DNA from: Bacteroidota bacterium
Lineage (GTDB): Bacteria; Bacteroidota; Bacteroidia; Flavobacteriales_D; JABDKJ01
Assembly: GCA_024279715.1 (NCBI GenBank)
Contig: JAJRRH010000106.1
Location: 17,102-81,101 of the forward strand
Direction of reading: 5' to 3'
DNA: 64,000 bases
The notes beneath the pieces were generated by a model. That model was not told the DNA's origin. It made no database searches and worked only from the letters and a program-made list of their open reading frames with translations. The translations under genes were made by a program, and so were the position numbers. How positions within the stretch are numbered: the first letter of the stretch is position 1; every line of letters starts with the position of its first letter. Positions 1 to 64,000 of the stretch are shown here, piece after piece.

Positions 1-2
1 TC

Positions 3-1772
3 ATGGATCTCTATGGTCTGAATGAAGTGCCGCTAGTGTCGCCATTACATGCTGCTTCTATCCTTACCTATAAATTCAAGCTTATATCGTCTGAAGTAGT
101 GGATGATAAACTTGAATACAAAATAAAGGTGACCCCCAGAAAAAAAGGTAATGCGAGCTGGAGGGGATATATTTGGATCCAAGAAGGCAGCTTTGCCATT
201 GTAAAAGTGGATTTAGGGATTTCCAAAAGTGGATTATTATTCTATGATGATTTTAATGTCAAACAGGAATATAAATTTCACAACGACTCGCTCCTACTTC
301 TCACTCGTCAAGAATTTGACTATAAAGCCAAAGCTGGTTCTAAAAAATTTGTTGGAAAAACCATAGCTACTTTTAGCGACTATATTATCAATCCTATTTT
401 TGAAAAACGATTTTTCAAAAATGAATTGATGGTTACCACCCAAGATGCATATGAAAAAGATTCGCTTTATTGGCAAGGAAACAGGGGTCAAAAACTCACT
501 CTTGAAGAGCAACGATTTCAGTTTGTAAAAGACAGTATATACGCCATTACGCATAGCGACCATTACAAAGATTCTATTGAACTAGCTGACAACGAAATAA
601 AACTATTAGACATACTTTGGCAAGGTATAACGTTCAGTGATTGGCGCAAAAAAAGAAGGTATTTTTTCGGGTCGGCACTCAGTATGGTGAATCCAGTGGC
701 ACCTGGAGGTATGCGATTAGGATACAATGGCGCGTATTTCAAAAAATGGGAAAGCGAAAAGATATTCAGTCTCAATGGTCGGATAGATTATGGATTGAGG
801 AATGAGAATATCCAAGGGCTATTCTCTACAAGCTACAAGTATGATCCAATGCACTTTGGATATATTGGAGCGCATATCGGAAGGTTCTATAATCTCATTG
901 CTCAAAATGATGCAGTCACCAATCTATTGCAGCGTGCCAATTGGATGGAGCAGGATTATATTGGAATATACTGGAAGAGAGAATTGTTTAATGGCTTTGA
1001 TTTAACATGGCGTTGGCGGTATGAAACCTTTCGATCCATAAGTAATTTACAGTTTGGAGAACTTACAAATGACTGGTTTGAGAACAATGATCCTATTGCT
1101 TTTGACACCTATCATTCTTTTAATAGCTCCATCAATATATCCTATACCCCTTTTAGAAAATTCATTACTGAGCCACGAAAAAAGGTTATTTTAGGAAGCA
1201 AATGGCCTACCTTCTCGCTATACTATAAAAAAGGGTTTAAGGATATCGTCAACTCCAATGTCGATTTTGACTACCTCGAATTGGAAGTGAAACAAGATAT
1301 TCGGATAAGCACGATAGGGACAAGCACTTATAAAATTCAAGGAGGACAATTTCTAAATACTAAAAAGCTTAATTATGTGGATTACAAGTTTTTTCCTATT
1401 GGTGATAAATATTTCTTTGCTAGCCTATTAGAATCTATGCAACTACAAGATACGACTATAATTACTGCTGAGGAGTATCTGAAGGTAAACTATGTCCATC
1501 ACTTTAATGGTGCATTGATAAACTACCTTCCATTGATAAAGAAAACTAGGCTTCATGTGGTTCTTGGTGCTGGTTCGTTAATCATCCCCCAATCGGACTA
1601 TCAATATCTCGAAGCCTTTGTGGGTATAGAGCGAACGGTTCGTATTCAGCGATCTAGGTATCGATTTGGACTGTTTTTTGTGGGTGCACAATCCAACCTT
1701 GGAGACATCACCCCACGACTGAAATTCGCAATACAACGGTATGATGCTAGGAATAAGAATTGGGAGTATTAG
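3..1772 (+). CDS. DUF5686-like outer-membrane beta-barrel protein, probably 5'-truncated by the window edge
   Basis: 589-aa ORF starting 2 nt from the window edge. Alternating aromatic/hydrophobic strand pattern and aromatic C-terminus (...NWEY) fit a Bacteroidota outer-membrane barrel. It resembles the C-terminal part of DUF5686/CarboxypepD_reg proteins. The family name is from remembered motif patterns, not a search. Confidence 0.55.
   Translation: MDLYGLNEVPLVSPLHAASILTYKFKLISSEVVDDKLEYKIKVTPRKKGNASWRGYIWIQEGSFAIVKVDLGISKSGLLFYDDFNVKQEYKFHNDSLLLLTRQEFDYKAKAGSKKFVGKTIATFSDYIINPIFEKRFFKNELMVTTQDAYEKDSLYWQGNRGQKLTLEEQRFQFVKDSIYAITHSDHYKDSIELADNEIKLLDILWQGITFSDWRKKRRYFFGSALSMVNPVAPGGMRLGYNGAYFKKWESEKIFSLNGRIDYGLRNENIQGLFSTSYKYDPMHFGYIGAHIGRFYNLIAQNDAVTNLLQRANWMEQDYIGIYWKRELFNGFDLTWRWRYETFRSISNLQFGELTNDWFENNDPIAFDTYHSFNSSINISYTPFRKFITEPRKKVILGSKWPTFSLYYKKGFKDIVNSNVDFDYLELEVKQDIRISTIGTSTYKIQGGQFLNTKKLNYVDYKFFPIGDKYFFASLLESMQLQDTTIITAEEYLKVNYVHHFNGALINYLPLIKKTRLHVVLGAGSLIIPQSDYQYLEAFVGIERTVRIQRSRYRFGLFFVGAQSNLGDITPRLKFAIQRYDARNKNWEY
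1693..1772 (+). repeat. 80-bp direct repeat, left copy (last 26 codons plus TAG of the DUF5686-like gene)
   Basis: Base-for-base identical to 6493..6572. Identity starts at ccaacctt and ends at the gagtattag stop codon. Flanks differ on both sides. Confidence 0.95.
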
Positions 1773-1778
1773 AAACCA

Positions 1779-3347
1779 TTATCGTTCCACCATCATCTTT
1801 TCAGATCCTATCAAGACACCTTTCTTATCTCGGAGCTGTACGACATACAATCCATTGCTTAGTGATCCTATATTGATGGTCGATTGATTCAAGGTGTTCC
1901 GTGTCAAATACTCTCTCTTTGCTTCACTACCTGTTATGGTTATGATTCTAATTTCAGATGCTTCAATGTTTGTCTTCCACTGTAATTGTAACGCATCCGT
2001 AACCGGTTGTGGCCAAAGCGTCAGACCAATATTTGGCATATAGCTTTCGCCTACACTCAAAGGCTCACAGCCATCCCACTCCACATCTCCACAGCCATCT
2101 ATCTTTAATAGTCTTGATCTGGTATCTCCATTCCAAAGTTTTTGAATCAATCCTGCCATAGCATAGCCACCATCTGGAGTTGGCTCTATGTCATTAAAAT
2201 ATTGTATTACATAATAATCTAATCCTTCAGGGTCAGAATCATTCATCGGATATTCATAATACCACTCTTGATTTCCCTCAGTATCTATCTTCATCAACCA
2301 AGGAATAGCGGTATGGTTATAATCTACTATTGGAATGGCAGTACTGCCCAACACCAGCAAGCCACCATCGTGATGCTCTAATACTTTAATAATTCTTGCT
2401 GCATGTATCTCATGACTATTCAGATATTCTTGCTGTATCTCTATGGTGCCTATATTTCCATTGTCATTAACCGATGCCATGACAATATGACTCCAGTGTA
2501 CTGGATAATCAAAATCATAATAAAAATTCTCATATGGCTCTATATATAATATGAATATCTCACCATTACTCTTCTTTACCAGTTGAAAACTTCTATTGCC
2601 CCAGCCAAAATCCGATCCTTCAGTCTCAGCCTGCCACATAATATTTCCCTCAAAATCGACCTTATTAATTATTCCTTTGAGAGTATTGTCTTCAAAGTTA
2701 TCTGATAGATCCTGCCAATCTACTGCCATTAGATACCCATCTTCTACTTTTTCAAAAGAATGAGATCGTTGCCGATATCCATCTTCTTGATTAAGAACTT
2801 TTGTCCATAATATATCCCCCTCTAAATCCATCTCTAACATAAAGGTATATTCTTCATATTCATTAGCATACGGATAAACAAAACCAACTATTATTATGGT
2901 GTTTTCTTCTGTTATCATTAAATTATTAAACGCTGTGCTTCCATCATTAAAAATAGAATATATATTGCACCCTAATGTATCCAATGAATTATTGATATGT
3001 ACAACAAATGAATTGCCTTCAGAATAGTTATATCCAATAGCTATATATCCCTCATTGTTGGGAAGTTTTTGAAAGGTTTTTGCTGAAGGAGAAAGAACTT
3101 GAGCTAAAATAGGATATGGAATAGTATCTTCGTCTAAGGTATAGCCTTCAAAATCATATCTTCTAGCTTGTGCTCCTAGACTAAACACCTTGCTTCCATA
3201 AGCCACAATAGATTCATCCTCAACAATTATATTTGTATATGTTTCTTTTTCCGAATCTAGTCCTCCAATAGTATGTTCCCAATATATGTACTGCGCTGAG
3301 GTTACCTCAAACGCAGTACACATTAATAGTATTAATAAATAACGCAT
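1779..3347 (-). CDS. secreted hypothetical protein with T9SS type A C-terminal sorting domain
   Basis: Signal peptide MRYLLILLMCTAFEVTSAQ. C-terminal Por-secretion-tail pattern (LWPQPVTDALQL...GLYVVQLRD...KMMVER). Its ATG overlaps the stop of the upstream ORF (TAATG), which suggests translational coupling. Confidence 0.8.
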   Translation of the reverse strand: MRYLLILLMCTAFEVTSAQYIYWEHTIGGLDSEKETYTNIIVEDESIVAYGSKVFSLGAQARRYDFEGYTLDEDTIPYPILAQVLSPSAKTFQKLPNNEGYIAIGYNYSEGNSFVVHINNSLDTLGCNIYSIFNDGSTAFNNLMITEENTIIIVGFVYPYANEYEEYTFMLEMDLEGDILWTKVLNQEDGYRQRSHSFEKVEDGYLMAVDWQDLSDNFEDNTLKGIINKVDFEGNIMWQAETEGSDFGWGNRSFQLVKKSNGEIFILYIEPYENFYYDFDYPVHWSHIVMASVNDNGNIGTIEIQQEYLNSHEIHAARIIKVLEHHDGGLLVLGSTAIPIVDYNHTAIPWLMKIDTEGNQEWYYEYPMNDSDPEGLDYYVIQYFNDIEPTPDGGYAMAGLIQKLWNGDTRSRLLKIDGCGDVEWDGCEPLSVGESYMPNIGLTLWPQPVTDALQLQWKTNIEASEIRIITITGSEAKREYLTRNTLNQSTINIGSLSNGLYVVQLRDKKGVLIGSEKMMVER

Positions 3348-6043
3348 TATCTTGTTATTTGTAGTTTTTGTTTGACTAAAATATCTCCATCCTGATAAAC
3401 AGATACAATATATATCCCTTGCTTCAACGATCGTATATCTAATGGCCTTACATTATCTATAGGTTTAGTCAATACATTATTTCCAAGTACATCCATAAAA
3501 TGAATAGTTGCACTACTTGTAACATCAATGCCTTGCAATAAAACATAATCATGTGCTGGATTTGGATAAACTTGAATTAAAGTTTCATCAACATTTACCA
3601 ATAGATTATGTACATTGTTGGGAGAAAAAACTTTATCTGCTCGAGATTCAGGAATATATTCATCTAAGTCATATCCACTGTAACTAATCATCAATCCTAA
3701 AGCAAAACCAGCAGCATCATTACGTTCCTTACTACTTATATCCTCTAGCAATCCATACTGAGTGGCATCAAGATTTCTATCTGTACTAGAATACAATGTT
3801 TGAAGTATTTCATAGCACATAGTATAATCTTCATGTTCCTGTTCTTGTCTTTCATTTAATTCAAAATCAACTGCAACATTACTAATCCAACTATACACCT
3901 GCTCAAAATCGTTTCTACCTGCGTATAGCTTGGCTATCAAGTAATAATCCGATATACGCTCTATGCCATTAATGAATGACAATACATTCTCTATACCCGA
4001 GTCCGATACTTCAAGGTTGTCAAAATACTCATCCGCATCATCAACGGATGATTTTAATAAAAATGATATAGCGCTATTCATAGCTTTGTTATACTCCGAA
4101 TTATAATAAGAAATCGAAGACTCCATAGCCTCTTTTTGAGAGATCAATTGCTTTCCTTGGTCAATCATATAGCGCTGATACTCACTCAAAGAATTCATCC
4201 TTTCATCTAGTTTTTGTTGGATTTTGTCAGACTTCGAAGCAGTTGGATTAGATTTTAATATCATTGTTAACAAGACGCTAGGCAACGTTGATTCTTGATT
4301 TATAGCCTCCGTCATTACCTCGACAGAAAGTGATGGAGATTTAGCCATTAACTCGTAGTATAAGTCCAAGGCTTCAGAATAATCACTCAGCAATACTTCC
4401 ATTGTTAATGCTTCTGTATCACCGCCATCTACAAGATTATCCAATGCAATCTGTTCTTGATTCATCAATGATTTGAACTCCGTAGCCAATGCCAAACCCT
4501 CCTCCATATTCTCCTCCATCAAAATTACAGCTATTGCCTCTTCGGTATGACTCCCATCATCACCAATCATATTGGCTATTTTGCCTGGACAAGTCCAAGC
4601 TTGAATTAATGAGCCATTAGAAAAAATATTTCCATCTGCTTCAGTAAGATTATCACTTAAGTGATGAAAATACGTTAGGAAGCCAACATCATCATTAAAT
4701 ATATTGTATCCATTCGAGGGATCATTATCTGTATTGATAGAATAGAATCTATTAGCAACTGATGTATTAAACCCATTGCTATGTATTCCTTTTATCCCCA
4801 TTCCAAGGGGGTTGCTCCCTGTTTTTTCGATAAGGATATCGGCAAAGTTATGGTGTCTAAAAATATTACAACTAAGTTTTAATCCGCTAACTCCATTGTT
4901 ACTTCTATTATCATCCACTGCAGCTATTCCATTACTTGTGCATCCCTGAAAATCGTTATAACTAATCAAGTTGTTTGTAGGGCCCGAACTCAGGACAATA
5001 ATACCTGTATTATTGTTTATGACTCCAGTATATCGAAATATATTATATCTAACGATATAGTCTGTACAGTTGTGAAGATAAAATCCATAAACCTCTGGTT
5101 CATCAAATGCTACCAATACTTGTGGTTGAAAAATAGGTGGCAAATCACTAAATCTACATCCAATAACTTGATCTAACGTTTGCCCTTGAAAAAGAACCCC
5201 TCGAGCACATTTGAACAAAACATTACTTATTAAATTGACCCCGTTAGATGAACTATAAAAACCATACGTAAAACCAATAATATTTGAATAACCACTTGTC
5301 CCTTCTAACAGTATATTGGCGCTACTTCCCCTTACATAGATTGCACTCCTTTCTTCCTCCGATAAAGCGTAAAAAAAGTTTGGGTTCGTGTTTACAAAAT
5401 CACAATCTAAAATAATTACATCTTTATTATCGTTGTTCGAAAACATAGGTTTCAAACCGTTATTGTATGTAAAGTTAAATCCATAATCCCAAGTGAAATC
5501 TGTTCTATCGAATAAATGTCCGGTATCAGAACTATAAGTTGCGAGTTCAACAGCTTGATTACAGTTTTTGAATTCTGATAATACTGTTGTTATTACCCCC
5601 CCTGAGCTTAGTCCAGGAGAATTGGGAGAAAAATTTGTATCGTAATTACAAATACCAATTTCAGCGTTCTCTACCATCGTATTTTTCAAATGACATCGAC
5701 CTTGATTTGTTTGACTGTAAGGCAGCAAAGAATTTCCTCTAACTTGAACTCCTTTCCATTCTCCATCTGGATCACAAGAAGTTAATATGCATACTGAAAA
5801 AGTAATTCTAGCACCCGGATTTATAATAATCTTACTACTGGTGTTGAATCGTAATTCAGATGCATCAAGAGTTAGGATTACTCCTGGTTGAAAAATAATA
5901 TTGCCCCCAAAAGAAGATATACCTACAGATTCTACCATTGTTTCAAAGATATTCTGATTTGATGTAGTTACAGTGTAATTGTTTGGATAATCAAATGTTG
6001 TACATTGACCATATACCCCCTCAATATTGGTGACAAAAAACAT
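3347..6043 (-). CDS. parallel beta-helix repeat protein with T9SS type A C-terminal sorting domain; 5' end is set by the repeat tract at 6078..6122
   Basis: 898-aa ORF. PbH1-like repeats in the N-terminal half (NLISYNDFQGC, VRYNIFRYTG, SCNIFRHHNF), an acidic helical middle, and a C-terminal CTD (VYPNPAHDYVLL...GIYIVSVYQDG...KLQITR). ATG 6043 gives MFFVTNIEGVYGQC, which has no n-region. The hydrophobic signal core continues upstream in the same frame. Confidence 0.85.
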   Translation of the reverse strand: MFFVTNIEGVYGQCTTFDYPNNYTVTTSNQNIFETMVESVGISSFGGNIIFQPGVILTLDASELRFNTSSKIIINPGARITFSVCILTSCDPDGEWKGVQVRGNSLLPYSQTNQGRCHLKNTMVENAEIGICNYDTNFSPNSPGLSSGGVITTVLSEFKNCNQAVELATYSSDTGHLFDRTDFTWDYGFNFTYNNGLKPMFSNNDNKDVIILDCDFVNTNPNFFYALSEEERSAIYVRGSSANILLEGTSGYSNIIGFTYGFYSSSNGVNLISNVLFKCARGVLFQGQTLDQVIGCRFSDLPPIFQPQVLVAFDEPEVYGFYLHNCTDYIVRYNIFRYTGVINNNTGIIVLSSGPTNNLISYNDFQGCTSNGIAAVDDNRSNNGVSGLKLSCNIFRHHNFADILIEKTGSNPLGMGIKGIHSNGFNTSVANRFYSINTDNDPSNGYNIFNDDVGFLTYFHHLSDNLTEADGNIFSNGSLIQAWTCPGKIANMIGDDGSHTEEAIAVILMEENMEEGLALATEFKSLMNQEQIALDNLVDGGDTEALTMEVLLSDYSEALDLYYELMAKSPSLSVEVMTEAINQESTLPSVLLTMILKSNPTASKSDKIQQKLDERMNSLSEYQRYMIDQGKQLISQKEAMESSISYYNSEYNKAMNSAISFLLKSSVDDADEYFDNLEVSDSGIENVLSFINGIERISDYYLIAKLYAGRNDFEQVYSWISNVAVDFELNERQEQEHEDYTMCYEILQTLYSSTDRNLDATQYGLLEDISSKERNDAAGFALGLMISYSGYDLDEYIPESRADKVFSPNNVHNLLVNVDETLIQVYPNPAHDYVLLQGIDVTSSATIHFMDVLGNNVLTKPIDNVRPLDIRSLKQGIYIVSVYQDGDILVKQKLQITR

Positions 6044-6069
6044 AAAGAAAATTAAGAATCTTAAGCCTA

Positions 6070-6129
6070 CTAGTTTATGTGCGATTGTGCGATTGTGCGA
6101 TTGTGCGATTGTGCGATTGTGCTTCTCAT
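6070..6129 (-). other. upstream ATG plus a 19-codon out-of-frame leader ORF running through the octanucleotide repeats
   Basis: Minus strand reads ATG AGA AGC ACA ATC GCA CAA TCG CAC AAT CGC ACA ATC GCA CAA TCG CAC ATA AAC TAG. The ATG has an A-rich upstream context (aattaaaatcaaaATG) and lies 86 nt upstream of ATG 6043, so it is out of frame by 2. Confidence 0.6.
6078..6122 (-). repeat. octanucleotide tandem repeat, 5 full units plus a partial one (plus strand TGTGCGAT; coding strand CACAATCG)
   Basis: Read directly: tgtgcgat x5 followed by tgtgc. It lies between ATG 6129 and the signal-peptide core of the 898-aa ORF. Confidence 0.95.
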
Positions 6130-6195
6130 TTTGATTTTAATTGTGCCACCACAATAAAAGTAATTATGGTGGCTGGTTAGATTACTTGTTGTGTT

Positions 6196-6227
6196 CAAAT
6201 ATAGGTGTTATTATCCAAACTTTCAAA
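6196..6227 (-). promoter_or_regulatory. Bacteroidota sigma-A-type promoter (TTTG-N20-TATATTTG) for the cargo operon
   Basis: Minus strand has TTTG at 6227..6224 and TATATTTG at 6203..6196 with a 20-nt spacer. This matches the -33 TTTG / -7 TAnnTTTG consensus. It sits about 67 nt upstream of ATG 6129. Confidence 0.5.
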
Positions 6228-6356
6228 TTATCACATTAATATAACTCCAATAATTCCCCAATCTCAATATTTAGATTGTTTTGCAGAAAGCACGTAACCC
6301 GAAAAATTCATCGATTTTTAAACGGAAAAATAATACCAGCAAGTTTGGGGTTTTTC

Positions 6357-6378
6357 AAACACCCAAATTTGGGTGTTT
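6357..6378. repeat. 22-bp perfect palindrome AAACACCCAAATTTGGGTGTTT
   Basis: Read directly. A third related half-site, TTTGGGGTTTTT, lies at 6344..6355. The palindrome is upstream of the cargo-operon promoter, in the non-coding arm of the cassette. Confidence 0.9.
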
Positions 6379-6492
6379 CTAAATCGGGGTATCATGCTTG
6401 GCTCCCCACAATCCATCTCTCAGTTCTGCTGAGCTGGTCGAAGTATTCATTCAATACACTTCGTTTTTGTAGGTATAAAGAGAGTTAATGGC

Positions 6493-6572
6493 CCAACCTT
6501 GGAGACATCACCCCACGACTGAAATTCGCAATACAACGGTATGATGCTAGGAATAAGAATTGGGAGTATTAG
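6493..6572 (+). repeat. 80-bp direct repeat, right copy (orphan duplicate of the DUF5686-like gene 3' end)
   Basis: Identical to 1693..1772 and offset by exactly 4800 bp. It does not continue any long ORF. Confidence 0.95.
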
Positions 6573-6695
6573 TATAAAAGAAGTCTGAGTATTAGGCGAT
6601 AATTTTAAAAAACCAATAATCGTCACTTTTTAAGAGATAATTTCACGCCATTTTTACAAAAATATGTACCTTGTTCCCTCAAAAATAACAGCAAT

Positions 6696-9104
6696 ATGTA
6701 CCATTTTACAAGAGTTAGTTTTCTTATTTTATTCACCCTTGTTTGGGGTAATTTCTATACCCAAACCATTCCAATAAGTCAAGGTGGCACTGTGGATGTC
6801 ACTTGTGGTGGCGCTCCAATTATCTTTACAGATAGTGATGCTAGTGGTGGTAATTACGCGGCTGGAGAAGATTATACTATCACCTTCTGTCCTGATGGTG
6901 GAAATGCCGTATTCTTCTTAATTGACGCAATGACTGCAGGTGATACTTGGGATGTTGGTGCTGGGGACTATATCACCATTTATGATGGCGACAATACTTC
7001 AGCCAATATTCTTGGAAGCATTAGTACAGCTACGGATGGGCCAGTAATGTATTATGCTGCAACTGTTGAAAATCCATCTGGGTGCTTGACGATACAATTT
7101 AATTCTTCTGCAACAAGTAGCGGTGGTGCAGGTTGGACCTCACAAATCAACTGCGGTAATCAATGGCAACCTTTTAGTATTGAATTAGAAACAAGCCCTA
7201 CTGCTATGGATGACCAAAACTATACGGACATCTGTCAAGGGGATTCTGTTCACTTTTCAGCCAATGGTATTTTCCCTTATTCTGATGGGTCTGGATATAA
7301 TCAAGACAATAATAACTGTTATTGGGAATGGGATCTTGGTGACGGAACGGAGCTTGAAGGATTTGGACTAACAGAGGTTGACAATTCCTACACCGATCAG
7401 TTCGGATATCCAATAAAAATAACGGTTACAGACACGCTAGGTTTGATTCAGATATTTGAATCCTCCGTAAGGGTTTCTACCACGCCGAGTTTTGCTGGTG
7501 TTGTGAGTCAACTTCAGGATAGTATATGTCTTGGTAGTACAGCTACACTTGTGGGAGGTATTGCTCAAAATAACCAAGCTACCTTTGGCGTGGGTTCTAT
7601 TCCATCCTCTTTTATCAGTGGTGGTTTTTTAGCAGGGCAGACCTTCCTGCCAGATGGATCTGGTGCTTCTTATGAAACTTCAATTATCATTGATGACTTT
7701 CCTGCTGGAACTGTTTTCGAAAATGAATCCGATATTGTTGCTATATGTGCTACTATAGAGCATTCATATCTTGGTGACCTTGATATTTCATTGACTTGTC
7801 CTGATGGATCAACTATTGACCTTGTTACCCAAACTGGTGGCTCCACCAACTTGGGTATTCCTTGGGCTACCGCACCAGTAGATGGTGAATCTGCCAACAA
7901 CACCCCCGGCGTAGGTTTTGAATACTGCTGGAGACCCGATGCGGACAATGGTACTTTTGCGGATGAAGCAGGTCAAAATAGTCAGGAGTTTATTAGCGGT
8001 GATGGCCCTGGCACCTATACCGATACACAAATGGCAGAAGGAAGTTACCTGCCGATACAACCTATCTCTGACCTCATCGGTTGCCCAATTAATGGTGAAT
8101 GGACAATAACTGTTACCGATAATCTTGGTGCAGATAATGGTTATATTTTCTCTTGGGGTGTTCAATTTAATCCATTGATTGATCCAAATGCGGAAACCTA
8201 TCAGCCAAATCTTATTGATGTATATTGGTTAGATGATGCGACCATCATTGCTGGAAACGATACCATCATCACAGTCCAACCAATAGAGACTGGTAATTTT
8301 CCATACACGTTATTGGTTTCGGATGATTTTGGCTGTGATTATGATACGACAGTTGTCGTCACTGTTGTAGAAGCTTCTTCTTCTAGTGCTGTAGATCCAG
8401 CCTGTGCCAATCAAACAGCCATTGAAGTCCTTAATTCTGCCTATGGTGGTACTTGGTCTTATGAAACGGATATTGAAGGCGGATTTGCGAGTTTTGATAC
8501 GGAACAAGCATTTGTGAACTTACCGGGGGTCTATACATTGATATATCACGACTTATTATGCCAAACCGATGATGTACATATTGTCAATTTTCTTCCCCAA
8601 CCATTTGTGGATCTACCAGACACGATGACTATTTGTGAAGAATTTCCAGAAATAATAACTGCTAATTCCGGAGATACTGGATTTGGTGACTTTGAGTACA
8701 CGTGGATATTCCAAGGGGATACGATGGTGCCAGGAAATCAAGTTTCTCAAGAAGTGCAAGAAGCTGGCGTTTACGCTATTAATGTTTACGATCCTATTTG
8801 TGATGTTAGTTTTACAGATATTATTGATATTTCTACTAAGCCTTGTGGTATAGAAACTTATAATGTATTTACTCCTAATGGCGATGGAGAGAATGACTTT
8901 TTCTACATTCAATCTATTCATGAAAATATCTATGATGGATCCGTCGTACAAGTGTATAACAGATGGGGGAATCTACTCTTCGAGGAAACTAATTATAAGA
9001 ATGATTGGAATATGGATGAGTTGAATGATGGTACGTATTACTTTGTGCTTAGTGTGAGTAATGGGGATACGCACAAAGGCTCATTTACTGTTCTACATGA
9101 ATAG
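6696..9104 (+). CDS. T9SS type B (gliding-motility-associated) CTD protein with a proprotein-convertase P-domain-like module
   Basis: Signal peptide MYHFTRVSFLILFTLVWGNFYTQ. P-domain-like stretch HSYLGDLDISLTCPDGSTIDLV...GEWTITVTDN. C-terminal type B CTD YNVFTPNGDGENDFF...VYNRWGNLLFE...GTYYFVLSV. Confidence 0.85.
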   Translation: MYHFTRVSFLILFTLVWGNFYTQTIPISQGGTVDVTCGGAPIIFTDSDASGGNYAAGEDYTITFCPDGGNAVFFLIDAMTAGDTWDVGAGDYITIYDGDNTSANILGSISTATDGPVMYYAATVENPSGCLTIQFNSSATSSGGAGWTSQINCGNQWQPFSIELETSPTAMDDQNYTDICQGDSVHFSANGIFPYSDGSGYNQDNNNCYWEWDLGDGTELEGFGLTEVDNSYTDQFGYPIKITVTDTLGLIQIFESSVRVSTTPSFAGVVSQLQDSICLGSTATLVGGIAQNNQATFGVGSIPSSFISGGFLAGQTFLPDGSGASYETSIIIDDFPAGTVFENESDIVAICATIEHSYLGDLDISLTCPDGSTIDLVTQTGGSTNLGIPWATAPVDGESANNTPGVGFEYCWRPDADNGTFADEAGQNSQEFISGDGPGTYTDTQMAEGSYLPIQPISDLIGCPINGEWTITVTDNLGADNGYIFSWGVQFNPLIDPNAETYQPNLIDVYWLDDATIIAGNDTIITVQPIETGNFPYTLLVSDDFGCDYDTTVVVTVVEASSSSAVDPACANQTAIEVLNSAYGGTWSYETDIEGGFASFDTEQAFVNLPGVYTLIYHDLLCQTDDVHIVNFLPQPFVDLPDTMTICEEFPEIITANSGDTGFGDFEYTWIFQGDTMVPGNQVSQEVQEAGVYAINVYDPICDVSFTDIIDISTKPCGIETYNVFTPNGDGENDFFYIQSIHENIYDGSVVQVYNRWGNLLFEETNYKNDWNMDELNDGTYYFVLSVSNGDTHKGSFTVLHE

Positions 9105-9174
9105 AGATAAAATATAGTGACTAAATTGATTTTACTGAGATGGACTAGGTTAATTAACAAAGGGAATTCGTTTA

Positions 9175-10137
9175 TTAATCCAAAATTCCCTTGGTCATTA
9201 AGTCTTTCGCCAATTGTTCTGTAAAAACAGTTGCTCCCTTTCGATTCAGGTGCATAGCATTATAAAAATACGTGGTGTCGCTGCAAATCGGGTCATACAC
9301 GTAATTGATAAAGTGCACGTTGGACTCCTTTCCTAGTTGTTCAAACCCCATAACCAAACTATCCGTCTGTACTTGCAGGTCAGTAAATCCGCTATACTGT
9401 GGTGTAAATACCAAGACCAACTGAATATTTCTTTTCCGACAATCCTTTATCATATCATCCAATATTTCGAACCCCTCCTCTATAAGTTCATCCGGATGTA
9501 ATAAATAACCCCTTTTTAGTGTATCCGTCATTTGCTTAAACTCCCTGTTCCAACTTTTGTCTTTCGCTTCAAACCCTTTATACTCCGTATGTTTTATAGA
9601 AGGTGATTGTCCGGCGTAAAGCCTTAACCCCTCTTTGAATTCATCCATATATCCATGGTATTTGTAGAGCGGGAAATAACGGTCTAAAAAAAGTCGGTTG
9701 TCAACAAGTTTTAAATGGTCATAAATATTATTGTCGCTTAAAAAAGGCAGGTATTGTTGTTTTTTGAATACCGTCTCTGCATGCCCCATTGACATTAAAT
9801 CGACTGTCTGGATAATTACTCTAGGTGGCTTATTATAGGCTAAATAACTATCCCATCGTGCAAGTTGGGATCTCAATCTAGCGCCCTCCATTCCTAAATT
9901 ATATGAGTCTAATCCTGTTTTATCCTCCAAAATTTTAGGATCTATCAGACGCATCGCTCTTGAAGAACCGGCAACTAATAATTCTGCATTAATCTCACCT
10001 TCTACAATCATGTTCCACGTCTGGTGGTCGTTATTAGTGGATCGCTTCAAACCTTTATCTGCCATAAATGATAGTCCATAACAAATCGATAAGAATAATA
10101 AACCATAAATAAACGTGCATAGTAAAAATCCCTTCAT
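9175..10137 (-). CDS. membrane-anchored SGNH/GDSL-hydrolase-like partner of the MBOAT protein (AlgX/AlgJ-like role inferred)
   Basis: N-terminal TM helix. GSS in VAGSSRAM resembles block I, and NAMHLNRKG resembles the block V DxxH region. It lies 3 nt downstream of the MBOAT gene on the same strand. Confidence 0.55.
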   Translation of the reverse strand: MKGFLLCTFIYGLLFLSICYGLSFMADKGLKRSTNNDHQTWNMIVEGEINAELLVAGSSRAMRLIDPKILEDKTGLDSYNLGMEGARLRSQLARWDSYLAYNKPPRVIIQTVDLMSMGHAETVFKKQQYLPFLSDNNIYDHLKLVDNRLFLDRYFPLYKYHGYMDEFKEGLRLYAGQSPSIKHTEYKGFEAKDKSWNREFKQMTDTLKRGYLLHPDELIEEGFEILDDMIKDCRKRNIQLVLVFTPQYSGFTDLQVQTDSLVMGFEQLGKESNVHFINYVYDPICSDTTYFYNAMHLNRKGATVFTEQLAKDLMTKGILD

Positions 10138-10140
10138 CGC

Positions 10141-11604
10141 TTAAAATTGAAAATAAATAAATGAAGTTGCCTCATTAGAGATAAACAATATAATAATGAT
10201 TGCAAGCACAAAATATAAACCCCGTCTTACGATAGGAATCTTATCAAAAATATCTTCTAGTCCATGTTGCTTTCTCCGTTGTATCCATTCCACCCCCAAA
10301 AGAATGAAAATGAATAGAAAAGTGTATTTAAAATTGTTGTACTCCCTGACATTCTCGAACATATTGGACGTGAAGTTAGTCAGATTACCAGTCAGCATAC
10401 TATAAATATAATGAAAAGCATCCTGAATGGATTCCGCACGGAAAAAAATCCAAGCAAATACAGTTAATCCAAATGTTATACCCATTTGAAAAAGCTCTTT
10501 AATGGTTGGATACCAACGGTTTTGAGCAACAACATCAAGATTTTTTCTATTCTTTTTCATAAAAAAAGAAGGGAGAAAATATAAAGCATTCAGGGCCCCC
10601 CAAAACACAAAAGTCCAGTTGGCACCATGCCAGAAACCACTGACAAGAAAGATAGCAAAGATATTTCTTAACTGAATGCCCTGACTACCACGGCTTCCTC
10701 CCAAAGGAATATAAAGATAGTCTCTAAACCAAGTAGAAAGAGAAATATGCCAACGCCGCCAAAACTCGGCTATATCCCTAGAAAAGTACGGGAAGGCAAA
10801 GTTTTGCATTAGGTTGAAACCGAATAATCGAGAAGTACCAATAGCAATATCAGAATACCCTGAGAAATCTCCATATATTTGAAATGCAAACAAAATGGCA
10901 CCAATGACCAATCCACCGGAAGGTATTGTATCTACATTATTAAATATATGAGACACAAACGGGGATGCCATATCTGCGATTGCAATCTTTTTGAAGAACC
11001 CCCAAAGTATTTGCCGCATGCCATCTATCGCATTTTGTTGGTTGAATGTTCGCTTTTCATAAAATTGTGGGAGTAAATTAGTAGCTCGCTCTATCGGGCC
11101 CGCTACCAATTGTGGAAAAAAACTAACAAAAGCAAAGAAGGCTATGGGATCCTGGCTAGCTTTCAATTTACCACGATAAATATCAATGGTATAGCTCATT
11201 GTTTGGAAGGTATAAAAACTTATTCCTACGGGCAATACTATTTTTAAAGTTGAAAAATTGGGACTCATCCCAAACTGAGCAATCAAATCAGCGAAACTTT
11301 CAATGAAAAAATTGTAATACTTGAAAAAACCAAGGAATCCGAGGTTAACTACCATGCTTAAAATCAGGAAATTCTTCTTTCTGGAGGAACTATCCGACCT
11401 TTCAATTTCCCTGCCTGCCCAGAAATCAAGAACAGAACTGATGACTATAAGGGATAAAAAACGCCAATCCCACCAACCATAGAATAAATAACTAACCAAC
11501 AATACAAGTAGGTTCTGATTACGTAAACTACGCTGAAAAACAAACCAGTACAGAACAAAAACTGCCGGCAGAAACAAGAGGAACTCGAAAGAATTAAATA
11601 ACAT
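10141..11604 (-). CDS. MBOAT family O-acyltransferase (AlgI/DltB-like)
   Basis: Polytopic 487-aa protein with the AlgI/DltB signature RRWHISLSTWFRDYLYIPLGGSRG and FWHGANW. Confidence 0.9.
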   Translation of the reverse strand: MLFNSFEFLLFLPAVFVLYWFVFQRSLRNQNLLVLLVSYLFYGWWDWRFLSLIVISSVLDFWAGREIERSDSSSRKKNFLILSMVVNLGFLGFFKYYNFFIESFADLIAQFGMSPNFSTLKIVLPVGISFYTFQTMSYTIDIYRGKLKASQDPIAFFAFVSFFPQLVAGPIERATNLLPQFYEKRTFNQQNAIDGMRQILWGFFKKIAIADMASPFVSHIFNNVDTIPSGGLVIGAILFAFQIYGDFSGYSDIAIGTSRLFGFNLMQNFAFPYFSRDIAEFWRRWHISLSTWFRDYLYIPLGGSRGSQGIQLRNIFAIFLVSGFWHGANWTFVFWGALNALYFLPSFFMKKNRKNLDVVAQNRWYPTIKELFQMGITFGLTVFAWIFFRAESIQDAFHYIYSMLTGNLTNFTSNMFENVREYNNFKYTFLFIFILLGVEWIQRRKQHGLEDIFDKIPIVRRGLYFVLAIIIILFISNEATSFIYFQF

Positions 11605-11717
11605 ATATCTGCCTATAGATTGGCGGTGAAGTTAAATATTAAGAGGCACTACTGTCAATAATAAAATGAAATAATTAACACAGATTTTTTTATTTACTTC
11701 GCATAAAATAAAACACC

Positions 11718-12665
11718 ATGGCAGTAGGAGGATCTAAAACGGCAATTTACGGCGCTATAATAGCCAACTTTGCTATTGCAATAGCGAAATTTGTAGCGGC
11801 ATTTTTCACTTCAAGTTCAGCGATGCTATCTGAGGGAATACACTCATTAATAGACACTAGCAATGGAATGTTATTGTTATTGGGTATTAAAAAAAGCAAG
11901 AGATTACCTGATAAGGAGCACCCTTTTGGTTATGGCAAGGAAGTGTATTTTTGGAGTTTCGTGGTGGCTATATTTGTATTCTCATTGGGTGGTGGTGTTG
12001 CTATTTATGAAGGTATTCATCATCTCATTGAACCGACAGTTCCAAATAGTGAGAATGTTATATGGAGTTATTCTGTTTTGATTCTAGCGATTGTTTTTGA
12101 GGGTACAAGTCTAATAATAGCCTATAAACAATACAAAAAAGCGTATCCGAGTGCTAAAATAAGAAACATAGCAGAGAGTAAAGACGCAACAACATTTGCG
12201 ATATTGATGGAGGATTCAGCAGCTGTCATTGGATTATTTATAGCCCTTTTCGGAGTGTTTCTAACAGATATGACTCAAAATCCTGTCTTTGACGCTTCGG
12301 CTTCGATCGTTATTGGTGTTCTCCTAACTTTCGTGGCTTATTTTCTTGCTAGAGAAACCAAAGGGTTGCTTATTGGTGAAAGTGTCCTTACGAAGGATCT
12401 TGAGAAGATTAAAACGGTTATTGATGAGTATGATAATGTGGAGTATTACGGCAATATACACACAATGCACTTGAGTCCTGATGAAGTTTTGCTTGCAATG
12501 GATATCAATTTTAAGGATTCCATTACCGTGGGAGAATTAGAAGAAATAATTGCTGAAATTAAAAGTAAAATTCGAGCGCTTAATCCTTTTTATAAGTATA
12601 TCTTTCTTGAAACAGATGGTTATACTGGGAAAGTAGATGGTCGTCGGTTTATTGATGAGGATTAG
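11718..12665 (+). CDS. cation diffusion facilitator (CDF) family transporter
   Basis: Six predicted TM helices, a HSLIDTSN-type motif in TM2, and a C-terminal cytoplasmic domain. 315 aa. Confidence 0.8.
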   Translation: MAVGGSKTAIYGAIIANFAIAIAKFVAAFFTSSSAMLSEGIHSLIDTSNGMLLLLGIKKSKRLPDKEHPFGYGKEVYFWSFVVAIFVFSLGGGVAIYEGIHHLIEPTVPNSENVIWSYSVLILAIVFEGTSLIIAYKQYKKAYPSAKIRNIAESKDATTFAILMEDSAAVIGLFIALFGVFLTDMTQNPVFDASASIVIGVLLTFVAYFLARETKGLLIGESVLTKDLEKIKTVIDEYDNVEYYGNIHTMHLSPDEVLLAMDINFKDSITVGELEEIIAEIKSKIRALNPFYKYIFLETDGYTGKVDGRRFIDED

Positions 12666-13602
12666 CCTCTTTTTCGATTAACAGCAGGGTCTTTAATTTA
12701 AAAAGATCCAGAAAAAACATACTTGGACTATTTCCTAAAAGATTTTTATCAATCGTATTTGAAAATATTGCATAAACAGATAAGTATATGGATGATAGCC
12801 ATCTAGTCGCTTTCCAATACCTCAATAATTTCACATTTTGTAAGAGTAATTCAGCGTATTCATTATTTGAATAAATAGAATATAAACTTCTTACGGATGT
12901 TTTTACCTTATTGAGAAAAGAGGCATTGATTTCGATATCTTTATTTAAAACTGGGTTATCGATATGTTCTATTGAAATTTCATTTTGCTCTAATAATAAT
13001 CCCATTAAGGTGTCTTCGTGGCCATATTGGCTTATGCTTTCATCGAACTTTATCTCTTTTAGAACATCTGTATCAATCATGAAATTATTGGTCATAAACG
13101 ACTTGTACATGCTTAATTGTCGGGATTGATAGGATTTGCTCTCTCTCAGTGTGCCGTATGTCCAATGAAGTAGTTGTTGCAGATCGATGGGTCTTTCCCC
13201 ATAGATTCTCCCTCCTACTACTACCTTGTGTTGCAAATTATCGATGTAGTTTGCTAAAAACTTATCATTTATAGGTTCCCCATCACAATCTAGAAAAAGT
13301 AAGTTCTTATAACTCGCATAGTTAAGAAACAGATTGCGTATTTTTGATCTTCCTATATTTTGATCTAACTCGACAAAATGACTGCAATGATTCTTAACTT
13401 CCCGGTTGATTGATTTATAACTTTCCTTTGATGAATCATCAATTACAATTATCTCAGTTATCAGCTTATTATCAGATATTTGCTTTACCAAACACTGAAC
13501 TAAAGACCTTATATCAAAATTATAACTTGGAATACAAATTGAAATCATTTCACAAATATAAAAGACGTCATCGTCAAATCCCAGTTCTAGAATTTGAAAC
13601 AA
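12649..13602 (-). CDS. glycosyltransferase family 2
   Basis: N-terminal ISICIPSYN, VIDDSS and FLDCDG (DxD) motifs. Its 3' end overlaps the convergent CDF gene by 17 bp. Confidence 0.8.
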   Translation of the reverse strand: MFQILELGFDDDVFYICEMISICIPSYNFDIRSLVQCLVKQISDNKLITEIIVIDDSSKESYKSINREVKNHCSHFVELDQNIGRSKIRNLFLNYASYKNLLFLDCDGEPINDKFLANYIDNLQHKVVVGGRIYGERPIDLQQLLHWTYGTLRESKSYQSRQLSMYKSFMTNNFMIDTDVLKEIKFDESISQYGHEDTLMGLLLEQNEISIEHIDNPVLNKDIEINASFLNKVKTSVRSLYSIYSNNEYAELLLQNVKLLRYWKATRWLSSIYLSVYAIFSNTIDKNLLGNSPSMFFLDLFKLKTLLLIEKEANPHQ

Positions 13603-13630
13603 TCAGAGGGTCACTAGAATATTCTATCTA

Positions 13631-15214
13631 CTATACTTCAAGTTCCTCTTCGTCAGCATTAAAGAAACGATGCTCCATAAAAGTGTAGGAGCTCATAGGT
13701 CTAACTTCTAGTTCAATACCGAATCTCTCAGACCATTGGCGTTGTTTAGAATCCTTGTCCCAGAACTTCCATTTAGACGTTTGGGTTTCTTTACTCAGAT
13801 AAGCAGCAATAAACGGGTGTAGACACAGTGCTATATGACCACCTTTACCAACCACTGGCACTAAAGACTCTAATCGATGTTTTAATTCATCCGTAAATAA
13901 TATCGATGCTTCGATTTCACCACGTCCGTTACACGTAGGACATTTCTCAGCAGTTACGATATTTGTTTCAGGTCTTACTCTTTGACGAGTAATCTCTATT
14001 AGACCAAATCTACTAGGAGGTAAAATATTGCTTTTCGCCTTGTCGTCCTTAAAATGGTCTTTTAATACTGTATGTAATTTTTTCCTATTCTCACGGTTGC
14101 GCATGTCGATAAAATCAACAACGATAATGCCACCCATATCCCGAAGTTTCAATATTCTTGCGATTGCTTCTGCAGATTCTAAATTGGTTTCGAGGGCATT
14201 TTGCTCTTGGTCTAGCCCCTTGGCTTTTCTATTCCCACTATTCACATCTATGACGTGCATAGCTTCAGTATGTTCAACTATAAGGTAAGCACCACTTTTC
14301 ATGTTCACCTGACGTCCAAATGATGATTTTATTTGCTTGTGGACACCAAATCTATCGAAAATATCAATCTTCTCACTGTAATGTCTTACAATATTTGCCT
14401 TTTCAGGCGCAATATTCAATAAGTAATCTTTTATACTTGTAGCTGTTGCTTCATCATTTACATGAATACTTTTGAAGTTTTTGACCATTATGTCCCTCAA
14501 AAGAGCTGAAGTTCTATTTATTTCTCCGAGAAGCTTCCTTGGTGGTTTCGCTTTTTGAAGCACGCTGTGCATCTTCTTCCACCTCTCTACTAAAGAACGT
14601 AGGTCTTTATCCAATTCTGCGACCTTTCTACCTTCAGCAACAGTACGAACAATTACACCAAATCCAACAGGTACGATACTAGTAATCAACCTCTCTAATC
14701 TGTGACGTTCGTCTTTACTTTTAATCTTAGAGGAAATAGATATTTTCTTTCCAAAGGGTGCTAAAACAATAAATCTACCTGCTATGGTGACTTCAGAAGT
14801 CAGCCTTGGTCCTTTGGTAGAGATTGGTTCTTTCGCTATTTGTACTAAAATATGCTGGCCGGATTTAACTTGTTCGTCAATTTTACCCCTTTTATTGATA
14901 TCGGGCTCCATTTTAAGCTTATCGAGCATAGGATCTTTATGCTTTCCACTTGCTGAAAATTTAACAAACTTTTTTAGAGAAGAAAATTGTGGACTCAAGT
15001 CCAAATAATGCAAAAATGCATCTTTCTCATAACCAACGTCTACGAAACAAGCGTTAAGGCTCGTATTAACGTTTCTAACTCTTCCGAGGTATATATCACC
15101 TACTTGGAATTTCCTTTCGTTGTTCTCAGTATGAAGCTCAATAAGTGTATCATTTTCTAATACAGCTATTTTGACTTCATCATCGTGAGAATCAACGACT
15201 AATTCAATATTCAC
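13631..15214 (-). CDS. rng: ribonuclease E/G family (RNase G-like)
   Basis: N-terminal S1 domain (GDIYLGRVRNV), the catalytic VIDVNSGN motif, and a Zn-link CPTCNGRG. 527 aa. Confidence 0.9.
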   Translation of the reverse strand: MNIELVVDSHDDEVKIAVLENDTLIELHTENNERKFQVGDIYLGRVRNVNTSLNACFVDVGYEKDAFLHYLDLSPQFSSLKKFVKFSASGKHKDPMLDKLKMEPDINKRGKIDEQVKSGQHILVQIAKEPISTKGPRLTSEVTIAGRFIVLAPFGKKISISSKIKSKDERHRLERLITSIVPVGFGVIVRTVAEGRKVAELDKDLRSLVERWKKMHSVLQKAKPPRKLLGEINRTSALLRDIMVKNFKSIHVNDEATATSIKDYLLNIAPEKANIVRHYSEKIDIFDRFGVHKQIKSSFGRQVNMKSGAYLIVEHTEAMHVIDVNSGNRKAKGLDQEQNALETNLESAEAIARILKLRDMGGIIVVDFIDMRNRENRKKLHTVLKDHFKDDKAKSNILPPSRFGLIEITRQRVRPETNIVTAEKCPTCNGRGEIEASILFTDELKHRLESLVPVVGKGGHIALCLHPFIAAYLSKETQTSKWKFWDKDSKQRQWSERFGIELEVRPMSSYTFMEHRFFNADEEELEV

Positions 15215-15346
15215 AAAACCTAATTTTAGAGCCTTGCGAAGCGGTTATTGTACAGCAGTATCCTCCATCAGCTAAGATGAACGGGATACCTTGTATTACT
15301 AATTCAAAAAAATAGGTGTATCTCACCCATAGCCCATATAATTGGC

Positions 15347-15439
15347 TTATTTTTTCTTCTTATGTCTATTCTTACGTAATCTTTTCTTACGTTTATGTGT
15401 AGACATCTTATGTCTTTTTCTTTTCTTACCGCTTGGCAT
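15347..15439 (-). CDS. 30-aa Arg/Lys-rich peptide resembling ribosomal protein bS22 / mS38 (AURKAIP1/COX24-like)
   Basis: Hand translation: ATG CCA AGC GGT AAG ... TAA = MPSGKKRKRHKMSTHKRKKRLRKNRHKKKK. It is too short for the ORF track. It lies between hup and rng on the same strand. The KRxKMSxHKRKK core resembles mycobacterial bS22. Confidence 0.65.
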   Translation of the reverse strand: MPSGKKRKRHKMSTHKRKKRLRKNRHKKKK

Positions 15440-15582
15440 GACTTAATTTTATTATAATTTAACTATGTACATTCATAAATCATCTAATGTACATCTACTT
15501 TTAAGTGATAAATGCCATTTATCACTTCCCAACACTTACAGTGTGGGTGAAATATTAATAATTATAGCAATTTTCGCTATAA

Positions 15583-15870
15583 TTACACCTTCACATTTGT
15601 CTTAACTTTCTCAATGAAAGTCTTAGCTGGCTTGAAGGCTGGAATATTATGTGCAGGAATAATAATCGTAGTATTCTTCGAAATATTTCTTCCTGTCTTC
15701 TCTGCTCTTTTCTTAACGATGAAACTACCGAATCCTCTTAGATAAACATTCTCTCCTTCTGATAAAGATTTCTTCACCATCGCCATGAATGATTCAACTG
15801 TTGCTTGAACTTCAACTTTCTCTAATCCGGTTTTTTCCGAAATCTCTGTAACTAAATCTGCTTTTGTCAA
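15583..15870 (-). CDS. hup: HU family DNA-binding protein
   Basis: 95 aa, MTKADLV...GFGSF...R.GRNP-like arm (RAEKTGRNISKNTTIIIPAHNIPAFKP). Confidence 0.9.
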   Translation of the reverse strand: MTKADLVTEISEKTGLEKVEVQATVESFMAMVKKSLSEGENVYLRGFGSFIVKKRAEKTGRNISKNTTIIIPAHNIPAFKPAKTFIEKVKTNVKV

Positions 15871-15974
15871 CGTATTAATTTTTTTAATTCTTAAAATAAT
15901 TCTTTTAGCCCATATTATTAAGGGTGCAAAGATATATCTTTATATCGAATCTGTAAACCAATTTATAAAAAAAA

Positions 15975-17009
15975 ATGAAATCAATTTCAGAGCACATTTT
16001 ATCATGGTATCACACTCACAAACGTGACTTACCATGGCGTTACACGAAGAATCCGTATTTAATTTGGCTGTCTGAAATAATACTACAACAGACAAAAGTG
16101 TCTCAAGGCACCCCTTATTTCATCCAGTTCAGCACCAAATATCCGTCAATTTACGACCTTGCCTTCTCTTCTGAAGATGATGTTATGAAAACTTGGCAAG
16201 GATTGGGATACTATTCAAGAGCAAGGAACTTACATAAAACTGCGAAAATCATCACTGAGCAGTATAGTGGTCATTTTCCAGATAGTTACAAGGAGCTCCT
16301 AAAATTGCCAGGTATTGGTGAATACACAGCAGCGGCCATTTCTTCCATTGCATTTGATCAATCGATTCCAGTGTTGGATGGTAACATATATAGAGTAATA
16401 TCTAGATTGTTTGGTGTTACATTAGAAATAGGAACAACATCTGTTAAAAAATATTTTATTGGTCACGCTGCAAATCTATTGGGGGATTTACCTCCGGGTG
16501 ATTTTAACCAAGCAATGATGGAGTTTGGAGCACTTCAATGTACTCCTAAAAACCCGAGTTGCGATATTTGTCCTGTGAAGAACAAATGTTCCGCTTTCGC
16601 CAACGATAATGTACATCTATTGCCCGTTACCAAAAAAAGAAACCCCTTAAAAGATAGATATTTTACATATTATGTTTTTCATGATGCTACACATACAATC
16701 GTACATCGTCGAGCTAATGATGATATATGGGGAGGGCTATATGAATTTCCAAAAAAAGAACACTCTAAACTACTGAATTACAACAATCTTAAACATGGAG
16801 ATGATGAAATGGAAGTCGTTGATCTTCGACACATTCTCACCCATCAGAGGCTATTCATTAGGTTTATTATAATACGTCAACAAATTCTACAAAAACTAGA
16901 GGGCTCTCAACAACTAATACAACTTAAGAAGTTTGATACACTTGCTATACCAAAGCCAATAGTACTGCTTTCACAAAAATCTTTGATCTGGAAATCATTA
17001 ATTTCATAA
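15975..17009 (+). CDS. mutY: A/G-specific adenine DNA glycosylase
   Basis: HhH-GPD core (LPGIGEYTAAAI), a 4Fe-4S cluster loop CTPKNPSCDICPVKNKC, and a NUDIX-like C-terminal domain. Confidence 0.9.
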   Translation: MKSISEHILSWYHTHKRDLPWRYTKNPYLIWLSEIILQQTKVSQGTPYFIQFSTKYPSIYDLAFSSEDDVMKTWQGLGYYSRARNLHKTAKIITEQYSGHFPDSYKELLKLPGIGEYTAAAISSIAFDQSIPVLDGNIYRVISRLFGVTLEIGTTSVKKYFIGHAANLLGDLPPGDFNQAMMEFGALQCTPKNPSCDICPVKNKCSAFANDNVHLLPVTKKRNPLKDRYFTYYVFHDATHTIVHRRANDDIWGGLYEFPKKEHSKLLNYNNLKHGDDEMEVVDLRHILTHQRLFIRFIIIRQQILQKLEGSQQLIQLKKFDTLAIPKPIVLLSQKSLIWKSLIS

Positions 17010-17055
17010 TTTTGATAAAAATAGTATCTTTATACCCTAATTTAATTTTGATGTT

Positions 17056-17502
17056 ATGGCTGGAATCAACAAAGTAATTCTTGTGGGAAATATGGGTAAA
17101 GACCCTGAGGTAAGACATTTAGAAGGGGGGTCTACTGTTGCGAGCTTTTCATTGGCTACCTCGGATACCTATACAGATAAAAGAACCAATGAGCGTATTA
17201 CACAAACAGAGTGGCATAATATTGTCGCTTGGAGAAAAACAGCTGAGTTTGTTGAAAAATACTTAAGTAAAGGAAGACAAGTATATATTGAAGGGAAACT
17301 TAGAACTCGTAATTGGACGGATAAGGAAGGAACTACTCGATATACTACTGAGATAGTTGCCGATATAATCCAACCTTTGGGTAGTAGACCGCAAACAAAT
17401 GAAAACACTAATACAGCAATTCCTGTTGCGGAGAACACAATGTTACCACAAAAGGATGTTGTATCTGAGAATTCTGAGGTGAAAGATGATTTACCGTTTT
17501 AA
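17056..17502 (+). CDS. ssb: single-stranded DNA-binding protein
   Basis: OB-fold N-terminus MAGINKVILVGNMGKDPEVR, WHNIVAW, and an acidic tail ending DDLPF. Confidence 0.95.
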   Translation: MAGINKVILVGNMGKDPEVRHLEGGSTVASFSLATSDTYTDKRTNERITQTEWHNIVAWRKTAEFVEKYLSKGRQVYIEGKLRTRNWTDKEGTTRYTTEIVADIIQPLGSRPQTNENTNTAIPVAENTMLPQKDVVSENSEVKDDLPF

Positions 17503-17532
17503 TTTATCTAGTCAATAACTAATATCCAAAAT

Positions 17533-18855
17533 TTGGAACCTCCGGAACCCATTATCAATCTTTTTCCCTTTTTAATAACCCAAATAATTGGTGTGGAGTC
17601 GTGGATTTTTGCAATTGTTTTGGTTGTATTATTAATTATGTCAGCCCTAGTTTCAGGGTCTGAAGTTGCCTATTTCTCTATCTCTCCAAAACAATTAGAC
17701 ACTCTGAATAACTCTAGTAGTAATTCGGATAAATTAGTTTTGGACTTACTTTCTAAACCTGAGAAGCTTTTGGCTACCATTCTTGTGGCAAACAATTTTA
17801 TCAATATTGCTATTGTAGCTGTTTCCACCCAAATGCTTCACGGTATGCTAGGTGGTTTTAGCGATGTGATGAAATTAATTATTGAATTGGGTGTCGTTAC
17901 TTCATTTTTGTTGCTTTTTGGTGAGGTTTTACCCAAAATATATGCGAGCTCTTCCAATATACAAGTATCTAAATGGATGGCAACACCACTTGTATGGATT
18001 TCCAAACTTTTTTATCCAATCATAGCCCTATTGTTATCAAGCAAGCTGATCACCAATAAATTAGTAAAGAAAAAGTCTAATGATATTAGTGTAGATGAAT
18101 TAGGTCATGCCATGGAGTTGACGATGCAAAATGCGGATGAGGAGGAACAGAAAATACTTGAAGGTATAATAAATTTTGGGAACATCAATGTCAAGCAAAT
18201 CATGACTCCCAGAACGTCAACTGTTGCTTTTAAAATCGATATGTCATTTGATATTTTATTAGATGAGTTTGTAAAGTCAGGACATTCTAGAATCCCAATT
18301 TACAAAGAGTCTTTTGACGATATTGAAGGTATCTTATATCTTAAAGATCTGATCCCGCACATAGAAATGAAAAATTTAGCTTGGCAAGATTTGATCCGTG
18401 ATGCTTTTTTTGTGCCTGAAAATAAGATGATTGATGACTTGCTTAAAGATTTTCAAGTACGGAAAATGCACCTTGCGATAGTTGTGGATGAATATGGTGG
18501 CACTTCAGGTATTGTCACTTTGGAAGACGTGATTGAAGAGATAGTTGGTGAAATTACCGATGAATTTGATGAGGAGGATATAAATTATTCCAAACTTGAT
18601 GATAATACCTTTATCTTTGAGGGTACTACGCCCCTTGTTGATTTGTACCGAGTAATGGATTTTGATGGTGAGGATTTTGAAAAGTCAAAAGGTGAAGCGG
18701 ATACCATTGCTGGTTTTGTTGTAGAATTGGCTGAAAAGATTCCTCTCAAAAATGAAAGAATTAAATTCAATGAATTTGTATTTACTATCGAGGCTGCTGA
18801 TAAAAGAAGAGTTAAACAAATAAAAATAAGTCGAAATGTTCAAGGCCAAGACTAA
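17533..18855 (+). CDS. gldE: gliding motility-associated protein GldE (CNNM/DUF21 + CBS pair + CorC/HlyC domain)
   Basis: N-terminal DUF21 TM domain, two CBS domains and a CorC_HlyC C-terminus. The ssb-gldE-gldD order matches Flavobacterium johnsoniae. The track start is TTG, so the exact start is uncertain. Confidence 0.8.
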   Translation: MEPPEPIINLFPFLITQIIGVESWIFAIVLVVLLIMSALVSGSEVAYFSISPKQLDTLNNSSSNSDKLVLDLLSKPEKLLATILVANNFINIAIVAVSTQMLHGMLGGFSDVMKLIIELGVVTSFLLLFGEVLPKIYASSSNIQVSKWMATPLVWISKLFYPIIALLLSSKLITNKLVKKKSNDISVDELGHAMELTMQNADEEEQKILEGIINFGNINVKQIMTPRTSTVAFKIDMSFDILLDEFVKSGHSRIPIYKESFDDIEGILYLKDLIPHIEMKNLAWQDLIRDAFFVPENKMIDDLLKDFQVRKMHLAIVVDEYGGTSGIVTLEDVIEEIVGEITDEFDEEDINYSKLDDNTFIFEGTTPLVDLYRVMDFDGEDFEKSKGEADTIAGFVVELAEKIPLKNERIKFNEFVFTIEAADKRRVKQIKISRNVQGQD

Positions 18856-19435
18856 AATATTGTTTTTCCTGTTTGCTTTCTTAGTGGTTTCCTGTGATGA
18901 CCCAACTATCCCAAAGCCGGTTGGATTTATGCGTATTGAGCTAGAAGAACCAACGTATACTACTTATACTATGAGTAGTATTCTTTCTTTTGATTTATCC
19001 AATCAGGCCGTTATTGAGGAGTTGAGCCAAAACAACACTAGTATACTCTTCAATATATCTTATCCGAAACAAAAAGCTAAGATACATCTAGCGTATAACT
19101 CGATAAATGACAACCTACGTACTTACCTTGAAGAGACAAGGAAACTGACGTACCAACATCATGCAAAAGCAACTAATATTAATAAAAAAAAGGTGTTAAT
19201 GCCTGAAAGTAAGGTTTATGGAATGAAGTATAACCTCACAGGAGAGGTTGCTTCGGCTTCACAGTTCTACCTCACAGACAGTACCCACCACTTTTTCAGA
19301 GGAGCACTATATTTTTGGGCTAAACCCAATGAAGACTCCTTAGCACCTGTACTTTCTTATATTAATCGAGATATAGAACGTCTTATTGAAAGTTTTTCAT
19401 GGGAACCCCAACTAATTGACTCTGTTTCTCAATAA
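18836..19435 (+). CDS. gldD: gliding motility lipoprotein GldD
   Basis: Lipoprotein signal LFFLFAFLVVSC. Size is about 190 aa. It follows gldE directly and overlaps it by 20 bp. Confidence 0.7.
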   Translation: MFKAKTKILFFLFAFLVVSCDDPTIPKPVGFMRIELEEPTYTTYTMSSILSFDLSNQAVIEELSQNNTSILFNISYPKQKAKIHLAYNSINDNLRTYLEETRKLTYQHHAKATNINKKKVLMPESKVYGMKYNLTGEVASASQFYLTDSTHHFFRGALYFWAKPNEDSLAPVLSYINRDIERLIESFSWEPQLIDSVSQ

Positions 19436-20695
19436 AAATCGAGCTGTTGCTCTTGATTTTTGCTCTAAAATCACTGTTCTATCCCTTAGTAAATTTTGTA
19501 ACATCTCGTCCTGATAGTGACGAACAGTCAATAACTCTAAATTATTGTTATACAGTAGCTTGTATTTGTCGCTGAGGGCGGATAGTAAAGCCTTTAGTTG
19601 GTTTTCATTTTCATCAAAACAGAGGGAGAAGTTTAATGCAGAATTTTGCATTAAATTAATACTTATCCCAAGTTCAGCAAAAACACCATATATTTCACTT
19701 ATATTTTTTTCTACTACCATAGAGAAGTCTCGTGGGGATATTGAGATCAAGACTTGGTTTGACTTCGAAATGTAAGATGGAATATTTTCATCGTATTTAT
19801 CTTCTTTTTGAATGATTGTACCTTCTGTTTCCGGAGCCATAAATGATCTAACATACAGAGGGATTCCTTTATTTTGTAGTGGTTTTATGGTTTTAGGGTG
19901 AATGACAGAGGCGCCATAAAAGCTAAGCTCTAATGCCTCTTTGTAGGATATTTTGGCAAGTAATTTAGTGTTTTGGAATTTTTTCGGGTCTGCATTCATC
20001 ATGCCAGGTACATCTTTCCAAATGATTAGGCTTTCTGCATCACAACACCACGCTAATATTGCTCCTGTAAAATCAGATCCCTCTCTTCCTAATGTTGTGG
20101 TTTCTCCTGTGTGATTAGAAGCAACGAAGCCCTGGGTGACGAAAATGCAACTATCCCTTTCGCTTACGAATGTATTCTGTAGATTGATTACGTTTTTCTT
20201 TGAAGTCTCCCAATCTACATTTACTTTACAATAGTTTGAAGATGTACTTTTTATTATCTTTCGAGCATCAATCCATTCATTTACTATACCTTCATGATCC
20301 AAGTAGTGGCTTACAATTGTGGTTGAAACCAGCTCTCCATACGACACTATTTCACTATACTCTTTGTAGTAATCGTTTGACACACTTGAACTTAACTTCT
20401 CTTTTAAGAGATCTAAAAGCGTAAAAAAATCAGAGTATACACTTGCTGATCGAAATGGAAATAAATCTTCTAATATCTCAATGTGATAGTCCTTAAAATT
20501 TTGATAATTATCTTGAAAATCACGCTTTTGTAGATAATCCTCAAGTAATAATTCTAATTGATTGGTCATCTTACCCATTGCTGAGACTACAATCCATATG
20601 CTGTCTCCCGCATACAAATTTAGTATCGTAACAAGATTTCTAATAGATTCGGCATTTTTGACGGATGCACCACCAAATTTGAATACTTTCATCAC
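19412..20695 (-). CDS. lysC: aspartate kinase
   Basis: N-terminal KVFKFGGASV, the TLGREGSD motif, and C-terminal ACT-like repeats. Confidence 0.9.
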   Translation of the reverse strand: MMKVFKFGGASVKNAESIRNLVTILNLYAGDSIWIVVSAMGKMTNQLELLLEDYLQKRDFQDNYQNFKDYHIEILEDLFPFRSASVYSDFFTLLDLLKEKLSSSVSNDYYKEYSEIVSYGELVSTTIVSHYLDHEGIVNEWIDARKIIKSTSSNYCKVNVDWETSKKNVINLQNTFVSERDSCIFVTQGFVASNHTGETTTLGREGSDFTGAILAWCCDAESLIIWKDVPGMMNADPKKFQNTKLLAKISYKEALELSFYGASVIHPKTIKPLQNKGIPLYVRSFMAPETEGTIIQKEDKYDENIPSYISKSNQVLISISPRDFSMVVEKNISEIYGVFAELGISINLMQNSALNFSLCFDENENQLKALLSALSDKYKLLYNNNLELLTVRHYQDEMLQNLLRDRTVILEQKSRATARFLLRNRVN

Positions 20696-20700
20696 TTCCG

Positions 20701-21168
20701 TTATTTTTTTAAGTTGATTCTAACATTTAGCCATTCATTATCAAACTCAGCGCCGTATGAATTATAGTGTTTTTTGTAAAAATTTATTGCGGAAGTGTTC
20801 CAATCCAACACTTGCCATTCTAATCGGGAACAGTTTTCATTGGTTGCTAGTGTGATCAACGCATCCAACAAAGTTTTTCCGATACCCATACGTCGATATT
20901 CGCCAAATACTATCAGGTCTTCTAAGTGTATGCTACGTCCAGCCCATGTCGAATACTTAGGGTAGAAAAGCGCCATACCTAAACATTTGATGTCGGTTTC
21001 AGCAATTAAGAATCGAAACGATGGGGATTTTCCAAATGCATCTTCGTGGAGTATCTCCTCAGTAATAAGAACTTGTTCTGCACTTTTCTCAAACAAGGCG
21101 AGTTCTTTTATTAGTTTGAGCACATCAGGTATGTCCTCTTTTACACCGTCACGAACGATAATCTGCAT
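20701..21168 (-). CDS. GNAT family N-acetyltransferase
   Basis: 155 aa with acetyl-CoA motif A YRRMGIGKTLL. Confidence 0.85.
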   Translation of the reverse strand: MQIIVRDGVKEDIPDVLKLIKELALFEKSAEQVLITEEILHEDAFGKSPSFRFLIAETDIKCLGMALFYPKYSTWAGRSIHLEDLIVFGEYRRMGIGKTLLDALITLATNENCSRLEWQVLDWNTSAINFYKKHYNSYGAEFDNEWLNVRINLKK

Positions 21169-21590
21169 TATGATTGATATTTTGATAAATAGTAATCCTC
21201 TTTAGATCTTATTTTTTTTTTCTCAGAGGTCGTTTGGTCATCGTATCCTATCAGATGAAGTAATCCATGAATGATTACTCTTCTCATTTCATGGTATGAG
21301 TTTACATTAAATTTTTGAGCGTTTTCCTCTACTCTATCCACGCTGATATATATTTCACCCTCAATGGCGTTTTCATCTCCTAAGTTAAAGGTGATAATAT
21401 CAGTGTAAGTAGAATGATTAAGATATTTTTGATTAATCTCAAGAAGAAAGTCATCGGAAACTAAGATGTAGTCTATGGTAGAAATAACCGCTTTTTCTTC
21501 CTTACAGACCTCTTGCAACCAATATTGTAGCTTGGCTTCATGTAGCAATGTATAATCTACTTCGGGGGTATAGAAGGAGATTTCAGGCAT
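21168..21590 (-). CDS. ybeY: rRNA maturation endoribonuclease YbeY
   Basis: 140 aa with the metal-binding motif HGLLHLIGYDD. Confidence 0.9.
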   Translation of the reverse strand: MPEISFYTPEVDYTLLHEAKLQYWLQEVCKEEKAVISTIDYILVSDDFLLEINQKYLNHSTYTDIITFNLGDENAIEGEIYISVDRVEENAQKFNVNSYHEMRRVIIHGLLHLIGYDDQTTSEKKKIRSKEDYYLSKYQS

Positions 21591-21596
21591 TATACT

Positions 21597-22019
21597 TTAA
21601 TTCTCAGGAATTACGTGGTTAAATTTCAATTCTACGATAGAACCAGAATCATTGAATTCAACCTCATCTGCAAGGTGTTTCATCAAAAACACACCTCTAC
21701 CATTTGGCTGTTCGATATTCTCAGGTGCTGTTGGATCAGGAAGATTGTCGTAGTCAAATCCGGGACCTTCATCTTCAATTACGAAGATTAGTTTATCCTT
21801 TTCTGTTTTAAACTTAAGGGTTACACTCTTAGATTCGTCTTGTCTATTGCCATGACTTATGGCGTTATTAACAGCTTCAGTGATGGCTATTAGTATATTT
21901 CCATAATACTCTTCACCTATTTTGTACTCCTCGGTAATATCATCTATCAATCGCTCTGCGATACTGATGTTCTCTACCTTTGAAGGAAATACCAATGTCT
22001 TATCTTCTAATATATCCAC
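21597..22019 (-). CDS. HATPase_c-only ATP-binding protein (RsbW/SpoIIAB-like anti-sigma Ser kinase fold)
   Basis: N-box ITEAVNNAISHGN, G1 DEGPGFD and G2 GRGVFLMK. 140 aa with no sensor or DHp domain. Confidence 0.75.
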   Translation of the reverse strand: MDILEDKTLVFPSKVENISIAERLIDDITEEYKIGEEYYGNILIAITEAVNNAISHGNRQDESKSVTLKFKTEKDKLIFVIEDEGPGFDYDNLPDPTAPENIEQPNGRGVFLMKHLADEVEFNDSGSIVELKFNHVIPEN

Positions 22020-22033
22020 AATTTACGCTAATT

Positions 22034-25000
22034 TTAGTTCCCAAATCTAATGAAATAATCACTTACTTTTGATTTATAATAAGGCTTTAATGAAGGTGGA
22101 ATTGTTTTTAAAAGTTCCAACTCTTTTTCCTTTTCTTTTTTATACTCAAAAAAGGCGTCAGGGTTGCTTTTTTGATACTCTTTTGCTTCTTCTGATTTAC
22201 GTTTATTGTCATATTCTCTCTCTCTCTGGGCTTTTTCACTCTTCAATAATCTCGTCATAATATCTTGTTGACGATTGATAGTCTGCTGTTTGATTTGCAT
22301 ATTAACGAGATCTTTTTCATTCTCTTCCATTTTTTTTGCAATTTCTTTTAGTTCATTTCCAGCGCCCGAACCATCTTCATTAAGTTCTTTGCCCATTTGT
22401 TCTATTGCTTGTCGAATGGCAGCTTGTTCTGCTGCCATTTTTGCTACTTCTTGACTCATTCCTTGGCCTTCTCCTGATTTTTGTCCGCCAGGCATGGGCA
22501 TTCCACCCATTCCATTAAGTTTTTCTAATTTTTTTGACAATGCATCTTGCATTTGTTTCATTTTAGCCATGGATGGTTTGCCTTTGCCAAAACCACCTGG
22601 CTTTTCACAATACCCACTTCCGGGCATTCCACTTGCCATCTGTTGCTGCATTTGCTGTAGGGCCTCGTCAAGTAGTAAAGCTAGATTGTTTAAAGAGGTC
22701 ATCACATACTGTTGTTTCTCAGTGGCTACCTTCGTTTTTCTATCGGCGAGATTCTCAATAGTGCTCAGCATATTGCTATTGATGAGATTTATCTCTTTGT
22801 TAACAATGGGTTCTATTTCAATGACACGTTTGCTAAGTGCTAACAATGAGTCTTTAACTATTTGCGCATCGTCTTTCAATTTTCGTTGAAATTGAGCGTG
22901 TTTAATATATTTAGGGTCATTGTTATCAATCACTTTTAATTCTGCCATCACCTCTTCTTGGTCAAAGGATAGTTGTATTATGTTTTCCAATAAAGCTCTC
23001 AATGCGTCCATATCCTCCGTTTGCGGAGAAGATCCGCCCATACCATCTAGTTGAGAAGCTAGAGACTCCATTCCTTCTGATGCGCCCTCCTGTGACTCTG
23101 ATGCTTTGTCATTCTTCTTATCATTTAACGATTGACTACTATCCTGCATGTCTTCCTTTATTTGCTCCTCCAAGTCACCAGTGTCCAAATCCATCTTTTC
23201 TTCAAGATCTTCATTCATCTTATCAAGCTCATCCAGGTCTTCTTGTAGTTTTTCAAACTCTTCGGCTATCTCCTCTTGTTCTTTTTTTAATTCTTCGTTA
23301 GACAAGGATTTATCCTCCGTTTTTTTGGCTAAATCCTCTTGCTTTTTGGCTAAATCCTTCATCTGGTCGGATATTTCCATTGCCTTTTGCTCCATTTCAA
23401 GTTGTTTGAAGATTTCAAGATTACGATCAAGCTCATTCTCAAGATCTTCATTAGAAAGGTTGATTTTTTCTAATTGTTCTCGTAATTTGTCTTGATCCAT
23501 TTGCTCCATTAGTTTTTCTAATTCTTGGAACATCTCTTTCATTTCATCATTCATCACTTTATCAAAGAGTTCTTCCAGCTTTTTTTGTTTTTCAAGAATA
23601 GACTCATCCGCAGTATCATACTGTTCTTTTTGAAAGTTCATGTCTTGATTGTCTTTTTGGATATCTTCTACCTGCTGTTGTAACGATTTTTGCTTGTCGA
23701 GAAGTGATTCTATTTTCTTTTTATCTTGCCAACTTAGCTCTTTCTTCTCTATTAGCTCACGTCTCATTTCATCTATATCCTTTTCCAGTTCCTTGGTTTT
23801 CTTAATACTATCTTCAAGTTTATCCTTTATATCCTTGCTCATTTCTTCTTCATTCTCCGCTAGTTCATCTGCGGTAGGTGCTTTGAATATTAGGGTCTTT
23901 GATCTGGTTGATTTAGCGCCTCTTACGCCATCATTATCCCATACTTCAAAATAATATTCTATTTCGGTACCTAGACTAATATTCAATTGATTAAGATCCC
24001 AATAGTAGAAGAAACGGTCTTGACTTGCTGTACGTTTAAATGGAATATCCACCCGCTGTACTCCTTGATTATTAAGACTGTCTAAGGCTGCGTTGATATA
24101 GGCGTAGTTGAATGTCAACCTTGTGAAACCATAGTCATCTCGTATCTCCCCGCTGAAGTAACGTTTGCGGTCAGTTAATGAATCACGTTGCTCTTCGATT
24201 TGTATTTCTGGGTATAAGTCTGGTGTTACGTTGATTTGATAGAGTATTGAGTCTCTATTTCGCATATATGAATTTCTATTTGCTACAGCATATTTCTCAC
24301 TTTGGTAAAAGCGATTTTTGAACTGATAGATATTATCCTGAAGTTCGTTGGGCTTATATACGCTATCCCCAATATACATTAGTAATTCATCTGTATGCTC
24401 TGTCTGAAACTCCCACTGTACGATAGTCCCAGAAGGCACTGTAATATTTCCACTATTACTCAATACTTCGTCTTTGATCCCCGTATAGTTAGGATAGTCT
24501 ATTCGTATATCAAAAGAAGTCATGACTGGCTTTGGTAGCGCTTTCAATTCATAAATTTTACTTTGAAACTCTTCTGCTAAAAAGCTAAACTGAATGTCAT
24601 TTTGAACATTTTTAAAGGTATGGTTGAATGATATTGTGTTGTCCTTTTTAAGTTTGTATTTCGCACCATTCACCATTACATATATTTGATCGGGTATGGC
24701 TTCCCCTGTCATTTCTAACTGTAATTCAAAATCATCATGTTGGGGTACTTTGAGGTTTTTGTTTTTTACTATAAACTGAAATGGAGCTTCTATTTCAAAT
24801 TCATTGTTGTATTTTACAAGTCTCTCCGTACTGTTTTTGATTAAATCCGGTGCAAATAAAAAAGCTAAAAGAAGGAGTACTAGTGGTGGAAGTGCATATT
24901 TTAGATATTTTTTGTTTTCTCCAATATTGATTGCTGTTTCAAAGGGTACGGGTTTGAGTTCCCGTATTTTCTGATCGATACTGGCATGAATCAATGATGA

Positions 25001-25402
25001 ACTATCTCCTCGTAAATCAGCCTCTTTTTTTAACTGCAATGTGTTTAATAACTTATCCTTTACGTTTCCAAAATGGATTCCAATGATATCTGACGCTTGC
25101 TCGTAGGAGATGACTTTTCCAAGACGATACATCTTCACTAAAGGAATGGCTATGAATCGAGTAATAATACTTAGAGACAAAAGAGTATATAACCAAAAGA
25201 ACAAGGTGCGCACTCCGGCATTAAACCGACCAAGATGTTCTAGTAACACAAAAAGCAAGTAGAAGGATACAACAAGGCCTACAGTATAGATTATTCCACG
25301 AATGACTTTATTTCGATAATATTTACGAATAAAGCCATCGAGCTTCCTAATCAGTATGTCATAATTTTCATTCATAAATTCAATGCCCACAAAGTTGAAC
25401 AA
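22034..25402 (-). CDS. large membrane-anchored coiled-coil protein (DUF4175-like)
   Basis: 1122 aa. Three N-terminal TM segments, a beta-rich region, then about 250 aa of very E/K/D-rich heptad-like sequence and a Gly/Met-rich segment (GMGGMPMPGG). The family name is recalled, not searched. Confidence 0.6.
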   Translation of the reverse strand: MFNFVGIEFMNENYDILIRKLDGFIRKYYRNKVIRGIIYTVGLVVSFYLLFVLLEHLGRFNAGVRTLFFWLYTLLSLSIITRFIAIPLVKMYRLGKVISYEQASDIIGIHFGNVKDKLLNTLQLKKEADLRGDSSSLIHASIDQKIRELKPVPFETAINIGENKKYLKYALPPLVLLLLAFLFAPDLIKNSTERLVKYNNEFEIEAPFQFIVKNKNLKVPQHDDFELQLEMTGEAIPDQIYVMVNGAKYKLKKDNTISFNHTFKNVQNDIQFSFLAEEFQSKIYELKALPKPVMTSFDIRIDYPNYTGIKDEVLSNSGNITVPSGTIVQWEFQTEHTDELLMYIGDSVYKPNELQDNIYQFKNRFYQSEKYAVANRNSYMRNRDSILYQINVTPDLYPEIQIEEQRDSLTDRKRYFSGEIRDDYGFTRLTFNYAYINAALDSLNNQGVQRVDIPFKRTASQDRFFYYWDLNQLNISLGTEIEYYFEVWDNDGVRGAKSTRSKTLIFKAPTADELAENEEEMSKDIKDKLEDSIKKTKELEKDIDEMRRELIEKKELSWQDKKKIESLLDKQKSLQQQVEDIQKDNQDMNFQKEQYDTADESILEKQKKLEELFDKVMNDEMKEMFQELEKLMEQMDQDKLREQLEKINLSNEDLENELDRNLEIFKQLEMEQKAMEISDQMKDLAKKQEDLAKKTEDKSLSNEELKKEQEEIAEEFEKLQEDLDELDKMNEDLEEKMDLDTGDLEEQIKEDMQDSSQSLNDKKNDKASESQEGASEGMESLASQLDGMGGSSPQTEDMDALRALLENIIQLSFDQEEVMAELKVIDNNDPKYIKHAQFQRKLKDDAQIVKDSLLALSKRVIEIEPIVNKEINLINSNMLSTIENLADRKTKVATEKQQYVMTSLNNLALLLDEALQQMQQQMASGMPGSGYCEKPGGFGKGKPSMAKMKQMQDALSKKLEKLNGMGGMPMPGGQKSGEGQGMSQEVAKMAAEQAAIRQAIEQMGKELNEDGSGAGNELKEIAKKMEENEKDLVNMQIKQQTINRQQDIMTRLLKSEKAQREREYDNKRKSEEAKEYQKSNPDAFFEYKKEKEKELELLKTIPPSLKPYYKSKVSDYFIRFGN

Positions 25403-25587
25403 TTATACATTAATAACAAAGCGATATCAAAAATCGTACTAAACTTGATAAAAACCCAGATTATGTACTAGGTAAGTGTAATACAGATTAAGGCTCACAA
25501 GCACAACAGATTCTACTCTTGTTATAAAAATTGTAGCTTTTTATTTTTTGCCTACGAACTACATTGTACTCTCAACGTATAAAAACG

Positions 25588-25595
25588 TACATTTG
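25588..25595 (+). promoter_or_regulatory. candidate -7 box TACATTTG for gltX
   Basis: Matches TAnnTTTG, 22 nt upstream of the gltX ATG. No well-spaced -33 TTTG was seen. Confidence 0.35.
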
Positions 25596-25616
25596 CGCCA
25601 AAATTGAGAGAATTCT

Positions 25617-27143
25617 ATGTCTAACAAGAAAGTAAGGGTGCGATTTGCACCAAGTCCCACAGGACCTTTACATATTGGTGGTGTCAGAACCGCACTGTAT
25701 AATTACCTATTTGCCAAACATCATGGCGGTGATTTTTTACTACGTATTGAGGATACGGATCAGAAAAGATTTGTTGAAGGAGCAGAGGAATACATTATAG
25801 AATCATTGAAATGGTTGGGAATAGAGCCCAATGAAGGTCAGGGTTATGGTGGTAACAAAGGGCCTTACAAACAGTCAGAGCGCATGGGAATGTACCGCCA
25901 ATATGCTGACCAATTAATCGAAAGTGGTCATGGATACTATGCATTTGATACAAGTGAGGAGCTCGTGGATATTAGAGAAAAAGCGAACAAAGCTGGGGTA
26001 AGTTCTTGGAAATACAACCACATCACTCGAAATTCGATGAAAAATTCACTTACCTTACCCAAGGATGAAGTAGAGAAAAGATTACAGAATGGAGATCCGT
26101 ATGTGATTAGAATTAAACTTCCACGAGAAGAAGATGTACGTGTTAATGACACCATTCGTGGATGGGTAGTGGTGAATACAAAACAAATGGATGATAAGGT
26201 ACTTGTGAAGAATGATGGTTTACCTACGTATCATTTGGCAAATATTGTAGATGACCATTTGATGGGAATAACTCATGTTATTCGTGGAGAGGAATGGTTG
26301 CCTTCTGCGCCATTACATGTATTACTGTACAGATACTTGGGTTGGGAAGCGCCTGAGTTCGCTCATTTATCATTGATTCTTAAGCCAACAGGAAAGGGCA
26401 AGCTAAGTAAAAGGGACGGTGACAAAGGCGGCTTTCCAGTATTTCCAATAAACTATACAGTACCTGATAGTGGTGATATATTGGCTGGTTACCGAGAGGC
26501 GGGGTATTTTCCTGAGGCTGTTGTCAATCTTTTGGCTTTCCTTGGATGGAATCCTGGGACTACACAAGAGATTTTTAGTCTCGGAGAGCTGATAAATTCT
26601 TTTGATCTTGATCGAGTAGGTAAATCCGGTGCTAAATTTGATCCAGACAAAGCTAAATGGTACAATCAACAATATTTACGTATGAAATCTAATGATTTTT
26701 TAGCTGATCAATTTGCGGAAGTTCTACGTACAAAGGGTATCGATGTAGATCGTTCTACGTTGGTTAAGTCTGTTGGTCTTTTGAAAGAACGCGCTGTTTT
26801 CGTAGAGGATATGATGGAAGGGTTGTATTTATTTGAAAAACCAACTTCCTATGATGAGAAAACGGTCAAAAAGAAATGGAAAGATCAAACACCGGGTATT
26901 ATGAAAGACTTGGGTGATAAAATCATGGATAGTGAACCATTTGTAGCTTCAAATATAGAATTGATATTTAAATCTTACTTGACGGATAATGAATTAGGAA
27001 TGGGTGCCGTGATGCCAAATCTGAGGTTGCTTTTGACTGGAAAAGGAATGGGTCCTTCCTTGTTTGAAATCATTGAAATTCTAGGTAAAAAGGAGATGAC
27101 AACAAGAATTGAAGAAGGTATAAAAAGGATTACAAATGGGTAG
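25617..27143 (+). CDS. gltX: glutamate--tRNA ligase
   Basis: HIGH-type motif PTGPLHIGGVRTA and KMSKS-type motif GKLSKRDG. 508 aa. Confidence 0.95.
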   Translation: MSNKKVRVRFAPSPTGPLHIGGVRTALYNYLFAKHHGGDFLLRIEDTDQKRFVEGAEEYIIESLKWLGIEPNEGQGYGGNKGPYKQSERMGMYRQYADQLIESGHGYYAFDTSEELVDIREKANKAGVSSWKYNHITRNSMKNSLTLPKDEVEKRLQNGDPYVIRIKLPREEDVRVNDTIRGWVVVNTKQMDDKVLVKNDGLPTYHLANIVDDHLMGITHVIRGEEWLPSAPLHVLLYRYLGWEAPEFAHLSLILKPTGKGKLSKRDGDKGGFPVFPINYTVPDSGDILAGYREAGYFPEAVVNLLAFLGWNPGTTQEIFSLGELINSFDLDRVGKSGAKFDPDKAKWYNQQYLRMKSNDFLADQFAEVLRTKGIDVDRSTLVKSVGLLKERAVFVEDMMEGLYLFEKPTSYDEKTVKKKWKDQTPGIMKDLGDKIMDSEPFVASNIELIFKSYLTDNELGMGAVMPNLRLLLTGKGMGPSLFEIIEILGKKEMTTRIEEGIKRITNG

Positions 27144-27495
27144 AATTAATATTAATGGTATAAAATCTCATTCGTTTCATGGTTGTATGGATGAAGAATC
27201 GAAGATTGGAGCTGATTATATAGTCGATGTAGAAATAGATTCCGACTTTTTAGAAGCTGCTTTATTGGATGATTTGGATAAAACTGTGGATTATGTACAA
27301 GTAAATAAAATTGTCGAGCAAGAGATGGGTATTCGCTCTAAACTAATAGAAACCGTGGGTTATCGGATTACAAGCAGGATAATTAAGGATATTCCTTTGG
27401 CTCAAAAAGCCACTGCTATCGTTCATAAAATAAATCCTCCGATTAACGGTAACGTTGATTCTGTCAGCATTACTGTAACTTCTATTAGAGAATAA
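27136..27495 (+). CDS. folB: dihydroneopterin aldolase
   Basis: 119 aa with FolB-like GxxxEE..G pattern (HGCMDEESKIG) and DYxxV. Overlaps the gltX stop by 8 nt. Confidence 0.75.
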   Translation: MGRININGIKSHSFHGCMDEESKIGADYIVDVEIDSDFLEAALLDDLDKTVDYVQVNKIVEQEMGIRSKLIETVGYRITSRIIKDIPLAQKATAIVHKINPPINGNVDSVSITVTSIRE

Positions 27496-27539
27496 CGTAA
27501 AAATTACTGCAAAGTCATTGATTTATGATTTGTAAATGA

Positions 27540-27547
27540 TAACTTTG
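27540..27547 (+). promoter_or_regulatory. candidate -7 box TAACTTTG for tRNA-Cys
   Basis: Matches TAnnTTTG and ends 18 nt before the tRNA 5' end. A partial -33 element (caTTG) lies about 21 nt upstream. Confidence 0.45.
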
Positions 27548-27565
27548 CATTCCTAAAAAAAATTA

Positions 27566-27636
27566 GGTCGGGTGGCCGAGTGGCTAGGCAGTGGTCTGCA
27601 ACACCATCTACAGCGGTTCGAATCCGCTCTCGACCT
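27566..27636 (+). tRNA. tRNA-Cys (anticodon GCA)
   Basis: Cloverleaf folded by hand. Acceptor GGTCGGG/CTCGACC with one G-U. Anticodon stem GTGGT/ACCAT with loop CTGCAAC. 4-nt variable loop. T-arm AGCGG-TTCGAAT-CCGCT. Discriminator U, the known tRNA-Cys identity element. No encoded CCA. Confidence 0.9.
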
Positions 27637-27640
27637 CAAG

Positions 27641-27676
27641 AAGACTTTCTATCAATTGATAGAAGGTCTTTTTTTT
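27641..27676 (+). terminator. rho-independent terminator after tRNA-Cys
   Basis: 12-13 bp stem AAGACTTTCTATC / GATAGAAGGTCTT with one G-U, loop AATT, followed by a run of 8 T. Confidence 0.85.
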
Positions 27677-27744
27677 ATATAAAAGTTTCTTATTCATCAT
27701 CGATAACATTAATTGGTAAAAATAAATGTTCAACAGATCTCGTA

Positions 27745-28587
27745 CTATATATCCAATACGGAGTTAATGAATGATGTTGATTTAGGATTTAGTATCATTA
27801 CCGGAACTTGTGCCTCGTTCATCAAAATACGCTCTACATAATTATTTCCTAGAATACCCATAAGACTATTCTCTTTTAAATTCATTATGGTAATTAAATC
27901 CGCCTCAATGGAAGCTGCATGATGAATTATTCCGTCATCAAAATCACCAGCATCTTTGTCACTTATAGTGGCTGTATGCTCAATTCCTTGTTCCTTGAAG
28001 TACTGTTTAGCAAAAGCCAAGTTTCGATTCAACTTATTTGAAAGGAATTCGTCTTTTTCATTAGGAATAATTAAATGCACCCTAGATTTAAAGTATTGCG
28101 CCATTTCACTCACAATGGTAAGTTTTTGTTTGGTTTCTGTATGTAGATCTAGTGGTACTACAATATCATCGTAACCTTCCTCCTTAATGGCGCGATTCTG
28201 AACAATCACAAAGGGAATTCGTGAACTCGAAACGATTCGTAAGGCTCTACTACCTGTTAGAAACTGTAATCCTTTCCGTCCGTGAGTTCCCATAATAATT
28301 AGCTCCGATCCAGATTTATCGGCTAAATCGCCAATATCATCAAAAATACTTCCTTCTATTGCCATTGTATTAATAATGATATCTGGGTGTATCTTATTGG
28401 CTTGCGTTCGAATAATACTCATTCGCATCAAAGAATCTTCTTTATCAGAGATTCTATTAACTACATGCACAAGATTAACCTCAGCTCCAATGGTCTTAGC
28501 GACCTTTATAGCGTGATTAAGCGATGTTTCTGACACTTTAGAGAAATCCGTAGGAACTAATATATTTTTCTTCATTTGGTGATTCAT
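27745..28587 (-). CDS. universal stress protein (tandem Usp domains)
   Basis: 280 aa with two Usp-like halves and an ATP-binding-type motif GTHGRKG. Confidence 0.8.
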   Translation of the reverse strand: MNHQMKKNILVPTDFSKVSETSLNHAIKVAKTIGAEVNLVHVVNRISDKEDSLMRMSIIRTQANKIHPDIIINTMAIEGSIFDDIGDLADKSGSELIIMGTHGRKGLQFLTGSRALRIVSSSRIPFVIVQNRAIKEEGYDDIVVPLDLHTETKQKLTIVSEMAQYFKSRVHLIIPNEKDEFLSNKLNRNLAFAKQYFKEQGIEHTATISDKDAGDFDDGIIHHAASIEADLITIMNLKENSLMGILGNNYVERILMNEAQVPVMILNPKSTSFINSVLDI

Positions 28588-28643
28588 TGTTAGCTGTAAA
28601 AATATATAATTGTTTGATATATCTATAACAAATAATTAATTAT

Positions 28644-29555
28644 TTACATCATCAGTAAGTATTTAATTTCTTTCTGATCTAAGAATCTCCAATTTCCTCT
28701 TGGTAGATTTTTTTTTGTTAGTCCAGCAAATAATACGCAATCTATTTGCATTACCTCTAGACCTAAAATAGTGAACATCTGTTTTATCAATCTACTTTCT
28801 CCCATGTGAATCTCAATTCCAACAGTACGCTTCCCTTTCCCAGCATAATCCACCTTATCCACCTTAATGGTAGTACCTTCAATCAATATTCCTTCCCGCA
28901 TTTTTCTTAACTGCGGTACACTTACTTCATTGTCCAAGGTTACAGAATAGACTTTTGGAGCACCGTGAACATAATGGTTTAATTTTTTGGCTAAGGTTAA
29001 ATCATTCGTCATTAACAACACCCCAGTAGTAGATCTACCCAATCTATCCACAGGATACAAACGTTCTTTACAAGCGGATCCCATAAGGTTAAGAACTGTT
29101 TTCTTTTTCCTCGGGTCATCTACGGTACTGGTAAACCCTTTAGGTTTATTGATTAGTAAGTATTTCAACTTTTCGCCATTTAGAAGTTGGTCTTCATAAT
29201 GAATACGATCTAGAATAGGGTCTATCTTCGTTCCTAATTCTGTGATAATTTTACCATTAACCTTTATTACACCAACCGCTATTAGATCATCAGCCTCTCG
29301 CCGTGAACAAATACCACTATGTGCAATGAATCTATTCAAACGAATAAGTTTATCATCCTTCTTAATTGCATTCACCTGTGAACCATCCTTTCGGACAACT
29401 CTGAAATTTTTTTTTATCTTTCCTTTATAGGGTTCCCGTTTACCATCTGATTTTGGTTTAAAACCGTCTTTCCTAGTGGAATTTCTGCCCTTTTGAACGG
29501 GTTTTGAAGATTTGTTTACTCGTTTTTTCATAATTTTAATGAGGATAGAAAGCAC
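28644..29555 (-). CDS. rRNA pseudouridine synthase (RsuA/RluB family) with a basic N-terminal extension
   Basis: S4 domain (IRLNRFIAHSGICSRREAD) and the catalytic motif VDRLGRSTTGVLLMTND. The true start is probably the internal MKKRVNK. Confidence 0.85.
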   Translation of the reverse strand: MLSILIKIMKKRVNKSSKPVQKGRNSTRKDGFKPKSDGKREPYKGKIKKNFRVVRKDGSQVNAIKKDDKLIRLNRFIAHSGICSRREADDLIAVGVIKVNGKIITELGTKIDPILDRIHYEDQLLNGEKLKYLLINKPKGFTSTVDDPRKKKTVLNLMGSACKERLYPVDRLGRSTTGVLLMTNDLTLAKKLNHYVHGAPKVYSVTLDNEVSVPQLRKMREGILIEGTTIKVDKVDYAGKGKRTVGIEIHMGESRLIKQMFTILGLEVMQIDCVLFAGLTKKNLPRGNWRFLDQKEIKYLLMM

Positions 29556-29895
29556 TTTCTACGTGCTTAAATGATTTTTCTTTGGTATTCATAATTATAG
29601 CAACTATATCAAATCTCAACTCCTTATCCGTACTATTTGCTTCAATATATGCCTGTGCTGCTCTCACAATTCTTTTTTGTTTTCCGATATTTACCGTCGA
29701 TTCTGGTTCTCCAGCATATCTGTTGGCTCTAGTTTTTACTTCTACAAACGCAATGATTTCAGGGTTTTCTATGATTAAATCTATTTCATCACGTTTATAA
29801 CGCCAGTTTTTTTCACGTATGGTGTAACCCTTCTTACTTAATTCCGTAGAAGCATAGTGTTCACCCGCAATTCCAAGTGCATTGTGTTGAGCCAA
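29536..29895 (-). CDS. YraN family (UPF0102) endonuclease-like protein
   Basis: 119 aa with a PD-(D/E)xK-like pattern: EIDLI...FVEVK. Confidence 0.75.
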   Translation of the reverse strand: MAQHNALGIAGEHYASTELSKKGYTIREKNWRYKRDEIDLIIENPEIIAFVEVKTRANRYAGEPESTVNIGKQKRIVRAAQAYIEANSTDKELRFDIVAIIMNTKEKSFKHVESAFYPH

Positions 29896-29933
29896 ATTTA
29901 TAAAAATTAATAAAAATTTAAAAACGCAAAATT

Positions 29934-30581
29934 ATGAAAGTATTGAGACTATTATCATTAATTATTATTTTTTCTGGAACATTCTTTGTTTCAAACGCAC
30001 AAGGGTTTGAAGGTTCCATAGAATTTTCAAAAACTATTGGCCCTGTTGAAGCTAAATATATCTACCACGTTAAAGGGGATGATATCAGAGTAGAAGAATT
30101 AGACGAATCAGGTCAAATTCAAGGTATTATGCTTATAGACATTGCTGCCAATAAAGTAATTGCTTTGAGTCCAGAAAGACAAATGTACATTGATGTACCT
30201 AATAGAAGAAAAGCTAGAGAGGTAAATATTGATTATACAAAGACGGCAAACGTTAAAGAAATTAACGGTTATCAATGTCAGGAGTGGAAAGTAGTAAGCA
30301 AAGACGATGGAAGAAGCATCGTTTATTGGGTAGCTTCAGGAAAATTTGAATTTTTCAAAGGCATGCTAGAAACTTTAAACAGAAAAGACAAGATGGCAGT
30401 TATGTTCTTGAATATCAAAGAGATTACGGATGGTTTTCCAATGGAAGGTCAAGAGGTGAAGAGTGATGGAGTAGAGCTAACTAATCTTAAAGTAACAAGT
30501 ATGACAGAAGAGAAATTGGATGATAGTATATTTGTTATTCCAGCTGGTTATACTAAGTTCGAAAGAACAGCAAATAAATAA
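29934..30581 (+). CDS. secreted DUF4412-like protein
   Basis: Signal peptide MKVLRLLSLIIIFSGTFFVSNAQ. 215 aa, beta-rich. The family call is tentative. Confidence 0.5.
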   Translation: MKVLRLLSLIIIFSGTFFVSNAQGFEGSIEFSKTIGPVEAKYIYHVKGDDIRVEELDESGQIQGIMLIDIAANKVIALSPERQMYIDVPNRRKAREVNIDYTKTANVKEINGYQCQEWKVVSKDDGRSIVYWVASGKFEFFKGMLETLNRKDKMAVMFLNIKEITDGFPMEGQEVKSDGVELTNLKVTSMTEEKLDDSIFVIPAGYTKFERTANK

Positions 30582-30613
30582 TTAGTCACATACGTAATTT
30601 TTATAGATACTTT

Positions 30614-30645
30614 GGACGGTTTGAATTTATCAAACCGTCCTTTTT
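30614..30645 (+). terminator. rho-independent terminator
   Basis: GGACGGTTTGA-ATTTA-TCAAACCGTCC is a perfect 11-bp stem, followed by TTTTT. Confidence 0.85.
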
Positions 30646-30728
30646 ATATTCAATTATAACTTTAATAAAACTATGATTATAATCTATTTTTAGGTTATTT
30701 AGCTAACACCATTTAGTCTTGTATAAGA

Positions 30729-31637
30729 CTAGGTGGATTTATTGTTTTGTACAAACACACAACCGTTATTGTTAACGTTAATTTGAGTGTCTATACCCAT
30801 AAATAAAGCTCGATTATCATCCAAATGACCAGCAGGAAAACCAAAAACGATAGGGAAGTCATAATCCTTTGTAGCATTTATAATTATCTCTTCCGCACTA
30901 TACCCAAAAGGAACGACATTATCATTCATTTTGGTCATTCCACCAACAATTAAGCCCTTTAGCTTGTCAAATTTTCCATTTCTTTTCAAATTCATCATCA
31001 TTCTATCAATATGATAGAGATACTCGTCCAAATCCTCAATAAAAAGGATCTTTCCATCGGTATTTACATCAGATTTACTGCCCAATAAACTATATAGAAT
31101 AGATAAATTCCCACCAATAAGCTTCCCATTGGCTTTTCCAGGCCGATTATTGACGTGCTTACTAGTAGATATTCTATTTTCTCCTCCAAAAAGCAGTTTT
31201 TTTAAGGATAGGAGAGCCTTTTGGGTGTTATTTGGAAAATTTATAGGCATTGTAGCGTGAATACTAGGAATATTTAAACTACTCAAGTGACTATGAAAAA
31301 CGGTTATATCACTATAGCCAATAAACCACTTAGGGTTATGTATGAGATGGGAATAATCAATAAAATCAACCACTTGTACGGATCCATACCCACCTCTTGC
31401 AAATAATACGGCCTTGACCATAGGGTCGCTTATAGCTTGCTGAATATCAGAAGATCTATCATTGTAAGTGCCAGCAAATTGATAGAATATCTTATGTATA
31501 TTTGCTCCTAATGTGACTTTTAAACCCCACGACTCTAACTCTGTTATTGAACTTATTAATTCCGTTGGAGAAACTGCTCTAGCAGAAGAAACTATTCGAA
31601 TTTCATCTCCTTTTTTCAAAAAATATGGTTGTTTCAC
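30729..31637 (-). CDS. LD-carboxypeptidase (peptidase S66, LdcA-like)
   Basis: 302 aa with the nucleophile motif FIGYSDITVFH and a C-terminal FGFPAGH motif. Confidence 0.85.
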   Translation of the reverse strand: MKQPYFLKKGDEIRIVSSARAVSPTELISSITELESWGLKVTLGANIHKIFYQFAGTYNDRSSDIQQAISDPMVKAVLFARGGYGSVQVVDFIDYSHLIHNPKWFIGYSDITVFHSHLSSLNIPSIHATMPINFPNNTQKALLSLKKLLFGGENRISTSKHVNNRPGKANGKLIGGNLSILYSLLGSKSDVNTDGKILFIEDLDEYLYHIDRMMMNLKRNGKFDKLKGLIVGGMTKMNDNVVPFGYSAEEIIINATKDYDFPIVFGFPAGHLDDNRALFMGIDTQINVNNNGCVFVQNNKST

Positions 31638-31789
31638 AAATGTGTGCGTTTAATTCATAAAATTGTGTTGAAAACATACGAATATAGTCCAAGTCATGTA
31701 ACAATTAATACTTTCTTTCGTATATGCTGTATGAATGCAAAAGAGTTGGGCTAACTCATTATATTTATGAATGCAATTATACAGAATAG

Positions 31790-34420
31790 TTGATGAAATT
31801 ACGAAATACAAATACAATAAATAAACTACGAAGACTAGGAGCTGTAATGCTATTTAGTTTGATAGTTATGGGAGGTTTCGCTCAAATCAAGAAGGGAGAT
31901 AAGATGTTCAGTAAATTTGAATATGAAAAGGCCCTATTTGCTTATGAGAAAGAGTATAACTCAGAAAGCACACCCAATCCGTATCTTACCCGAAGAATAG
32001 GATTAACCTACAGAAAATTAGGTGATATTGAATCCTCGGCAATTTGGTTTAAGAGAACTTTGGATTTAGATCAGACAAATAATACTGATTATTTGTACTA
32101 TGCTGAAGCATTGAAATACTTAAAAGAGTATGAGAAATCGATAGAATACTATAAGATATACTCCGAAAAAGTTCCAAATGACAGTAGAGCACTTGAACAC
32201 TTGGTAGATGATCGTTTTTACGAGAAATTGTTGACAGATACGTCACAATTTACGATTAATAGGCTCAAGATGAATAGTGAAATAGCCTCATTTGGAATCA
32301 CAAAGTATCGAGACAAGTATTTGTTCTCTTCTACAGGTACTCCTAATCCAGAAGTTACACAGAGTTACGGTATATTTGAAGATAATCCCTACTTAGATAT
32401 ATTTACCGCTAAAAAAGACGAGAATTCGGAGTTTATAGACGTTTTACGCCTTGAGGGTGAAATAAATTCGAAATATCATGATGGTCCAATTTGCTACGAC
32501 AATGTAAATGGACAACTATATGTTACACGAAATAATGTGAAAAGAGGTCGACCAGTTAAGGATGCTGTGGGTAAAGTAAACCTCAAGATATACATCTTTG
32601 ATGAATTAGAAGACGGAAAATGGAGTAATGGAGAGGAAATATCATTTAATAGTAATGATTATTCGGTTGCTCACCCATCCATCACTAATGACGGTAACTT
32701 GCTGTATTTCAGCTCTAATATGGTAGGTGGATATGGAGGTACAGACATCTATGTGTCTAAAAGAAAAGAAGGTGGCTCTTGGAGTGAACCTCTAAATCTA
32801 GGGCCACAGATTAACACGGAAGGAGATGAATCATTTCCATTTATAAGTGCCTCAGGATCATTGTATTTTTCTTCGGATGGACATCCAGGACTTGGGGGAT
32901 TAGATGTTTTCAAGACGGAGAAACTTAATGGAAAATGGATGAATCCTATTAATTTAGCTCACCCAATAAATTCTGAGAAAGATGATATAGGGTTTATGAC
33001 TGAAGAGGATGAAAAAAGTGGTTACTTTAGCTCTAACAGAGATGAAAATAGAATTGGAGATGACATTTATTCCTTCCATTTTACCCCATTAATAAAAATA
33101 AACGCTTTTGTTGAAGACAAATACACAATGCTACCGTTGGAAGGTGTTATTGCTAAAATCTATGACGAAGGTGGATTTGTAGTGTTTGAAGGGGAAAGTG
33201 ATGAGAATGGCTACTTAGAAGTGAGTGTCATTAAAGGTAAGTGCAATTACACGTTGAAAATTGGTGACAATTTAGACCAAAAAGCCTATGATTTTGACTT
33301 AAACCTATGTGATGACGAATATCTAAAGAACAATAGTCTTGACTTGGGTACGCTGTCTTTTGGTGAAATGGATTATACAGTAGTAATGGATGTTCGCGAT
33401 ATTGATAATAACACATTGTATCCAGGAGCGATTGCTAAAGTATTTGACCCAGTCACAGGAGAATTACTGTACGAGGGATCTGTGGATGAAAATGGTGAGA
33501 TAGCATTTGATTTTAAACCAGATACGGATTACAAAATTCAAATTGATCATAATGATTTCGAGCCAATCGTTCAAAACATAAACACCAAAGGTTTAGCAGA
33601 AAAGAACATAGAACTAAGTTTATTAATGGATACTATGATACCAAAGGGTATTCCTGATGTAGAAATAGACTTTAATCTAGCTTTAACGGTACAAGATAGA
33701 CGTAATAATGAACTCATAGCAGATGTTTATGCTGAAATTTTTGATGCGGAGACCAAAGAATTGATATTTGGCGCACTAGTGTCTGAAAATGCAGCTATTA
33801 GCCTAGCGCTTAAAAAAGATAGGGATTATAAAGTTCTTGTTTCTCATGGCGATTACCAGTCATCCTCTACTACATTCTCTACACATGATGTTACTGGAGA
33901 TAACATTAAAGTGAATATGACTTTAGATGTTAAGACCGATGATGTAGTAAGCGTTGACTTAGAGAGTATTTACTATAATTTCGATAAATCAGATATTAGA
34001 GATGATGCCAAAATAGCCTTGGACAAACTAGTTGGTTTTATGAAGGCTAATCCTAATGTTAGAATAGGTATGGACAGTCATACAGACTCTAGAGGAACGA
34101 ACGCTTACAATATGGCTTTATCGGATAGAAGAGAACGCTCAGCATTAAACTACCTACTTAAAGCCGGTATTGATGCTTCGAGATTAACAAATGAACATCA
34201 TGGTGAGCAACAGTTGGTTAATAATTGTACAGACAATGTTAAATGTACTAAAAATGCCCATCAGTTGAACCGTAGAACGACATTTACCATACTTAATCCT
34301 GATGCATTGGCGTCAAATATAAACGTTGAGGATACAGAACTAGAAATAGCACTTGATAGCGATCAAGATACTGATTCTACTGACTTTTCTAATGGATATA
34401 ATATGCAAACGATGGCGTAA
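31790..34420 (+). CDS. OmpA family protein with TPR, TolB-like beta-propeller repeats and three CarboxypepD_reg-like repeats
   Basis: C-terminal OmpA domain (NFDKSDIR...HTDSRGTNAYNMALSDRRERSALNYL...NRRTTF). WD40-like/TolB repeats (AHPSITNDGNLLYFSS, GGTDIYVS). Three repeats of about 90 aa (AKVFDPVTGELLYEGSVDENGEI and similar). Confidence 0.85.
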   Translation: MMKLRNTNTINKLRRLGAVMLFSLIVMGGFAQIKKGDKMFSKFEYEKALFAYEKEYNSESTPNPYLTRRIGLTYRKLGDIESSAIWFKRTLDLDQTNNTDYLYYAEALKYLKEYEKSIEYYKIYSEKVPNDSRALEHLVDDRFYEKLLTDTSQFTINRLKMNSEIASFGITKYRDKYLFSSTGTPNPEVTQSYGIFEDNPYLDIFTAKKDENSEFIDVLRLEGEINSKYHDGPICYDNVNGQLYVTRNNVKRGRPVKDAVGKVNLKIYIFDELEDGKWSNGEEISFNSNDYSVAHPSITNDGNLLYFSSNMVGGYGGTDIYVSKRKEGGSWSEPLNLGPQINTEGDESFPFISASGSLYFSSDGHPGLGGLDVFKTEKLNGKWMNPINLAHPINSEKDDIGFMTEEDEKSGYFSSNRDENRIGDDIYSFHFTPLIKINAFVEDKYTMLPLEGVIAKIYDEGGFVVFEGESDENGYLEVSVIKGKCNYTLKIGDNLDQKAYDFDLNLCDDEYLKNNSLDLGTLSFGEMDYTVVMDVRDIDNNTLYPGAIAKVFDPVTGELLYEGSVDENGEIAFDFKPDTDYKIQIDHNDFEPIVQNINTKGLAEKNIELSLLMDTMIPKGIPDVEIDFNLALTVQDRRNNELIADVYAEIFDAETKELIFGALVSENAAISLALKKDRDYKVLVSHGDYQSSSTTFSTHDVTGDNIKVNMTLDVKTDDVVSVDLESIYYNFDKSDIRDDAKIALDKLVGFMKANPNVRIGMDSHTDSRGTNAYNMALSDRRERSALNYLLKAGIDASRLTNEHHGEQQLVNNCTDNVKCTKNAHQLNRRTTFTILNPDALASNINVEDTELEIALDSDQDTDSTDFSNGYNMQTMA

Positions 34421-34441
34421 TTTGTGAAATAAAGGTAATTA

Positions 34442-34473
34442 TTTGAACATTACCTTCACTTGTCTTATTTTTG
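34442..34473 (+). promoter_or_regulatory. Bacteroidota promoter TTTG-N20-TATTTTTG for the cys operon
   Basis: TTTG at 34442..34445 and TATTTTTG at 34466..34473. The -7 box overlaps the track's TTG start at 34471, which argues for ATG 34489 as the real cysC start. Confidence 0.5.
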
Positions 34474-34488
34474 CCCAACGTAAGACAA

Positions 34489-35099
34489 ATGATGGCGACG
34501 GAAAATATACACCCAATTACAACAAGAATTCTTTCTAAAAGTGAGAAAGAAGCTGCTTTACAACAGAAAGCTGTTACCGTTTGGTTTACAGGACTTTCCG
34601 GATCAGGTAAAAGTACTATTGCTAATTTACTAGAACGTAAATTAAGTGAAAATGGTCGTATATGTACGCTATTAGACGGAGATAATATTCGTAATAGTAT
34701 TAATGCGGACTTAGGCTTTTCAGAATTGATAGAAAAGAAAATATAAGGCGAATTGCTGAAGTAAATAAATTATTCAATAATGCTGGTATAATCAGTATCA
34801 GTTCTTTTATTAGCCCTACAAAAGAAATGCGTAGCATGGCGAAGGATATTATTGGAAATGAATGCTTTATAGAAATTTACATTTCAACAAGTCTAGGAAT
34901 TTGCGAGAAAAGAGACGTTAAAGGTCTTTACCGCAAAGCTAGAAATGGAGAAATTCGTAATTTCACTGGCATAGACTCACCTTATGAGCCACCATCCACA
35001 CCTAATTTTACATTAAATACCTCATCTATAGATCCTGTCCGTAGTCTTGAGGAGATATATCAAAAAATTTATCAATTAACCTCCTTTATTGATGAATAG
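34489..35099 (+). pseudogene. cysC: adenylyl-sulfate kinase CysC, disrupted by a 1-nt frameshift near 34724-34726
   Basis: The first part carries the P-loop GLSGSGKST and LDGDNIR...DLGFSE, then stops after 5 more codons. The conserved continuation IDRKENIRRIAEVNKLFNNAGIISISSFISPTKEMR reads from 34725 in the -1 frame and runs into the second track ORF (34827..35099). Confidence 0.85.
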
Positions 35100-35997
35100 A
35101 CTCGTTTTAAGCCACATAGAAGAGCTTGAATCAGAAGCTATTTTCATTATACGAGAACTTGCAGCGCAATTTGAGCGTCCCGTATTGCTATTTTCTGGTG
35201 GCAAGGACTCCATAGTAGTGCTACATCTTGCTAGGAAGGCGTTCTGGCCTTCTAAATTACCATTTCCATTGCTACATATTGATACAGGTCATAATTTTGC
35301 AGAAACCATTACCTTTCGTGATAATTTAATTCAAAAATTAGGTCTTGACTTAAGAGTTGGTTCTGTTCAAGAAGCTATTAATCGAGGGGATATACTTGAA
35401 GAGAAAGGTTTGTTGAAGAGTCGTAACTCGCTACAATCTAACGTTTTATTAAGTTCATTAAATACAGGGGGATTTGATGCGGCTATTGGTGGAGCTCGAA
35501 GAGATGAGGAAAAAGCACGTGCCAAAGAAAGATTTTTTTCGCATAGGGATGATTTTGGTCAATGGGATCCAAAAAATCAACGACCTGAACTATGGAATCT
35601 CTTCAATGGTAAAAAACATCCGGGAGAGCACTTTAGGATATTTCCCATTTCCAATTGGACTGAACTCGATGTATGGCACTATATACAGAAAGAAAAGTTA
35701 GAAATTCCAAACTTATATTTCAGTCATGAAAGAGAGGTTATTGATCGTGATGGGATATTACTAGCAAAATCAGAACATAACCACCAATTAGAGACTGATT
35801 CACTTACATCAAAGCAAGTTAGATTTAGAACTATAGGAGATGTTACCTGTACAGGTGCCGTTCATTCAGTCGCTAAAAACATTGAAGAAATAATACTTGA
35901 ATTACAAAGCACTAGAATAACAGAAAGAGGCGGGAGATCAGACGATAGAAGAAGTCAAGCAGCTATGGAAGATCGTAAAAAAGAAGGGTATTTTTAA
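35089..35997 (+). CDS. cysD: sulfate adenylyltransferase subunit 2
   Basis: PP-loop FSGGKDSIVVLHL. 302 aa. Followed by cysN. Confidence 0.95.
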   Translation: MMNRLVLSHIEELESEAIFIIRELAAQFERPVLLFSGGKDSIVVLHLARKAFWPSKLPFPLLHIDTGHNFAETITFRDNLIQKLGLDLRVGSVQEAINRGDILEEKGLLKSRNSLQSNVLLSSLNTGGFDAAIGGARRDEEKARAKERFFSHRDDFGQWDPKNQRPELWNLFNGKKHPGEHFRIFPISNWTELDVWHYIQKEKLEIPNLYFSHEREVIDRDGILLAKSEHNHQLETDSLTSKQVRFRTIGDVTCTGAVHSVAKNIEEIILELQSTRITERGGRSDDRRSQAAMEDRKKEGYF

Positions 35998-36009
35998 AAC
36001 GGGTAATTT

Positions 36010-37266
36010 ATGTCACTGAAAGAAAAAGATATCTTACGTTTCACTACAGCAGGCAGCGTAGATGATGGTAAATCCACACTGATAGGTAGAATATTATATG
36101 ATAGCAAAGCTATTCATGATGATCAATTAGAAACAATCACAGCCGACAGTAAGAGAACAGGAACTGGTGAATTGAATCTAGCCCTACTCACAGACGGTTT
36201 AAGAGCTGAACGGGAGCAGGGTATAACAATAGATGTAGCGTATCGTTATTTTGAAACAGAGAAGCGGAAATTCATTATAGCAGACACTCCTGGTCATATT
36301 GAGTATACTAGAAATATGGTCACAGGGGCTTCCACGGCGAATTTAGCAGTGATACTTGTAGATGCTCGAAATGGAATTATGGAACAAACATATCGACATG
36401 CATTTATAGCATCACTTCTTCGAATACCCCATATAATATTCTGTATCAACAAAATGGACCTTGTTGATTTCAAGGAAGATGTCTATGATAAGTTAGTGAA
36501 AGATCTTTCAGGGTTCAGCAACAAATTAAATGTAATAGATGTGAGATTCATCCCTATTTCTGCTTTGAAGGGTGATAATGTCGTTAATAGATCGGATAAT
36601 ATGCCTTGGTATCGAGGCGGTAGTCTACTGTACACCCTTGAAAATATACATGTATCAGGTGATTATAACCACATTGATTGTCGGTTTCCTGTACAGTATG
36701 TTATTCGTCCTCAAACTGAAGATTTTCCCGATTATCGTGGCTATGCTGGTAGAATAGCAAGTGGTATCTTTAAAGTTGGTGATGAGGTGACTTTACTGCC
36801 AAGTGGATTGAAATCAAGTATTAAGTCGATTGATGTTATGGAGTCTTCTGTGCACGAGGCTTTTGCACCAATGTCCGTCTCTATGCAACTTATGGATAAC
36901 CTTGATTTATCAAGAGGAGATATGATCGTAAGGGCAAATAATCAGCCGGTTGTATCAAAAAACATAGAGGTTATGCTTTGCTGGCTAAGTAATACACCTT
37001 TAAAAAAAGGTGTTAAATATACAATAATGCACACTACAAATGAATGTAAGTGCGTTGTGAAAGATGTTTTGTATAAAATGGATGTTAATACACTACACAG
37101 AATAGAAAATGATATTGACGTTCAAGTAAATGATATAGCGCGTGTGAACATATCGCTTTCTAAACCTATTTTCTGGGACTCTTATGCAAAAAACAGAGGG
37201 ACGGGTAGTATTATAATTATTGATCCTTCGACATTAAATACGGTAGGTGCTGGAATGATAATTTAG
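36010..37266 (+). CDS. cysN: sulfate adenylyltransferase subunit 1 (GTPase)
   Basis: G1 GSVDDGKST, G3 DTPGH, G4 NKMD. 418 aa with no fused APS-kinase domain. Confidence 0.95.
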   Translation: MSLKEKDILRFTTAGSVDDGKSTLIGRILYDSKAIHDDQLETITADSKRTGTGELNLALLTDGLRAEREQGITIDVAYRYFETEKRKFIIADTPGHIEYTRNMVTGASTANLAVILVDARNGIMEQTYRHAFIASLLRIPHIIFCINKMDLVDFKEDVYDKLVKDLSGFSNKLNVIDVRFIPISALKGDNVVNRSDNMPWYRGGSLLYTLENIHVSGDYNHIDCRFPVQYVIRPQTEDFPDYRGYAGRIASGIFKVGDEVTLLPSGLKSSIKSIDVMESSVHEAFAPMSVSMQLMDNLDLSRGDMIVRANNQPVVSKNIEVMLCWLSNTPLKKGVKYTIMHTTNECKCVVKDVLYKMDVNTLHRIENDIDVQVNDIARVNISLSKPIFWDSYAKNRGTGSIIIIDPSTLNTVGAGMII

Positions 37267-37383
37267 CGTTCGATACGTTATTGTTATTTTGAATAAACCA
37301 CGTAGTCAATCCATTCTTCTTTTATTTTCATTTTATTTCAAATAGAAAATGTCGCAATAGTATCTATTATAGAGAATAAATAT

Positions 37384-38283
37384 TTACCTGTTTTTGCGAT
37401 CAAAACGGATTCCGACTAAAACTTCATGAGTAGCACCAGCATATGGCTGTAAATCAGTCATGGTAAAATCATGGGCATATCCGAACACAATATTATCATT
37501 CCAGTTGTAACCGAGCATGATATTAATTGCGTCATTACTCCGCCATCCACCACCAAATATTAGTCGCTTTTGATACTCTAGTTTTACATTTGCATCCACT
37601 TTAACGGGTACAGGGCTTACGTATTTAACAAGTACTGAAGGTTCAATACTAATATCACTATTGATATCAATTTTGTATCCTGTATTCATGTAGACGTGAT
37701 TTTCTAAAAAACTATTAGATTCTACTATGTCTTCATATACCTTTAATTTATTATGTGCAATCTGCGGTGCTGATAGACCAAAATAAAACTTGTCAGAGTA
37801 GAGATACAATCCAAATTTACCATCGAAAACAACTTTCGAGGACAAGGAGCTTTGGATAAATAAATCATTGTTATCCTCTAATTCAATTTTGTGACCATCT
37901 ATAGCAAACTGCATAATTCCAGCGGATAAGGCCATTGAAAGTTTTAAATTCTCGTTCAATTGAAATTGATATCCATAAGAACCTTGAATTCCTATTCTCC
38001 TAGTGGGTCCAACGATATCGGTATAAAGATACATTCCTATACCTGACCTATCATTCTCTAATTGACTTTGGAAACTTAATGTGTAAGTCCTTGGAGCATC
38101 CACTATACCTTCCCATTGATATCTATTAACTGAATTAATTTGGACTTTATCCATAGTGCCAGCTACTGCCGGGTTAATAGAATAAGCGTTAAACATGTAC
38201 TGTGTTACTTGCGGTAATTGTTGACCAACCACAATATTTGTAATCATCAAGAGCAAAACGATATGTGCGATTCTTTTTATCAT
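37384..38283 (-). CDS. PorP/SprF family T9SS outer-membrane protein
   Basis: Signal peptide followed by the family N-terminal signature QQLPQVTQYMFNAYSINPAVAG. Beta-barrel-like, 299 aa. Overlaps the stop of the giant adhesin gene by 4 nt. Confidence 0.85.
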   Translation of the reverse strand: MIKRIAHIVLLLMITNIVVGQQLPQVTQYMFNAYSINPAVAGTMDKVQINSVNRYQWEGIVDAPRTYTLSFQSQLENDRSGIGMYLYTDIVGPTRRIGIQGSYGYQFQLNENLKLSMALSAGIMQFAIDGHKIELEDNNDLFIQSSLSSKVVFDGKFGLYLYSDKFYFGLSAPQIAHNKLKVYEDIVESNSFLENHVYMNTGYKIDINSDISIEPSVLVKYVSPVPVKVDANVKLEYQKRLIFGGGWRSNDAINIMLGYNWNDNIVFGYAHDFTMTDLQPYAGATHEVLVGIRFDRKNR

Positions 38284-41200
38284 CTGAAAATGGTTAATGG
38301 CCCTGTAAATGGTTTTGGGAATAATGGATCATGGAGTCTGATAACATAATAATATGTTCCTACTGGTACGTGCTTACCTTCATATTTTCCATCCCAAGGG
38401 ATATATGTTCCTTTGGATTCGTATAATTTATCTCCCCATCGATTGTAAATATTAGCTTCCATTTCTGGGAATTTATCCGAATTAGCAATATTCCAAACAT
38501 CATTGACTCCATCGTCATTTGGGCTAAATCCATCTGGAATAACCACTTGATTGACTAGCGTTATGAGAATGCTATCACGCATCATACATCCGTTACCATC
38601 CGTTACGGTAACAATAAACTCCTGCGTTCCCACATTAAAATATTCAGGATTAGCAATAGAAGAATCATTCAATAATAACCCTGGTTCCCAATGATATGCC
38701 ACGGCTGTAGGACCTGTAGGGTCACCTCCTAATTCAACAATGTCTTCAGGGAAAACATCTTGATCAACCCCAGCATCTACAAGCGGCAAGGGGTTGACTA
38801 ATAGGGTTAGTGTATCACTATGCGAACACACATTATTAGATACAGTAAGTATGAATTCATTATAAGTAAAACCTAAGGTTATATCAACTGTTGGGCCTGT
38901 TCCTATCTGTTGACTTTGGTTATCCTCCCATGAATAACTATCTGCTCCTATGGATTGTCCTCCACTTAGTGTTACTGGCAGTTGGTCACACGCTGGTTCT
39001 TGATTGTCAATAATAGCGATAACCTCTTGATCATAACCTACTTCAACTGTTTCAAGATAATTACATTGATTGGCATCCGTAACTGTTAAGCTATATGTGC
39101 CGCTCACAATACCCGTAAGATCGTCCCCTGAAAATTCATCATTTTGGTCATTTGTCCAAGTGAGTATATACCCTGGACTACCACCGGTAATAGTTGTGTA
39201 TAGACTTCCATCCTCACTTGTGTAACAAAATGCATTTACTGTACTATCCACCACAACGATAATTGCTGAAGGTTCTGTGATTTCAAAATCATAAATATTC
39301 ACACAGTTATGGCTATCGGTAATTTCTACTGAATAAAAACCAGCTTCTAGTTCGTCAGCATCTTCCTGGTCTTCAAAGAAACCAGGTACATTAGAGGTCC
39401 AATTATATTCGTAAGGTGATGTTCCTCCCATAGTTTCCTGATCTATCATTCCTGAGTTATTTCCAAAACACATTAAGTCAGTAACAATACTACTAGCATA
39501 TAATGAGTCTGGATTTAGTATTGAAAGGGTATCTCTTTTTATACAACCACTAATTTGATCTGTTAGTAAGAGATAATAGTCCCCCCCTAAAAGATTAGAA
39601 ATATCTTCGGTAACTATATTATTAACATTTCCATCGGATTGGGCATTCCAAATGAAGTCAAATTGTTCAGAACCTCCTGTGGCGGTAAGATCAATTGCTC
39701 CATCACCGACATTATAACATGAAATACTATCCACAGTATACTGTAATTCGATGATAACACTAGCGGTGATAGAAAAGGTAGTATCAATTGCACAACTTTT
39801 TGCATCTGTAAAATTCAATGTATAACTTCCTACTGTTAAATTTTCAATAGAAGAGGTTTCTCCACCTGTACTCCAATCATAATTATATTCGGTTGTTCCA
39901 CCACTTACAAAAACCTCAATAGATCCATCGGTATCTGATTCACAAACTATATCTTGAATGCTAGCTACAAGAACTAATGGTTCTGGCTCTGTAATATCAA
40001 TATCTACATTAGTAGTACAAGTGTTGGCATCCACAACTTGAATAGAATAGTTTCCTGCCCCAATATTTTCAGAAAAATGGATGTTCCCAGGGTCTATTTC
40101 TCCAACGGGTACATTCCAATTGTAATTATAATTTTGTCCTTCCGTCAATGGTGTACCACCAGTTGGCGATAATACTATTGATCCAGATCCATCATTATTA
40201 CAGTTGAGATTAATTTCAACCACATTTATTATAAGACTATCGGGTTGTGTTATCTCATACGTTTGTTCATACGGACAACCTGTTGCATCAGAAAGAAATA
40301 AGGTGTATTCTCCTGCCACCAAATTAGATATGGTTGTGTTAGAAGGTATATTATCCATTTGCGAGCTCGTCCATGACAAATTCATAATAGGCATGGTGAA
40401 GTCATCTGATAATTCAATACTTATTTCTCCTGTTGCATTTCCATAACACAAAATATCTGTAATCGTACTTGTCACAGTATAATCTTCATTTTGAATTAAA
40501 AAATCTAGCGTTGAAGTACAATCGCTACCATCAGAAACGACCACATAATAAGAACCTTGAACTAGAAATCCTATTTCATTTCCTGTTTCTGTTAATAAGA
40601 AATTATCACTTGTATACCATTCATAAGAATAACCACCTTCTCCACCAGTAGCGGTAACGGTAGCAGTACCTGTTGGTAATTCACAACTCGATGTGGTAGT
40701 AGTAATATCTATAAAAATCTCTCCATTTTCATTGACCATAAAACTGTCAGAAAGTGTACAATCATTGTCATCTGTAATAAGTACATTATAGGTGCCTGCT
40801 TGAATATTATCTATACTCTGAAAACTTGAATTATAATCGGGATTTTCATCTTGAGTCCATGAGAATGAGTATGGTGTTGTACCGCCATCCACATTGACCA
40901 AATTTACCTCTCCATCATTCAGACCGAAGCATGAAACATCTATGATTTGCTCTACTAAACTTAGAGGGTCTGGTTCTATAACTTCAAAAGAATTGGTTCC
41001 CCAACATAATGCTTGATCGGAGATAATCACTGTGTAAATTCCTACTTCAAGTGAAGATAGATCACCATTTACATCTGGCGTGACATCCCCGTTAGGGCCT
41101 GTCCAGGATATATTATATTCAGGTTCACCACCAGTAATTGTAATATCAATAGCACCATCACTAAGACCATTGCAGGATACATTAGTAATATTGGCAAAAC

Positions 41201-44200
41201 TTGTGATGAATTCTTTCTCTTCCACGGTGATGATATCCCCTAAAATACATCCATCCATTGCGGTAATTAGAACAGTATAATCACCGAGAATAAGATTTGA
41301 AATATCTTCATCCGTTGGGTTATAGTTGCCTTCAGGGCCAGACCATATAATACCTACTGGCTCGGTCATTCCACCATAAGTAATATCTATAGCACCATCA
41401 TTTAAGCCTGGACAAGATACATTTGTAACCTCATAATCCAATACTCCTCCCACATCTGATAGAACAAAATCTTGAGATACTGAACAATTCAAATCATCTG
41501 TTGCTATTAATTGATAAACACCTGCTGAAATATTATCGATTATATTGTCATTATCATTGATGGCTTCCCCACTACCATGTAACCAAGTGTAGGTATAATC
41601 TCCTGCGACCATCCCGCCTGAGATAGAGGCTGAAGCACTACCATTTGACAATAAACAAGTAGAACTTGTGGTAATAACATCAATTTCTATGATTGGGGAT
41701 TCAGAAACAATAAAAGTCTCCTCATGAATACAGCCGTTTGGCGTAGTAACTACCACTGAGTATTCTCCCGCGATTAAGTTAAATTGGTTCTGAGCGTTTT
41801 GATCTACATTGTTTCCAAGCCAATTAAAACTCATGTTTTCAATAGGTGTATTACTTCCAAAATCTAAATCTAAAATGATAGATCCATCATTAGACCCAAA
41901 ACAGGTCACATTACTAATAGATTCCACAATTTCAAAATCAACTGCAGGAGCTACGATATAATTCTCAATTATTTCACAATTATTATCATCTGTAACAGAG
42001 ACAGTATACACATTAGGAGCTAAATTGTCCTGATCCTGATTCTGAGGGTTAATAATGTTCATTCCTGACCAGTTATACTGGTAGATTCCTGTTCCACCCA
42101 ACACAGACAGATTAATCATTCCATCTTCTGCAGAAGGACATGTTTCATTAAAAATGGTTGCACTAAGTTCGAGTTCATCAGGATCGGAAAGATCGTATGA
42201 TTCTATCAATTCACATCCATTATTATCAGTCACTAATATGGTATAAGTACCGCCATCCAATCCAGTAATTGAGGAGTCTGAACTAGTGAAATTATTATCA
42301 CTTGTCCATTGGTAAGATATAGGGTTAGTCATTCCATTTGCTGTGACAACTATTGCACCGTTCATATCTCCAAAGCAAAGGAGGGATTGCACCATAGCGG
42401 TAAGATTACCAACATCATCTGACAACGTGAATTGCTGATTGGCTGAACAATTATTTTCGTCAGTAATTTCAACCATGTATAGACCAGGACTTAAACCATC
42501 GATACTAGAACCTGTTCCGATAGCAGTATTAGTATTAAACCAATTAATTGAATATTCTGGGATTCCTCCTAATATTTCATTGACCTCAGCGTGACCATTC
42601 TCTAGTCCACAAGTAGAGTTGTTTGCATCAAGATTAAATGTTAATTCTGCGGGTTCATTAATGGTAAATGTTTGCTCAATACTACACGAATTTACATCTT
42701 CAATATGAACGGTATAATCACCACCATTGAGACCATTAACATCTTGTGTGGTTTCAAAAACTCCATTTCCATCAGTCCACGTATATTCATATAAAGGTGT
42801 GCCACCCTCAATTTGAATATCTATAGATCCTGTTCCATCTTGATAACATTGATTATGCGATATAGATATAACATCCAATGTTAATAGATTTGATTCCGTT
42901 ACGACAAACGAAGTATCCTTTGAACAGCCTAATTCATCGGTGATACTGAGAGTATAGGTGTTAGCAGATAAATCTGTTGGATCTTCAATAGTAGGATCAG
43001 TAATGGATTCTCCTGACCATGAAATATTAAATGGTTGAACGCCACCAGAAATATCAATATCAATTGATCCACTACTATCTCCAGCACAATCAACACCATC
43101 AATTAGAGCAAAAACTGAAATTTCTGTGTTTTCATTATCTATTGAATATTCTTTACTAATAATACAACCGCTTTCATCTTCTAATGTAAGAGTATAATCA
43201 CCTGCAGGTATATTCATTAGATTACCATTTTCTACTGTAGCACCATTGGGAATTGGAGACCATGTGGGTGTTATTGTCCCTTGTCCACCTGATAGTGATT
43301 CGATAACTAAAGATCCTGTCGCATCACCATAACAAGCTACATTATTAACTGCAACTTCGGCTTCTATCAACAAATTCTCTGTGACAGACAATAACGTATC
43401 GAAAGAACAATTAAGATCATCCTCTATGTTTAGAATATATTCACCAACACCTAAGTTAAAAATATCTTGATCATTTGAGTTATACCCAACAGAAGACCAA
43501 TTAAAACTATAATTACCCGAACCACCAAGGTTAATGAGCTCAATACTTCCAGTTTCTTCATTATTACAATCGATGTTAGTAATAATTGCATCACCAAATA
43601 AGGGTGTATTTGATCCTATAACGAATGTTGAATCTGCTTGACAATTATTTTCATCTGAAATCATAACGGTGTATGATCCTGCCACAATATTCTGAATATC
43701 CTGCTGGTCTGACCCACCAGTCCATAGGTATGAATAAGATGGAGTACCTCCTGATACATCAATATCAATTTCGCCACTATCATCGCCAAAACATGCCACA
43801 TCTATTACATCCGCAGTAATGGTTAATTCCACAACAGATTCTATAACATAATCATTAGTAATTGTACAAGATGCCACATCAGAAACTGTTAATTGATAAG
43901 TCCCTGGCGGTAAATCAAATATTGATGAGGCTTCAAAATCATCATGTATATCACTGTTCCAAATATAAGTATAACCCCCTGTACCTCCAATTGTCTCGGT
44001 AAGTTCAATAGATCCGTTAGTGTCTGACGCACAGAATACACTATTAACATCTGCCGCCACAATTATTTCATCGTTTTCCAATACCTCAAAAGACATAACA
44101 GCCTCACAATTATTATCATCATTTACTGTCACAATGTAGTCTCCGGCAATAAGTTCTGAAACTACTGTAGAATTAGGGTTGTTAATGACACCATCACCAA

Positions 44201-47200
44201 TCCAACTAATATTAGGCGTACCCGTTGCGCCATCAATTGTAATAGTTATGGATCCAGTATTTCCACCAAAACAAGCAACATCCATAACATTACCACTAAT
44301 TGTAATATCAGAATTTGACAATGTGACTGTTTCAGTAGTAGTACAGTTATTTGAATCTTCGGCTGTAATAACATAAACACCTGTACCTAAATTACTAATA
44401 TCATTTACAATAACACCGGCTTTCATAACTACCACAGTGGTAATACCCACGCCACCAATAGTGTTAATTGTTAAACTTCCGTTGTCACTCCCACAAATTG
44501 GTTGTATAATATTAATTGTCAACTCTATAGGGTTAGGCTCATTAATTGTGAATAGATCACTTGATATACATCCATTTATATCCTGAATTGTTAGGTTATA
44601 GTCGCCTTGGGCTAAATTGCTTATATTCTGTTGCTCACTGAAAAATAAATCCGGACCTGTCCAAGAAAATGTATAAGGTTCTTCTCCACCTGTAGGATTG
44701 GTTATTATAGTACCGTTCTCCTCCCCAAAACAATTTATATCATTAAAAATAGAATTTATATCAATCATGGCACTCGGCGTCATGACAAAATCTTCTTGGT
44801 AAGTACATCCGAGAAAATCAGTAACTACTACAGAATATATCCCTCCTGAAAGGTCTGTTTGGTCTTGGTTTTCATTATCGGGAGCAGTAATTCCATCTCC
44901 TGTCCACAAATAGGTGTATGGCGCAGTACCTCCATGTGGGGTGATATCTATAGATCCAAGCACACTACCATTACACGGATAGGGCGTAAGGACGACTTCA
45001 AGATATAAAGAATCGTTTTCTAACACGGTAAATGATTGGGTTGCAATACATCCATTGAGATCCACTGTCACATCATAATCACCGGCAAAAAGATTAGAAA
45101 CATCTTCAGTATTAGCATTAAAGTTAGATCCAGTCCAAGAGTATATCGGCGTAGTTATCGCTCCATTCACGGTAATGTCAATTTCACCAGTGTTAGTGTT
45201 ATAACAAGTAATATCTGTGACATCCCCAACAATATCTAACACTTCTGGCTCATTCAATACCACTGTACCACTATTTGTACATCCGCTTTGATTGGTGACT
45301 TCAACGATATAAGTACCTTCACATAGGTTGGCGATATCTTCAGAAGTAGCACCATCAAAACATGCTGGCCCAGTCCAAATATATCCAAAGGTCGATCCAC
45401 TACCAGTAACACTAAGGTCTATGGCGCCATCTTCATAGCCACTGCATGATATTTGATTTACATCAAAATCTAAGACTATCTCTGGATCTTCGTTAATAAT
45501 AAATGTCTTGGTAGAAACACAATCGCCACTAGTGACCACTACCGTATAAACACCTGCACTTAGTCCGCTAACATCTTGCGTGTTATTTGGGCTTGGTGCT
45601 TCTGGTGTTCCAATCCAAGTATAACTAAATGTTCCATCTCCACCCACAACGTCAATATCAATAACACCGTTACTAGCACCAAAACATAAAGCTGGTACAA
45701 ATGTATTGGAGATTATTATTATTTCTTCCGGGGCATTAATAGTATAAGTTTGTTCAAAAATACAATCTTGATTATCTAAAACAGAAAGCGTGTAATCCCC
45801 TGCGTCAAGATTGATAATAGATGTGCTATTACCAATAATATCACCATCCTCATTTGTCCAAGTTAATTCATATTCCGCAACACCTCCAGTAATATCGACA
45901 ATAATAGAACCATCGCCTTGCATACAGGATGCATCGATTACATTCTCAGTGACCACTATTTCCCCATTTTCCAATATTTCCATAGATTCAGAAGCTACAC
46001 AATTATTATCATCCGTATAGACTACGGTATATGTATTCGGTGTCAAATTACCAATACCATTACCAATAACATCAAATGGCATAGGGCTCCATACTGGTGT
46101 TGTTGGCGGTTGTGCTCCCCCAGATATCACAAGATCAATGCTTCCATCATTGGCACCAAAACAGCTTATATCAGTTTTGGTTAAATCCAACATTATAGCA
46201 TCGGGTTCATCCACTACAAATGTTGCAGAATTGCTACAGTTATTGATATCAAAAACTGTGATTTCATAAACTCCTCCACAAAGATTCGTTAAATTTTGAA
46301 TATCTAATGGGCCATTGTAACACGAGGGACTTTCCCAAGAAATAGTATTGTAGGGTGGATTTCCACTTGTAATATCAGTAACTATCGAACCGTCATTATC
46401 TCCATTACAATTAATACTAGTTATTACTGCGGTAATAAGAATTGAATCTGGTTCTTCGATAATATAATCCGCATCCAAAGTACAACCCAAAGAATCGGTT
46501 ACTATCAAATTGAAATCTCCAGCAGGTAGATTAATTTGAGTTTCGGAATTAGTAATAGTGTTTGGGCCACTCCAGTTGTAGGAATAAGGGGATATTCCTC
46601 CGCTAATATTGGGACTTATTCCACCATTATTATCTCCAAAACAAGTAATGCCAGCTATGGACGAACTAGATAATATTTCGGGAGATTCTTCAATTACGTA
46701 ATCTTTCGTAGTAGTACATGGACTAGCATCGGTAACCACAACTGTATAAGTACCAGCTCCTAGGTTACTAATGTTTTGACTTGTTGAAAACTGACCACCC
46801 CCGTTGAGACTCCATGAGTAGGTATATCCAATACCCGGAATCGGATTTCCACCAGACACATCAATATCTATAAAACCAGTGGTTTCATTAAAGCACGTGT
46901 TTTGGATGGTTGAATCTACTACTATTTCAATGGCAGCGGTAGGATCAAAAAATGTTGTATCCGTTATACAACCATCTCCATCCATGATGGTAAGATTGAA
47001 TGGATTACCTAGGTTATTATTTAATGGTTCATTCACAAATGGACCATTGTTATAACTGAAAGTAAAATCTCCTGCACTTCCAACTACGAAAGGATTGGCA
47101 CCTCCGTCAAGAATACCAAAACAAGAGGGAGGATTAAAATTCCATTCGACCACAACAATGGCAGAAGGTTCTCCCACTTCCACCTCGGTGAAATCCAAAT

Positions 47201-47558
47201 CGCCATTAGCCGCTTGCACTACTATTGTATAAGTACCCGCACAGATATTTGACTTACATGTATCATTAGGGAGTCCAGTTATACAAGGTCCATCCCAAAA
47301 ATTGACTGTATATGGTGCTTCTCCGCCAATAATAGCATTTAAATCAATGCATATCATTCCATCTTCATTTCCATTACAAGATGGTTCTATTATGCTAATG
47401 GCATTACTATAGTCCCATTCCAGTACTGATTTATTCTCAGTGTTTTGGAATAACGCTTGATACTCCGCTGGAAAGTCACTCCAATCTACCTGACTATACA
47501 ATCCACTAACGACATGCATAAAGCAAATGACCAATAGATATTTAAACGAGGGTTTCAT
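38280..47558 (-). CDS. giant SprB-repeat cell-surface adhesin with T9SS type B CTD (SprB-like)
   Basis: 3092 aa with signal peptide MKPSFKYLLVICFMHVVSGLYSQ. I count about 33 units by eye of the pattern C-x-G-x3-G-x-I...GG-x2-4-[YF]-x-[YF]-x-W...G-x-Y-x-V-x-V-x-D-x3-C, which is the SprB repeat. C-terminal IPDGFSPNDDGVNDVW...IYNRWGDKLYE...GTYYYVIRL. Confidence 0.9.
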   Translation of the reverse strand: MKPSFKYLLVICFMHVVSGLYSQVDWSDFPAEYQALFQNTENKSVLEWDYSNAISIIEPSCNGNEDGMICIDLNAIIGGEAPYTVNFWDGPCITGLPNDTCKSNICAGTYTIVVQAANGDLDFTEVEVGEPSAIVVVEWNFNPPSCFGILDGGANPFVVGSAGDFTFSYNNGPFVNEPLNNNLGNPFNLTIMDGDGCITDTTFFDPTAAIEIVVDSTIQNTCFNETTGFIDIDVSGGNPIPGIGYTYSWSLNGGGQFSTSQNISNLGAGTYTVVVTDASPCTTTKDYVIEESPEILSSSSIAGITCFGDNNGGISPNISGGISPYSYNWSGPNTITNSETQINLPAGDFNLIVTDSLGCTLDADYIIEEPDSILITAVITSINCNGDNDGSIVTDITSGNPPYNTISWESPSCYNGPLDIQNLTNLCGGVYEITVFDINNCSNSATFVVDEPDAIMLDLTKTDISCFGANDGSIDLVISGGAQPPTTPVWSPMPFDVIGNGIGNLTPNTYTVVYTDDNNCVASESMEILENGEIVVTENVIDASCMQGDGSIIVDITGGVAEYELTWTNEDGDIIGNSTSIINLDAGDYTLSVLDNQDCIFEQTYTINAPEEIIIISNTFVPALCFGASNGVIDIDVVGGDGTFSYTWIGTPEAPSPNNTQDVSGLSAGVYTVVVTSGDCVSTKTFIINEDPEIVLDFDVNQISCSGYEDGAIDLSVTGSGSTFGYIWTGPACFDGATSEDIANLCEGTYIVEVTNQSGCTNSGTVVLNEPEVLDIVGDVTDITCYNTNTGEIDITVNGAITTPIYSWTGSNFNANTEDVSNLFAGDYDVTVDLNGCIATQSFTVLENDSLYLEVVLTPYPCNGSVLGSIDITPHGGTAPYTYLWTGDGITAPDNENQDQTDLSGGIYSVVVTDFLGCTYQEDFVMTPSAMIDINSIFNDINCFGEENGTIITNPTGGEEPYTFSWTGPDLFFSEQQNISNLAQGDYNLTIQDINGCISSDLFTINEPNPIELTINIIQPICGSDNGSLTINTIGGVGITTVVVMKAGVIVNDISNLGTGVYVITAEDSNNCTTTETVTLSNSDITISGNVMDVACFGGNTGSITITIDGATGTPNISWIGDGVINNPNSTVVSELIAGDYIVTVNDDNNCEAVMSFEVLENDEIIVAADVNSVFCASDTNGSIELTETIGGTGGYTYIWNSDIHDDFEASSIFDLPPGTYQLTVSDVASCTITNDYVIESVVELTITADVIDVACFGDDSGEIDIDVSGGTPSYSYLWTGGSDQQDIQNIVAGSYTVMISDENNCQADSTFVIGSNTPLFGDAIITNIDCNNEETGSIELINLGGSGNYSFNWSSVGYNSNDQDIFNLGVGEYILNIEDDLNCSFDTLLSVTENLLIEAEVAVNNVACYGDATGSLVIESLSGGQGTITPTWSPIPNGATVENGNLMNIPAGDYTLTLEDESGCIISKEYSIDNENTEISVFALIDGVDCAGDSSGSIDIDISGGVQPFNISWSGESITDPTIEDPTDLSANTYTLSITDELGCSKDTSFVVTESNLLTLDVISISHNQCYQDGTGSIDIQIEGGTPLYEYTWTDGNGVFETTQDVNGLNGGDYTVHIEDVNSCSIEQTFTINEPAELTFNLDANNSTCGLENGHAEVNEILGGIPEYSINWFNTNTAIGTGSSIDGLSPGLYMVEITDENNCSANQQFTLSDDVGNLTAMVQSLLCFGDMNGAIVVTANGMTNPISYQWTSDNNFTSSDSSITGLDGGTYTILVTDNNGCELIESYDLSDPDELELSATIFNETCPSAEDGMINLSVLGGTGIYQYNWSGMNIINPQNQDQDNLAPNVYTVSVTDDNNCEIIENYIVAPAVDFEIVESISNVTCFGSNDGSIILDLDFGSNTPIENMSFNWLGNNVDQNAQNQFNLIAGEYSVVVTTPNGCIHEETFIVSESPIIEIDVITTSSTCLLSNGSASASISGGMVAGDYTYTWLHGSGEAINDNDNIIDNISAGVYQLIATDDLNCSVSQDFVLSDVGGVLDYEVTNVSCPGLNDGAIDITYGGMTEPVGIIWSGPEGNYNPTDEDISNLILGDYTVLITAMDGCILGDIITVEEKEFITSFANITNVSCNGLSDGAIDITITGGEPEYNISWTGPNGDVTPDVNGDLSSLEVGIYTVIISDQALCWGTNSFEVIEPDPLSLVEQIIDVSCFGLNDGEVNLVNVDGGTTPYSFSWTQDENPDYNSSFQSIDNIQAGTYNVLITDDNDCTLSDSFMVNENGEIFIDITTTTSSCELPTGTATVTATGGEGGYSYEWYTSDNFLLTETGNEIGFLVQGSYYVVVSDGSDCTSTLDFLIQNEDYTVTSTITDILCYGNATGEISIELSDDFTMPIMNLSWTSSQMDNIPSNTTISNLVAGEYTLFLSDATGCPYEQTYEITQPDSLIINVVEINLNCNNDGSGSIVLSPTGGTPLTEGQNYNYNWNVPVGEIDPGNIHFSENIGAGNYSIQVVDANTCTTNVDIDITEPEPLVLVASIQDIVCESDTDGSIEVFVSGGTTEYNYDWSTGGETSSIENLTVGSYTLNFTDAKSCAIDTTFSITASVIIELQYTVDSISCYNVGDGAIDLTATGGSEQFDFIWNAQSDGNVNNIVTEDISNLLGGDYYLLLTDQISGCIKRDTLSILNPDSLYASSIVTDLMCFGNNSGMIDQETMGGTSPYEYNWTSNVPGFFEDQEDADELEAGFYSVEITDSHNCVNIYDFEITEPSAIIVVVDSTVNAFCYTSEDGSLYTTITGGSPGYILTWTNDQNDEFSGDDLTGIVSGTYSLTVTDANQCNYLETVEVGYDQEVIAIIDNQEPACDQLPVTLSGGQSIGADSYSWEDNQSQQIGTGPTVDITLGFTYNEFILTVSNNVCSHSDTLTLLVNPLPLVDAGVDQDVFPEDIVELGGDPTGPTAVAYHWEPGLLLNDSSIANPEYFNVGTQEFIVTVTDGNGCMMRDSILITLVNQVVIPDGFSPNDDGVNDVWNIANSDKFPEMEANIYNRWGDKLYESKGTYIPWDGKYEGKHVPVGTYYYVIRLHDPLFPKPFTGPLTIFR

Positions 47559-47618
47559 AGTTGAATAGTGATTGAATTTTATAATACGAGTTTTTTATAT
47601 AAAGGTTATTAAATAATT

Positions 47619-48560
47619 TTATCTGTACGCTGAGCATGGGATTTTACCGGAATAAAACTTTCCTGAACAAGCATTGATATTGAGTGATATTTCATGAGTG
47701 TTGGCACTTGCCAATCGTATTGGTGATAATGTATAATCATAAGAATAACCTACTGTAAAATGATTTAAGAATTTGAATTGAAACAATGCAGATATGGCGT
47801 CGCCATTTCGTAGAGAAACGCCTCCTGCAACTGCCTGATTGTAATCAATCATTAAATTTACGTTCACTGAAGGAATAGAGCCTGGCTCATAATATATCAT
47901 TGCACTAGGAATCATCAATGTATTCGCTCCTACTTCATAAGCCTTTCCAGAGGTTAAGAAAATATGTTGAACTAATCGAGCCTCCTTACCAATACTCCTT
48001 AATTTATTTACAGTAATAGACTTAACGGATAGTCCGAAATAAAAACGACTGTTATACAGCCAAAATCCTGGGGTAAATTCTGGTAGAATCAGTACTCTAT
48101 TCGACTGTGAATTTAATACGGGATCTAAATCTACATCTGGAATATTAAGTGAAGAACTATCAAATTTGTATTGCGCAAAACCAGCAAAAATTCCAAATGA
48201 AGCTCTTAAATCTCGTCGCCACCTAAAATGATAAGCATAAGCTAAATTGAAATTAGTACGTGTAAAAGGGGTGGTTTGGTCTGTTTCAATCACTCCACCA
48301 ATACCATGTGTTCTTTTTTTTGTTCCCTTTCCAAATTTAGAATTGGCGGCAAACACACCTGTTCTAGGAGCTCCCCTAAAGCCCACCCATTGTGTTCTAT
48401 AGGCAAAATTTATATCCAAACACTCTTTGAATCCAGCCAAAGCCGGGTTTATTACAAATTGATTAAATTTATAACTTGTGTATTGGGGTAGCTGTTGACT
48501 ATCCGCCTTATAAGAGACAAACAGAAATACAATTATCAAATATGTAATTATCTTTTTCAT
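47619..48560 (-). CDS. PorP/SprF family T9SS outer-membrane protein (second paralogue)
   Basis: Signature QQLPQYTSYKFNQFVINPALAG. 313 aa. Its start overlaps the stop of the upstream type B cargo gene by 1 nt. Confidence 0.85.
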   Translation of the reverse strand: MKKIITYLIIVFLFVSYKADSQQLPQYTSYKFNQFVINPALAGFKECLDINFAYRTQWVGFRGAPRTGVFAANSKFGKGTKKRTHGIGGVIETDQTTPFTRTNFNLAYAYHFRWRRDLRASFGIFAGFAQYKFDSSSLNIPDVDLDPVLNSQSNRVLILPEFTPGFWLYNSRFYFGLSVKSITVNKLRSIGKEARLVQHIFLTSGKAYEVGANTLMIPSAMIYYEPGSIPSVNVNLMIDYNQAVAGGVSLRNGDAISALFQFKFLNHFTVGYSYDYTLSPIRLASANTHEISLNINACSGKFYSGKIPCSAYR

Positions 48561-49639
48561 TAATATACTATCGCTACTACTCCTGCATAAAGATTTTTTT
48601 CTTCTTCCAATCTATTATCATTCAACTGGATGATATAATAGTATGTCGCTGCTGGTAAGAGGTTACCATTTATACGACCATCCCAAGGTGTGTTATAACC
48701 AATAGAACGAAATACTACCTGACCCCATCTTGAAAATACTTTTATATCTGCTTTTGGATATCTATCAATAAGAGATATTAACCAAACATCATTGAAACCA
48801 TCTTCGTTTGGCGTAAAGGCATTGTAAGGATAAATCGTGGGTAGTACTGTCACAGTAACAGTATCCGTCACCAAACATCCATCTAAAAGTGTTGTAAGTG
48901 TATAATCCGTATCGTTTGTAGGTGCCACTGAGACATTGGGTTCTGTGTTATCATTTAACAATCCTGTCAACGGGCTCCAGCTTAGCATGTCTCCATACCC
49001 AGAGGGTTGGAGGGTGGTGCTTTCTCCAAAATCTATTGTAAAATCGGGGCCAGCTGTAAAACTATTTTCTATTGCCGCTCCAGTTACATCAATATTAAAA
49101 TCACAAATGCCAGCACCAAGACTATTACTAGCATCAACGCCTCCATCTACCATAACATAATATGTTGTTTCGGGTTGTAGTCCATTAAATTCCAGTATAA
49201 CTTCTTCAGTACTGGGAGTACTGCAATCCAGGATATTATACATAGAGGCATCGCATAAATTATTTTCATCCGCCTCATAAAGTGCGGCTTCTAGACCCAT
49301 AAATAGATTATCACCATTAGGTAATGTATCTAGACAGTTAAATGAGTTTATACTAATATTGAGATATCCACCATTGCTATTAGTCGTTACAGAAAAAAAA
49401 GCAGAATTGTTGGTGTCAAAGCAAAAAGCAGAAGGACCAGCAGTCATGTTTTCCGTGCTTATTGTGTCAATAGGATTGTTATAACACAACTGCACTGGAT
49501 TGTTACAATCCTGCGCTTTAGCACTGCTAGCACTGACAAACAATAATAAAACTATACCTACTAATCTTCTCACGTTAATGTAAAAATACGTTATTCTCAA
49601 TAAATTAAAGCTACCTAATATCATACTGTTATATTCCAC
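48560..49639 (-). CDS. T9SS type B CTD cargo protein (start uncertain)
   Basis: C-terminal YNAFTPNEDGFNDVW...VFSRWGQVVFR...ATYYYIIQL. The track start is GTG 49639. An internal GTG at 49573 would give the cleaner signal peptide MRRLVGIVLLLFVSASSAKAQ. Confidence 0.8.
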   Translation of the reverse strand: MEYNSMILGSFNLLRITYFYINVRRLVGIVLLLFVSASSAKAQDCNNPVQLCYNNPIDTISTENMTAGPSAFCFDTNNSAFFSVTTNSNGGYLNISINSFNCLDTLPNGDNLFMGLEAALYEADENNLCDASMYNILDCSTPSTEEVILEFNGLQPETTYYVMVDGGVDASNSLGAGICDFNIDVTGAAIENSFTAGPDFTIDFGESTTLQPSGYGDMLSWSPLTGLLNDNTEPNVSVAPTNDTDYTLTTLLDGCLVTDTVTVTVLPTIYPYNAFTPNEDGFNDVWLISLIDRYPKADIKVFSRWGQVVFRSIGYNTPWDGRINGNLLPAATYYYIIQLNDNRLEEEKNLYAGVVAIVY

Positions 49640-49640
49640 T

Positions 49641-49679
49641 AAAAAGTTTATTCTTCACATGTTTGTGTGAACAGAATAA
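49641..49679 (-). terminator. candidate rho-independent terminator of mfd
   Basis: Minus-strand hairpin TTATTC(TG)TTCACA-CAAACA-TGTGAAGAATAA (6+6 bp with a 2-nt bulge), then AC and TTTTT. Confidence 0.5.
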
Positions 49680-49745
49680 CTTATCTATTTATTGTAAATT
49701 AGTAAAAGAAAATGTCGATAAAAAAATGGATGAATCAGATTCTTA

Positions 49746-52700
49746 CTAGGTTTTGAGTACTGATTCAAGAACTTTTAATGCCTCTTGCGTATTGGTCACA
49801 TGAATATGTACAAGTCGCAGTTTACCATTCTTTTCGGATAAACTATAACCCACGGGATTTCCTTGTATAAATCTTAGGATTTTTGTGAAAACAGCACTCT
49901 GATAGAATGAATGATTTTGGTCTGTAATAAAATAACCGATAAGCTTATCGGATTTCATTATAAGCTTCTTAATACCAAGATCTTGAGCTATCCACTTTAG
50001 AGGTAAAATCTGTAGTAATGATTCTGTTGGTAAGGGTAAAGCACCGAATCTATCTATTAATTTTTCTCGAAATATTTCGAGATCCTTTGAAGATTCAATG
50101 GCGTCTAATTCTTTGTATAGGATGATTTTTTCAGTATTTCCGGGGATGTAATTATCAGGGAACATAATTTCAAAGTCTGACTCAATTATTACATCATTGA
50201 CTGTTGGTTTATCCCGATCTTCGTCTTCAAACAGATCCTTGAATTCCTCTTCTTTCAATTCTCTGATAGCTTCATTCAGTATTTTTTGATACATCTCATA
50301 TCCAATACTACCGATAAAGCCACTTTGTTCTGACCCTAATAAATCGCCCGCACCTCTAATATCCAGATCCCTCATGGCAATATTCATTCCGCTACCCAAC
50401 TCGGTATGTTGTTCAATAGCCACTAATCTTTTTCTCGAATCATCGCTAATTAAATGCATGGGTGGGGTGATTAGATAACAATGCGCCTCCCGGTTACTTC
50501 GACCTACTCTACCTCTTAATTGGTGCAGATCACTTAGTCCAAAGTTTTGAGCATTGTTGATTATCATTGTATTGGCATTAGGAATATCGATTCCTGATTC
50601 CACTATCGTAGTACTTACTAATACATCATACTGTCCATCAATGAAATCTAACATAATGGACTCCAATTTCTTTCCCTCCATCTGACCATGACCTACTACT
50701 ACCTTTGCCTGTGGTACTAATCGTTGAATCATTCCAGCAATTTCCTGTATATTTTGAATTCTATTATTTATAAAAAACACCTGTCCACCTCTTTTTAGCT
50801 CGAAAGAAATAGCATCCCTAATCGCTTCTTCGTTGAAGGATATTAGCTCCGTATTAACAGGTTGCCTATTAGGAGGCGCCGTTTTTATTATCGAAAGATC
50901 TCTAGCACCCATTAATGAAAACTGCAATGTCCTTGGTATGGGTGTGGCTGTTAGAGTAAGGGTATCCACATTCGCTTTTAATAGTTTTAACTTGTCTTTC
51001 GCACCGACACCAAATTTTTGCTCTTCATCGATAATTAGTAAACCTAAATCCTTAAATTCTGTTCGCTTACTAAGTAGTTTGTGGGTGCCAATTAGGATAT
51101 CTATTTTTCCTTCCTTTAGGTCTTTGAAGGTTTGTGTGGTCTCTTTGGCTGTTTTAAAGCGATTGATATAGTCAACCGTTACAGGAAAATCTCGAAGTCG
51201 GGCTGAAAATGTTTTATAGTGTTGAAGAGAAAGTATTGTCGTTGGAACAAGTATAGCAACCTGCTTACTGTCAACGACGGATTTAAATGCAGCTCGTATG
51301 GCTATTTCCGTTTTACCGAAACCAACATCACCACACACAAGTCTATCCATAGGATAAGGCTTTTCCATATCTGCTTTGATATCTTGTGTAGATTTGAACT
51401 GATCGGGTGTATCTTCATACATAAATGAAGCTTCCAATTCGGTTTGAAGATAGGTATCTGGACTGAAAGCGAATCCACGTGCTTCTTTTCTTTTGGCGTA
51501 GAGTTTTATCAAATCGTACGCCAAGGTCTTCATTCGATTTTTGGTCTTGGCTTTTGTCTTTTGCCATACACCACTACCGAGCTTGTTTATCTTTGGTTCA
51601 TTACCTTCTTTTCCAGAATATTTAGCAATTCTATGAAGAGAATGAATATTGACATACATGATGTCATTTCCTTTATAAATCAAACGAATGGCTTCTTGCA
51701 TTTTACCATTAACTTCAATTTTTTCAAGGCCAGAAAATTTACCTATTCCATGATCTATGTGGGTCACATAATCCCCTGGTTGAAGCGAAAAAAGCTCTTG
51801 TAGTGTTATGGCTTCTTTTGTCTTTTTAAATCCATTTTTGAGCTTAAATCGATTATGCCTTTCAAAGATTTGGTGATCTGTGTATAGCGCAATTTTGGCT
51901 TCTTTGTCAATAAATCCTTCTTTGAGACTTATAAGAAATGGATCGAAATGAACATGATCACCAATATTGTCGAAAATATTATACAGACGCTCGATTTGTT
52001 TGGCGTTATTGGCAACTATTATGTTTCTATAACCAGATTCAATATTTTCCTTTAGGTTTTCGATTAGATGTTCGAAGTTTTTTCTAAAAATAGGTTGGGG
52101 AGAGAGATCAAAGGTAATGGTACTATCTGCCACTGTGTACTTTCTAAGCCCAAATTCAATTATAGTAAAATCAAAAGCTTTTGATTGAAAGTCTTCCCCG
52201 TTTTGAAATAATTCTTTGGGTTCTAAATGGGAGTTTTCTACTCCGTTTTTTGATTTTTTTGATCGTTTTTTATATTGTCTTTCTGCATTTTTGAACTGTT
52301 TGTTTAATCCAGATAAAATAAACTCAAAATCTTCAACAGCTATAAAGAAATCAGGGGTAAGATAATTTGTAAAATTCTCAAAATCTTCCACTAAGACATT
52401 TGAAATGATATTTGGAACAATGGTAATATTCTGTAGGTTTTGAATAGAAAGTTGAGATACTGGATCAAATGTTCTAATTGATTCTAAATCCTCTCCAAAC
52501 AATTCGATCCTGAAAGGGAACTCATTAGCAAACGAAAAAATATCGATTATCCCACCACGGATGGAAAATTGTCCTGGCTCATGCACATAATCCACTTTTG
52601 CAAATTCCAATTCTATAAGCATGTCATTGATGAAATCCATATTATTGGTTGTTCCAACGACAAGCTCAAAGCTATTGCTCTTCAATTCACGTTTACTTAT

Positions 52701-53099
52701 GACGTTTTCAGCAATGGCTTCGGGATAGGTAACAATTACTTTTGATCCTAATTTTTGGATTGATTGCAAAACCTCTGCACGAACAGCTATGTCCGAATTT
52801 TCGGTTTCATCGTCAATACTATAAGGGGTTTTATTACTGGAAGGATAAAAAAAAACTGGGGTTTTATCTTTTAGAATTGATTGAAAATCATTGTAATAAT
52901 AAGCCGCTTCCTCTTTGGTATTGGCAATAAAAAGAAGAGATTTACTAAGCTTCAAAATAGAGCCACTCAAGTAAATTGATATAGAACTTCCTGATAGTTT
53001 ATTCAGATGAATCTTCTGCCTATCTTTATTGATTAATTTATGTAATTCGGTAGCTTTGAGAGTAGATTGAAAGCTCGAAATAAGTTCATCAAATTTCAT
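49746..53099 (-). CDS. mfd: transcription-repair coupling factor
   Basis: 1117 aa. CarD/RID domain GDYVTHIDHGIGKF and SF2 helicase motifs GDVGFGKTE, DEEQKFG and RGRVGRS. Confidence 0.95.
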   Translation of the reverse strand: MKFDELISSFQSTLKATELHKLINKDRQKIHLNKLSGSSISIYLSGSILKLSKSLLFIANTKEEAAYYYNDFQSILKDKTPVFFYPSSNKTPYSIDDETENSDIAVRAEVLQSIQKLGSKVIVTYPEAIAENVISKRELKSNSFELVVGTTNNMDFINDMLIELEFAKVDYVHEPGQFSIRGGIIDIFSFANEFPFRIELFGEDLESIRTFDPVSQLSIQNLQNITIVPNIISNVLVEDFENFTNYLTPDFFIAVEDFEFILSGLNKQFKNAERQYKKRSKKSKNGVENSHLEPKELFQNGEDFQSKAFDFTIIEFGLRKYTVADSTITFDLSPQPIFRKNFEHLIENLKENIESGYRNIIVANNAKQIERLYNIFDNIGDHVHFDPFLISLKEGFIDKEAKIALYTDHQIFERHNRFKLKNGFKKTKEAITLQELFSLQPGDYVTHIDHGIGKFSGLEKIEVNGKMQEAIRLIYKGNDIMYVNIHSLHRIAKYSGKEGNEPKINKLGSGVWQKTKAKTKNRMKTLAYDLIKLYAKRKEARGFAFSPDTYLQTELEASFMYEDTPDQFKSTQDIKADMEKPYPMDRLVCGDVGFGKTEIAIRAAFKSVVDSKQVAILVPTTILSLQHYKTFSARLRDFPVTVDYINRFKTAKETTQTFKDLKEGKIDILIGTHKLLSKRTEFKDLGLLIIDEEQKFGVGAKDKLKLLKANVDTLTLTATPIPRTLQFSLMGARDLSIIKTAPPNRQPVNTELISFNEEAIRDAISFELKRGGQVFFINNRIQNIQEIAGMIQRLVPQAKVVVGHGQMEGKKLESIMLDFIDGQYDVLVSTTIVESGIDIPNANTMIINNAQNFGLSDLHQLRGRVGRSNREAHCYLITPPMHLISDDSRKRLVAIEQHTELGSGMNIAMRDLDIRGAGDLLGSEQSGFIGSIGYEMYQKILNEAIRELKEEEFKDLFEDEDRDKPTVNDVIIESDFEIMFPDNYIPGNTEKIILYKELDAIESSKDLEIFREKLIDRFGALPLPTESLLQILPLKWIAQDLGIKKLIMKSDKLIGYFITDQNHSFYQSAVFTKILRFIQGNPVGYSLSEKNGKLRLVHIHVTNTQEALKVLESVLKT

Positions 53100-53134
53100 A
53101 TCTAAATACCAATTGCTTTTATTTCGGAATTACG

Positions 53135-54124
53135 TTATTGGTTGTTCAATAACTCTTCTATTTCCTCCACCATTTTTTTGCTTCCAATAAAAAGAGGAGT
53201 GCGTTGATGGAGCTCGGTAGGTTCAATATCTAAAATAGACTGTTTTCCATCCGAAGCTTTACCACCGGCTTGTTCGGCAATAAAAGCCAAAGGATTATTT
53301 TCATACAATAATCTCAATTTACCATTAGGATTTTTTGCCGTAGCGGGATACAAATATATGCCTCCTTTAATCATATTACGATGAAAATCAGCAACTAATG
53401 ATCCAATATAACGAGCGGAATAGGATTCTTCTTTACACTTTTCGATATACTTCTTAATAGCTGGTGAAAAGGAATTATAATTACCTTCATTGATGGAGTA
53501 TATTTTTCCATCTTCTGGAAATTTCATATTGGGGTGTGACAGTACACAAACCCCTATGGAAGGATCTAGGGTGAATCCGTTCACCCCTTTGCCTGTACTA
53601 TAGACAAGCATTGTAGATGATTCAGAAATAACATATCCAGCAGCTCCTTGCTTTTTGACTTGTTGCAAGAAATCATCCATTGTCGCAAGTTGTCCAACTG
53701 GACTTACTCTACGATAAATTGAAAAAATAGTGCCTATTGATACATTCACATCAATATTAGAAGATCCATCCAATGGATCCATCAAGACGATATAACTGCC
53801 GTTTTTTGCAGCTTCAGATTCAAAGGCAATATAGTCGTCATTCTCTTCAGAACCGATTCCACAAATCTCTTCTTGTGCAAGCATGGCAGCAATGAATTGC
53901 TCATCTGCATAAACGTCAAGTTTCTGCTGTTCTTCGTCCTGAATATTAACTGTACCAGCTGCACCAATAATATCTTCAAGCAATCCTGCTTTGCCAACCT
54001 CTCGGTTCACTATTTTGGCAGCCAATCGGAGGGCTGATAAAATACGAGATAGCTCCCCTTTAGCATAAGGAAAATCTGCTTGCTTGGCAGTAATAAATTC
54101 GTTTAAGGTTATAATTTTTTTCAT
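53135..54124 (-). CDS. fbp: class 1 fructose-1,6-bisphosphatase
   Basis: 329 aa with the metal-binding motif [10 protein letters not shown] and GKLRLLYE. Confidence 0.95.
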
Positions 54125-54133
54125 TTATCGATA

Positions 54134-54823
54134 TTATATATTCACTTCACATAAGTACTTTTCTACAAATTCACGTACACATCCTCGCCCACCCTCTTTT
54201 GCGAGAATTACACTTGATATTTCTTTGATTCTATCAACCGCATCTGATGGACATGCAGCAACCCCAACTTTTTGCATAACATTAAAATCATTTATATCAT
54301 CTCCTATGAAAGCAACTTCTGACCATTTTATATTGAGTTTATTTACCCAATCTTCTAATACATCTTCTTTTTTCAACTGACCGACGTATACATTTTGTAT
54401 TCCAAGTGTTCTAGCCCGTTGTTCTATGATTTCATTCTTAAACCCTGAACTAATTATTCCTACTTGTCCTCCTTGTTTGATGAAAGATATAATACCTCTA
54501 CCATCCTTGGTGTTGAATTTTTTAATTTCATCATTATCAGCTGTATAATACATGCCTCCATCCGTCATGACACCATCAATATCAAGTATCAATAATTTAA
54601 TATCTTTCCTTTTATTTAAAACCAACTTAAGGTCTTCTTTGATGAGTTTATCTATGCTTAATTGAAAATAATTAGATAGTTTAAGTAAATCTTCGGCATA
54701 AATTTTCGCTCCTGCAAGAGATATTTCCAGGGTTTTGGAAAGATCGTCTGGGCTCTTGCCCTCCTTTTCCAACAGATACTGTAGGTTTTTATCGAAATAG
54801 TTTTTCATCATCGGATACAACAA
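54134..54823 (-). CDS. KdsC-family HAD phosphatase with an N-terminal HTH-like extension of about 65 aa
   Basis: HAD motif I ILDIDGVMTDG, FNTKDGRGI and GDDINDFNVMQKVGVAACPSDA fit the 3-deoxy-ulosonate-phosphate phosphatase family. The N-terminus KNLQYLLEKEGKSPDDLSKTLEISLAGAKIYAEDLLKLSNYFQLSIDKLI looks like an XRE-type HTH. Confidence 0.75.
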   Translation of the reverse strand: MLYPMMKNYFDKNLQYLLEKEGKSPDDLSKTLEISLAGAKIYAEDLLKLSNYFQLSIDKLIKEDLKLVLNKRKDIKLLILDIDGVMTDGGMYYTADNDEIKKFNTKDGRGIISFIKQGGQVGIISSGFKNEIIEQRARTLGIQNVYVGQLKKEDVLEDWVNKLNIKWSEVAFIGDDINDFNVMQKVGVAACPSDAVDRIKEISSVILAKEGGRGCVREFVEKYLCEVNI

Positions 54824-54888
54824 GAACCATTTACCTTGTTTTAAGATTGCGAAGGTACATATAATAGAACCATAGACGCAATAGGATA

Positions 54889-55887
54889 CTATACGATTTT
54901 CATTCCGACAGCTGCTGCTACCTTTTGAAGTGTTCCGTAAAGCTCCTTAAATTCAGGGTGTGTTAGTTGTTGATTGGCATCTGACCAAGCTTTTCGTGGG
55001 GTTGGATGCGCTTCAATAAGCACACCATCTACTCCCATTGCGACAGAGGCTCTAGCTAAATCAGGCACACCATATGCATAACCCATCGCATGACTTGGAT
55101 CAAGTATGATGGGTAAATTAGTATGCTCTTTAAGGAAACTAACACCACAAAGATCAAATGTAAATCTTGTCTTTGTTTCAAATGTCCTAATTCCACGTTC
55201 GCAAAGAATAACATTTTCGTTACCACCGGATAGAATAAACTCCGAAGCCTGAACAAATTCTTGAAGGGTAGTTCCAAAACCACGCTTAAGAAGAACTGGT
55301 TTATTGGCTTTTCCACATCTTCTTAAAATTCCATGATCATACATAGATTTCGCACCTATTTGAATGACATCGGTAAATTCAATTACATCTTCAATATGAG
55401 TAGCATCTCTAACTTCCGTAACAATGCTTACGCCAAACTTCTCTCTCATCTTAGCTAGTAATTCAAGTCCTTCACGACCTAAACCTTGAAAACTATAAGG
55501 AGAAGTTCTAGGTTTATAGCATCCAGCACGAAGCGCGTGAATTCCCATTCCACTTAGAAAAGTTGCGGATTCTGTTATCTGTTGCTCCGTTTCAACAGAA
55601 CAAGGACCAGCAATTACAAGCGTGTTGTTTGTATTGCCTCCAATAGTTACCTTACCCACCGTTACCTCTCTCGTGTCTTTTCGATAGTCTTTACTAGCTA
55701 ACTGAATATCAGAAGTCATTGGAAAAAAAGAATCGACTTTATCCATGATGCTATCGTCCAATTCTTGAAGTTTTGATGGTGTTACTAATACTTCTTGTCC
55801 TGGCTTTTTGATGTGAACTGCTTTGAGTTGTACCGCTAATTTTGCGGCCTCGTCAGTAGTTACATTGTTTTTTAAATGTACTATCAT
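54889..55887 (-). CDS. 3-deoxy-7-phosphoheptulonate (DAHP) synthase, type I-beta, with N-terminal ferredoxin-like regulatory domain
   Basis: GPCSVE metal site, KPRTSPYSFQGLG, VLLKRGF and ILCERGIRTF resemble the Thermotoga-type DAHPS closely. The IGARN motif is altered to IGAKS. Confidence 0.85.
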   Translation of the reverse strand: MIVHLKNNVTTDEAAKLAVQLKAVHIKKPGQEVLVTPSKLQELDDSIMDKVDSFFPMTSDIQLASKDYRKDTREVTVGKVTIGGNTNNTLVIAGPCSVETEQQITESATFLSGMGIHALRAGCYKPRTSPYSFQGLGREGLELLAKMREKFGVSIVTEVRDATHIEDVIEFTDVIQIGAKSMYDHGILRRCGKANKPVLLKRGFGTTLQEFVQASEFILSGGNENVILCERGIRTFETKTRFTFDLCGVSFLKEHTNLPIILDPSHAMGYAYGVPDLARASVAMGVDGVLIEAHPTPRKAWSDANQQLTHPEFKELYGTLQKVAAAVGMKIV

Positions 55888-56900
55888 AATTCTCCCTTGA
55901 TTAGATTTTGGAAGGCGATGCTTCCAGTTACAATATTGTTGTTATCAACGATGGGAAGGTAAAGTATAGGGAAATTTAAACCTTTTATAAAAGTCAATAA
56001 TTCCTTGACTGTACTTTCCATGTTAATATATTTCGGATTTATGTTTATTGCTTCTTCAGCACTAGTCTTACCAATGTCTTTATGGTTTTTAATTAATGCT
56101 TTTCTAATATCCGCATTACTACATATACCATAGAGACTACCGTCGTCATTAGTAATGATACAAAACCCCATTTTGAAGTTATCAATAGTTCTTAGAAGCT
56201 GATTAAAATCGATGCTATTCCTTTGTAAAACAGGGCTATTTTCGATTGAAATCATAAAGTCTTTTAGATGATACTCTGAATCAATCTCTCTGGATTGAAG
56301 TTGTAACAAGGCTTGTCCGACCGAGTTTTGTTTAAATAAAAATGATCCAGACACGGAAGCATATACTCCCATATTCCGTAGAATGAATGAGACTTCCGCA
56401 TTTACTCCACCATCTACATGTACCTTCTTCTCAGGATGATTTCTTCGAAACTCGCGTATCTTTTGAAAATTATGCTTGTCAAAAACGCCACCACTCTGCC
56501 CAGGAACAGTAGCCATAATCAATATAAAATCAAAAATATCTTCATAGTCATCAAAAACAGAAACTGGCGTGTTTGTGGTTATTGCCAAACCCCATTTTGT
56601 AGAATCATTCTTAGTTCTAACAAGTTTTTCCTCTAAGTCCTCGTGCTGAAAAGTTACATACTCTACTGGGGTATTCTCAAGTAATTCATAATACTTAGAG
56701 GGGTTTCTGGTGATTATATGCAAATCCACGGGTATTTTTGTCCATGCTCTTAATTCCGCAATATCACTCATTACTTTGATGTCATCATTACAATCAACAT
56801 GGAGTAAATCCACACCACTTTCATCTAACTTATGTATAGTTTCTTTTAGACCTTGGCCTTTGTTAGAATAGATAGATGCGGATATTTTCATTGGGGACAA
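55884..56900 (-). CDS. ribulose-phosphate 3-epimerase-like TIM barrel fused to a C-terminal CBS pair
   Basis: RPE motifs are retained: LLHVDCNDD (H-x-D), DLHIIT (His), IMATVPGQSGG and VHVDGGVN (Asp). About 120 aa of C-terminal tandem CBS-like sequence follows. The stop overlaps the DAHPS start (ATGA). Confidence 0.7.
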   Translation of the reverse strand: MSPMKISASIYSNKGQGLKETIHKLDESGVDLLHVDCNDDIKVMSDIAELRAWTKIPVDLHIITRNPSKYYELLENTPVEYVTFQHEDLEEKLVRTKNDSTKWGLAITTNTPVSVFDDYEDIFDFILIMATVPGQSGGVFDKHNFQKIREFRRNHPEKKVHVDGGVNAEVSFILRNMGVYASVSGSFLFKQNSVGQALLQLQSREIDSEYHLKDFMISIENSPVLQRNSIDFNQLLRTIDNFKMGFCIITNDDGSLYGICSNADIRKALIKNHKDIGKTSAEEAININPKYINMESTVKELLTFIKGLNFPILYLPIVDNNNIVTGSIAFQNLIKGEL

Positions 56901-57218
56901 ATTTAGGAATTAATCTTAATCAAATGTCATGCTTGAATATGGGATAACAACAGTAACCTGTTTAGATATTGTCTATTTAAAAATCCATCATTAATTTAAA
57001 GAATATTGTTATCTAAACTTATCGTTTTGATGTGTAATTTTATTGAGCCCATTCTTCTGAATATGCGTTAACGTATATCTGGTAGAATTAATAAAATTGG
57101 TAATTACACAATATCTGTATGTTCTTATGAATTTAATATAGCTAACATGGAGTAGTTTTAATTAACTATAACAATACAATACAAAATAATTAATCCTTGC
57201 GCATCCATTCAATATTTG

Positions 57219-57226
57219 TACTTTTG
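57219..57226 (+). promoter_or_regulatory. candidate -7 box TACTTTTG for mnmG
   Basis: Matches TAnnTTTG, about 97 nt upstream of the mnmG ATG. No clean -33 box was seen. Confidence 0.3.
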
Positions 57227-57300
57227 TAATTAGTCTAATAAAATTTAGCCTATATAAACATATATGCTTGTTTTTCAATTACTTAAATCAATAAAACAAA

Positions 57301-57316
57301 TGTTCCACGTGGAACA
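57301..57316. repeat. 16-bp perfect palindrome TGTTCCACGTGGAACA (copy 1, 6 nt upstream of the mnmG ATG)
   Basis: Read directly and identical to 59206..59221. Preceded by AAAACAAA. Confidence 0.95.
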
Positions 57317-57322
57317 CTACAT

Positions 57323-59197
57323 ATGTTAGGAGAATATGATGTAATCGTTGTAGGTGCTGGTCATGCTGGTAACGAAGCAGCCGCGGCGGCGGCGAACCTT
57401 GGGTCTAAGACATTGTTGATTACAATGAACATGGAATTCATGGGTCAGATGTCTTGTAATCCAGCAATGGGTGGTGTGGCTAAAGGCCAAATAGTTCGAG
57501 AAATAGATGCCCTTGGTGGCTATTCAGGAATCGTATCAGATAAAAGCACGATACAATTTAGAATGCTAAACCTATCAAAAGGTCCGGCAATGTGGAGCCC
57601 AAGAACCCAGAATGATCGCAAATTGTTTACTATTGAATGGCGTAAAATGTTAGAGCAGACCGTCAATTTAGATTTTTGGCAGGATATGGTTGTTGGTCTA
57701 ATTATAAAAGATGGTAAGATATCAGGTGTTAAAACTCAAATGGGTATTGAAGTGAAATCAAAATCAGTTGTTCTGACGAATGGTACATTTCTAAATGGAA
57801 TTATTCACCTTGGTGAAAAACAATTTAGTGGAGGACGAGCAGGTGAAAGAGCAGCTACTGGTATAACGGCACAGTTGATAGAAATGGGCTTTGAGAGTGG
57901 TAGGATGAAAACTGGAACTCCACCGCGTGTGGATGGAAGAAGCTTAAACTTTGATTTAATGGAAGAACAAAAAGGTGATGAAAACGCGCAAAAGTTTTCT
58001 TACCTTACAGATATTCTGCCAGTACAGAAACAACGAAGCTGTTATATTACCTATACTTCACCTGAAGTTCATGAACTCTTGAAAGAAGGATTTGACAGAT
58101 CACCAATGTTTAACGGAAGGATACAAGGTATAGGCCCTCGTTATTGCCCATCCATTGAAGATAAAATTGAGAGGTTTTCTGAACGAGATAGACACCAACT
58201 TTTTGTTGAACCTGAAGGATGGGATACTGTTGAAATATATGTCAATGGTTTCTCCACAAGTCTGCCTGAGGAGGTGCAATTAAAAGCATTACGCCAAATA
58301 AAAGGATTTGAAAATGTAAAAATGTTTAGACCTGGATATGCTATCGAATATGACTACTTTCCACCTACTCAACTTAAACACACATTGGAAACCAAATTAT
58401 TTGACAACCTATTTTTTGCTGGTCAAATTAATGGTACGACAGGGTATGAAGAAGCTGCTTGCCAGGGTTTGATGGCAGGTATAAATGCGCATCAAAAAAT
58501 TTCGGGGAAAGAAGAATTCATACTTGGACGTGATGAAGCCTATATTGGTGTATTGATTGATGACTTGATTACGAAAGGAACCGAGGAGCCTTATCGTATG
58601 TTCACTTCGCGCGCTGAGTTTAGATTGCTTTTAAGACAAGATAACGCCGATTTGAGACTGACTGAAAAAGGATATAACCTTGGGTTGGCTTCTCAAGAAA
58701 GAATGGATCGTTTAGTTGAAAAAAATGAAAAAAGAACACAACTCATTAAGTATTTTAAGACAACAAGCATTAGACCTGAGACAATAAATAAAGGACTAGA
58801 AAAATGGGGGAGTGCGCCATTAAAACAAAGTGTCAAACTAAAGTCAGTACTTTCAAGACCAAATATTACTACCACTAAATTACGTAAAGAAATATCATTT
58901 TTAGACGAATATCTTACCATTGAACTCAATGATGATGTTGAAATTATCGAGCAAGCAGAAATAGAAATGAAGTATGAGGGCTATATTCGTAAGGAACAAG
59001 AACAGTCTATCAAGATGAAAAAGCTGGAGAATGTTAGACTCAAGGAAGGGTTTGATTATAGCTCTTTAGTATCGCTTTCTTCTGAAGCTGTTGAAAAACT
59101 CAATAAAATTAAGCCGATAACACTTGGACAAGCTGCACGAATAAGTGGGGTAAGCCCTTCCGATATTTCGGTATTATTGGTACATCTAGGTAGGTAG
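57323..59197 (+). CDS. mnmG: tRNA uridine-5-carboxymethylaminomethyl(34) synthesis enzyme MnmG
   Basis: 624 aa. FAD-binding N-terminus [16 protein letters not shown] and a conserved GidA core ([11 protein letters not shown]). Confidence 0.95.
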
Positions 59198-59205
59198 GAG
59201 GGAAG

Positions 59206-59221
59206 TGTTCCACGTGGAACA
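59206..59221. repeat. 16-bp perfect palindrome TGTTCCACGTGGAACA (copy 2, 8 nt after the mnmG stop; possible terminator hairpin)
   Basis: Read directly. Followed by TTTTC, so it could act as a short intrinsic terminator for mnmG. Confidence 0.95.
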
Positions 59222-59559
59222 TTTTCAAGATATATTTCTACTTGGCATCATTTGATTCTATTGAATGAATTATCAAAAGTAAAAATCAACGTTTTAAATT
59301 TTAAATACTTTACCTTTTTGAAACAAATATTCAACCTTAAGGACTACTAATAATTTCAATAGCTAAATATAATTCAACATGTCAGATCTCCGTAAATCAC
59401 ACCAATATTAGACGTGTTAACCGCCTTAGGAGCCCAATAAAGCATTGAAATCACATCAAGGGTGTTCACCCTCTAAAAGTGTGGGTTCGTTCCTTCTTGG
59501 GTAGATTGTATTGGGTTGATAATGTGACGCTTATTCTAAAACCCACCAAAACTAACCTA

Positions 59560-59578
59560 AATGCAATTAAATTGCATT
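59560..59578. promoter_or_regulatory. 19-bp palindrome AATGCAATT-A-AATTGCATT upstream of the ALDH7-type gene (candidate operator)
   Basis: Perfect 9-bp arms with a 1-nt spacer. It ends 31 nt upstream of the candidate -7 box. Confidence 0.35.
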
Positions 59579-59609
59579 AAACAATCTTTCATTCCTGCTC
59601 CTTTCTAAG

Positions 59610-59617
59610 TATCTTTG
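59610..59617 (+). promoter_or_regulatory. candidate -7 box TATCTTTG for the ALDH7-type gene
   Basis: Matches TAnnTTTG, 26 nt upstream of ATG 59643. Confidence 0.35.
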
Positions 59618-59642
59618 CATAAAATTAATAAAGTCATAAATA

Positions 59643-61193
59643 ATGCAAGAAACTGTAGAAATGATAAATACAAAAGAAATCTTAAAAAACTTAGGGGTAA
59701 AAGATGTTAACCCAGGTAGTAGTACCGGACAAATTTCATTTGGTGAAGGGGAATTAATTTCATCCTATTCACCCGTTGATGGACAATTAATTGGTAAAGT
59801 TACAGCCACTACTGAATCTGAGTATAATAAAGTAATAGAAACTGCACAGTCTGCCTTTAAAACTTGGCGAACTACACCAGCTCCTAAAAGAGGAGAGATT
59901 GTCCGCCAATTTGGTGATGCTTTAAGGGTTGCTAAGGATGATCTTGGGCAATTGGTATCATATGAAATGGGTAAATCACTACAAGAAGGTTTGGGTGAAG
60001 TACAAGAGATGATTGATATCTGTGATTTTGCAGTGGGCTTGAGTCGCCAATTATATGGATTGACGATGCCTAGTGAAAGACCTAATCACCGGATGTTTGA
60101 ACAATGGCATCCACTCGGTGTTGTTGGAATTATATCTGCATTCAACTTTCCGGTAGCGGTATGGTCATGGAACACTGCATTAGCATGGATTGCTGGTGAC
60201 ACTTGTGTTTGGAAGGCCTCTGAGAAAGCACCGCTATGTTCGATTGCTTGTCAAAATATATTCGCGAAAGTATTAAAGGCAAATGATTTGCCTGAAGGTT
60301 TAAGTTGTATCGTTAATGGTGACTACAAAGTAGGTCAAATGATGACGGCTGATAAAAGAGTACCATTAGTTTCGGCAACAGGCTCTACAAGAATGGGGCG
60401 TATTGTAGGTTCTACGGTTGCAGAAAGGTTTGGTAAAACGATTTTAGAATTGGGTGGTAACAACGCAATAATTATTACGCCAGATGCTGATTTAAAAATG
60501 ACCATCATTGGAGCTGTTTTTGGAGCTGTTGGAACTGCTGGTCAAAGATGTACTAGTACTAGACGATTGATTATTCATGAAAATGTATATGATGATGTGG
60601 TGTCTAAACTAGTAGATGCTTACAAACAAATTAAAATAGGTAGTCCTTTGGATCAATCCAAACATATGGGTCCATTGATTGATAAAGATGCGGTAAATAC
60701 CTATTTATCAGCCATTGAAAAGGCGAAAACCGAAGGGGCAAAATTCGTAGTTGAAGGTGGTGTTTTAGAGGGTGAAGGATATGAATCTGGATGTTATGTA
60801 AAACCATGTATCGCTGAAGTGAAAAACGAATATCAGATCGTGCAAGACGAAACTTTTGCTCCTATTCTATATGTGATGAAATATAAAGAATTGGACGAGG
60901 CGATTGCAATGCAAAATGACGTGGTACAAGGATTATCTTCTGCTATCATGACGAACAATATGCGCGAAGCTGAAATGTTCCTTTGTACGCAAGGTAGTGA
61001 TTGTGGTATTGCCAATGTTAACATTGGAACAAGTGGTGCTGAAATTGGTGGTGCTTTTGGTGGAGAAAAAGAGACCGGAGGCGGACGTGAATCCGGATCT
61101 GATGCGTGGAAAGCATATATGAGAAGACAAACAAATACTGTTAACTATGGTGCTGATTTACCTTTGGCGCAAGGAATTACTTTTGATTTGTAA
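59643..61193 (+). CDS. aldehyde dehydrogenase, ALDH7 (alpha-aminoadipic semialdehyde / piperideine-6-carboxylate dehydrogenase)-like
   Basis: 516 aa ALDH fold with catalytic Glu ELGGNNA and Cys GQRCTSTRR. The N-terminal and C-terminal pattern ([11 protein letters not shown]) is typical of ALDH7-type enzymes. The subfamily call is from memory. Confidence 0.75.
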
Positions 61194-61213
61194 TTCTATA
61201 TTTTGATGATTTT

Positions 61214-61248
61214 AAAAAGCACTGTTCCAAGGGAACAGTGCTTTTTTT
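61214..61248 (+). terminator. rho-independent (bidirectional-looking) terminator
   Basis: AAAAA-GCACTGTTCC-AAG-GGAACAGTGC-TTTTTTT: a 10-bp perfect stem, an A-run before it and a T-run after it. Confidence 0.9.
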
Positions 61249-61508
61249 ATGCCTATCTCGAAGACTCTATTTGATTAAAACATCACGTATGGATTTGTAT
61301 GGATGTTTCGCTAAATTTTTCAAAGTGATATGGTTGATACAACCTGTTTAATCATTGTGAAAATTAGGTTAAAAACATACTGTTCATTCTACCTTGTAAT
61401 ACGGAGGGTTTACATCAGAATTATTCCTCAACGAACTTAGGAATATGATTATCTAATTATAATACACTTGTAGTTTAGTAAGATATTTGTATTTTTATAC
61501 CTAACATT

Positions 61509-62759
61509 ATGATGCAAAAATTATTAATTCTTGTCCTTGTTGTATTCTACTCTTGCACAGATAGTACTGTTAAGACCGGTAAGACTATTAACATAGAGGT
61601 AAAACTTGAAATGAAACCAGGTGTCTGGCGTTTGTTATTGGATATTGAGAAGGATAAACTACCTTTTAATTTTGAGTATTCCACAAAAGATGGTAAGAAT
61701 ACTATCACTATTACCAATGCTGAAGAACGTATAGAAGCAATAAATGTGGTACAAAAAGGAGATTCAGTTTATTTTGAAACTCCGGTGTTTCCTTCAAAAT
61801 TTTTTGGTAAAATTATTTCTCCAACTGAGTTATCTGGATATTGGATTAATTATGGAAAATCCCCGGAATATAGGTTAAATTTTACAGCACAACACGGTGA
61901 AGATTTTCGTTTTGAAAAACATGGTAAAACCGAATTAGATTTGCCAAAAAAATGGGAGGTTCACTTCAGTCCTAATTCCAAAAAAGATACTTATAATGCT
62001 ATAGGACTATTCACTTTTAAATCACCTAATATTGTCTATGGTACCTTCGCTACTGAAACTGGAGATTATCGGTTTCTAGAAGGTAATCTAGTTGAAAATC
62101 AACTTAATTTGAGTTGTTTTGATGGCTCACACGCATTTCTTTTTAAAGCAACTCTTAAAGGAAATAAACTGTTAGATGGTATGTTTTATTCAGGCAAACA
62201 CTGGGAGGAACCATGGGAAGCTATAGTAAATCCTGAATTCCAATTGAATGATCCTGACCTTATTACTAAAGTTGTTAAAGGTGAAAAATGGCAGAAAATT
62301 AAAGTCCGTGATAGTGATGAAAACCAGGTTTCTTTTGAAGATATGTCTCTTGATAACAAGGTTACCATTATTCAGATTCTTGGTAGCTGGTGTCCAAATT
62401 GCATAGATGAAAGTCGCTACTATACTAGTTTATATGACAAGTTTCATGATGATGGACTTGAGATTATTGGTGTGGCATTTGAGAAAAAAGATGTGGGCCT
62501 CATAAATATTGAACGTATTAAAAAACGAATAGGTATACCCTATGAGATATATCTAGGTGGTGATAAAAGCAAGGTGGTTGCTGATTCATTATTTACTATA
62601 GTAGATAATATTTCATCGTTTCCAACCTCTATTATCATCGATAAAAAAGGGAATATACGACGTATTCATACAGGGTTTTATGGTCCAGGTACAGGTGAAT
62701 ATTATACGGAGTATGTTTCGGAAATGGATGCGTTTATTGTGGAATTAATCGAAGAGTGA
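61509..62759 (+). CDS. TlpA-family thioredoxin-fold lipoprotein (thiol-disulfide oxidoreductase) with an N-terminal domain of unknown function
   Basis: Lipobox-like LILVLVVFYSC. C-terminal thioredoxin fold with ILGSWCPNC. Confidence 0.75.
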   Translation: MMQKLLILVLVVFYSCTDSTVKTGKTINIEVKLEMKPGVWRLLLDIEKDKLPFNFEYSTKDGKNTITITNAEERIEAINVVQKGDSVYFETPVFPSKFFGKIISPTELSGYWINYGKSPEYRLNFTAQHGEDFRFEKHGKTELDLPKKWEVHFSPNSKKDTYNAIGLFTFKSPNIVYGTFATETGDYRFLEGNLVENQLNLSCFDGSHAFLFKATLKGNKLLDGMFYSGKHWEEPWEAIVNPEFQLNDPDLITKVVKGEKWQKIKVRDSDENQVSFEDMSLDNKVTIIQILGSWCPNCIDESRYYTSLYDKFHDDGLEIIGVAFEKKDVGLINIERIKKRIGIPYEIYLGGDKSKVVADSLFTIVDNISSFPTSIIIDKKGNIRRIHTGFYGPGTGEYYTEYVSEMDAFIVELIEE

Positions 62760-62797
62760 TTTACTTATACTTTTTTTGTTTACTGTGTGTAATCGAA

Positions 62798-64000
62798 CTA
62801 CTTTTCATCGATTAATTGTATACGATCCTCCCGATTTGCTAACTCCCATGCGGTATGAAACACCAAACGAGTTATTTCTTCCAACTTACCAAACATTATT
62901 TTATCCACTGTATCCGTAGGTTTGTGATAATCTTCATGAATTCCTGTAAAATAGAAAATAACGGGAATATTATGTTTTGCAAAATTATAATGATCTGAAC
63001 GATAATAAAATCGATTAGGGTCTTCTTTGTCATTATAAGTATAGTCTAACTTAATATCGGAGTACTTTTCCTTTGCTTGCTCATTTATGTTGTGTAACTC
63101 TTGACTTAACATATCAGAACCAATAATATACACATACATACTGTCATTCGTATGTGCTTCATCCACTCGACCTATCATGTCAATATTTAGATTAGCTATA
63201 GTGTTCTCAATAGGAAATACCGCATGATCACTGTAATATTCAGACCCTAGAAGCCCTTTTTCTTCCCCTGAAACATTGAGAAACAATAGGCTTCTTCGTG
63301 ATCCATAACCCTGCTCTTTCGCTAGTTGAAATGCTTGTGCCATTTCTAATACCGCCACAGTCCCTGAACCATCATCATCAGCTCCATTATATACCACTTC
63401 ATCATCGATTCCTATATGGTCGTAATGAGCACTAACCACTATTAATTCATCTTTCTTATCAGTACCTGGTATATAAGCTAGTACATTGGAACTTGTTAAA
63501 ATATTATTATTGCGATTGAATGCTATTGTTATTTCATTATCTATTTCAGTTCCTACAACTTTCAATGGTTTTGACATTCCTTTTTTAAATAGTTTCTTAC
63601 CCATTAACTGAATTGCCATTTTTTCAGATATATAAAAAACAGGCATTGCAGCTTTGCCTTTTTCTTTATTTGCAACGAGACCCATAGTTTTATGAGAAAA
63701 ATAGTTCTTCAATCTATCTAAATTATCCTCATAATCCGTCTTGATTATAAGAAGTGCCATGGCGCCTTTTTCTTTAAATATCTTAACTTTCTTTTCTCGC
63801 ATGGCTGACCAAACGCCAGCTGTCTTTTCACCTGTTATAATGTACTTTCCACTCTTATCGACAGGTTCACCATTCTTTATAATCACAATCTGATTCTTGA
63901 ATTCTATCCCTTTAATGTCATTATATTTTGGATCATCTATTCCATAACCACCATATATTCCTTTTCCCACAAGTATTGTATCTTGTATTCCTGGTGGGTA
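62798..64000 (-). CDS. M28 family zinc peptidase with PA domain, 5' end outside the window
   Basis: Zn-ligand motifs SAHYDH, ADDDGSGT, SGEEKGLLGS and YHKPTD. The frame stays open upstream of the track's GTG 63970 to the window end (YPPGIQDTILV...). Confidence 0.85.
   Translation of the reverse strand, partial: YPPGIQDTILVGKGIYGGYGIDDPKYNDIKGIEFKNQIVIIKNGEPVDKSGKYIITGEKTAGVWSAMREKKVKIFKEKGAMALLIIKTDYEDNLDRLKNYFSHKTMGLVANKEKGKAAMPVFYISEKMAIQLMGKKLFKKGMSKPLKVVGTEIDNEITIAFNRNNNILTSSNVLAYIPGTDKKDELIVVSAHYDHIGIDDEVVYNGADDDGSGTVAVLEMAQAFQLAKEQGYGSRRSLLFLNVSGEEKGLLGSEYYSDHAVFPIENTIANLNIDMIGRVDEAHTNDSMYVYIIGSDMLSQELHNINEQAKEKYSDIKLDYTYNDKEDPNRFYYRSDHYNFAKHNIPVIFYFTGIHEDYHKPTDTVDKIMFGKLEEITRLVFHTAWELANREDRIQLIDEK

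Follow-up and report, generated by a model that had tools for sequence, protein, structure and literature searches.

In this work, we asked how a 4.7-kb pair of cargo genes came to lie between two perfect copies of the 3' end of a neighbouring gene, and whether both of these copies exist in the cell. The window, i.e., the whole 64-kb stretch of DNA that was analysed, contains the following features at this locus:

3..1772, plus strand: DUF5686/CarboxypepD_reg gene, 3' 589 codons (PF18939, E=2e-119)
1693..1772, plus strand: 80-nt repeat, left copy; last 26 codons plus TAG of the DUF5686 gene
1779..3347, minus strand: gene for a 522-aa secreted protein with a type-A T9SS CTD (PF18962, E=1e-8)
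3347..6043, minus strand: gene for an 898-aa orphan protein with a type-A T9SS CTD (PF18962, E=5e-9)
6078..6122, no strand assigned: 8-bp tandem array (TGTGCGAT)n, read as ATCGCACA x5 on the coding strand
6123..6492, no strand assigned: non-coding upstream region of the insert operon; its right end is the junction with the right repeat copy
6493..6572, plus strand: 80-nt repeat, right copy; non-coding, either an orphan 3' fragment or an assembly seam
6573..6695, plus strand: ancestral spacer between DUF5686 and cargo B, aligning to the spacer of loci L010/L009
6696..9104, plus strand: 802-aa type-B (CHU_C) T9SS cargo gene (PF13585, PF01483, PF18911, TIGR04131)

The segments 1693-1772 and 6493-6572 are identical at 80 of 80 positions and are spaced by 4800, so that the original prediction of a perfect repeat, with the left copy formed by the 3' end of the DUF5686 gene, was correct in all coordinates and distances. 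The DNA outside the copies had been described as unrelated, and the flanking bases indeed differ on both sides: the left copy lies between ...CACAAT and AAACCA, and the right copy between ...AATGGC and TATAAA. A search for further copies of the 80-mer in the 64-kb window returned only these two, even with up to three mismatches allowed, and shuffled controls gave a match in 0 of 100 cases. Besides the 8-bp tandem array, it is the sole repeat of at least 31 nt in the window. The left edge of the 80-mer falls mid-codon and carries no motif; the right edge is the end of the DUF5686 gene. The right copy is non-coding because of an in-frame TAA (6486-6488) directly upstream of it.

The full DUF5686 protein (P0001) has 840 aa, and its complete gene is found on contig L002 of the Logan graph described below. 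It is a conserved, outer-membrane-type protein with the C-terminus ...NKNWEY, the last residue being aromatic, and its homologues stop at the same residue. The insert between the repeat copies, about 4.7 kb long, comprises two minus-strand type-A T9SS CTD genes, the 8-bp array and 370 nt of non-coding DNA, much as had been predicted (two such genes, a promoter and repeat region and about 360 bp of non-coding DNA). These genes are the only ORFs of at least 80 aa in the insert, and Por_Secre_tail is the only domain matched. The 522-aa protein scored 35.4 bits against PF18962 (cut-off 27) and 23.1 bits against TIGR04183 (cut-off 23), and the 898-aa protein scored 36.9 and 32.7 bits against the same models. 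Both are thus at or above the curated cut-offs and belong to the type-A CTD proteins. The N-terminus of the 522-aa protein, MRYLLILLMCTAFEVTSAQ, is signal-peptide-like as judged by eye, and the stop codon of its gene lies 6 nt from the left repeat copy, as originally noted. The best non-self homologue of this protein is 34% identical and the sole other match of the 898-aa protein is 23% identical; among 1.8-5.8 billion sequences, no homologue above 34% identity was found for either protein outside the assembly of their own genome. A PDB sequence search with the 898-aa protein returned no match.

The 898-aa ORF as annotated has no signal peptide. The 8-bp array sits between an upstream ATG at 6129 and this ORF, and according to the frame analysis a leader is gained only with 4 or 7 array units, which fuse the hydrophobic MRSTIAQSH...KLVGLRFLIFFMFFV in frame with the ORF. 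The array, judged from its sequence, looks like a slipped-strand ON/OFF switch that would currently be OFF. Hexamers of the sigma-70-like type occur on the minus strand of the region 6123..6492, and positions 6357-6378 form a perfect palindrome of 22 nt. An Rfam search of this region gave no match, and a comparison with the DNA beyond either copy, to the left of the left one and to the right of the right one, showed no significant similarity.

The loci of the nearest relatives, L010 and L009, come from organisms that are not conspecific with the source of the window (71-72% aa identity for DUF5686 and 67% for cargo B). In both, a 177-bp spacer separates DUF5686 from the CHU_C cargo gene to its right, and there is a single homologue of the 80-mer. 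The original prediction had proposed that an empty site with one 80-bp copy be sought in relatives; such a site was found here, though in another species, and removal of one repeat together with the insert would restore exactly the L010/L009 layout. Because the nearest relatives have that site empty, the comparison supports the view that the 4.7-kb segment was inserted into an ancestral layout that lacked it. The segment corresponding to the 80-mer is identical at 54-58 of 80 positions in relatives, compared with 80 of 80 between the two copies in the window. The right copy ends 123 nt before the start of the type-B gene at 6696, again in line with what had been stated. The spacer 6573..6695 contains two blocks, one degenerate and terminator-like, the other promoter-proximal, and its last 32 nt are 84% identical to the spacer of the relatives (E=0.002). 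The type-B cargo protein, which has PKD and P-domain regions, is encoded by the conserved right-hand neighbour of DUF5686 in the clade, with synteny to L009/L010 and L004/L011. In the lineage of the DUF5686 homologue P0003 (67% aa identity; loci L003-L006 and L011) the slot holds a different filling of 2.1 kb, and at L007 yet another gene follows DUF5686. A second copy of the gene's own 3' end was found at 0 of 86 related DUF5686 loci, while the positive control was detected. Whether the repeat is real or a seam, the surface-protein genes of this clade vary at the site that separates DUF5686 from the CHU_C cargo gene.

The original prediction interpreted the repeats as the attL/attR-like footprint of a site-specific or homology-driven insertion, and the insert as either a non-autonomous unit mobilised in trans or a decayed island. 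Its statement that no integrase or transposase is present was borne out by the domain searches for the insert, and the sole tRNA is 21 kb off. Furthermore, no recombinase or transposase was detected among the called genes of the Logan contigs L002 (about 10 kb leftwards) and L008 (from window position 10834 rightwards), which are housekeeping genes, and the terminal 100 nt of the insert contain no terminal inverted repeats of at least 7 nt. In composition, the insert was indistinguishable from the host. The interpretation as a mobile cassette was not supported by these results, taken together with the orphan character of the proteins and the recurrence of 0/86. Target-site duplications of bacterial elements typically measure 2-15 bp. 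The missing transposase domain, the missing terminal inverted repeats and a duplication of 80 nt speak against an IS or transposon insertion. Formally, host sequence duplicated perfectly on both sides of an insert counts as a target-site duplication, and transposition with staggered cuts and fill-in might be invoked for it; with a length far beyond the usual range, no transposase, no inverted repeats and an insert that is single-copy within the window, this origin is scarcely credible.

Elements that target the 3' ends of genes or tRNAs are well known, among them phage 21/e14 in icd and the tRNA-targeting islands. The 80-mers might accordingly be attL and attR of a non-autonomous cassette whose recombinase is encoded elsewhere in the genome, as they cover the 3' end of a gene up to and including its stop codon, and the site is empty in relatives. 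We consider this improbable: neither the insert nor L002/L008 carries an integrase, and the first three genes right of the repeat encode the type-B cargo, a DUF1574-like protein and an MBOAT protein. Moreover, the site is not reused at any of the 86 DUF5686 loci, no related cassette was found anywhere, the composition is host-like, the perfect identity over 80 nt implies an element copy from the same lineage, and the junction 6492/6493 is missing in Logan. A bolder version, in which the 80-mers would be real recombination sites for an unlinked recombinase and the insert one of a class of integron-like T9SS cargo cassettes of marine Flavobacteriales, with a promoter but no recombinase of their own, moved into the 3' end of a conserved outer-membrane-type gene and in this case also phase-switched by the 8-bp repeat, is very improbable.

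By comparing the window with Logan, an independent k-mer graph (k=31, singleton k-mers dropped, Minia3 clean-up, all 31-mers distinct), the two copies could be considered separately. Among public runs, only SRR32233992 was found to contain these exact proteins, and the source genome may derive from another run. At this locus, L002 extends to 1772, L001 covers 1743-6107 and L008 starts at 10834. L002 (18.8 kb) covers the window from position 1 and ends exactly at 1772, and L001 (4.4 kb), which encodes the exact 522-aa protein, covers 6107..1743 at 100% identity and starts 30 nt inside the left copy, with an overlap between the two contigs of k-1 = 30 nt. Logan thus confirms the left copy and its junction with the insert, and the graph forks precisely where the repeat ends on the right. 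On the other hand, no incoming branch was seen where the repeat begins on the left, L002 running unbroken through 1693-1772, and the junction 6492/6493 was not seen in this graph. A sequence preceding a second 80-mer would stop L002 at 1722. Between the end of L001 at 6107 and the start of L008 at 10834, neither a direct join of 6492 with 6573 nor a junction lacking the insert was observed in the contigs retrieved. The unitig of about 430 nt expected from 6093 to 6522 exceeds what we take to be the Minia limits for tips and erroneous connections (GATB defaults). Graph clean-up could in principle explain the missing in-branch, if the insert haplotype were at least 4x rarer and 6123-6492 polymorphic. 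The window differs from the Logan contigs by three SNPs and no indels, and the three consecutive genes right of the repeat (6573-10834) are not intact in Logan, while the flanks were recovered. The sample contains more than one haplotype, as a SNP-level strain mixture. The original prediction had named an assembly artefact as the finding that would overturn it, and here the outcome is divided: the repeat is present in the contig, but the left junction of the right copy is absent from the independent graph.

A real duplication would be the scar of a recent recombinational insertion, by homology-facilitated illegitimate recombination (HFIR) or by a Campbell-type single crossover, which we regard as quite possible although we lean against it. 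In the first version, conspecific donor DNA would have paired in the DUF5686 3' end and been joined illegitimately on the other side, 80 bp "too early"; equivalently, a 4.8-kb circle with one 80-mer would have integrated through one Campbell-type crossover. Displaced in this way, the resident 3' end would survive as a non-coding orphan, the right copy, and RecA acting between the copies could delete the insert precisely, giving rise to a presence/absence polymorphism. In favour of it, a contiguous contig contains the junction, and junctions are not invented by standard de Bruijn assemblers. The order of the parts is also the expected one, namely an intact gene, a new module, a 3' orphan preceded by an in-frame stop, and the ancestral spacer and neighbour, and the identity ends at the gene end, where homology between donor and recipient would cease. 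An identity of 80/80 compared with about 70% in relatives points to a donor of the same lineage and a recent event, with which the native composition agrees. The Logan data would fit if the run held donor-type and insert-free haplotypes and the assembled genome were a recombinant from another sample. However, recombination of this kind needs three haplotypes or a different source sample, the donor arrangement was not observed, and the left junction of the right copy was not seen in the sole independent graph, though the insert assembles there (4.4 kb, 100%). The same model has been put forward to explain orphan modules, both in Rhs loci and in T6SS effector-immunity arrays, and HFIR is rare where it was measured (PMC5361080).

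We hypothesize that the locus is a real strain-variable cargo islet and that the second 80-mer is an assembly seam. This is the reading we tentatively favour, at somewhat less than an even chance, and a single line of evidence leads to the seam, namely that the Logan graph lacks 6492/6493. The islet would span 4.7 kb and form one operon with two type-A cargo genes specific to the lineage, of which one seems to be switched by the 8-bp repeat. It would directly follow the DUF5686 stop codon, at a position that the nearest relatives leave empty and others fill differently. Such islets would most plausibly be gained and lost via ordinary homologous recombination between co-occurring strains. The right 80-nt copy would most likely be absent from the cells. 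A second haplotype, with the spacer and cargo B directly behind DUF5686, would occur alongside the insert-bearing one, and the assembler may have connected the latter to reads or edges of the former. The read or edge from the second haplotype would begin with the last 80 nt of DUF5686, and these would have stayed in the contig as an overhang. We infer that the other branch of the fork at 1772 is the insert-free haplotype, and that an assembler of the overlap- or repeat-graph type, or a join made in post-processing, produced the source genome, apparently a MAG. The strain mixture, the identity of 80/80, the left edge without a landmark and the right edge at the point where the haplotypes diverge support the seam. 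Against it stands the fact that de Bruijn assemblers (MEGAHIT, metaSPAdes) cannot create 6492/6493 without reads holding it; for a seam to arise, long reads must therefore have been assembled by overlap or in a repeat graph, or contigs must have been merged.

Should both copies be real, the locus would be a clean and very recent case of T9SS cargo remodelling without mobile-element machinery. The 80-bp copies would then also serve as an inherent switch by which two surface proteins can be deleted, which stays within known recombination biology. If the repeat is a seam, perfect att-like repeats at strain-variable indels in MAGs can be assembly products, which can be screened for with an independent k-mer graph. 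We know of no systematic description of haplotype-switch or overhang seams in metagenomes, and their mechanism is deduced here. The locus resembles such seams in that the duplicate is perfectly identical, immediately precedes the divergence of the haplotypes and sits at the re-join, its outer edge has no biological landmark and its junction is absent from the independent k-mer graph. With integrase-borne islands and prophages, such as phage 21/e14 in icd, it shares repeats that equal the 3' end of the target to the last base, an intact gene and empty relatives; unlike these, it has no integrase, no recurrent site, no foreign composition and only 4.7 kb with two cargo genes. In the orphan modules of Rhs, CDI and T6SS effector-immunity loci, a new module likewise follows a conserved sequence, the old DNA is displaced behind a 3' remnant and no recombinase is needed (PMC5361080). 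Here, however, the duplicated gene is an unrelated outer-membrane-type neighbour and not the toxin or cargo core, there is a single event and no array, the products are T9SS substrates without an immunity gene, and the junction was read from an assembly. The perfect 80-nt duplication also sets the locus apart from flexible genomic islets, as a simple double crossover yields none. In other respects it matches them: the flanks are conserved (DUF5686, CHU_C cargo, then MBOAT), the composition is native, mobility genes are lacking, the content of the slot varies (empty, the 2.1-kb filling, another gene or the 4.7-kb insert), and the cargo consists of surface or secreted proteins.

An exact 80-nt direct repeat was found at 1693-1772 (copy 1) and 6493-6572 (copy 2) of the window, with a start-to-start spacing of 4800 nt. 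A search that allowed up to 3 mismatches found just two copies in the 64 kb, and 100 shuffles gave no match; the 80-mer is the sole repeat of at least 31 nt in the window besides an 8-bp tandem array. Copy 1 consists of the final 26 codons and the TAG of the DUF5686/CarboxypepD_reg gene. Copy 2, which ends 123 nt before the start of the type-B (CHU_C) T9SS cargo gene, has an in-frame TAA directly upstream and is therefore non-coding. Recomputation of the repeat, the genes and the spacing returned every coordinate of the original prediction. Older, decayed homology was sought to the left of copy 2 and between the ends of the insert and the flanks, and the local alignments were no better than those of shuffles (best p ~0.05 before multiple testing). 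The features of the region are as follows:

3..1772, DUF5686/CarboxypepD_reg gene (PF18939, E=2e-119; the full protein, P0001, has 840 aa)
1779..3347, minus strand, 522-aa gene with a type-A T9SS sorting domain (PF18962, TIGR04183)
3347..6043, minus strand, 898-aa gene with a type-A T9SS sorting domain (PF18962, TIGR04183)
6078-6122, tandem array (TGTGCGAT)n within the cassette, i.e., the DNA between the two copies
6696..9104, plus strand, type-B (CHU_C) cargo gene, here cargo B

Run SRR32233992 has the identical protein on its contigs; otherwise no conspecific genome was found, and the best DUF5686 homologues were 67-72% identical. In the two closest loci, on the JGI contigs L010 and L009, DUF5686 is followed by a 177-nt spacer, by a CHU_C gene of 802 aa that shares 67% identity with its counterpart in the window, and then by MBOAT; they have a single homologue of the 80-mer, which matches the window's at 54/80 positions. 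Window positions 6573-6695 align to this spacer in a block matching the terminator-like hairpin of L010 and in a promoter-proximal block, and the last 32 nt of the spacer are 84% identical to the relatives (E=0.002). Since the relatives have one 80-mer homologue and an alignable spacer, copy 2 and the DNA downstream of it represent the ancestral arrangement of the DUF5686 end, spacer and cargo B. The removal of 4800 nt from the window would give the layout of the relatives, in which the site is empty; compared with these loci, the segment is an insertion. In L009 (4052-6492), DUF5686 is divided into two ORFs of 277 and 537 aa, and the second continues into the beginning of CHU_C; this split probably reflects frameshift errors of an old metagenome assembly and not a real pseudogene. 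In the lineage of the homologue P0003 (67% aa identity; contigs L003-L006 and L011), the same slot has a different 2.1-kb filling (L004 3102-5172, also present in L003, L005, L006, and L011), whose small genes are similar to parts of cargo B, and the DUF5686 end is not repeated at these loci. The 181-aa and 282-aa genes of the filling resemble internal cargo B pieces (window 7212-7580 and 7977-8396), the latter gene ending in a type-A CTD despite its type-B resemblance, and the filling looks like a domain-shuffled partial paralogue. Homology between it and the cassette was ruled out, the CTD being the only similarity. In another relative (L007), a further secreted-protein gene begins ~150 nt after the DUF5686 stop. 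Judging from these contigs, the slot after DUF5686 is variable within the clade, and outside this clade the synteny of DUF5686 with cargo B is lost. L011 (JBLIMR010000002.1) is titled 'Gammaproteobacteria bacterium', yet it carries a Bacteroidota-type DUF5686, CHU_C, and MBOAT block, so this bin is probably mislabelled or contaminated.

The insertion and its empty site in relatives were upheld, but the evidence is against the att-flanked (attL/attR) mobile unit that had been proposed: the cassette has no mobility gene, terminal inverted repeats or recurrent site, and its composition is host-like. The genes called on the Logan contigs L002 (~10 kb leftward) and L008 (from 10834 rightward) are housekeeping genes, e.g., LNT, TilS, UDG, RNase E/G, MutY, SSB, and GldD. 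A tRNA or structured RNA as the target was rejected; the only tRNA is at 27566, and an Rfam search of 1500-7000 gave no match at E<=1. Inverted repeats were absent from the cassette ends, the terminal 100 nt of which do not share even a 7-mer. The GC content of the cassette is 0.350 vs. 0.358 for the window, and its tetranucleotide distance equals the window mean, and a foreign origin was rejected on these grounds. A recurrent att site was likewise rejected, with a second copy of the gene's own 3' end in 0 of 86 DUF5686 loci (taken from 79 species-representative genomes and from contigs of JGI and ENA); as a positive control, the same script recovered the repeat of the window itself. On this comparison the cassette is a one-off event and not a recurrent integration site. 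Because of this evidence, it is highly unlikely that the 80-mers are att sites of a site-specific cassette served by a trans-acting integrase, and transposition with an 80-bp target-site duplication is hardly credible; both are much less likely than a mechanism of homologous recombination.

Non-coding DNA makes up 370 nt of the cassette, and the two cargo genes are its only ORFs of at least 80 aa. The sole match of the 898-aa protein in 5.8 billion sequences is 23% identical, and the best match of the 522-aa protein among 1.8 billion representatives is 34% identical. There was no PDB sequence match, and the window contains no paralogue of the cassette. Going by these searches, public data hold no donor or sister cassette. 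The array at 6078-6122 comprises five ATCGCACA units that separate an ATG at 6129 from the 898-aa ORF downstream of it (region 6043-6129, minus strand). With 4 or 7 units, this ATG would be in frame with the ORF via a hydrophobic leader (KLVGLRFLIFFMFFV), and with the present 5 units the reading from it meets a stop; the array resembles a slipped-strand ON/OFF switch, which this assembly shows in the OFF state. The upstream region of the cassette also has a perfect 22-nt palindrome, AAACACCCAAATTTGGGTGTTT, at 6357-6378, which lies directly beside the best sigma-70-like hexamer pair of that strand of the cassette operon, the minus strand (6358..6330, extended TG), and might serve as an operator or form a hairpin. 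The stops of DUF5686 and the convergent 522-aa gene are 6 nt apart (1773-1778), and the terminator-like block found 3' of DUF5686 in relatives is now displaced beyond copy 2; therefore, antisense read-through of DUF5686 transcripts into the cassette may occur. Elsewhere in the window, diverged repeats of 35-54 nt recur many times in register at ~38500-47000, which suggests a very large minus-strand gene with repeated domains; in tetranucleotide usage this segment is the most atypical.

Among public runs, these exact proteins were found in SRR32233992 alone, in the form of Logan contigs. Logan assembles with k=31, discards singleton k-mers, applies the Minia3 clean-up, keeps all 31-mers distinct and reports contigs >150 bp (PMC12424806). 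Contig L001 covers window 6107..1743 at 100% identity and ends in the 8-bp tandem array on one side and 30 nt inside copy 1 on the other. Contig L002, of 18.8 kb, spans window 1..1772, differs there by one synonymous SNP and ends exactly at 1772. As their 30-nt (k-1) overlap shows, the two are neighbours at a fork on the right edge of the 80-mer. A trivial file artefact is thereby ruled out, including a duplicated FASTA line, suspected from the length of 80 and the spacing of 60 x 80, because this independent assembly forks exactly at 1772|1773. A second, differently preceded 80-mer would give its first 31-mer two predecessors, and L002 would then stop at 1722; no such break is present, and the contig continues to 1772. 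Minia by default removes tips no longer than 10k and erroneous connections no longer than 9k, so a unitig of ~430 nt (6093-6522) should survive the clean-up. The junction 6492|6493 therefore lacks support in SRR32233992, although the cassette itself assembles cleanly from that run. The window differs from the Logan contigs by three SNPs (647, 11709, and 22612) and zero indels. Exact Logan look-up gave no intact match for the three genes to the right of the repeat (cargo B, a 320-aa gene, and MBOAT), nor for a 70-aa ORF of the non-coding arm and a 514-aa start variant. On the other hand, a contig from 10834 onward is present, and the flanks of 6573-10834 are on contigs of 18-36 kb. Given the SNPs and the genes not found intact, SRR32233992 is a strain mixture, and the data point to 6573-10834 as the region in which co-occurring strains differ most.

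As the best explanation, we tentatively favour that the cargo islet is real and varies between strains and that its second 80-mer is a seam of the assembly; the seam we infer from one line of evidence, the Logan graph. In the simplest reading, two haplotypes would share DUF5686 through its stop codon, the first running on into the cassette and the second continuing otherwise, with the spacer and cargo B as its most likely continuation. In that case copy 2 would represent the beginning of a read or edge of the second haplotype, kept where both haplotypes re-join. Overlap and repeat-graph assemblers accept overhangs of this kind, but de Bruijn assemblers cannot make such a junction. It is only slightly less probable that the islet is the same and the second 80-mer is a genuine recombination scar, against which the unsupported junction speaks. 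The perfect identity of the copies (vs. ~70% in relatives) and the native composition would mean that the incoming 80-mer came from the same lineage. This would point to a pairing of homologous DNA within the 3' end of DUF5686, the opposite side being joined illegitimately, or to a single crossover of a circle bearing one 80-mer, and either route would leave the resident DUF5686 end as a displaced orphan. If the repeat is real, the block of identity would stop at the stop codon because the homology of the haplotypes ends there, and its 80 bp would permit precise RecA-dependent loss of the cassette. An origin by the same logic has been put forward for the orphan modules of T6SS effector-immunity arrays and of Rhs loci (PMC5361080), and, seam or scar alike, the cassette falls within known kinds of genome plasticity.

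Follow-up and report, generated by a model that had tools for sequence, protein, structure and literature searches.

A candidate octanucleotide-repeat frameshift switch in the signal-peptide-coding region of a T9SS cargo gene from a flavobacterium

The 898-aa ORF studied here encodes a protein with a T9SS C-terminal sorting domain, and its public annotation (P0001) begins MFFVTNIEG, downstream of an octanucleotide repeat tract on the same strand. The question raised by the locus is whether the tract separates the gene from its true start, and whether a change in the number of repeat units would join the two again. The whole stretch of DNA analysed (64,000 nucleotides, 64 kb) is referred to as the window, and the features discussed are listed in Table 1. 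With confidence somewhat above even, the locus is read as a simple-sequence-repeat frameshift switch at the 5' end of a T9SS cargo gene, where its signal peptide is encoded, after the design of Neisseria opa; a slipped-strand ON/OFF switch of opa type, now OFF, is a credible description of it.

Table 1. Coordinates of the features at the repeat-bearing cargo locus (window positions; ↓, predicted cleavage).
Feature	Position	Strand	Description
Promoter-like site, Bacteroidota type	6196..6227	(-)	TTTG (-33), 20-nt spacer, TATATTTG (-7; consensus TAnnTTTG)
11-bp stem-loop, presumed 5' UTR	6145..6173	(-)	Inverted repeat; present in MFE and centroid folds
ATG, likely true start of the cargo gene	6127..6129	(-)	Start context; unpaired in predicted mRNA fold
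Octanucleotide repeat	6078..6122	(-)	Perfect; 5 x CACAATCG (6121..6082) and a partial unit; sets the reading frame
TAG stop of the 19-codon peptide (5-unit state, start ATG 6129)	6070..6072	(-)	Sequence and simulation
Start-less in-frame extension of the 898-aa ORF	6044..6081	(-)	AHKLVGLRFLIFF; end of n-region and first half of h-region
Signal peptidase I site, predicted	6005..6010	(-)	G12↓Q13 of the annotated protein (VYG↓QC)
898-aa ORF as publicly annotated (P0001)	3347..6043	(-)	Beta-helix, helical domain, T9SS C-terminal domain
T9SS type A C-terminal sorting domain, residues 825-894	3362..3571	(-)	PF18962, 4.6e-9; TIGR04183, 5.5e-8
Downstream 522-aa T9SS cargo gene	1779..3347	(-)	Own signal peptide (..TSA↓QY); TAATG overlap 3349..3345

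The assignment of a T9SS C-terminal domain to both ORFs in the first-pass annotation was borne out by PF18962 and TIGR04183, which exceeded their curated cut-offs in the 898-aa ORF and in the downstream 522-aa ORF (also type A; PF18962, 1.3e-8). A Foldseek search with the AlphaFold model of the 898-aa protein (mean pLDDT 75) returned right-handed beta-helix polysaccharide enzymes, tailspikes and T9SS C-terminal domains, and the C-terminal domain of the model resembles the solved C-terminal domains of NucA, mirolase and PorZ; a PDB sequence search with the 898-aa protein gave no match. GldD, two PorP/SprF genes and an SprB-like adhesin are encoded nearby and are read as a working T9SS, which is a point for the switch reading. 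Nothing interrupts the 898 codons of the ORF, in a genome of 36% GC. Since this 2.7-kb ORF is intact and its predicted fold is confident, any inactivation would be recent or reversible.

Signal-peptide calls were made with heuristic scores (hydropathy and the Q-rule for Bacteroidetes signal peptides; PMC5837995), and the cleavage site was inferred. A Q directly follows the predicted site, as it does in six other exported proteins of the window. In the annotated N-terminus only 12 residues stand ahead of VYG↓QC, with no h-region, and on these scores it cannot be a Sec signal. The same heuristics found no N-terminal Sec signal peptide in the annotated 898-aa ORF and found one in the reconstructed 1-, 4- and 7-unit forms and in the 522-aa ORF. 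The frame of the 898-aa ORF is open back to 6136, with ...NRTIAHKLVGLRFLIFF preceding the M, and translation confirmed that its first ATG, GTG or TTG is the one at 6043. This extension had been proposed to be the missing core of the signal peptide, in agreement with both hydropathy and alignment. The best 9-residue hydropathy (KD9) was 3.16 with the extension (4-unit form) versus 1.16 without it, the other exported proteins of the window scoring 2.7-3.4, and RFLIFFMFFV.. of the extension aligns with KFLKTLMLLLFV.. of the signal peptide of P0015, after which a DYPN motif is conserved. In P0015 (37% identity to the cargo) the signal peptide comprises 43 residues and its n-region is long; the h-region is the part aligned with the start-less extension. 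A standard signal peptide starts 12 of the 14 complete homologues of similar length (16 were listed, two of them N-terminally truncated).

Reading of the minus strand gave ATG 6129..6127, AGAAG, five copies of CACAATCG (6121..6082) and CACA, in that order; the frame of ATG 6129 encodes MRSTIAQSHNRTIAQSHIN and then meets TAG 6072..6070, so that the tract, the start and the stop after 19 codons were recovered exactly as first annotated. The offset from ATG 6129 to ATG 6043 is 86 nt (86 mod 3 = 2). Alleles of 0-12 units were simulated, and a fused ORF was obtained at n = 1, 4, 7 and 10 (916, 924, 932 and 940 aa, respectively), every other n giving a peptide of 4-36 aa only. The ON spacing is exactly three units and both OFF frames end 0-3 codons past the tract, the third frame (n = 3, 6, 9) stopping earlier still, at a TAA immediately 3' of it. 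The repeat unit itself holds no stop codon in any sense frame, since the peptide length rises with n. Loss of one unit or gain of two from the 5-unit allele, the changes predicted earlier to fuse ATG 6129 to the ORF, did so in the simulation and restored a complete n/h/c signal peptide, the 4-unit N-terminus being MRSTIAQSHNRTIAHKLVGLR-FLIFFMFFV-TNIEGVYG↓QC. The tract occupies codons 3-17 of the reconstructed ORF and encodes part of the n-region; as in opa-type loci, it follows the initiator ATG and precedes the hydrophobic core of a Sec signal peptide. Changing the unit number in silico toggles the product between full-length and truncated, and the sequenced 5-unit allele is OFF.

The tract was returned by Tandem Repeats Finder as 6078..6122, period 8, 5.6 copies, 100% matches and a score of 90, the top score in the window; all 45 nt are perfect. 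A published in-silico criterion for phase-variable genes asks for at least three units of a tetra- to octanucleotide repeat within an ORF (PMC7383803), and the 5.6 copies lie above this threshold. Matches to a two-unit 16-mer, with up to two mismatches allowed, were confined to the tract and occurred in 0/100 shuffles. No other perfect repeat in the 64 kb reaches both three copies and 14 nt; no second repeat-bearing gene was found in the window by the same limits, and the longest G/C runs are of 7 nt. Judged within the window, the tract stands alone, with no visible repertoire of contingency loci ('phasome') around it. Five copies of an 8-mer make a short tract, and this counts against the switch reading.

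Start contexts were scored from 21 genes of the window and ranked against all window ATGs. The positive determinants in Flavobacterium johnsoniae are A at -3, -6, -12 and -13 (PMC6847099); ATG 6129 has A at all four positions and a score of +1.42 (93.5th percentile), and ATG 6043 has T (U) at -3 and -6 and stands at the 43rd percentile. The promoter proposed at 6227..6196 (TTTG-N20-TATATTTG) has the sequence described, but is of a kind found about as often as chance allows: the -33/-7 pattern (TTTG-N20-TAnnTTTG type) occurs 4 times in the window versus 2.6 expected, and the -7 motif alone 97 times versus 81, neither being enriched over shuffles. The site is plausible as a promoter, but not supported statistically. 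The 5' UTR stem-loop ends 15 nt upstream of ATG 6129 and is followed by no U-run. No Rfam match was found at the locus, and a riboswitch or other known RNA element was set aside. An invertible promoter of the Bacteroides type, taken to require inverted repeats of ~15-30 bp flanking the promoter and a site-specific recombinase, was likewise rejected: the best inverted-repeat pair around the -7 box is of only 11 nt (5981-5991 / 6210-6220) and would invert the gene start too, and no recombinase domain was found among the 32 ORFs scanned of the 36 of at least 150 aa.

For the 522-aa gene, the TAATG at 3349..3345 was recovered as described, and the claim that both genes would switch together is conjectural: this gene starts in an A-rich context and encodes a signal peptide of its own, so that any co-switching would depend on polarity. 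No TAnnTTTG is present on the minus strand from 3347 to 4520, which is consistent with co-transcription.

The protein family comprises 2051 proteins, and the best homologue is 43% identical; on these comparisons the cargo gene is an orphan and its family diverges rapidly. The cargo protein is a singleton at 90% identity, no ON allele was found among ~15 billion proteins, and a word-indexed protein search returned only the protein itself and two relatives at 22-23% identity. Look-ups of the exact products (898-aa, neighbouring 802-aa, P0014 and P0015) gave no record, hence no alternative alleles, and metagenome contigs searched by protein and by a locus-specific 23-mer of DNA gave no match. Ten housekeeping and neighbouring proteins were all singletons at 90% identity. 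The nearest MnmG proteins were 78-83% identical, the sole named one (80%) being from an Ulvibacter sp. MAG, and MnmG of other Flavobacteriaceae was ~70-72% identical; from the singletons and these identities the lineage was taken to be marine Flavobacteriales with no sequenced close relative. Period-8 peptide repeats were absent from the N-termini of 149 family members, and repeat tracts, as far as these sequences tell, are not typical of the wider protein family. A scan of a genome collection with a 20-mer (2.5 repeat units) returned 28 unrelated loci, the source genome not being among the genomes hit. The two Bacteroidota matches were rejected as comparable loci, one (L026) being a graded array of 8-nt units located 3' of a stop codon and the other (L020) consisting of 2.5 units within a membrane-protein ORF.

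Under the switch reading, translation would start at ATG 6129 and the n-region would be read through the 8-nt repeat. As 8 is not a multiple of 3, only 1, 4, 7 or 10 units would link the start to ..LRFLIFFMFFV.., the VYG↓Q site and the 886-residue mature protein. With 5 units, ribosomes would make the 19-residue peptide, stop at TAG 6072 and yield no exportable cargo (OFF); slipped-strand mispairing at replication, with loss of one unit or gain of two, would give the 924-aa or 932-aa precursor (ON). The OFF state may lower expression of the 522-aa cargo through lost translational coupling or polarity; it would probably not abolish it, since the gene has a good start context of its own. That the tract changes length at a useful rate, and that switching is adaptive, we infer.

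A serious rival, unlikely on balance and yet carrying real weight, is recent inactivating slippage without adaptive switching. The locus would then be an incipient pseudogene: the tract would have arisen by neutral slippage where the signal peptide tolerates change, and a recent slip of +1 (or -2) unit would have inactivated a dispensable, fast-evolving cargo gene, the change being physically reversible and not selected as a switch. The orphan gene and its rapidly diverging family (best homologue, 43% identity) fit this account, as do the lack of further repeat-bearing loci in the 64 kb, the atypical repeat in the wider family and the lack of an ON allele on record. Against it stand the wholly intact 898-codon ORF at 36% GC with its confident fold, and the perfection of the tract over all 45 nt. 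Stepwise growth from 1 to 5 units would moreover have passed OFF states (2, 3) and then an ON state (4) with the gene retained, which fits repeated switching better; this is a weak argument, since ORFs decay far more slowly than repeats slip. The reading as a slipped-strand switch is itself burdened by the singleton protein, the missing ON allele, the isolated tract and the unsupported promoter. It gains from the missing signal peptide of the annotated protein, which mirrors the experimentally confirmed NanH3 switch in Gardnerella.

Three further explanations were weighed, all improbable to differing degrees. A consensus or assembly effect has little probability: in-frame alleles (4 or 7 units) would be mixed with others in the population or predominate there, and the 5 units of the contig would be a minority allele, or a miscount, fixed at assembly. 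The source is a draft assembly (94,673-bp contig) from a lineage with no close relatives, may be metagenome-assembled, and population heterogeneity collapses to one consensus at repeat tracts; but a typical short read exceeds the 45 nt of the tract, sequencing errors do not usually take the form of whole 8-nt units, and a mixed population would itself support phase variation, so that this explanation partly merges with the switch. Slightly less probable again is expression of the gene as it stands, from a non-canonical in-frame start or through a regulatory 19-codon upstream ORF with re-initiation at ATG 6043. The extension does contain in-frame ATC and ATT, a start at an ATC within the tract would yield (M)AHKLVGLRFLIFFMFFVTNIEGVYG↓Q, which could serve as a signal peptide, and TAG 6072..6070 lies only 24 nt upstream of ATG 6043. 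Bacterial initiation at AUC or AUU, however, runs at ~1% or less of the AUG level, and no in-frame ATG, GTG or TTG is available. The context of ATG 6043 is moreover unfavourable (U at both -3 and -6; PMC6847099), its product would have no h-region and could not reach the T9SS, and the 19-residue peptide has no known leader-peptide feature. Programmed -1 ribosomal frameshifting between the frame of ATG 6129 and that of the ORF is the least probable: the offset (86 mod 3 = 2) equals a -1 shift, but a slippery heptamer (X XXY YYZ) is lacking ahead of TAG 6072 (..CAC ATA AAC TAG), as are a stable downstream structure (fold z-score -1.9, driven by the 5' UTR hairpin) and an Rfam frameshift element.

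The fuller proposal, in which a free-living marine flavobacterium carries a genuine contingency locus here, is offered tentatively, at somewhat less than even confidence. The 8-nt repeat would stochastically gate Sec entry, and hence T9SS export, of a beta-helix surface protein that binds or degrades polysaccharides, with an n-region of 12, 20 or 28 residues among the ON states, and may gate the second cargo by polarity. If it is correct, neither repeat-based phase variation in Bacteroidota nor a switch acting on T9SS cargo would have an earlier description in the literature searched, and bet-hedging (against phage or grazers, or for polysaccharide niches) would be suggested for bacteria other than host-associated pathogens. 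Genes such as P0001, truncated in annotation and called with no signal peptide, would be misread by secretome predictions and pseudogene counts. More could be sought by a cheap screen for T9SS cargo with a C-terminal sorting domain, no signal peptide and an upstream repeat tract.

In a 2025 review, phase variation in Bacteroides is invertase-driven only and affects capsule, SusC/D and other loci (PMC11868660), which agrees with the earlier remark that a repeat switch would be unusual for the phylum. Slipped-strand mispairing in B. fragilis has been raised as speculation only, and no report of repeat-based phase variation in Bacteroidota, including Flavobacterium, was found in the literature searched. 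The outcome proposed here, stochastic ON/OFF control of surface or secreted functions, is that of promoter inversion in Bacteroides; unlike there, no long inverted repeats surround the promoter and no recombinase domain is present in the scanned ORFs. A repeat-based translational switch on T9SS cargo would give the phylum a second mechanism, much simpler than inversion, in an environmental organism and not a host-adapted one.

Repeat-based ON/OFF mechanisms are well known in pathogens. The heptanucleotide repeats of E. coli K1 neuO (mentioned in PMC3090145), a gene of prophage origin, lie in the 5' coding region and give translational ON/OFF control of a cytoplasmic O-acetyltransferase. The present locus shares with neuO a long unit, not a multiple of 3, at the 5' end of the ORF, and differs in that the neuO target is cytoplasmic and has no signal peptide. 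In Haemophilus influenzae biogroup aegyptius the octanucleotide GCATCATC is present in 12-15 copies in the putative promoter region of hmw1A/hmw2A (PMC3309571). That phase-variable adhesin locus has the same 8-nt unit length, whereas the tract here is coding and shifts the reading frame. The Gardnerella nanH3 sialidase gene has a poly-C tract just past the signal-peptide region, with heterogeneity found by clone sequencing (10.1101/2020.09.16.300947). As here, a secreted enzyme is annotated with no signal peptide in some genomes, a repeat frameshift parting the true start from the ORF; the nanH3 tract is a homopolymer after the signal peptide and its length heterogeneity has been shown, whereas here an 8-mer lies inside the signal peptide and one allele is at hand.

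The opa genes of Neisseria form a multigene family, in contrast to the single locus described here. They carry CTCTT pentamers in the signal-peptide-coding region, the repeat number setting the frame and every third number being ON (bioRxiv 10.1101/2020.09.16.300947). In both systems the start codon of an exported surface protein is separated from the rest of its signal peptide by a repeat whose unit length is not divisible by 3. The unit is of 8 nt here versus 5 nt in opa, and the copies number 5 versus typically 4-12 or more (10.1101/2020.09.16.300947). Export would be by Sec and T9SS in a member of the Flavobacteriales, versus an outer-membrane beta-barrel protein in Neisseria, and switching is a prediction here. 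The contingency-locus layout that the first-pass annotation recognized from other bacteria is the classic opa design and no new mechanism; it is a textbook principle, and the value of the locus would lie in the taxonomic and functional range to which that principle extends.

The octanucleotide tract reported by the first-pass annotation was found in the sequence as described, coordinates included; the features of the locus and its surroundings are collected in the table below. Tandem Repeats Finder placed the tract at 6078..6122 (period 8, 5.6 copies, 100% matches, 0 indels) with a score of 90, the highest in the window. It was the sole perfect repeat in the 64 kb in a scan that covered 2-12-nt units present in 3 or more copies and spanning 14 nt or more, and a two-unit probe (up to 2 mismatches) matched only the tract and none of 100 dinucleotide-preserving shuffles. 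The tract is thus genuine and well outside what chance would produce. The locus does not depart from the rest of the window in GC content. Seven-base G/C runs (C7 on the + strand) occur at 5596-5602, in the 898-aa ORF, and at 39581-39587, in the SprB-like ORF; both ORFs are intact across these runs, which in this genome of 36% GC are the window's most slippage-prone sites after the octanucleotide tract.

Features of the switch locus, its neighbourhood and the modelled 898-aa protein
Feature	Position	Strand	Description
ATG start	6129..6127	-	followed by AGAAG, 5 exact CACAATCG copies (6121..6082) and the partial unit CACA
898-aa ORF	3347..6043	-	6043 is the first ATG/GTG/TTG past the upstream stop
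Stem-loop	6145-6173	-	strong, 11 bp, GCCACCAUAAU..AUUGUGGUGGC; presumed 5' UTR, 15 nt upstream of ATG 6129
CHU_C cargo protein	6696-9104	+	with P_proprotein and PKD domains; transcribed divergently to the switch locus
Gliding/T9SS genes	37384-49639; 18836-19435	-; +	SprB-like 3092-aa adhesin, two PorP/SprF, second CHU_C protein, GldD
Beta-rich domain	residues ~20-480		898-aa protein, AlphaFold model
Helical domain	residues ~500-800		898-aa protein, AlphaFold model
Beta-sandwich	residues 823-896		898-aa protein, AlphaFold model

The frame of ATG 6129 encodes MRSTIAQSHNRTIAQSHIN and terminates at TAG 6072..6070 (minus strand). That of the 898-aa ORF is open upstream to 6136 and codes for ..NRTIAHKLVGLRFLIFF ahead of the M at 6043, the start used in the public annotation (P0001, the database protein identical to the ORF, N-terminus MFFVTNIEG). 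The locus was rebuilt in silico with 0-12 repeat units. Fused ORFs of 916, 924, 932 and 940 aa were obtained with 1, 4, 7 and 10 units, respectively, and all other numbers yielded peptides of 4-36 aa; of the two OFF frames, one ends 3 codons past the tract and the other directly at its end. None of the sense frames of the 8-nt unit contains a stop codon, and a tract of any size can therefore be read through if its phase is right. Loss of one unit from the sequenced allele, or gain of two, would restore the frame and turn the gene ON.

Four independent lines indicate that ATG 6129, and not 6043, is the likely real start: start context, signal peptide, homology and export route. Shine-Dalgarno sequences are not used in Bacteroidia, and in Flavobacterium johnsoniae A at -3, -6, -12 and -13 favours initiation and U at -3 disfavours it (PMC6847099). 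All four of these adenines precede ATG 6129; at ATG 6043 the corresponding bases are T (-3, -6 and -12) and C (-13). With a position weight matrix trained on 21 window genes that start with ATG (20 nt ahead of each start codon), ATG 6129 scored +1.42 and ATG 6043 -3.79 (averages, +0.65 for true starts, leave-one-out, and -3.37 for all 2426 window ATGs), at the 93.5th and 43rd percentiles of window ATGs; because the training set is small, these scores are supportive, not decisive.

The annotated N-terminus peaked at a 9-residue hydropathy of 1.16, whereas the 4-unit form reached 3.16 and the window's other exported proteins 2.7-3.4. Six other exported proteins of the window have Q as the first residue after predicted cleavage by signal peptidase I (TSA↓Q, YT↓Q, GFA↓Q, YS↓Q, DS↓Q and AKA↓Q), a feature known as the Bacteroidetes Q-rule (PMC5837995); the matching predicted site in the 898-aa ORF, VYG↓QC, lies just 12 residues past the annotated M. 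An exhaustive HMMER search gave a family of 2051 proteins. P0015, a homologue of equal length and 37% identity, begins with a signal peptide of 43 residues whose n-region is long and basic. In the BLASTP alignment the h-region of P0015, KFLKTLMLLLFV.., falls opposite RFLIFFMFFV.. in the extension that lacks a start codon, a conserved DYPN motif being found just past the cleavage site. Sixteen similar-length homologues were listed and 2 truncated at the N-terminus set aside; 12 of the remaining 14 have a standard signal peptide. Period-8 peptide repeats were absent from the N-termini of 149 family members, and the repeat is thus specific to the switch locus. The closest homologue, P0014 (NCBI, 902 aa, 43% identity), encoded outside the window on a contig of 9,878 bp, is likewise annotated without a signal peptide and begins about 25 residues past the cleavage-site position.

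The T9SS takes on cargo only after Sec has carried it across the inner membrane. The 898-aa and 522-aa ORFs each end in a type A T9SS C-terminal domain, and the window, which is rich in gliding and T9SS genes, also codes for GldD; together with the two PorP/SprF, the SprB-like adhesin and the two CHU_C proteins, this implies that the organism has a T9SS. An AlphaFold model of the 898-aa protein, built on 30 family members, had a mean pLDDT of 75 and a pTM of 0.72. Foldseek searches of the PDB returned, for the beta-rich domain, weak matches to polysaccharide enzymes (AlgG, 7e-5; polygalacturonases) and phage tailspikes (HK620, Sf6) of the right-handed beta-helix fold and, for the beta-sandwich, the solved T9SS C-terminal domains of NucA, mirolase and PorZ. 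Given these domain matches, the cargo is, at the level of fold, probably a polysaccharide-binding or polysaccharide-modifying protein, either secreted or attached to the cell surface.

The first-pass annotation had both genes switching together. The ATG of the 522-aa gene does overlap the upstream stop (TAATG), and co-transcription of the two genes is likely because the minus strand has no -7 box from 3347 to 4520. However, the start context of the 522-aa gene is itself good, so co-switching is at best partial, resting on polarity, and co-regulation is uncertain. The 522-aa protein carries a signal peptide and a T9SS C-terminal domain of its own. Its exact product (1779-3347, minus strand) is absent from a collection of 15 billion proteins in which all 11 other contig proteins tested are present; the public annotation may use a different start or handle the gene differently.

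Upstream, TTTG-N20-TATATTTG at 6227..6196 (minus strand) fits the Bacteroidota -33/-7 consensus. The motif is present where the first-pass annotation gave it, but its frequency is not above chance (4 matches in the window against 2.6 expected; 97 against 81 for the -7 box alone), and the site is a plausible candidate promoter. The stem-loop is not followed by a U-run; no structure is predicted for the tract or for ATG 6129, and no Rfam family matched the region. A 10-nt arm of the stem-loop, GCCACCACAA, has a perfect inverted copy at 6803-6812, within the divergent cargo gene. A 16-nt near-perfect palindrome (TTTTCAAACACCCAAA / TTTGGGTGTTTCTAAA, 6352-6383, no Rfam match) lies between the two divergent T9SS cargo genes, whose intergenic region is unusually long at 650 nt. 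No convincing inverted repeats were found around the promoter, and no recombinase domain in the window ORFs scanned. An 11-nt perfect inverted repeat (GTTTGGATAAT / ATTATCCAAAC, 5981-5991 / 6210-6220) encloses the -7 box, the tract and the gene start; as an inverton it was rejected, being too short for known ones and having no recombinase nearby, and it is probably due to chance.

The best-supported reading, to which we give a little better than an even chance, is a slipped-strand switch of the opa type, OFF in the single sequenced allele, the switching itself being putative. The interpretation in the first-pass annotation is partly supported: its frame mechanics were strengthened, and joint control of the second gene is doubtful. 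The main rival, which we hold to be rather unlikely, is that the tract merely inactivated a dispensable orphan gene and that switching is not maintained. Against it, though none of these points is decisive, stand an uninterrupted ORF of 2.7 kb and a pure tract; moreover, a tract that grew from 1 to 5 units in single steps must already have crossed OFF and ON states. A consensus or assembly effect is improbable and would largely merge with phase variation; expression from a non-canonical in-frame start or by re-initiation is slightly more improbable still. Programmed -1 frameshifting, for which neither a slippery site nor a stimulatory structure is present, is very improbable.

Other alleles were sought in sequence collections. 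The 898-aa protein is a singleton in the protein collection; exact-product look-ups gave no further contig, and neither the protein nor a locus-specific 23-mer had a match in metagenome scans. All 10 housekeeping or neighbouring proteins examined are singletons at 90% identity. The nearest MnmG proteins are 78-83% identical (one of them, at 80%, from an Ulvibacter sp. MAG), those of other Flavobacteriaceae about 70-72%. Judged by these identities, the lineage is one of marine Flavobacteriales without a sequenced close relative, and hence without an orthologous locus or second allele for comparison. A genome-collection scan for the repeat returned unrelated loci only. One of these, L026 270-385 (Saprospiraceae MAG, CALCMJ010000023.1), has a graded 8-nt array directly downstream of a stop codon, with units CCCTCAGT, CACTCAGT, CACTCAAT and CACAATCG in about 3 copies each; microsatellite-like arrays of 8 nt are thus present elsewhere in Bacteroidota too, in another context.

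In Bacteroidota, a 2025 review covers invertase-mediated switching only, and for a C-run of B. fragilis slipped-strand mispairing was raised merely as a possibility (PMC3090145). The claim that such a switch is unusual for the phylum agrees with this literature; no example of repeat-based phase variation in Bacteroidota was found in the incomplete literature searched, which is absence of evidence only. Elsewhere, repeats enriched at N-termini are an accepted mark of phase variation (PMC3315296), and a published in-silico screen set 3 units as the minimum for tetra- to octanucleotide repeats within ORFs (PMC7383803). The octanucleotide GCATCATC lies upstream of the phase-variable hmw locus (PMC3309571), in the putative promoter, whereas the present tract is in the coding region. 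In Neisseria opa, CTCTT repeats lie in the region coding for the signal peptide and expression occurs only at every third repeat number; Gardnerella nanH3 was annotated without a signal peptide owing to a repeat frameshift, and length heterogeneity was then demonstrated experimentally (bioRxiv 10.1101/2020.09.16.300947). The switch locus matches opa in layout, and nanH3 in both its repeat-frameshift layout and its annotation without a signal peptide. The mechanism, represented here by one allele only, is a textbook one; what is unusual is the phylum and the T9SS target.
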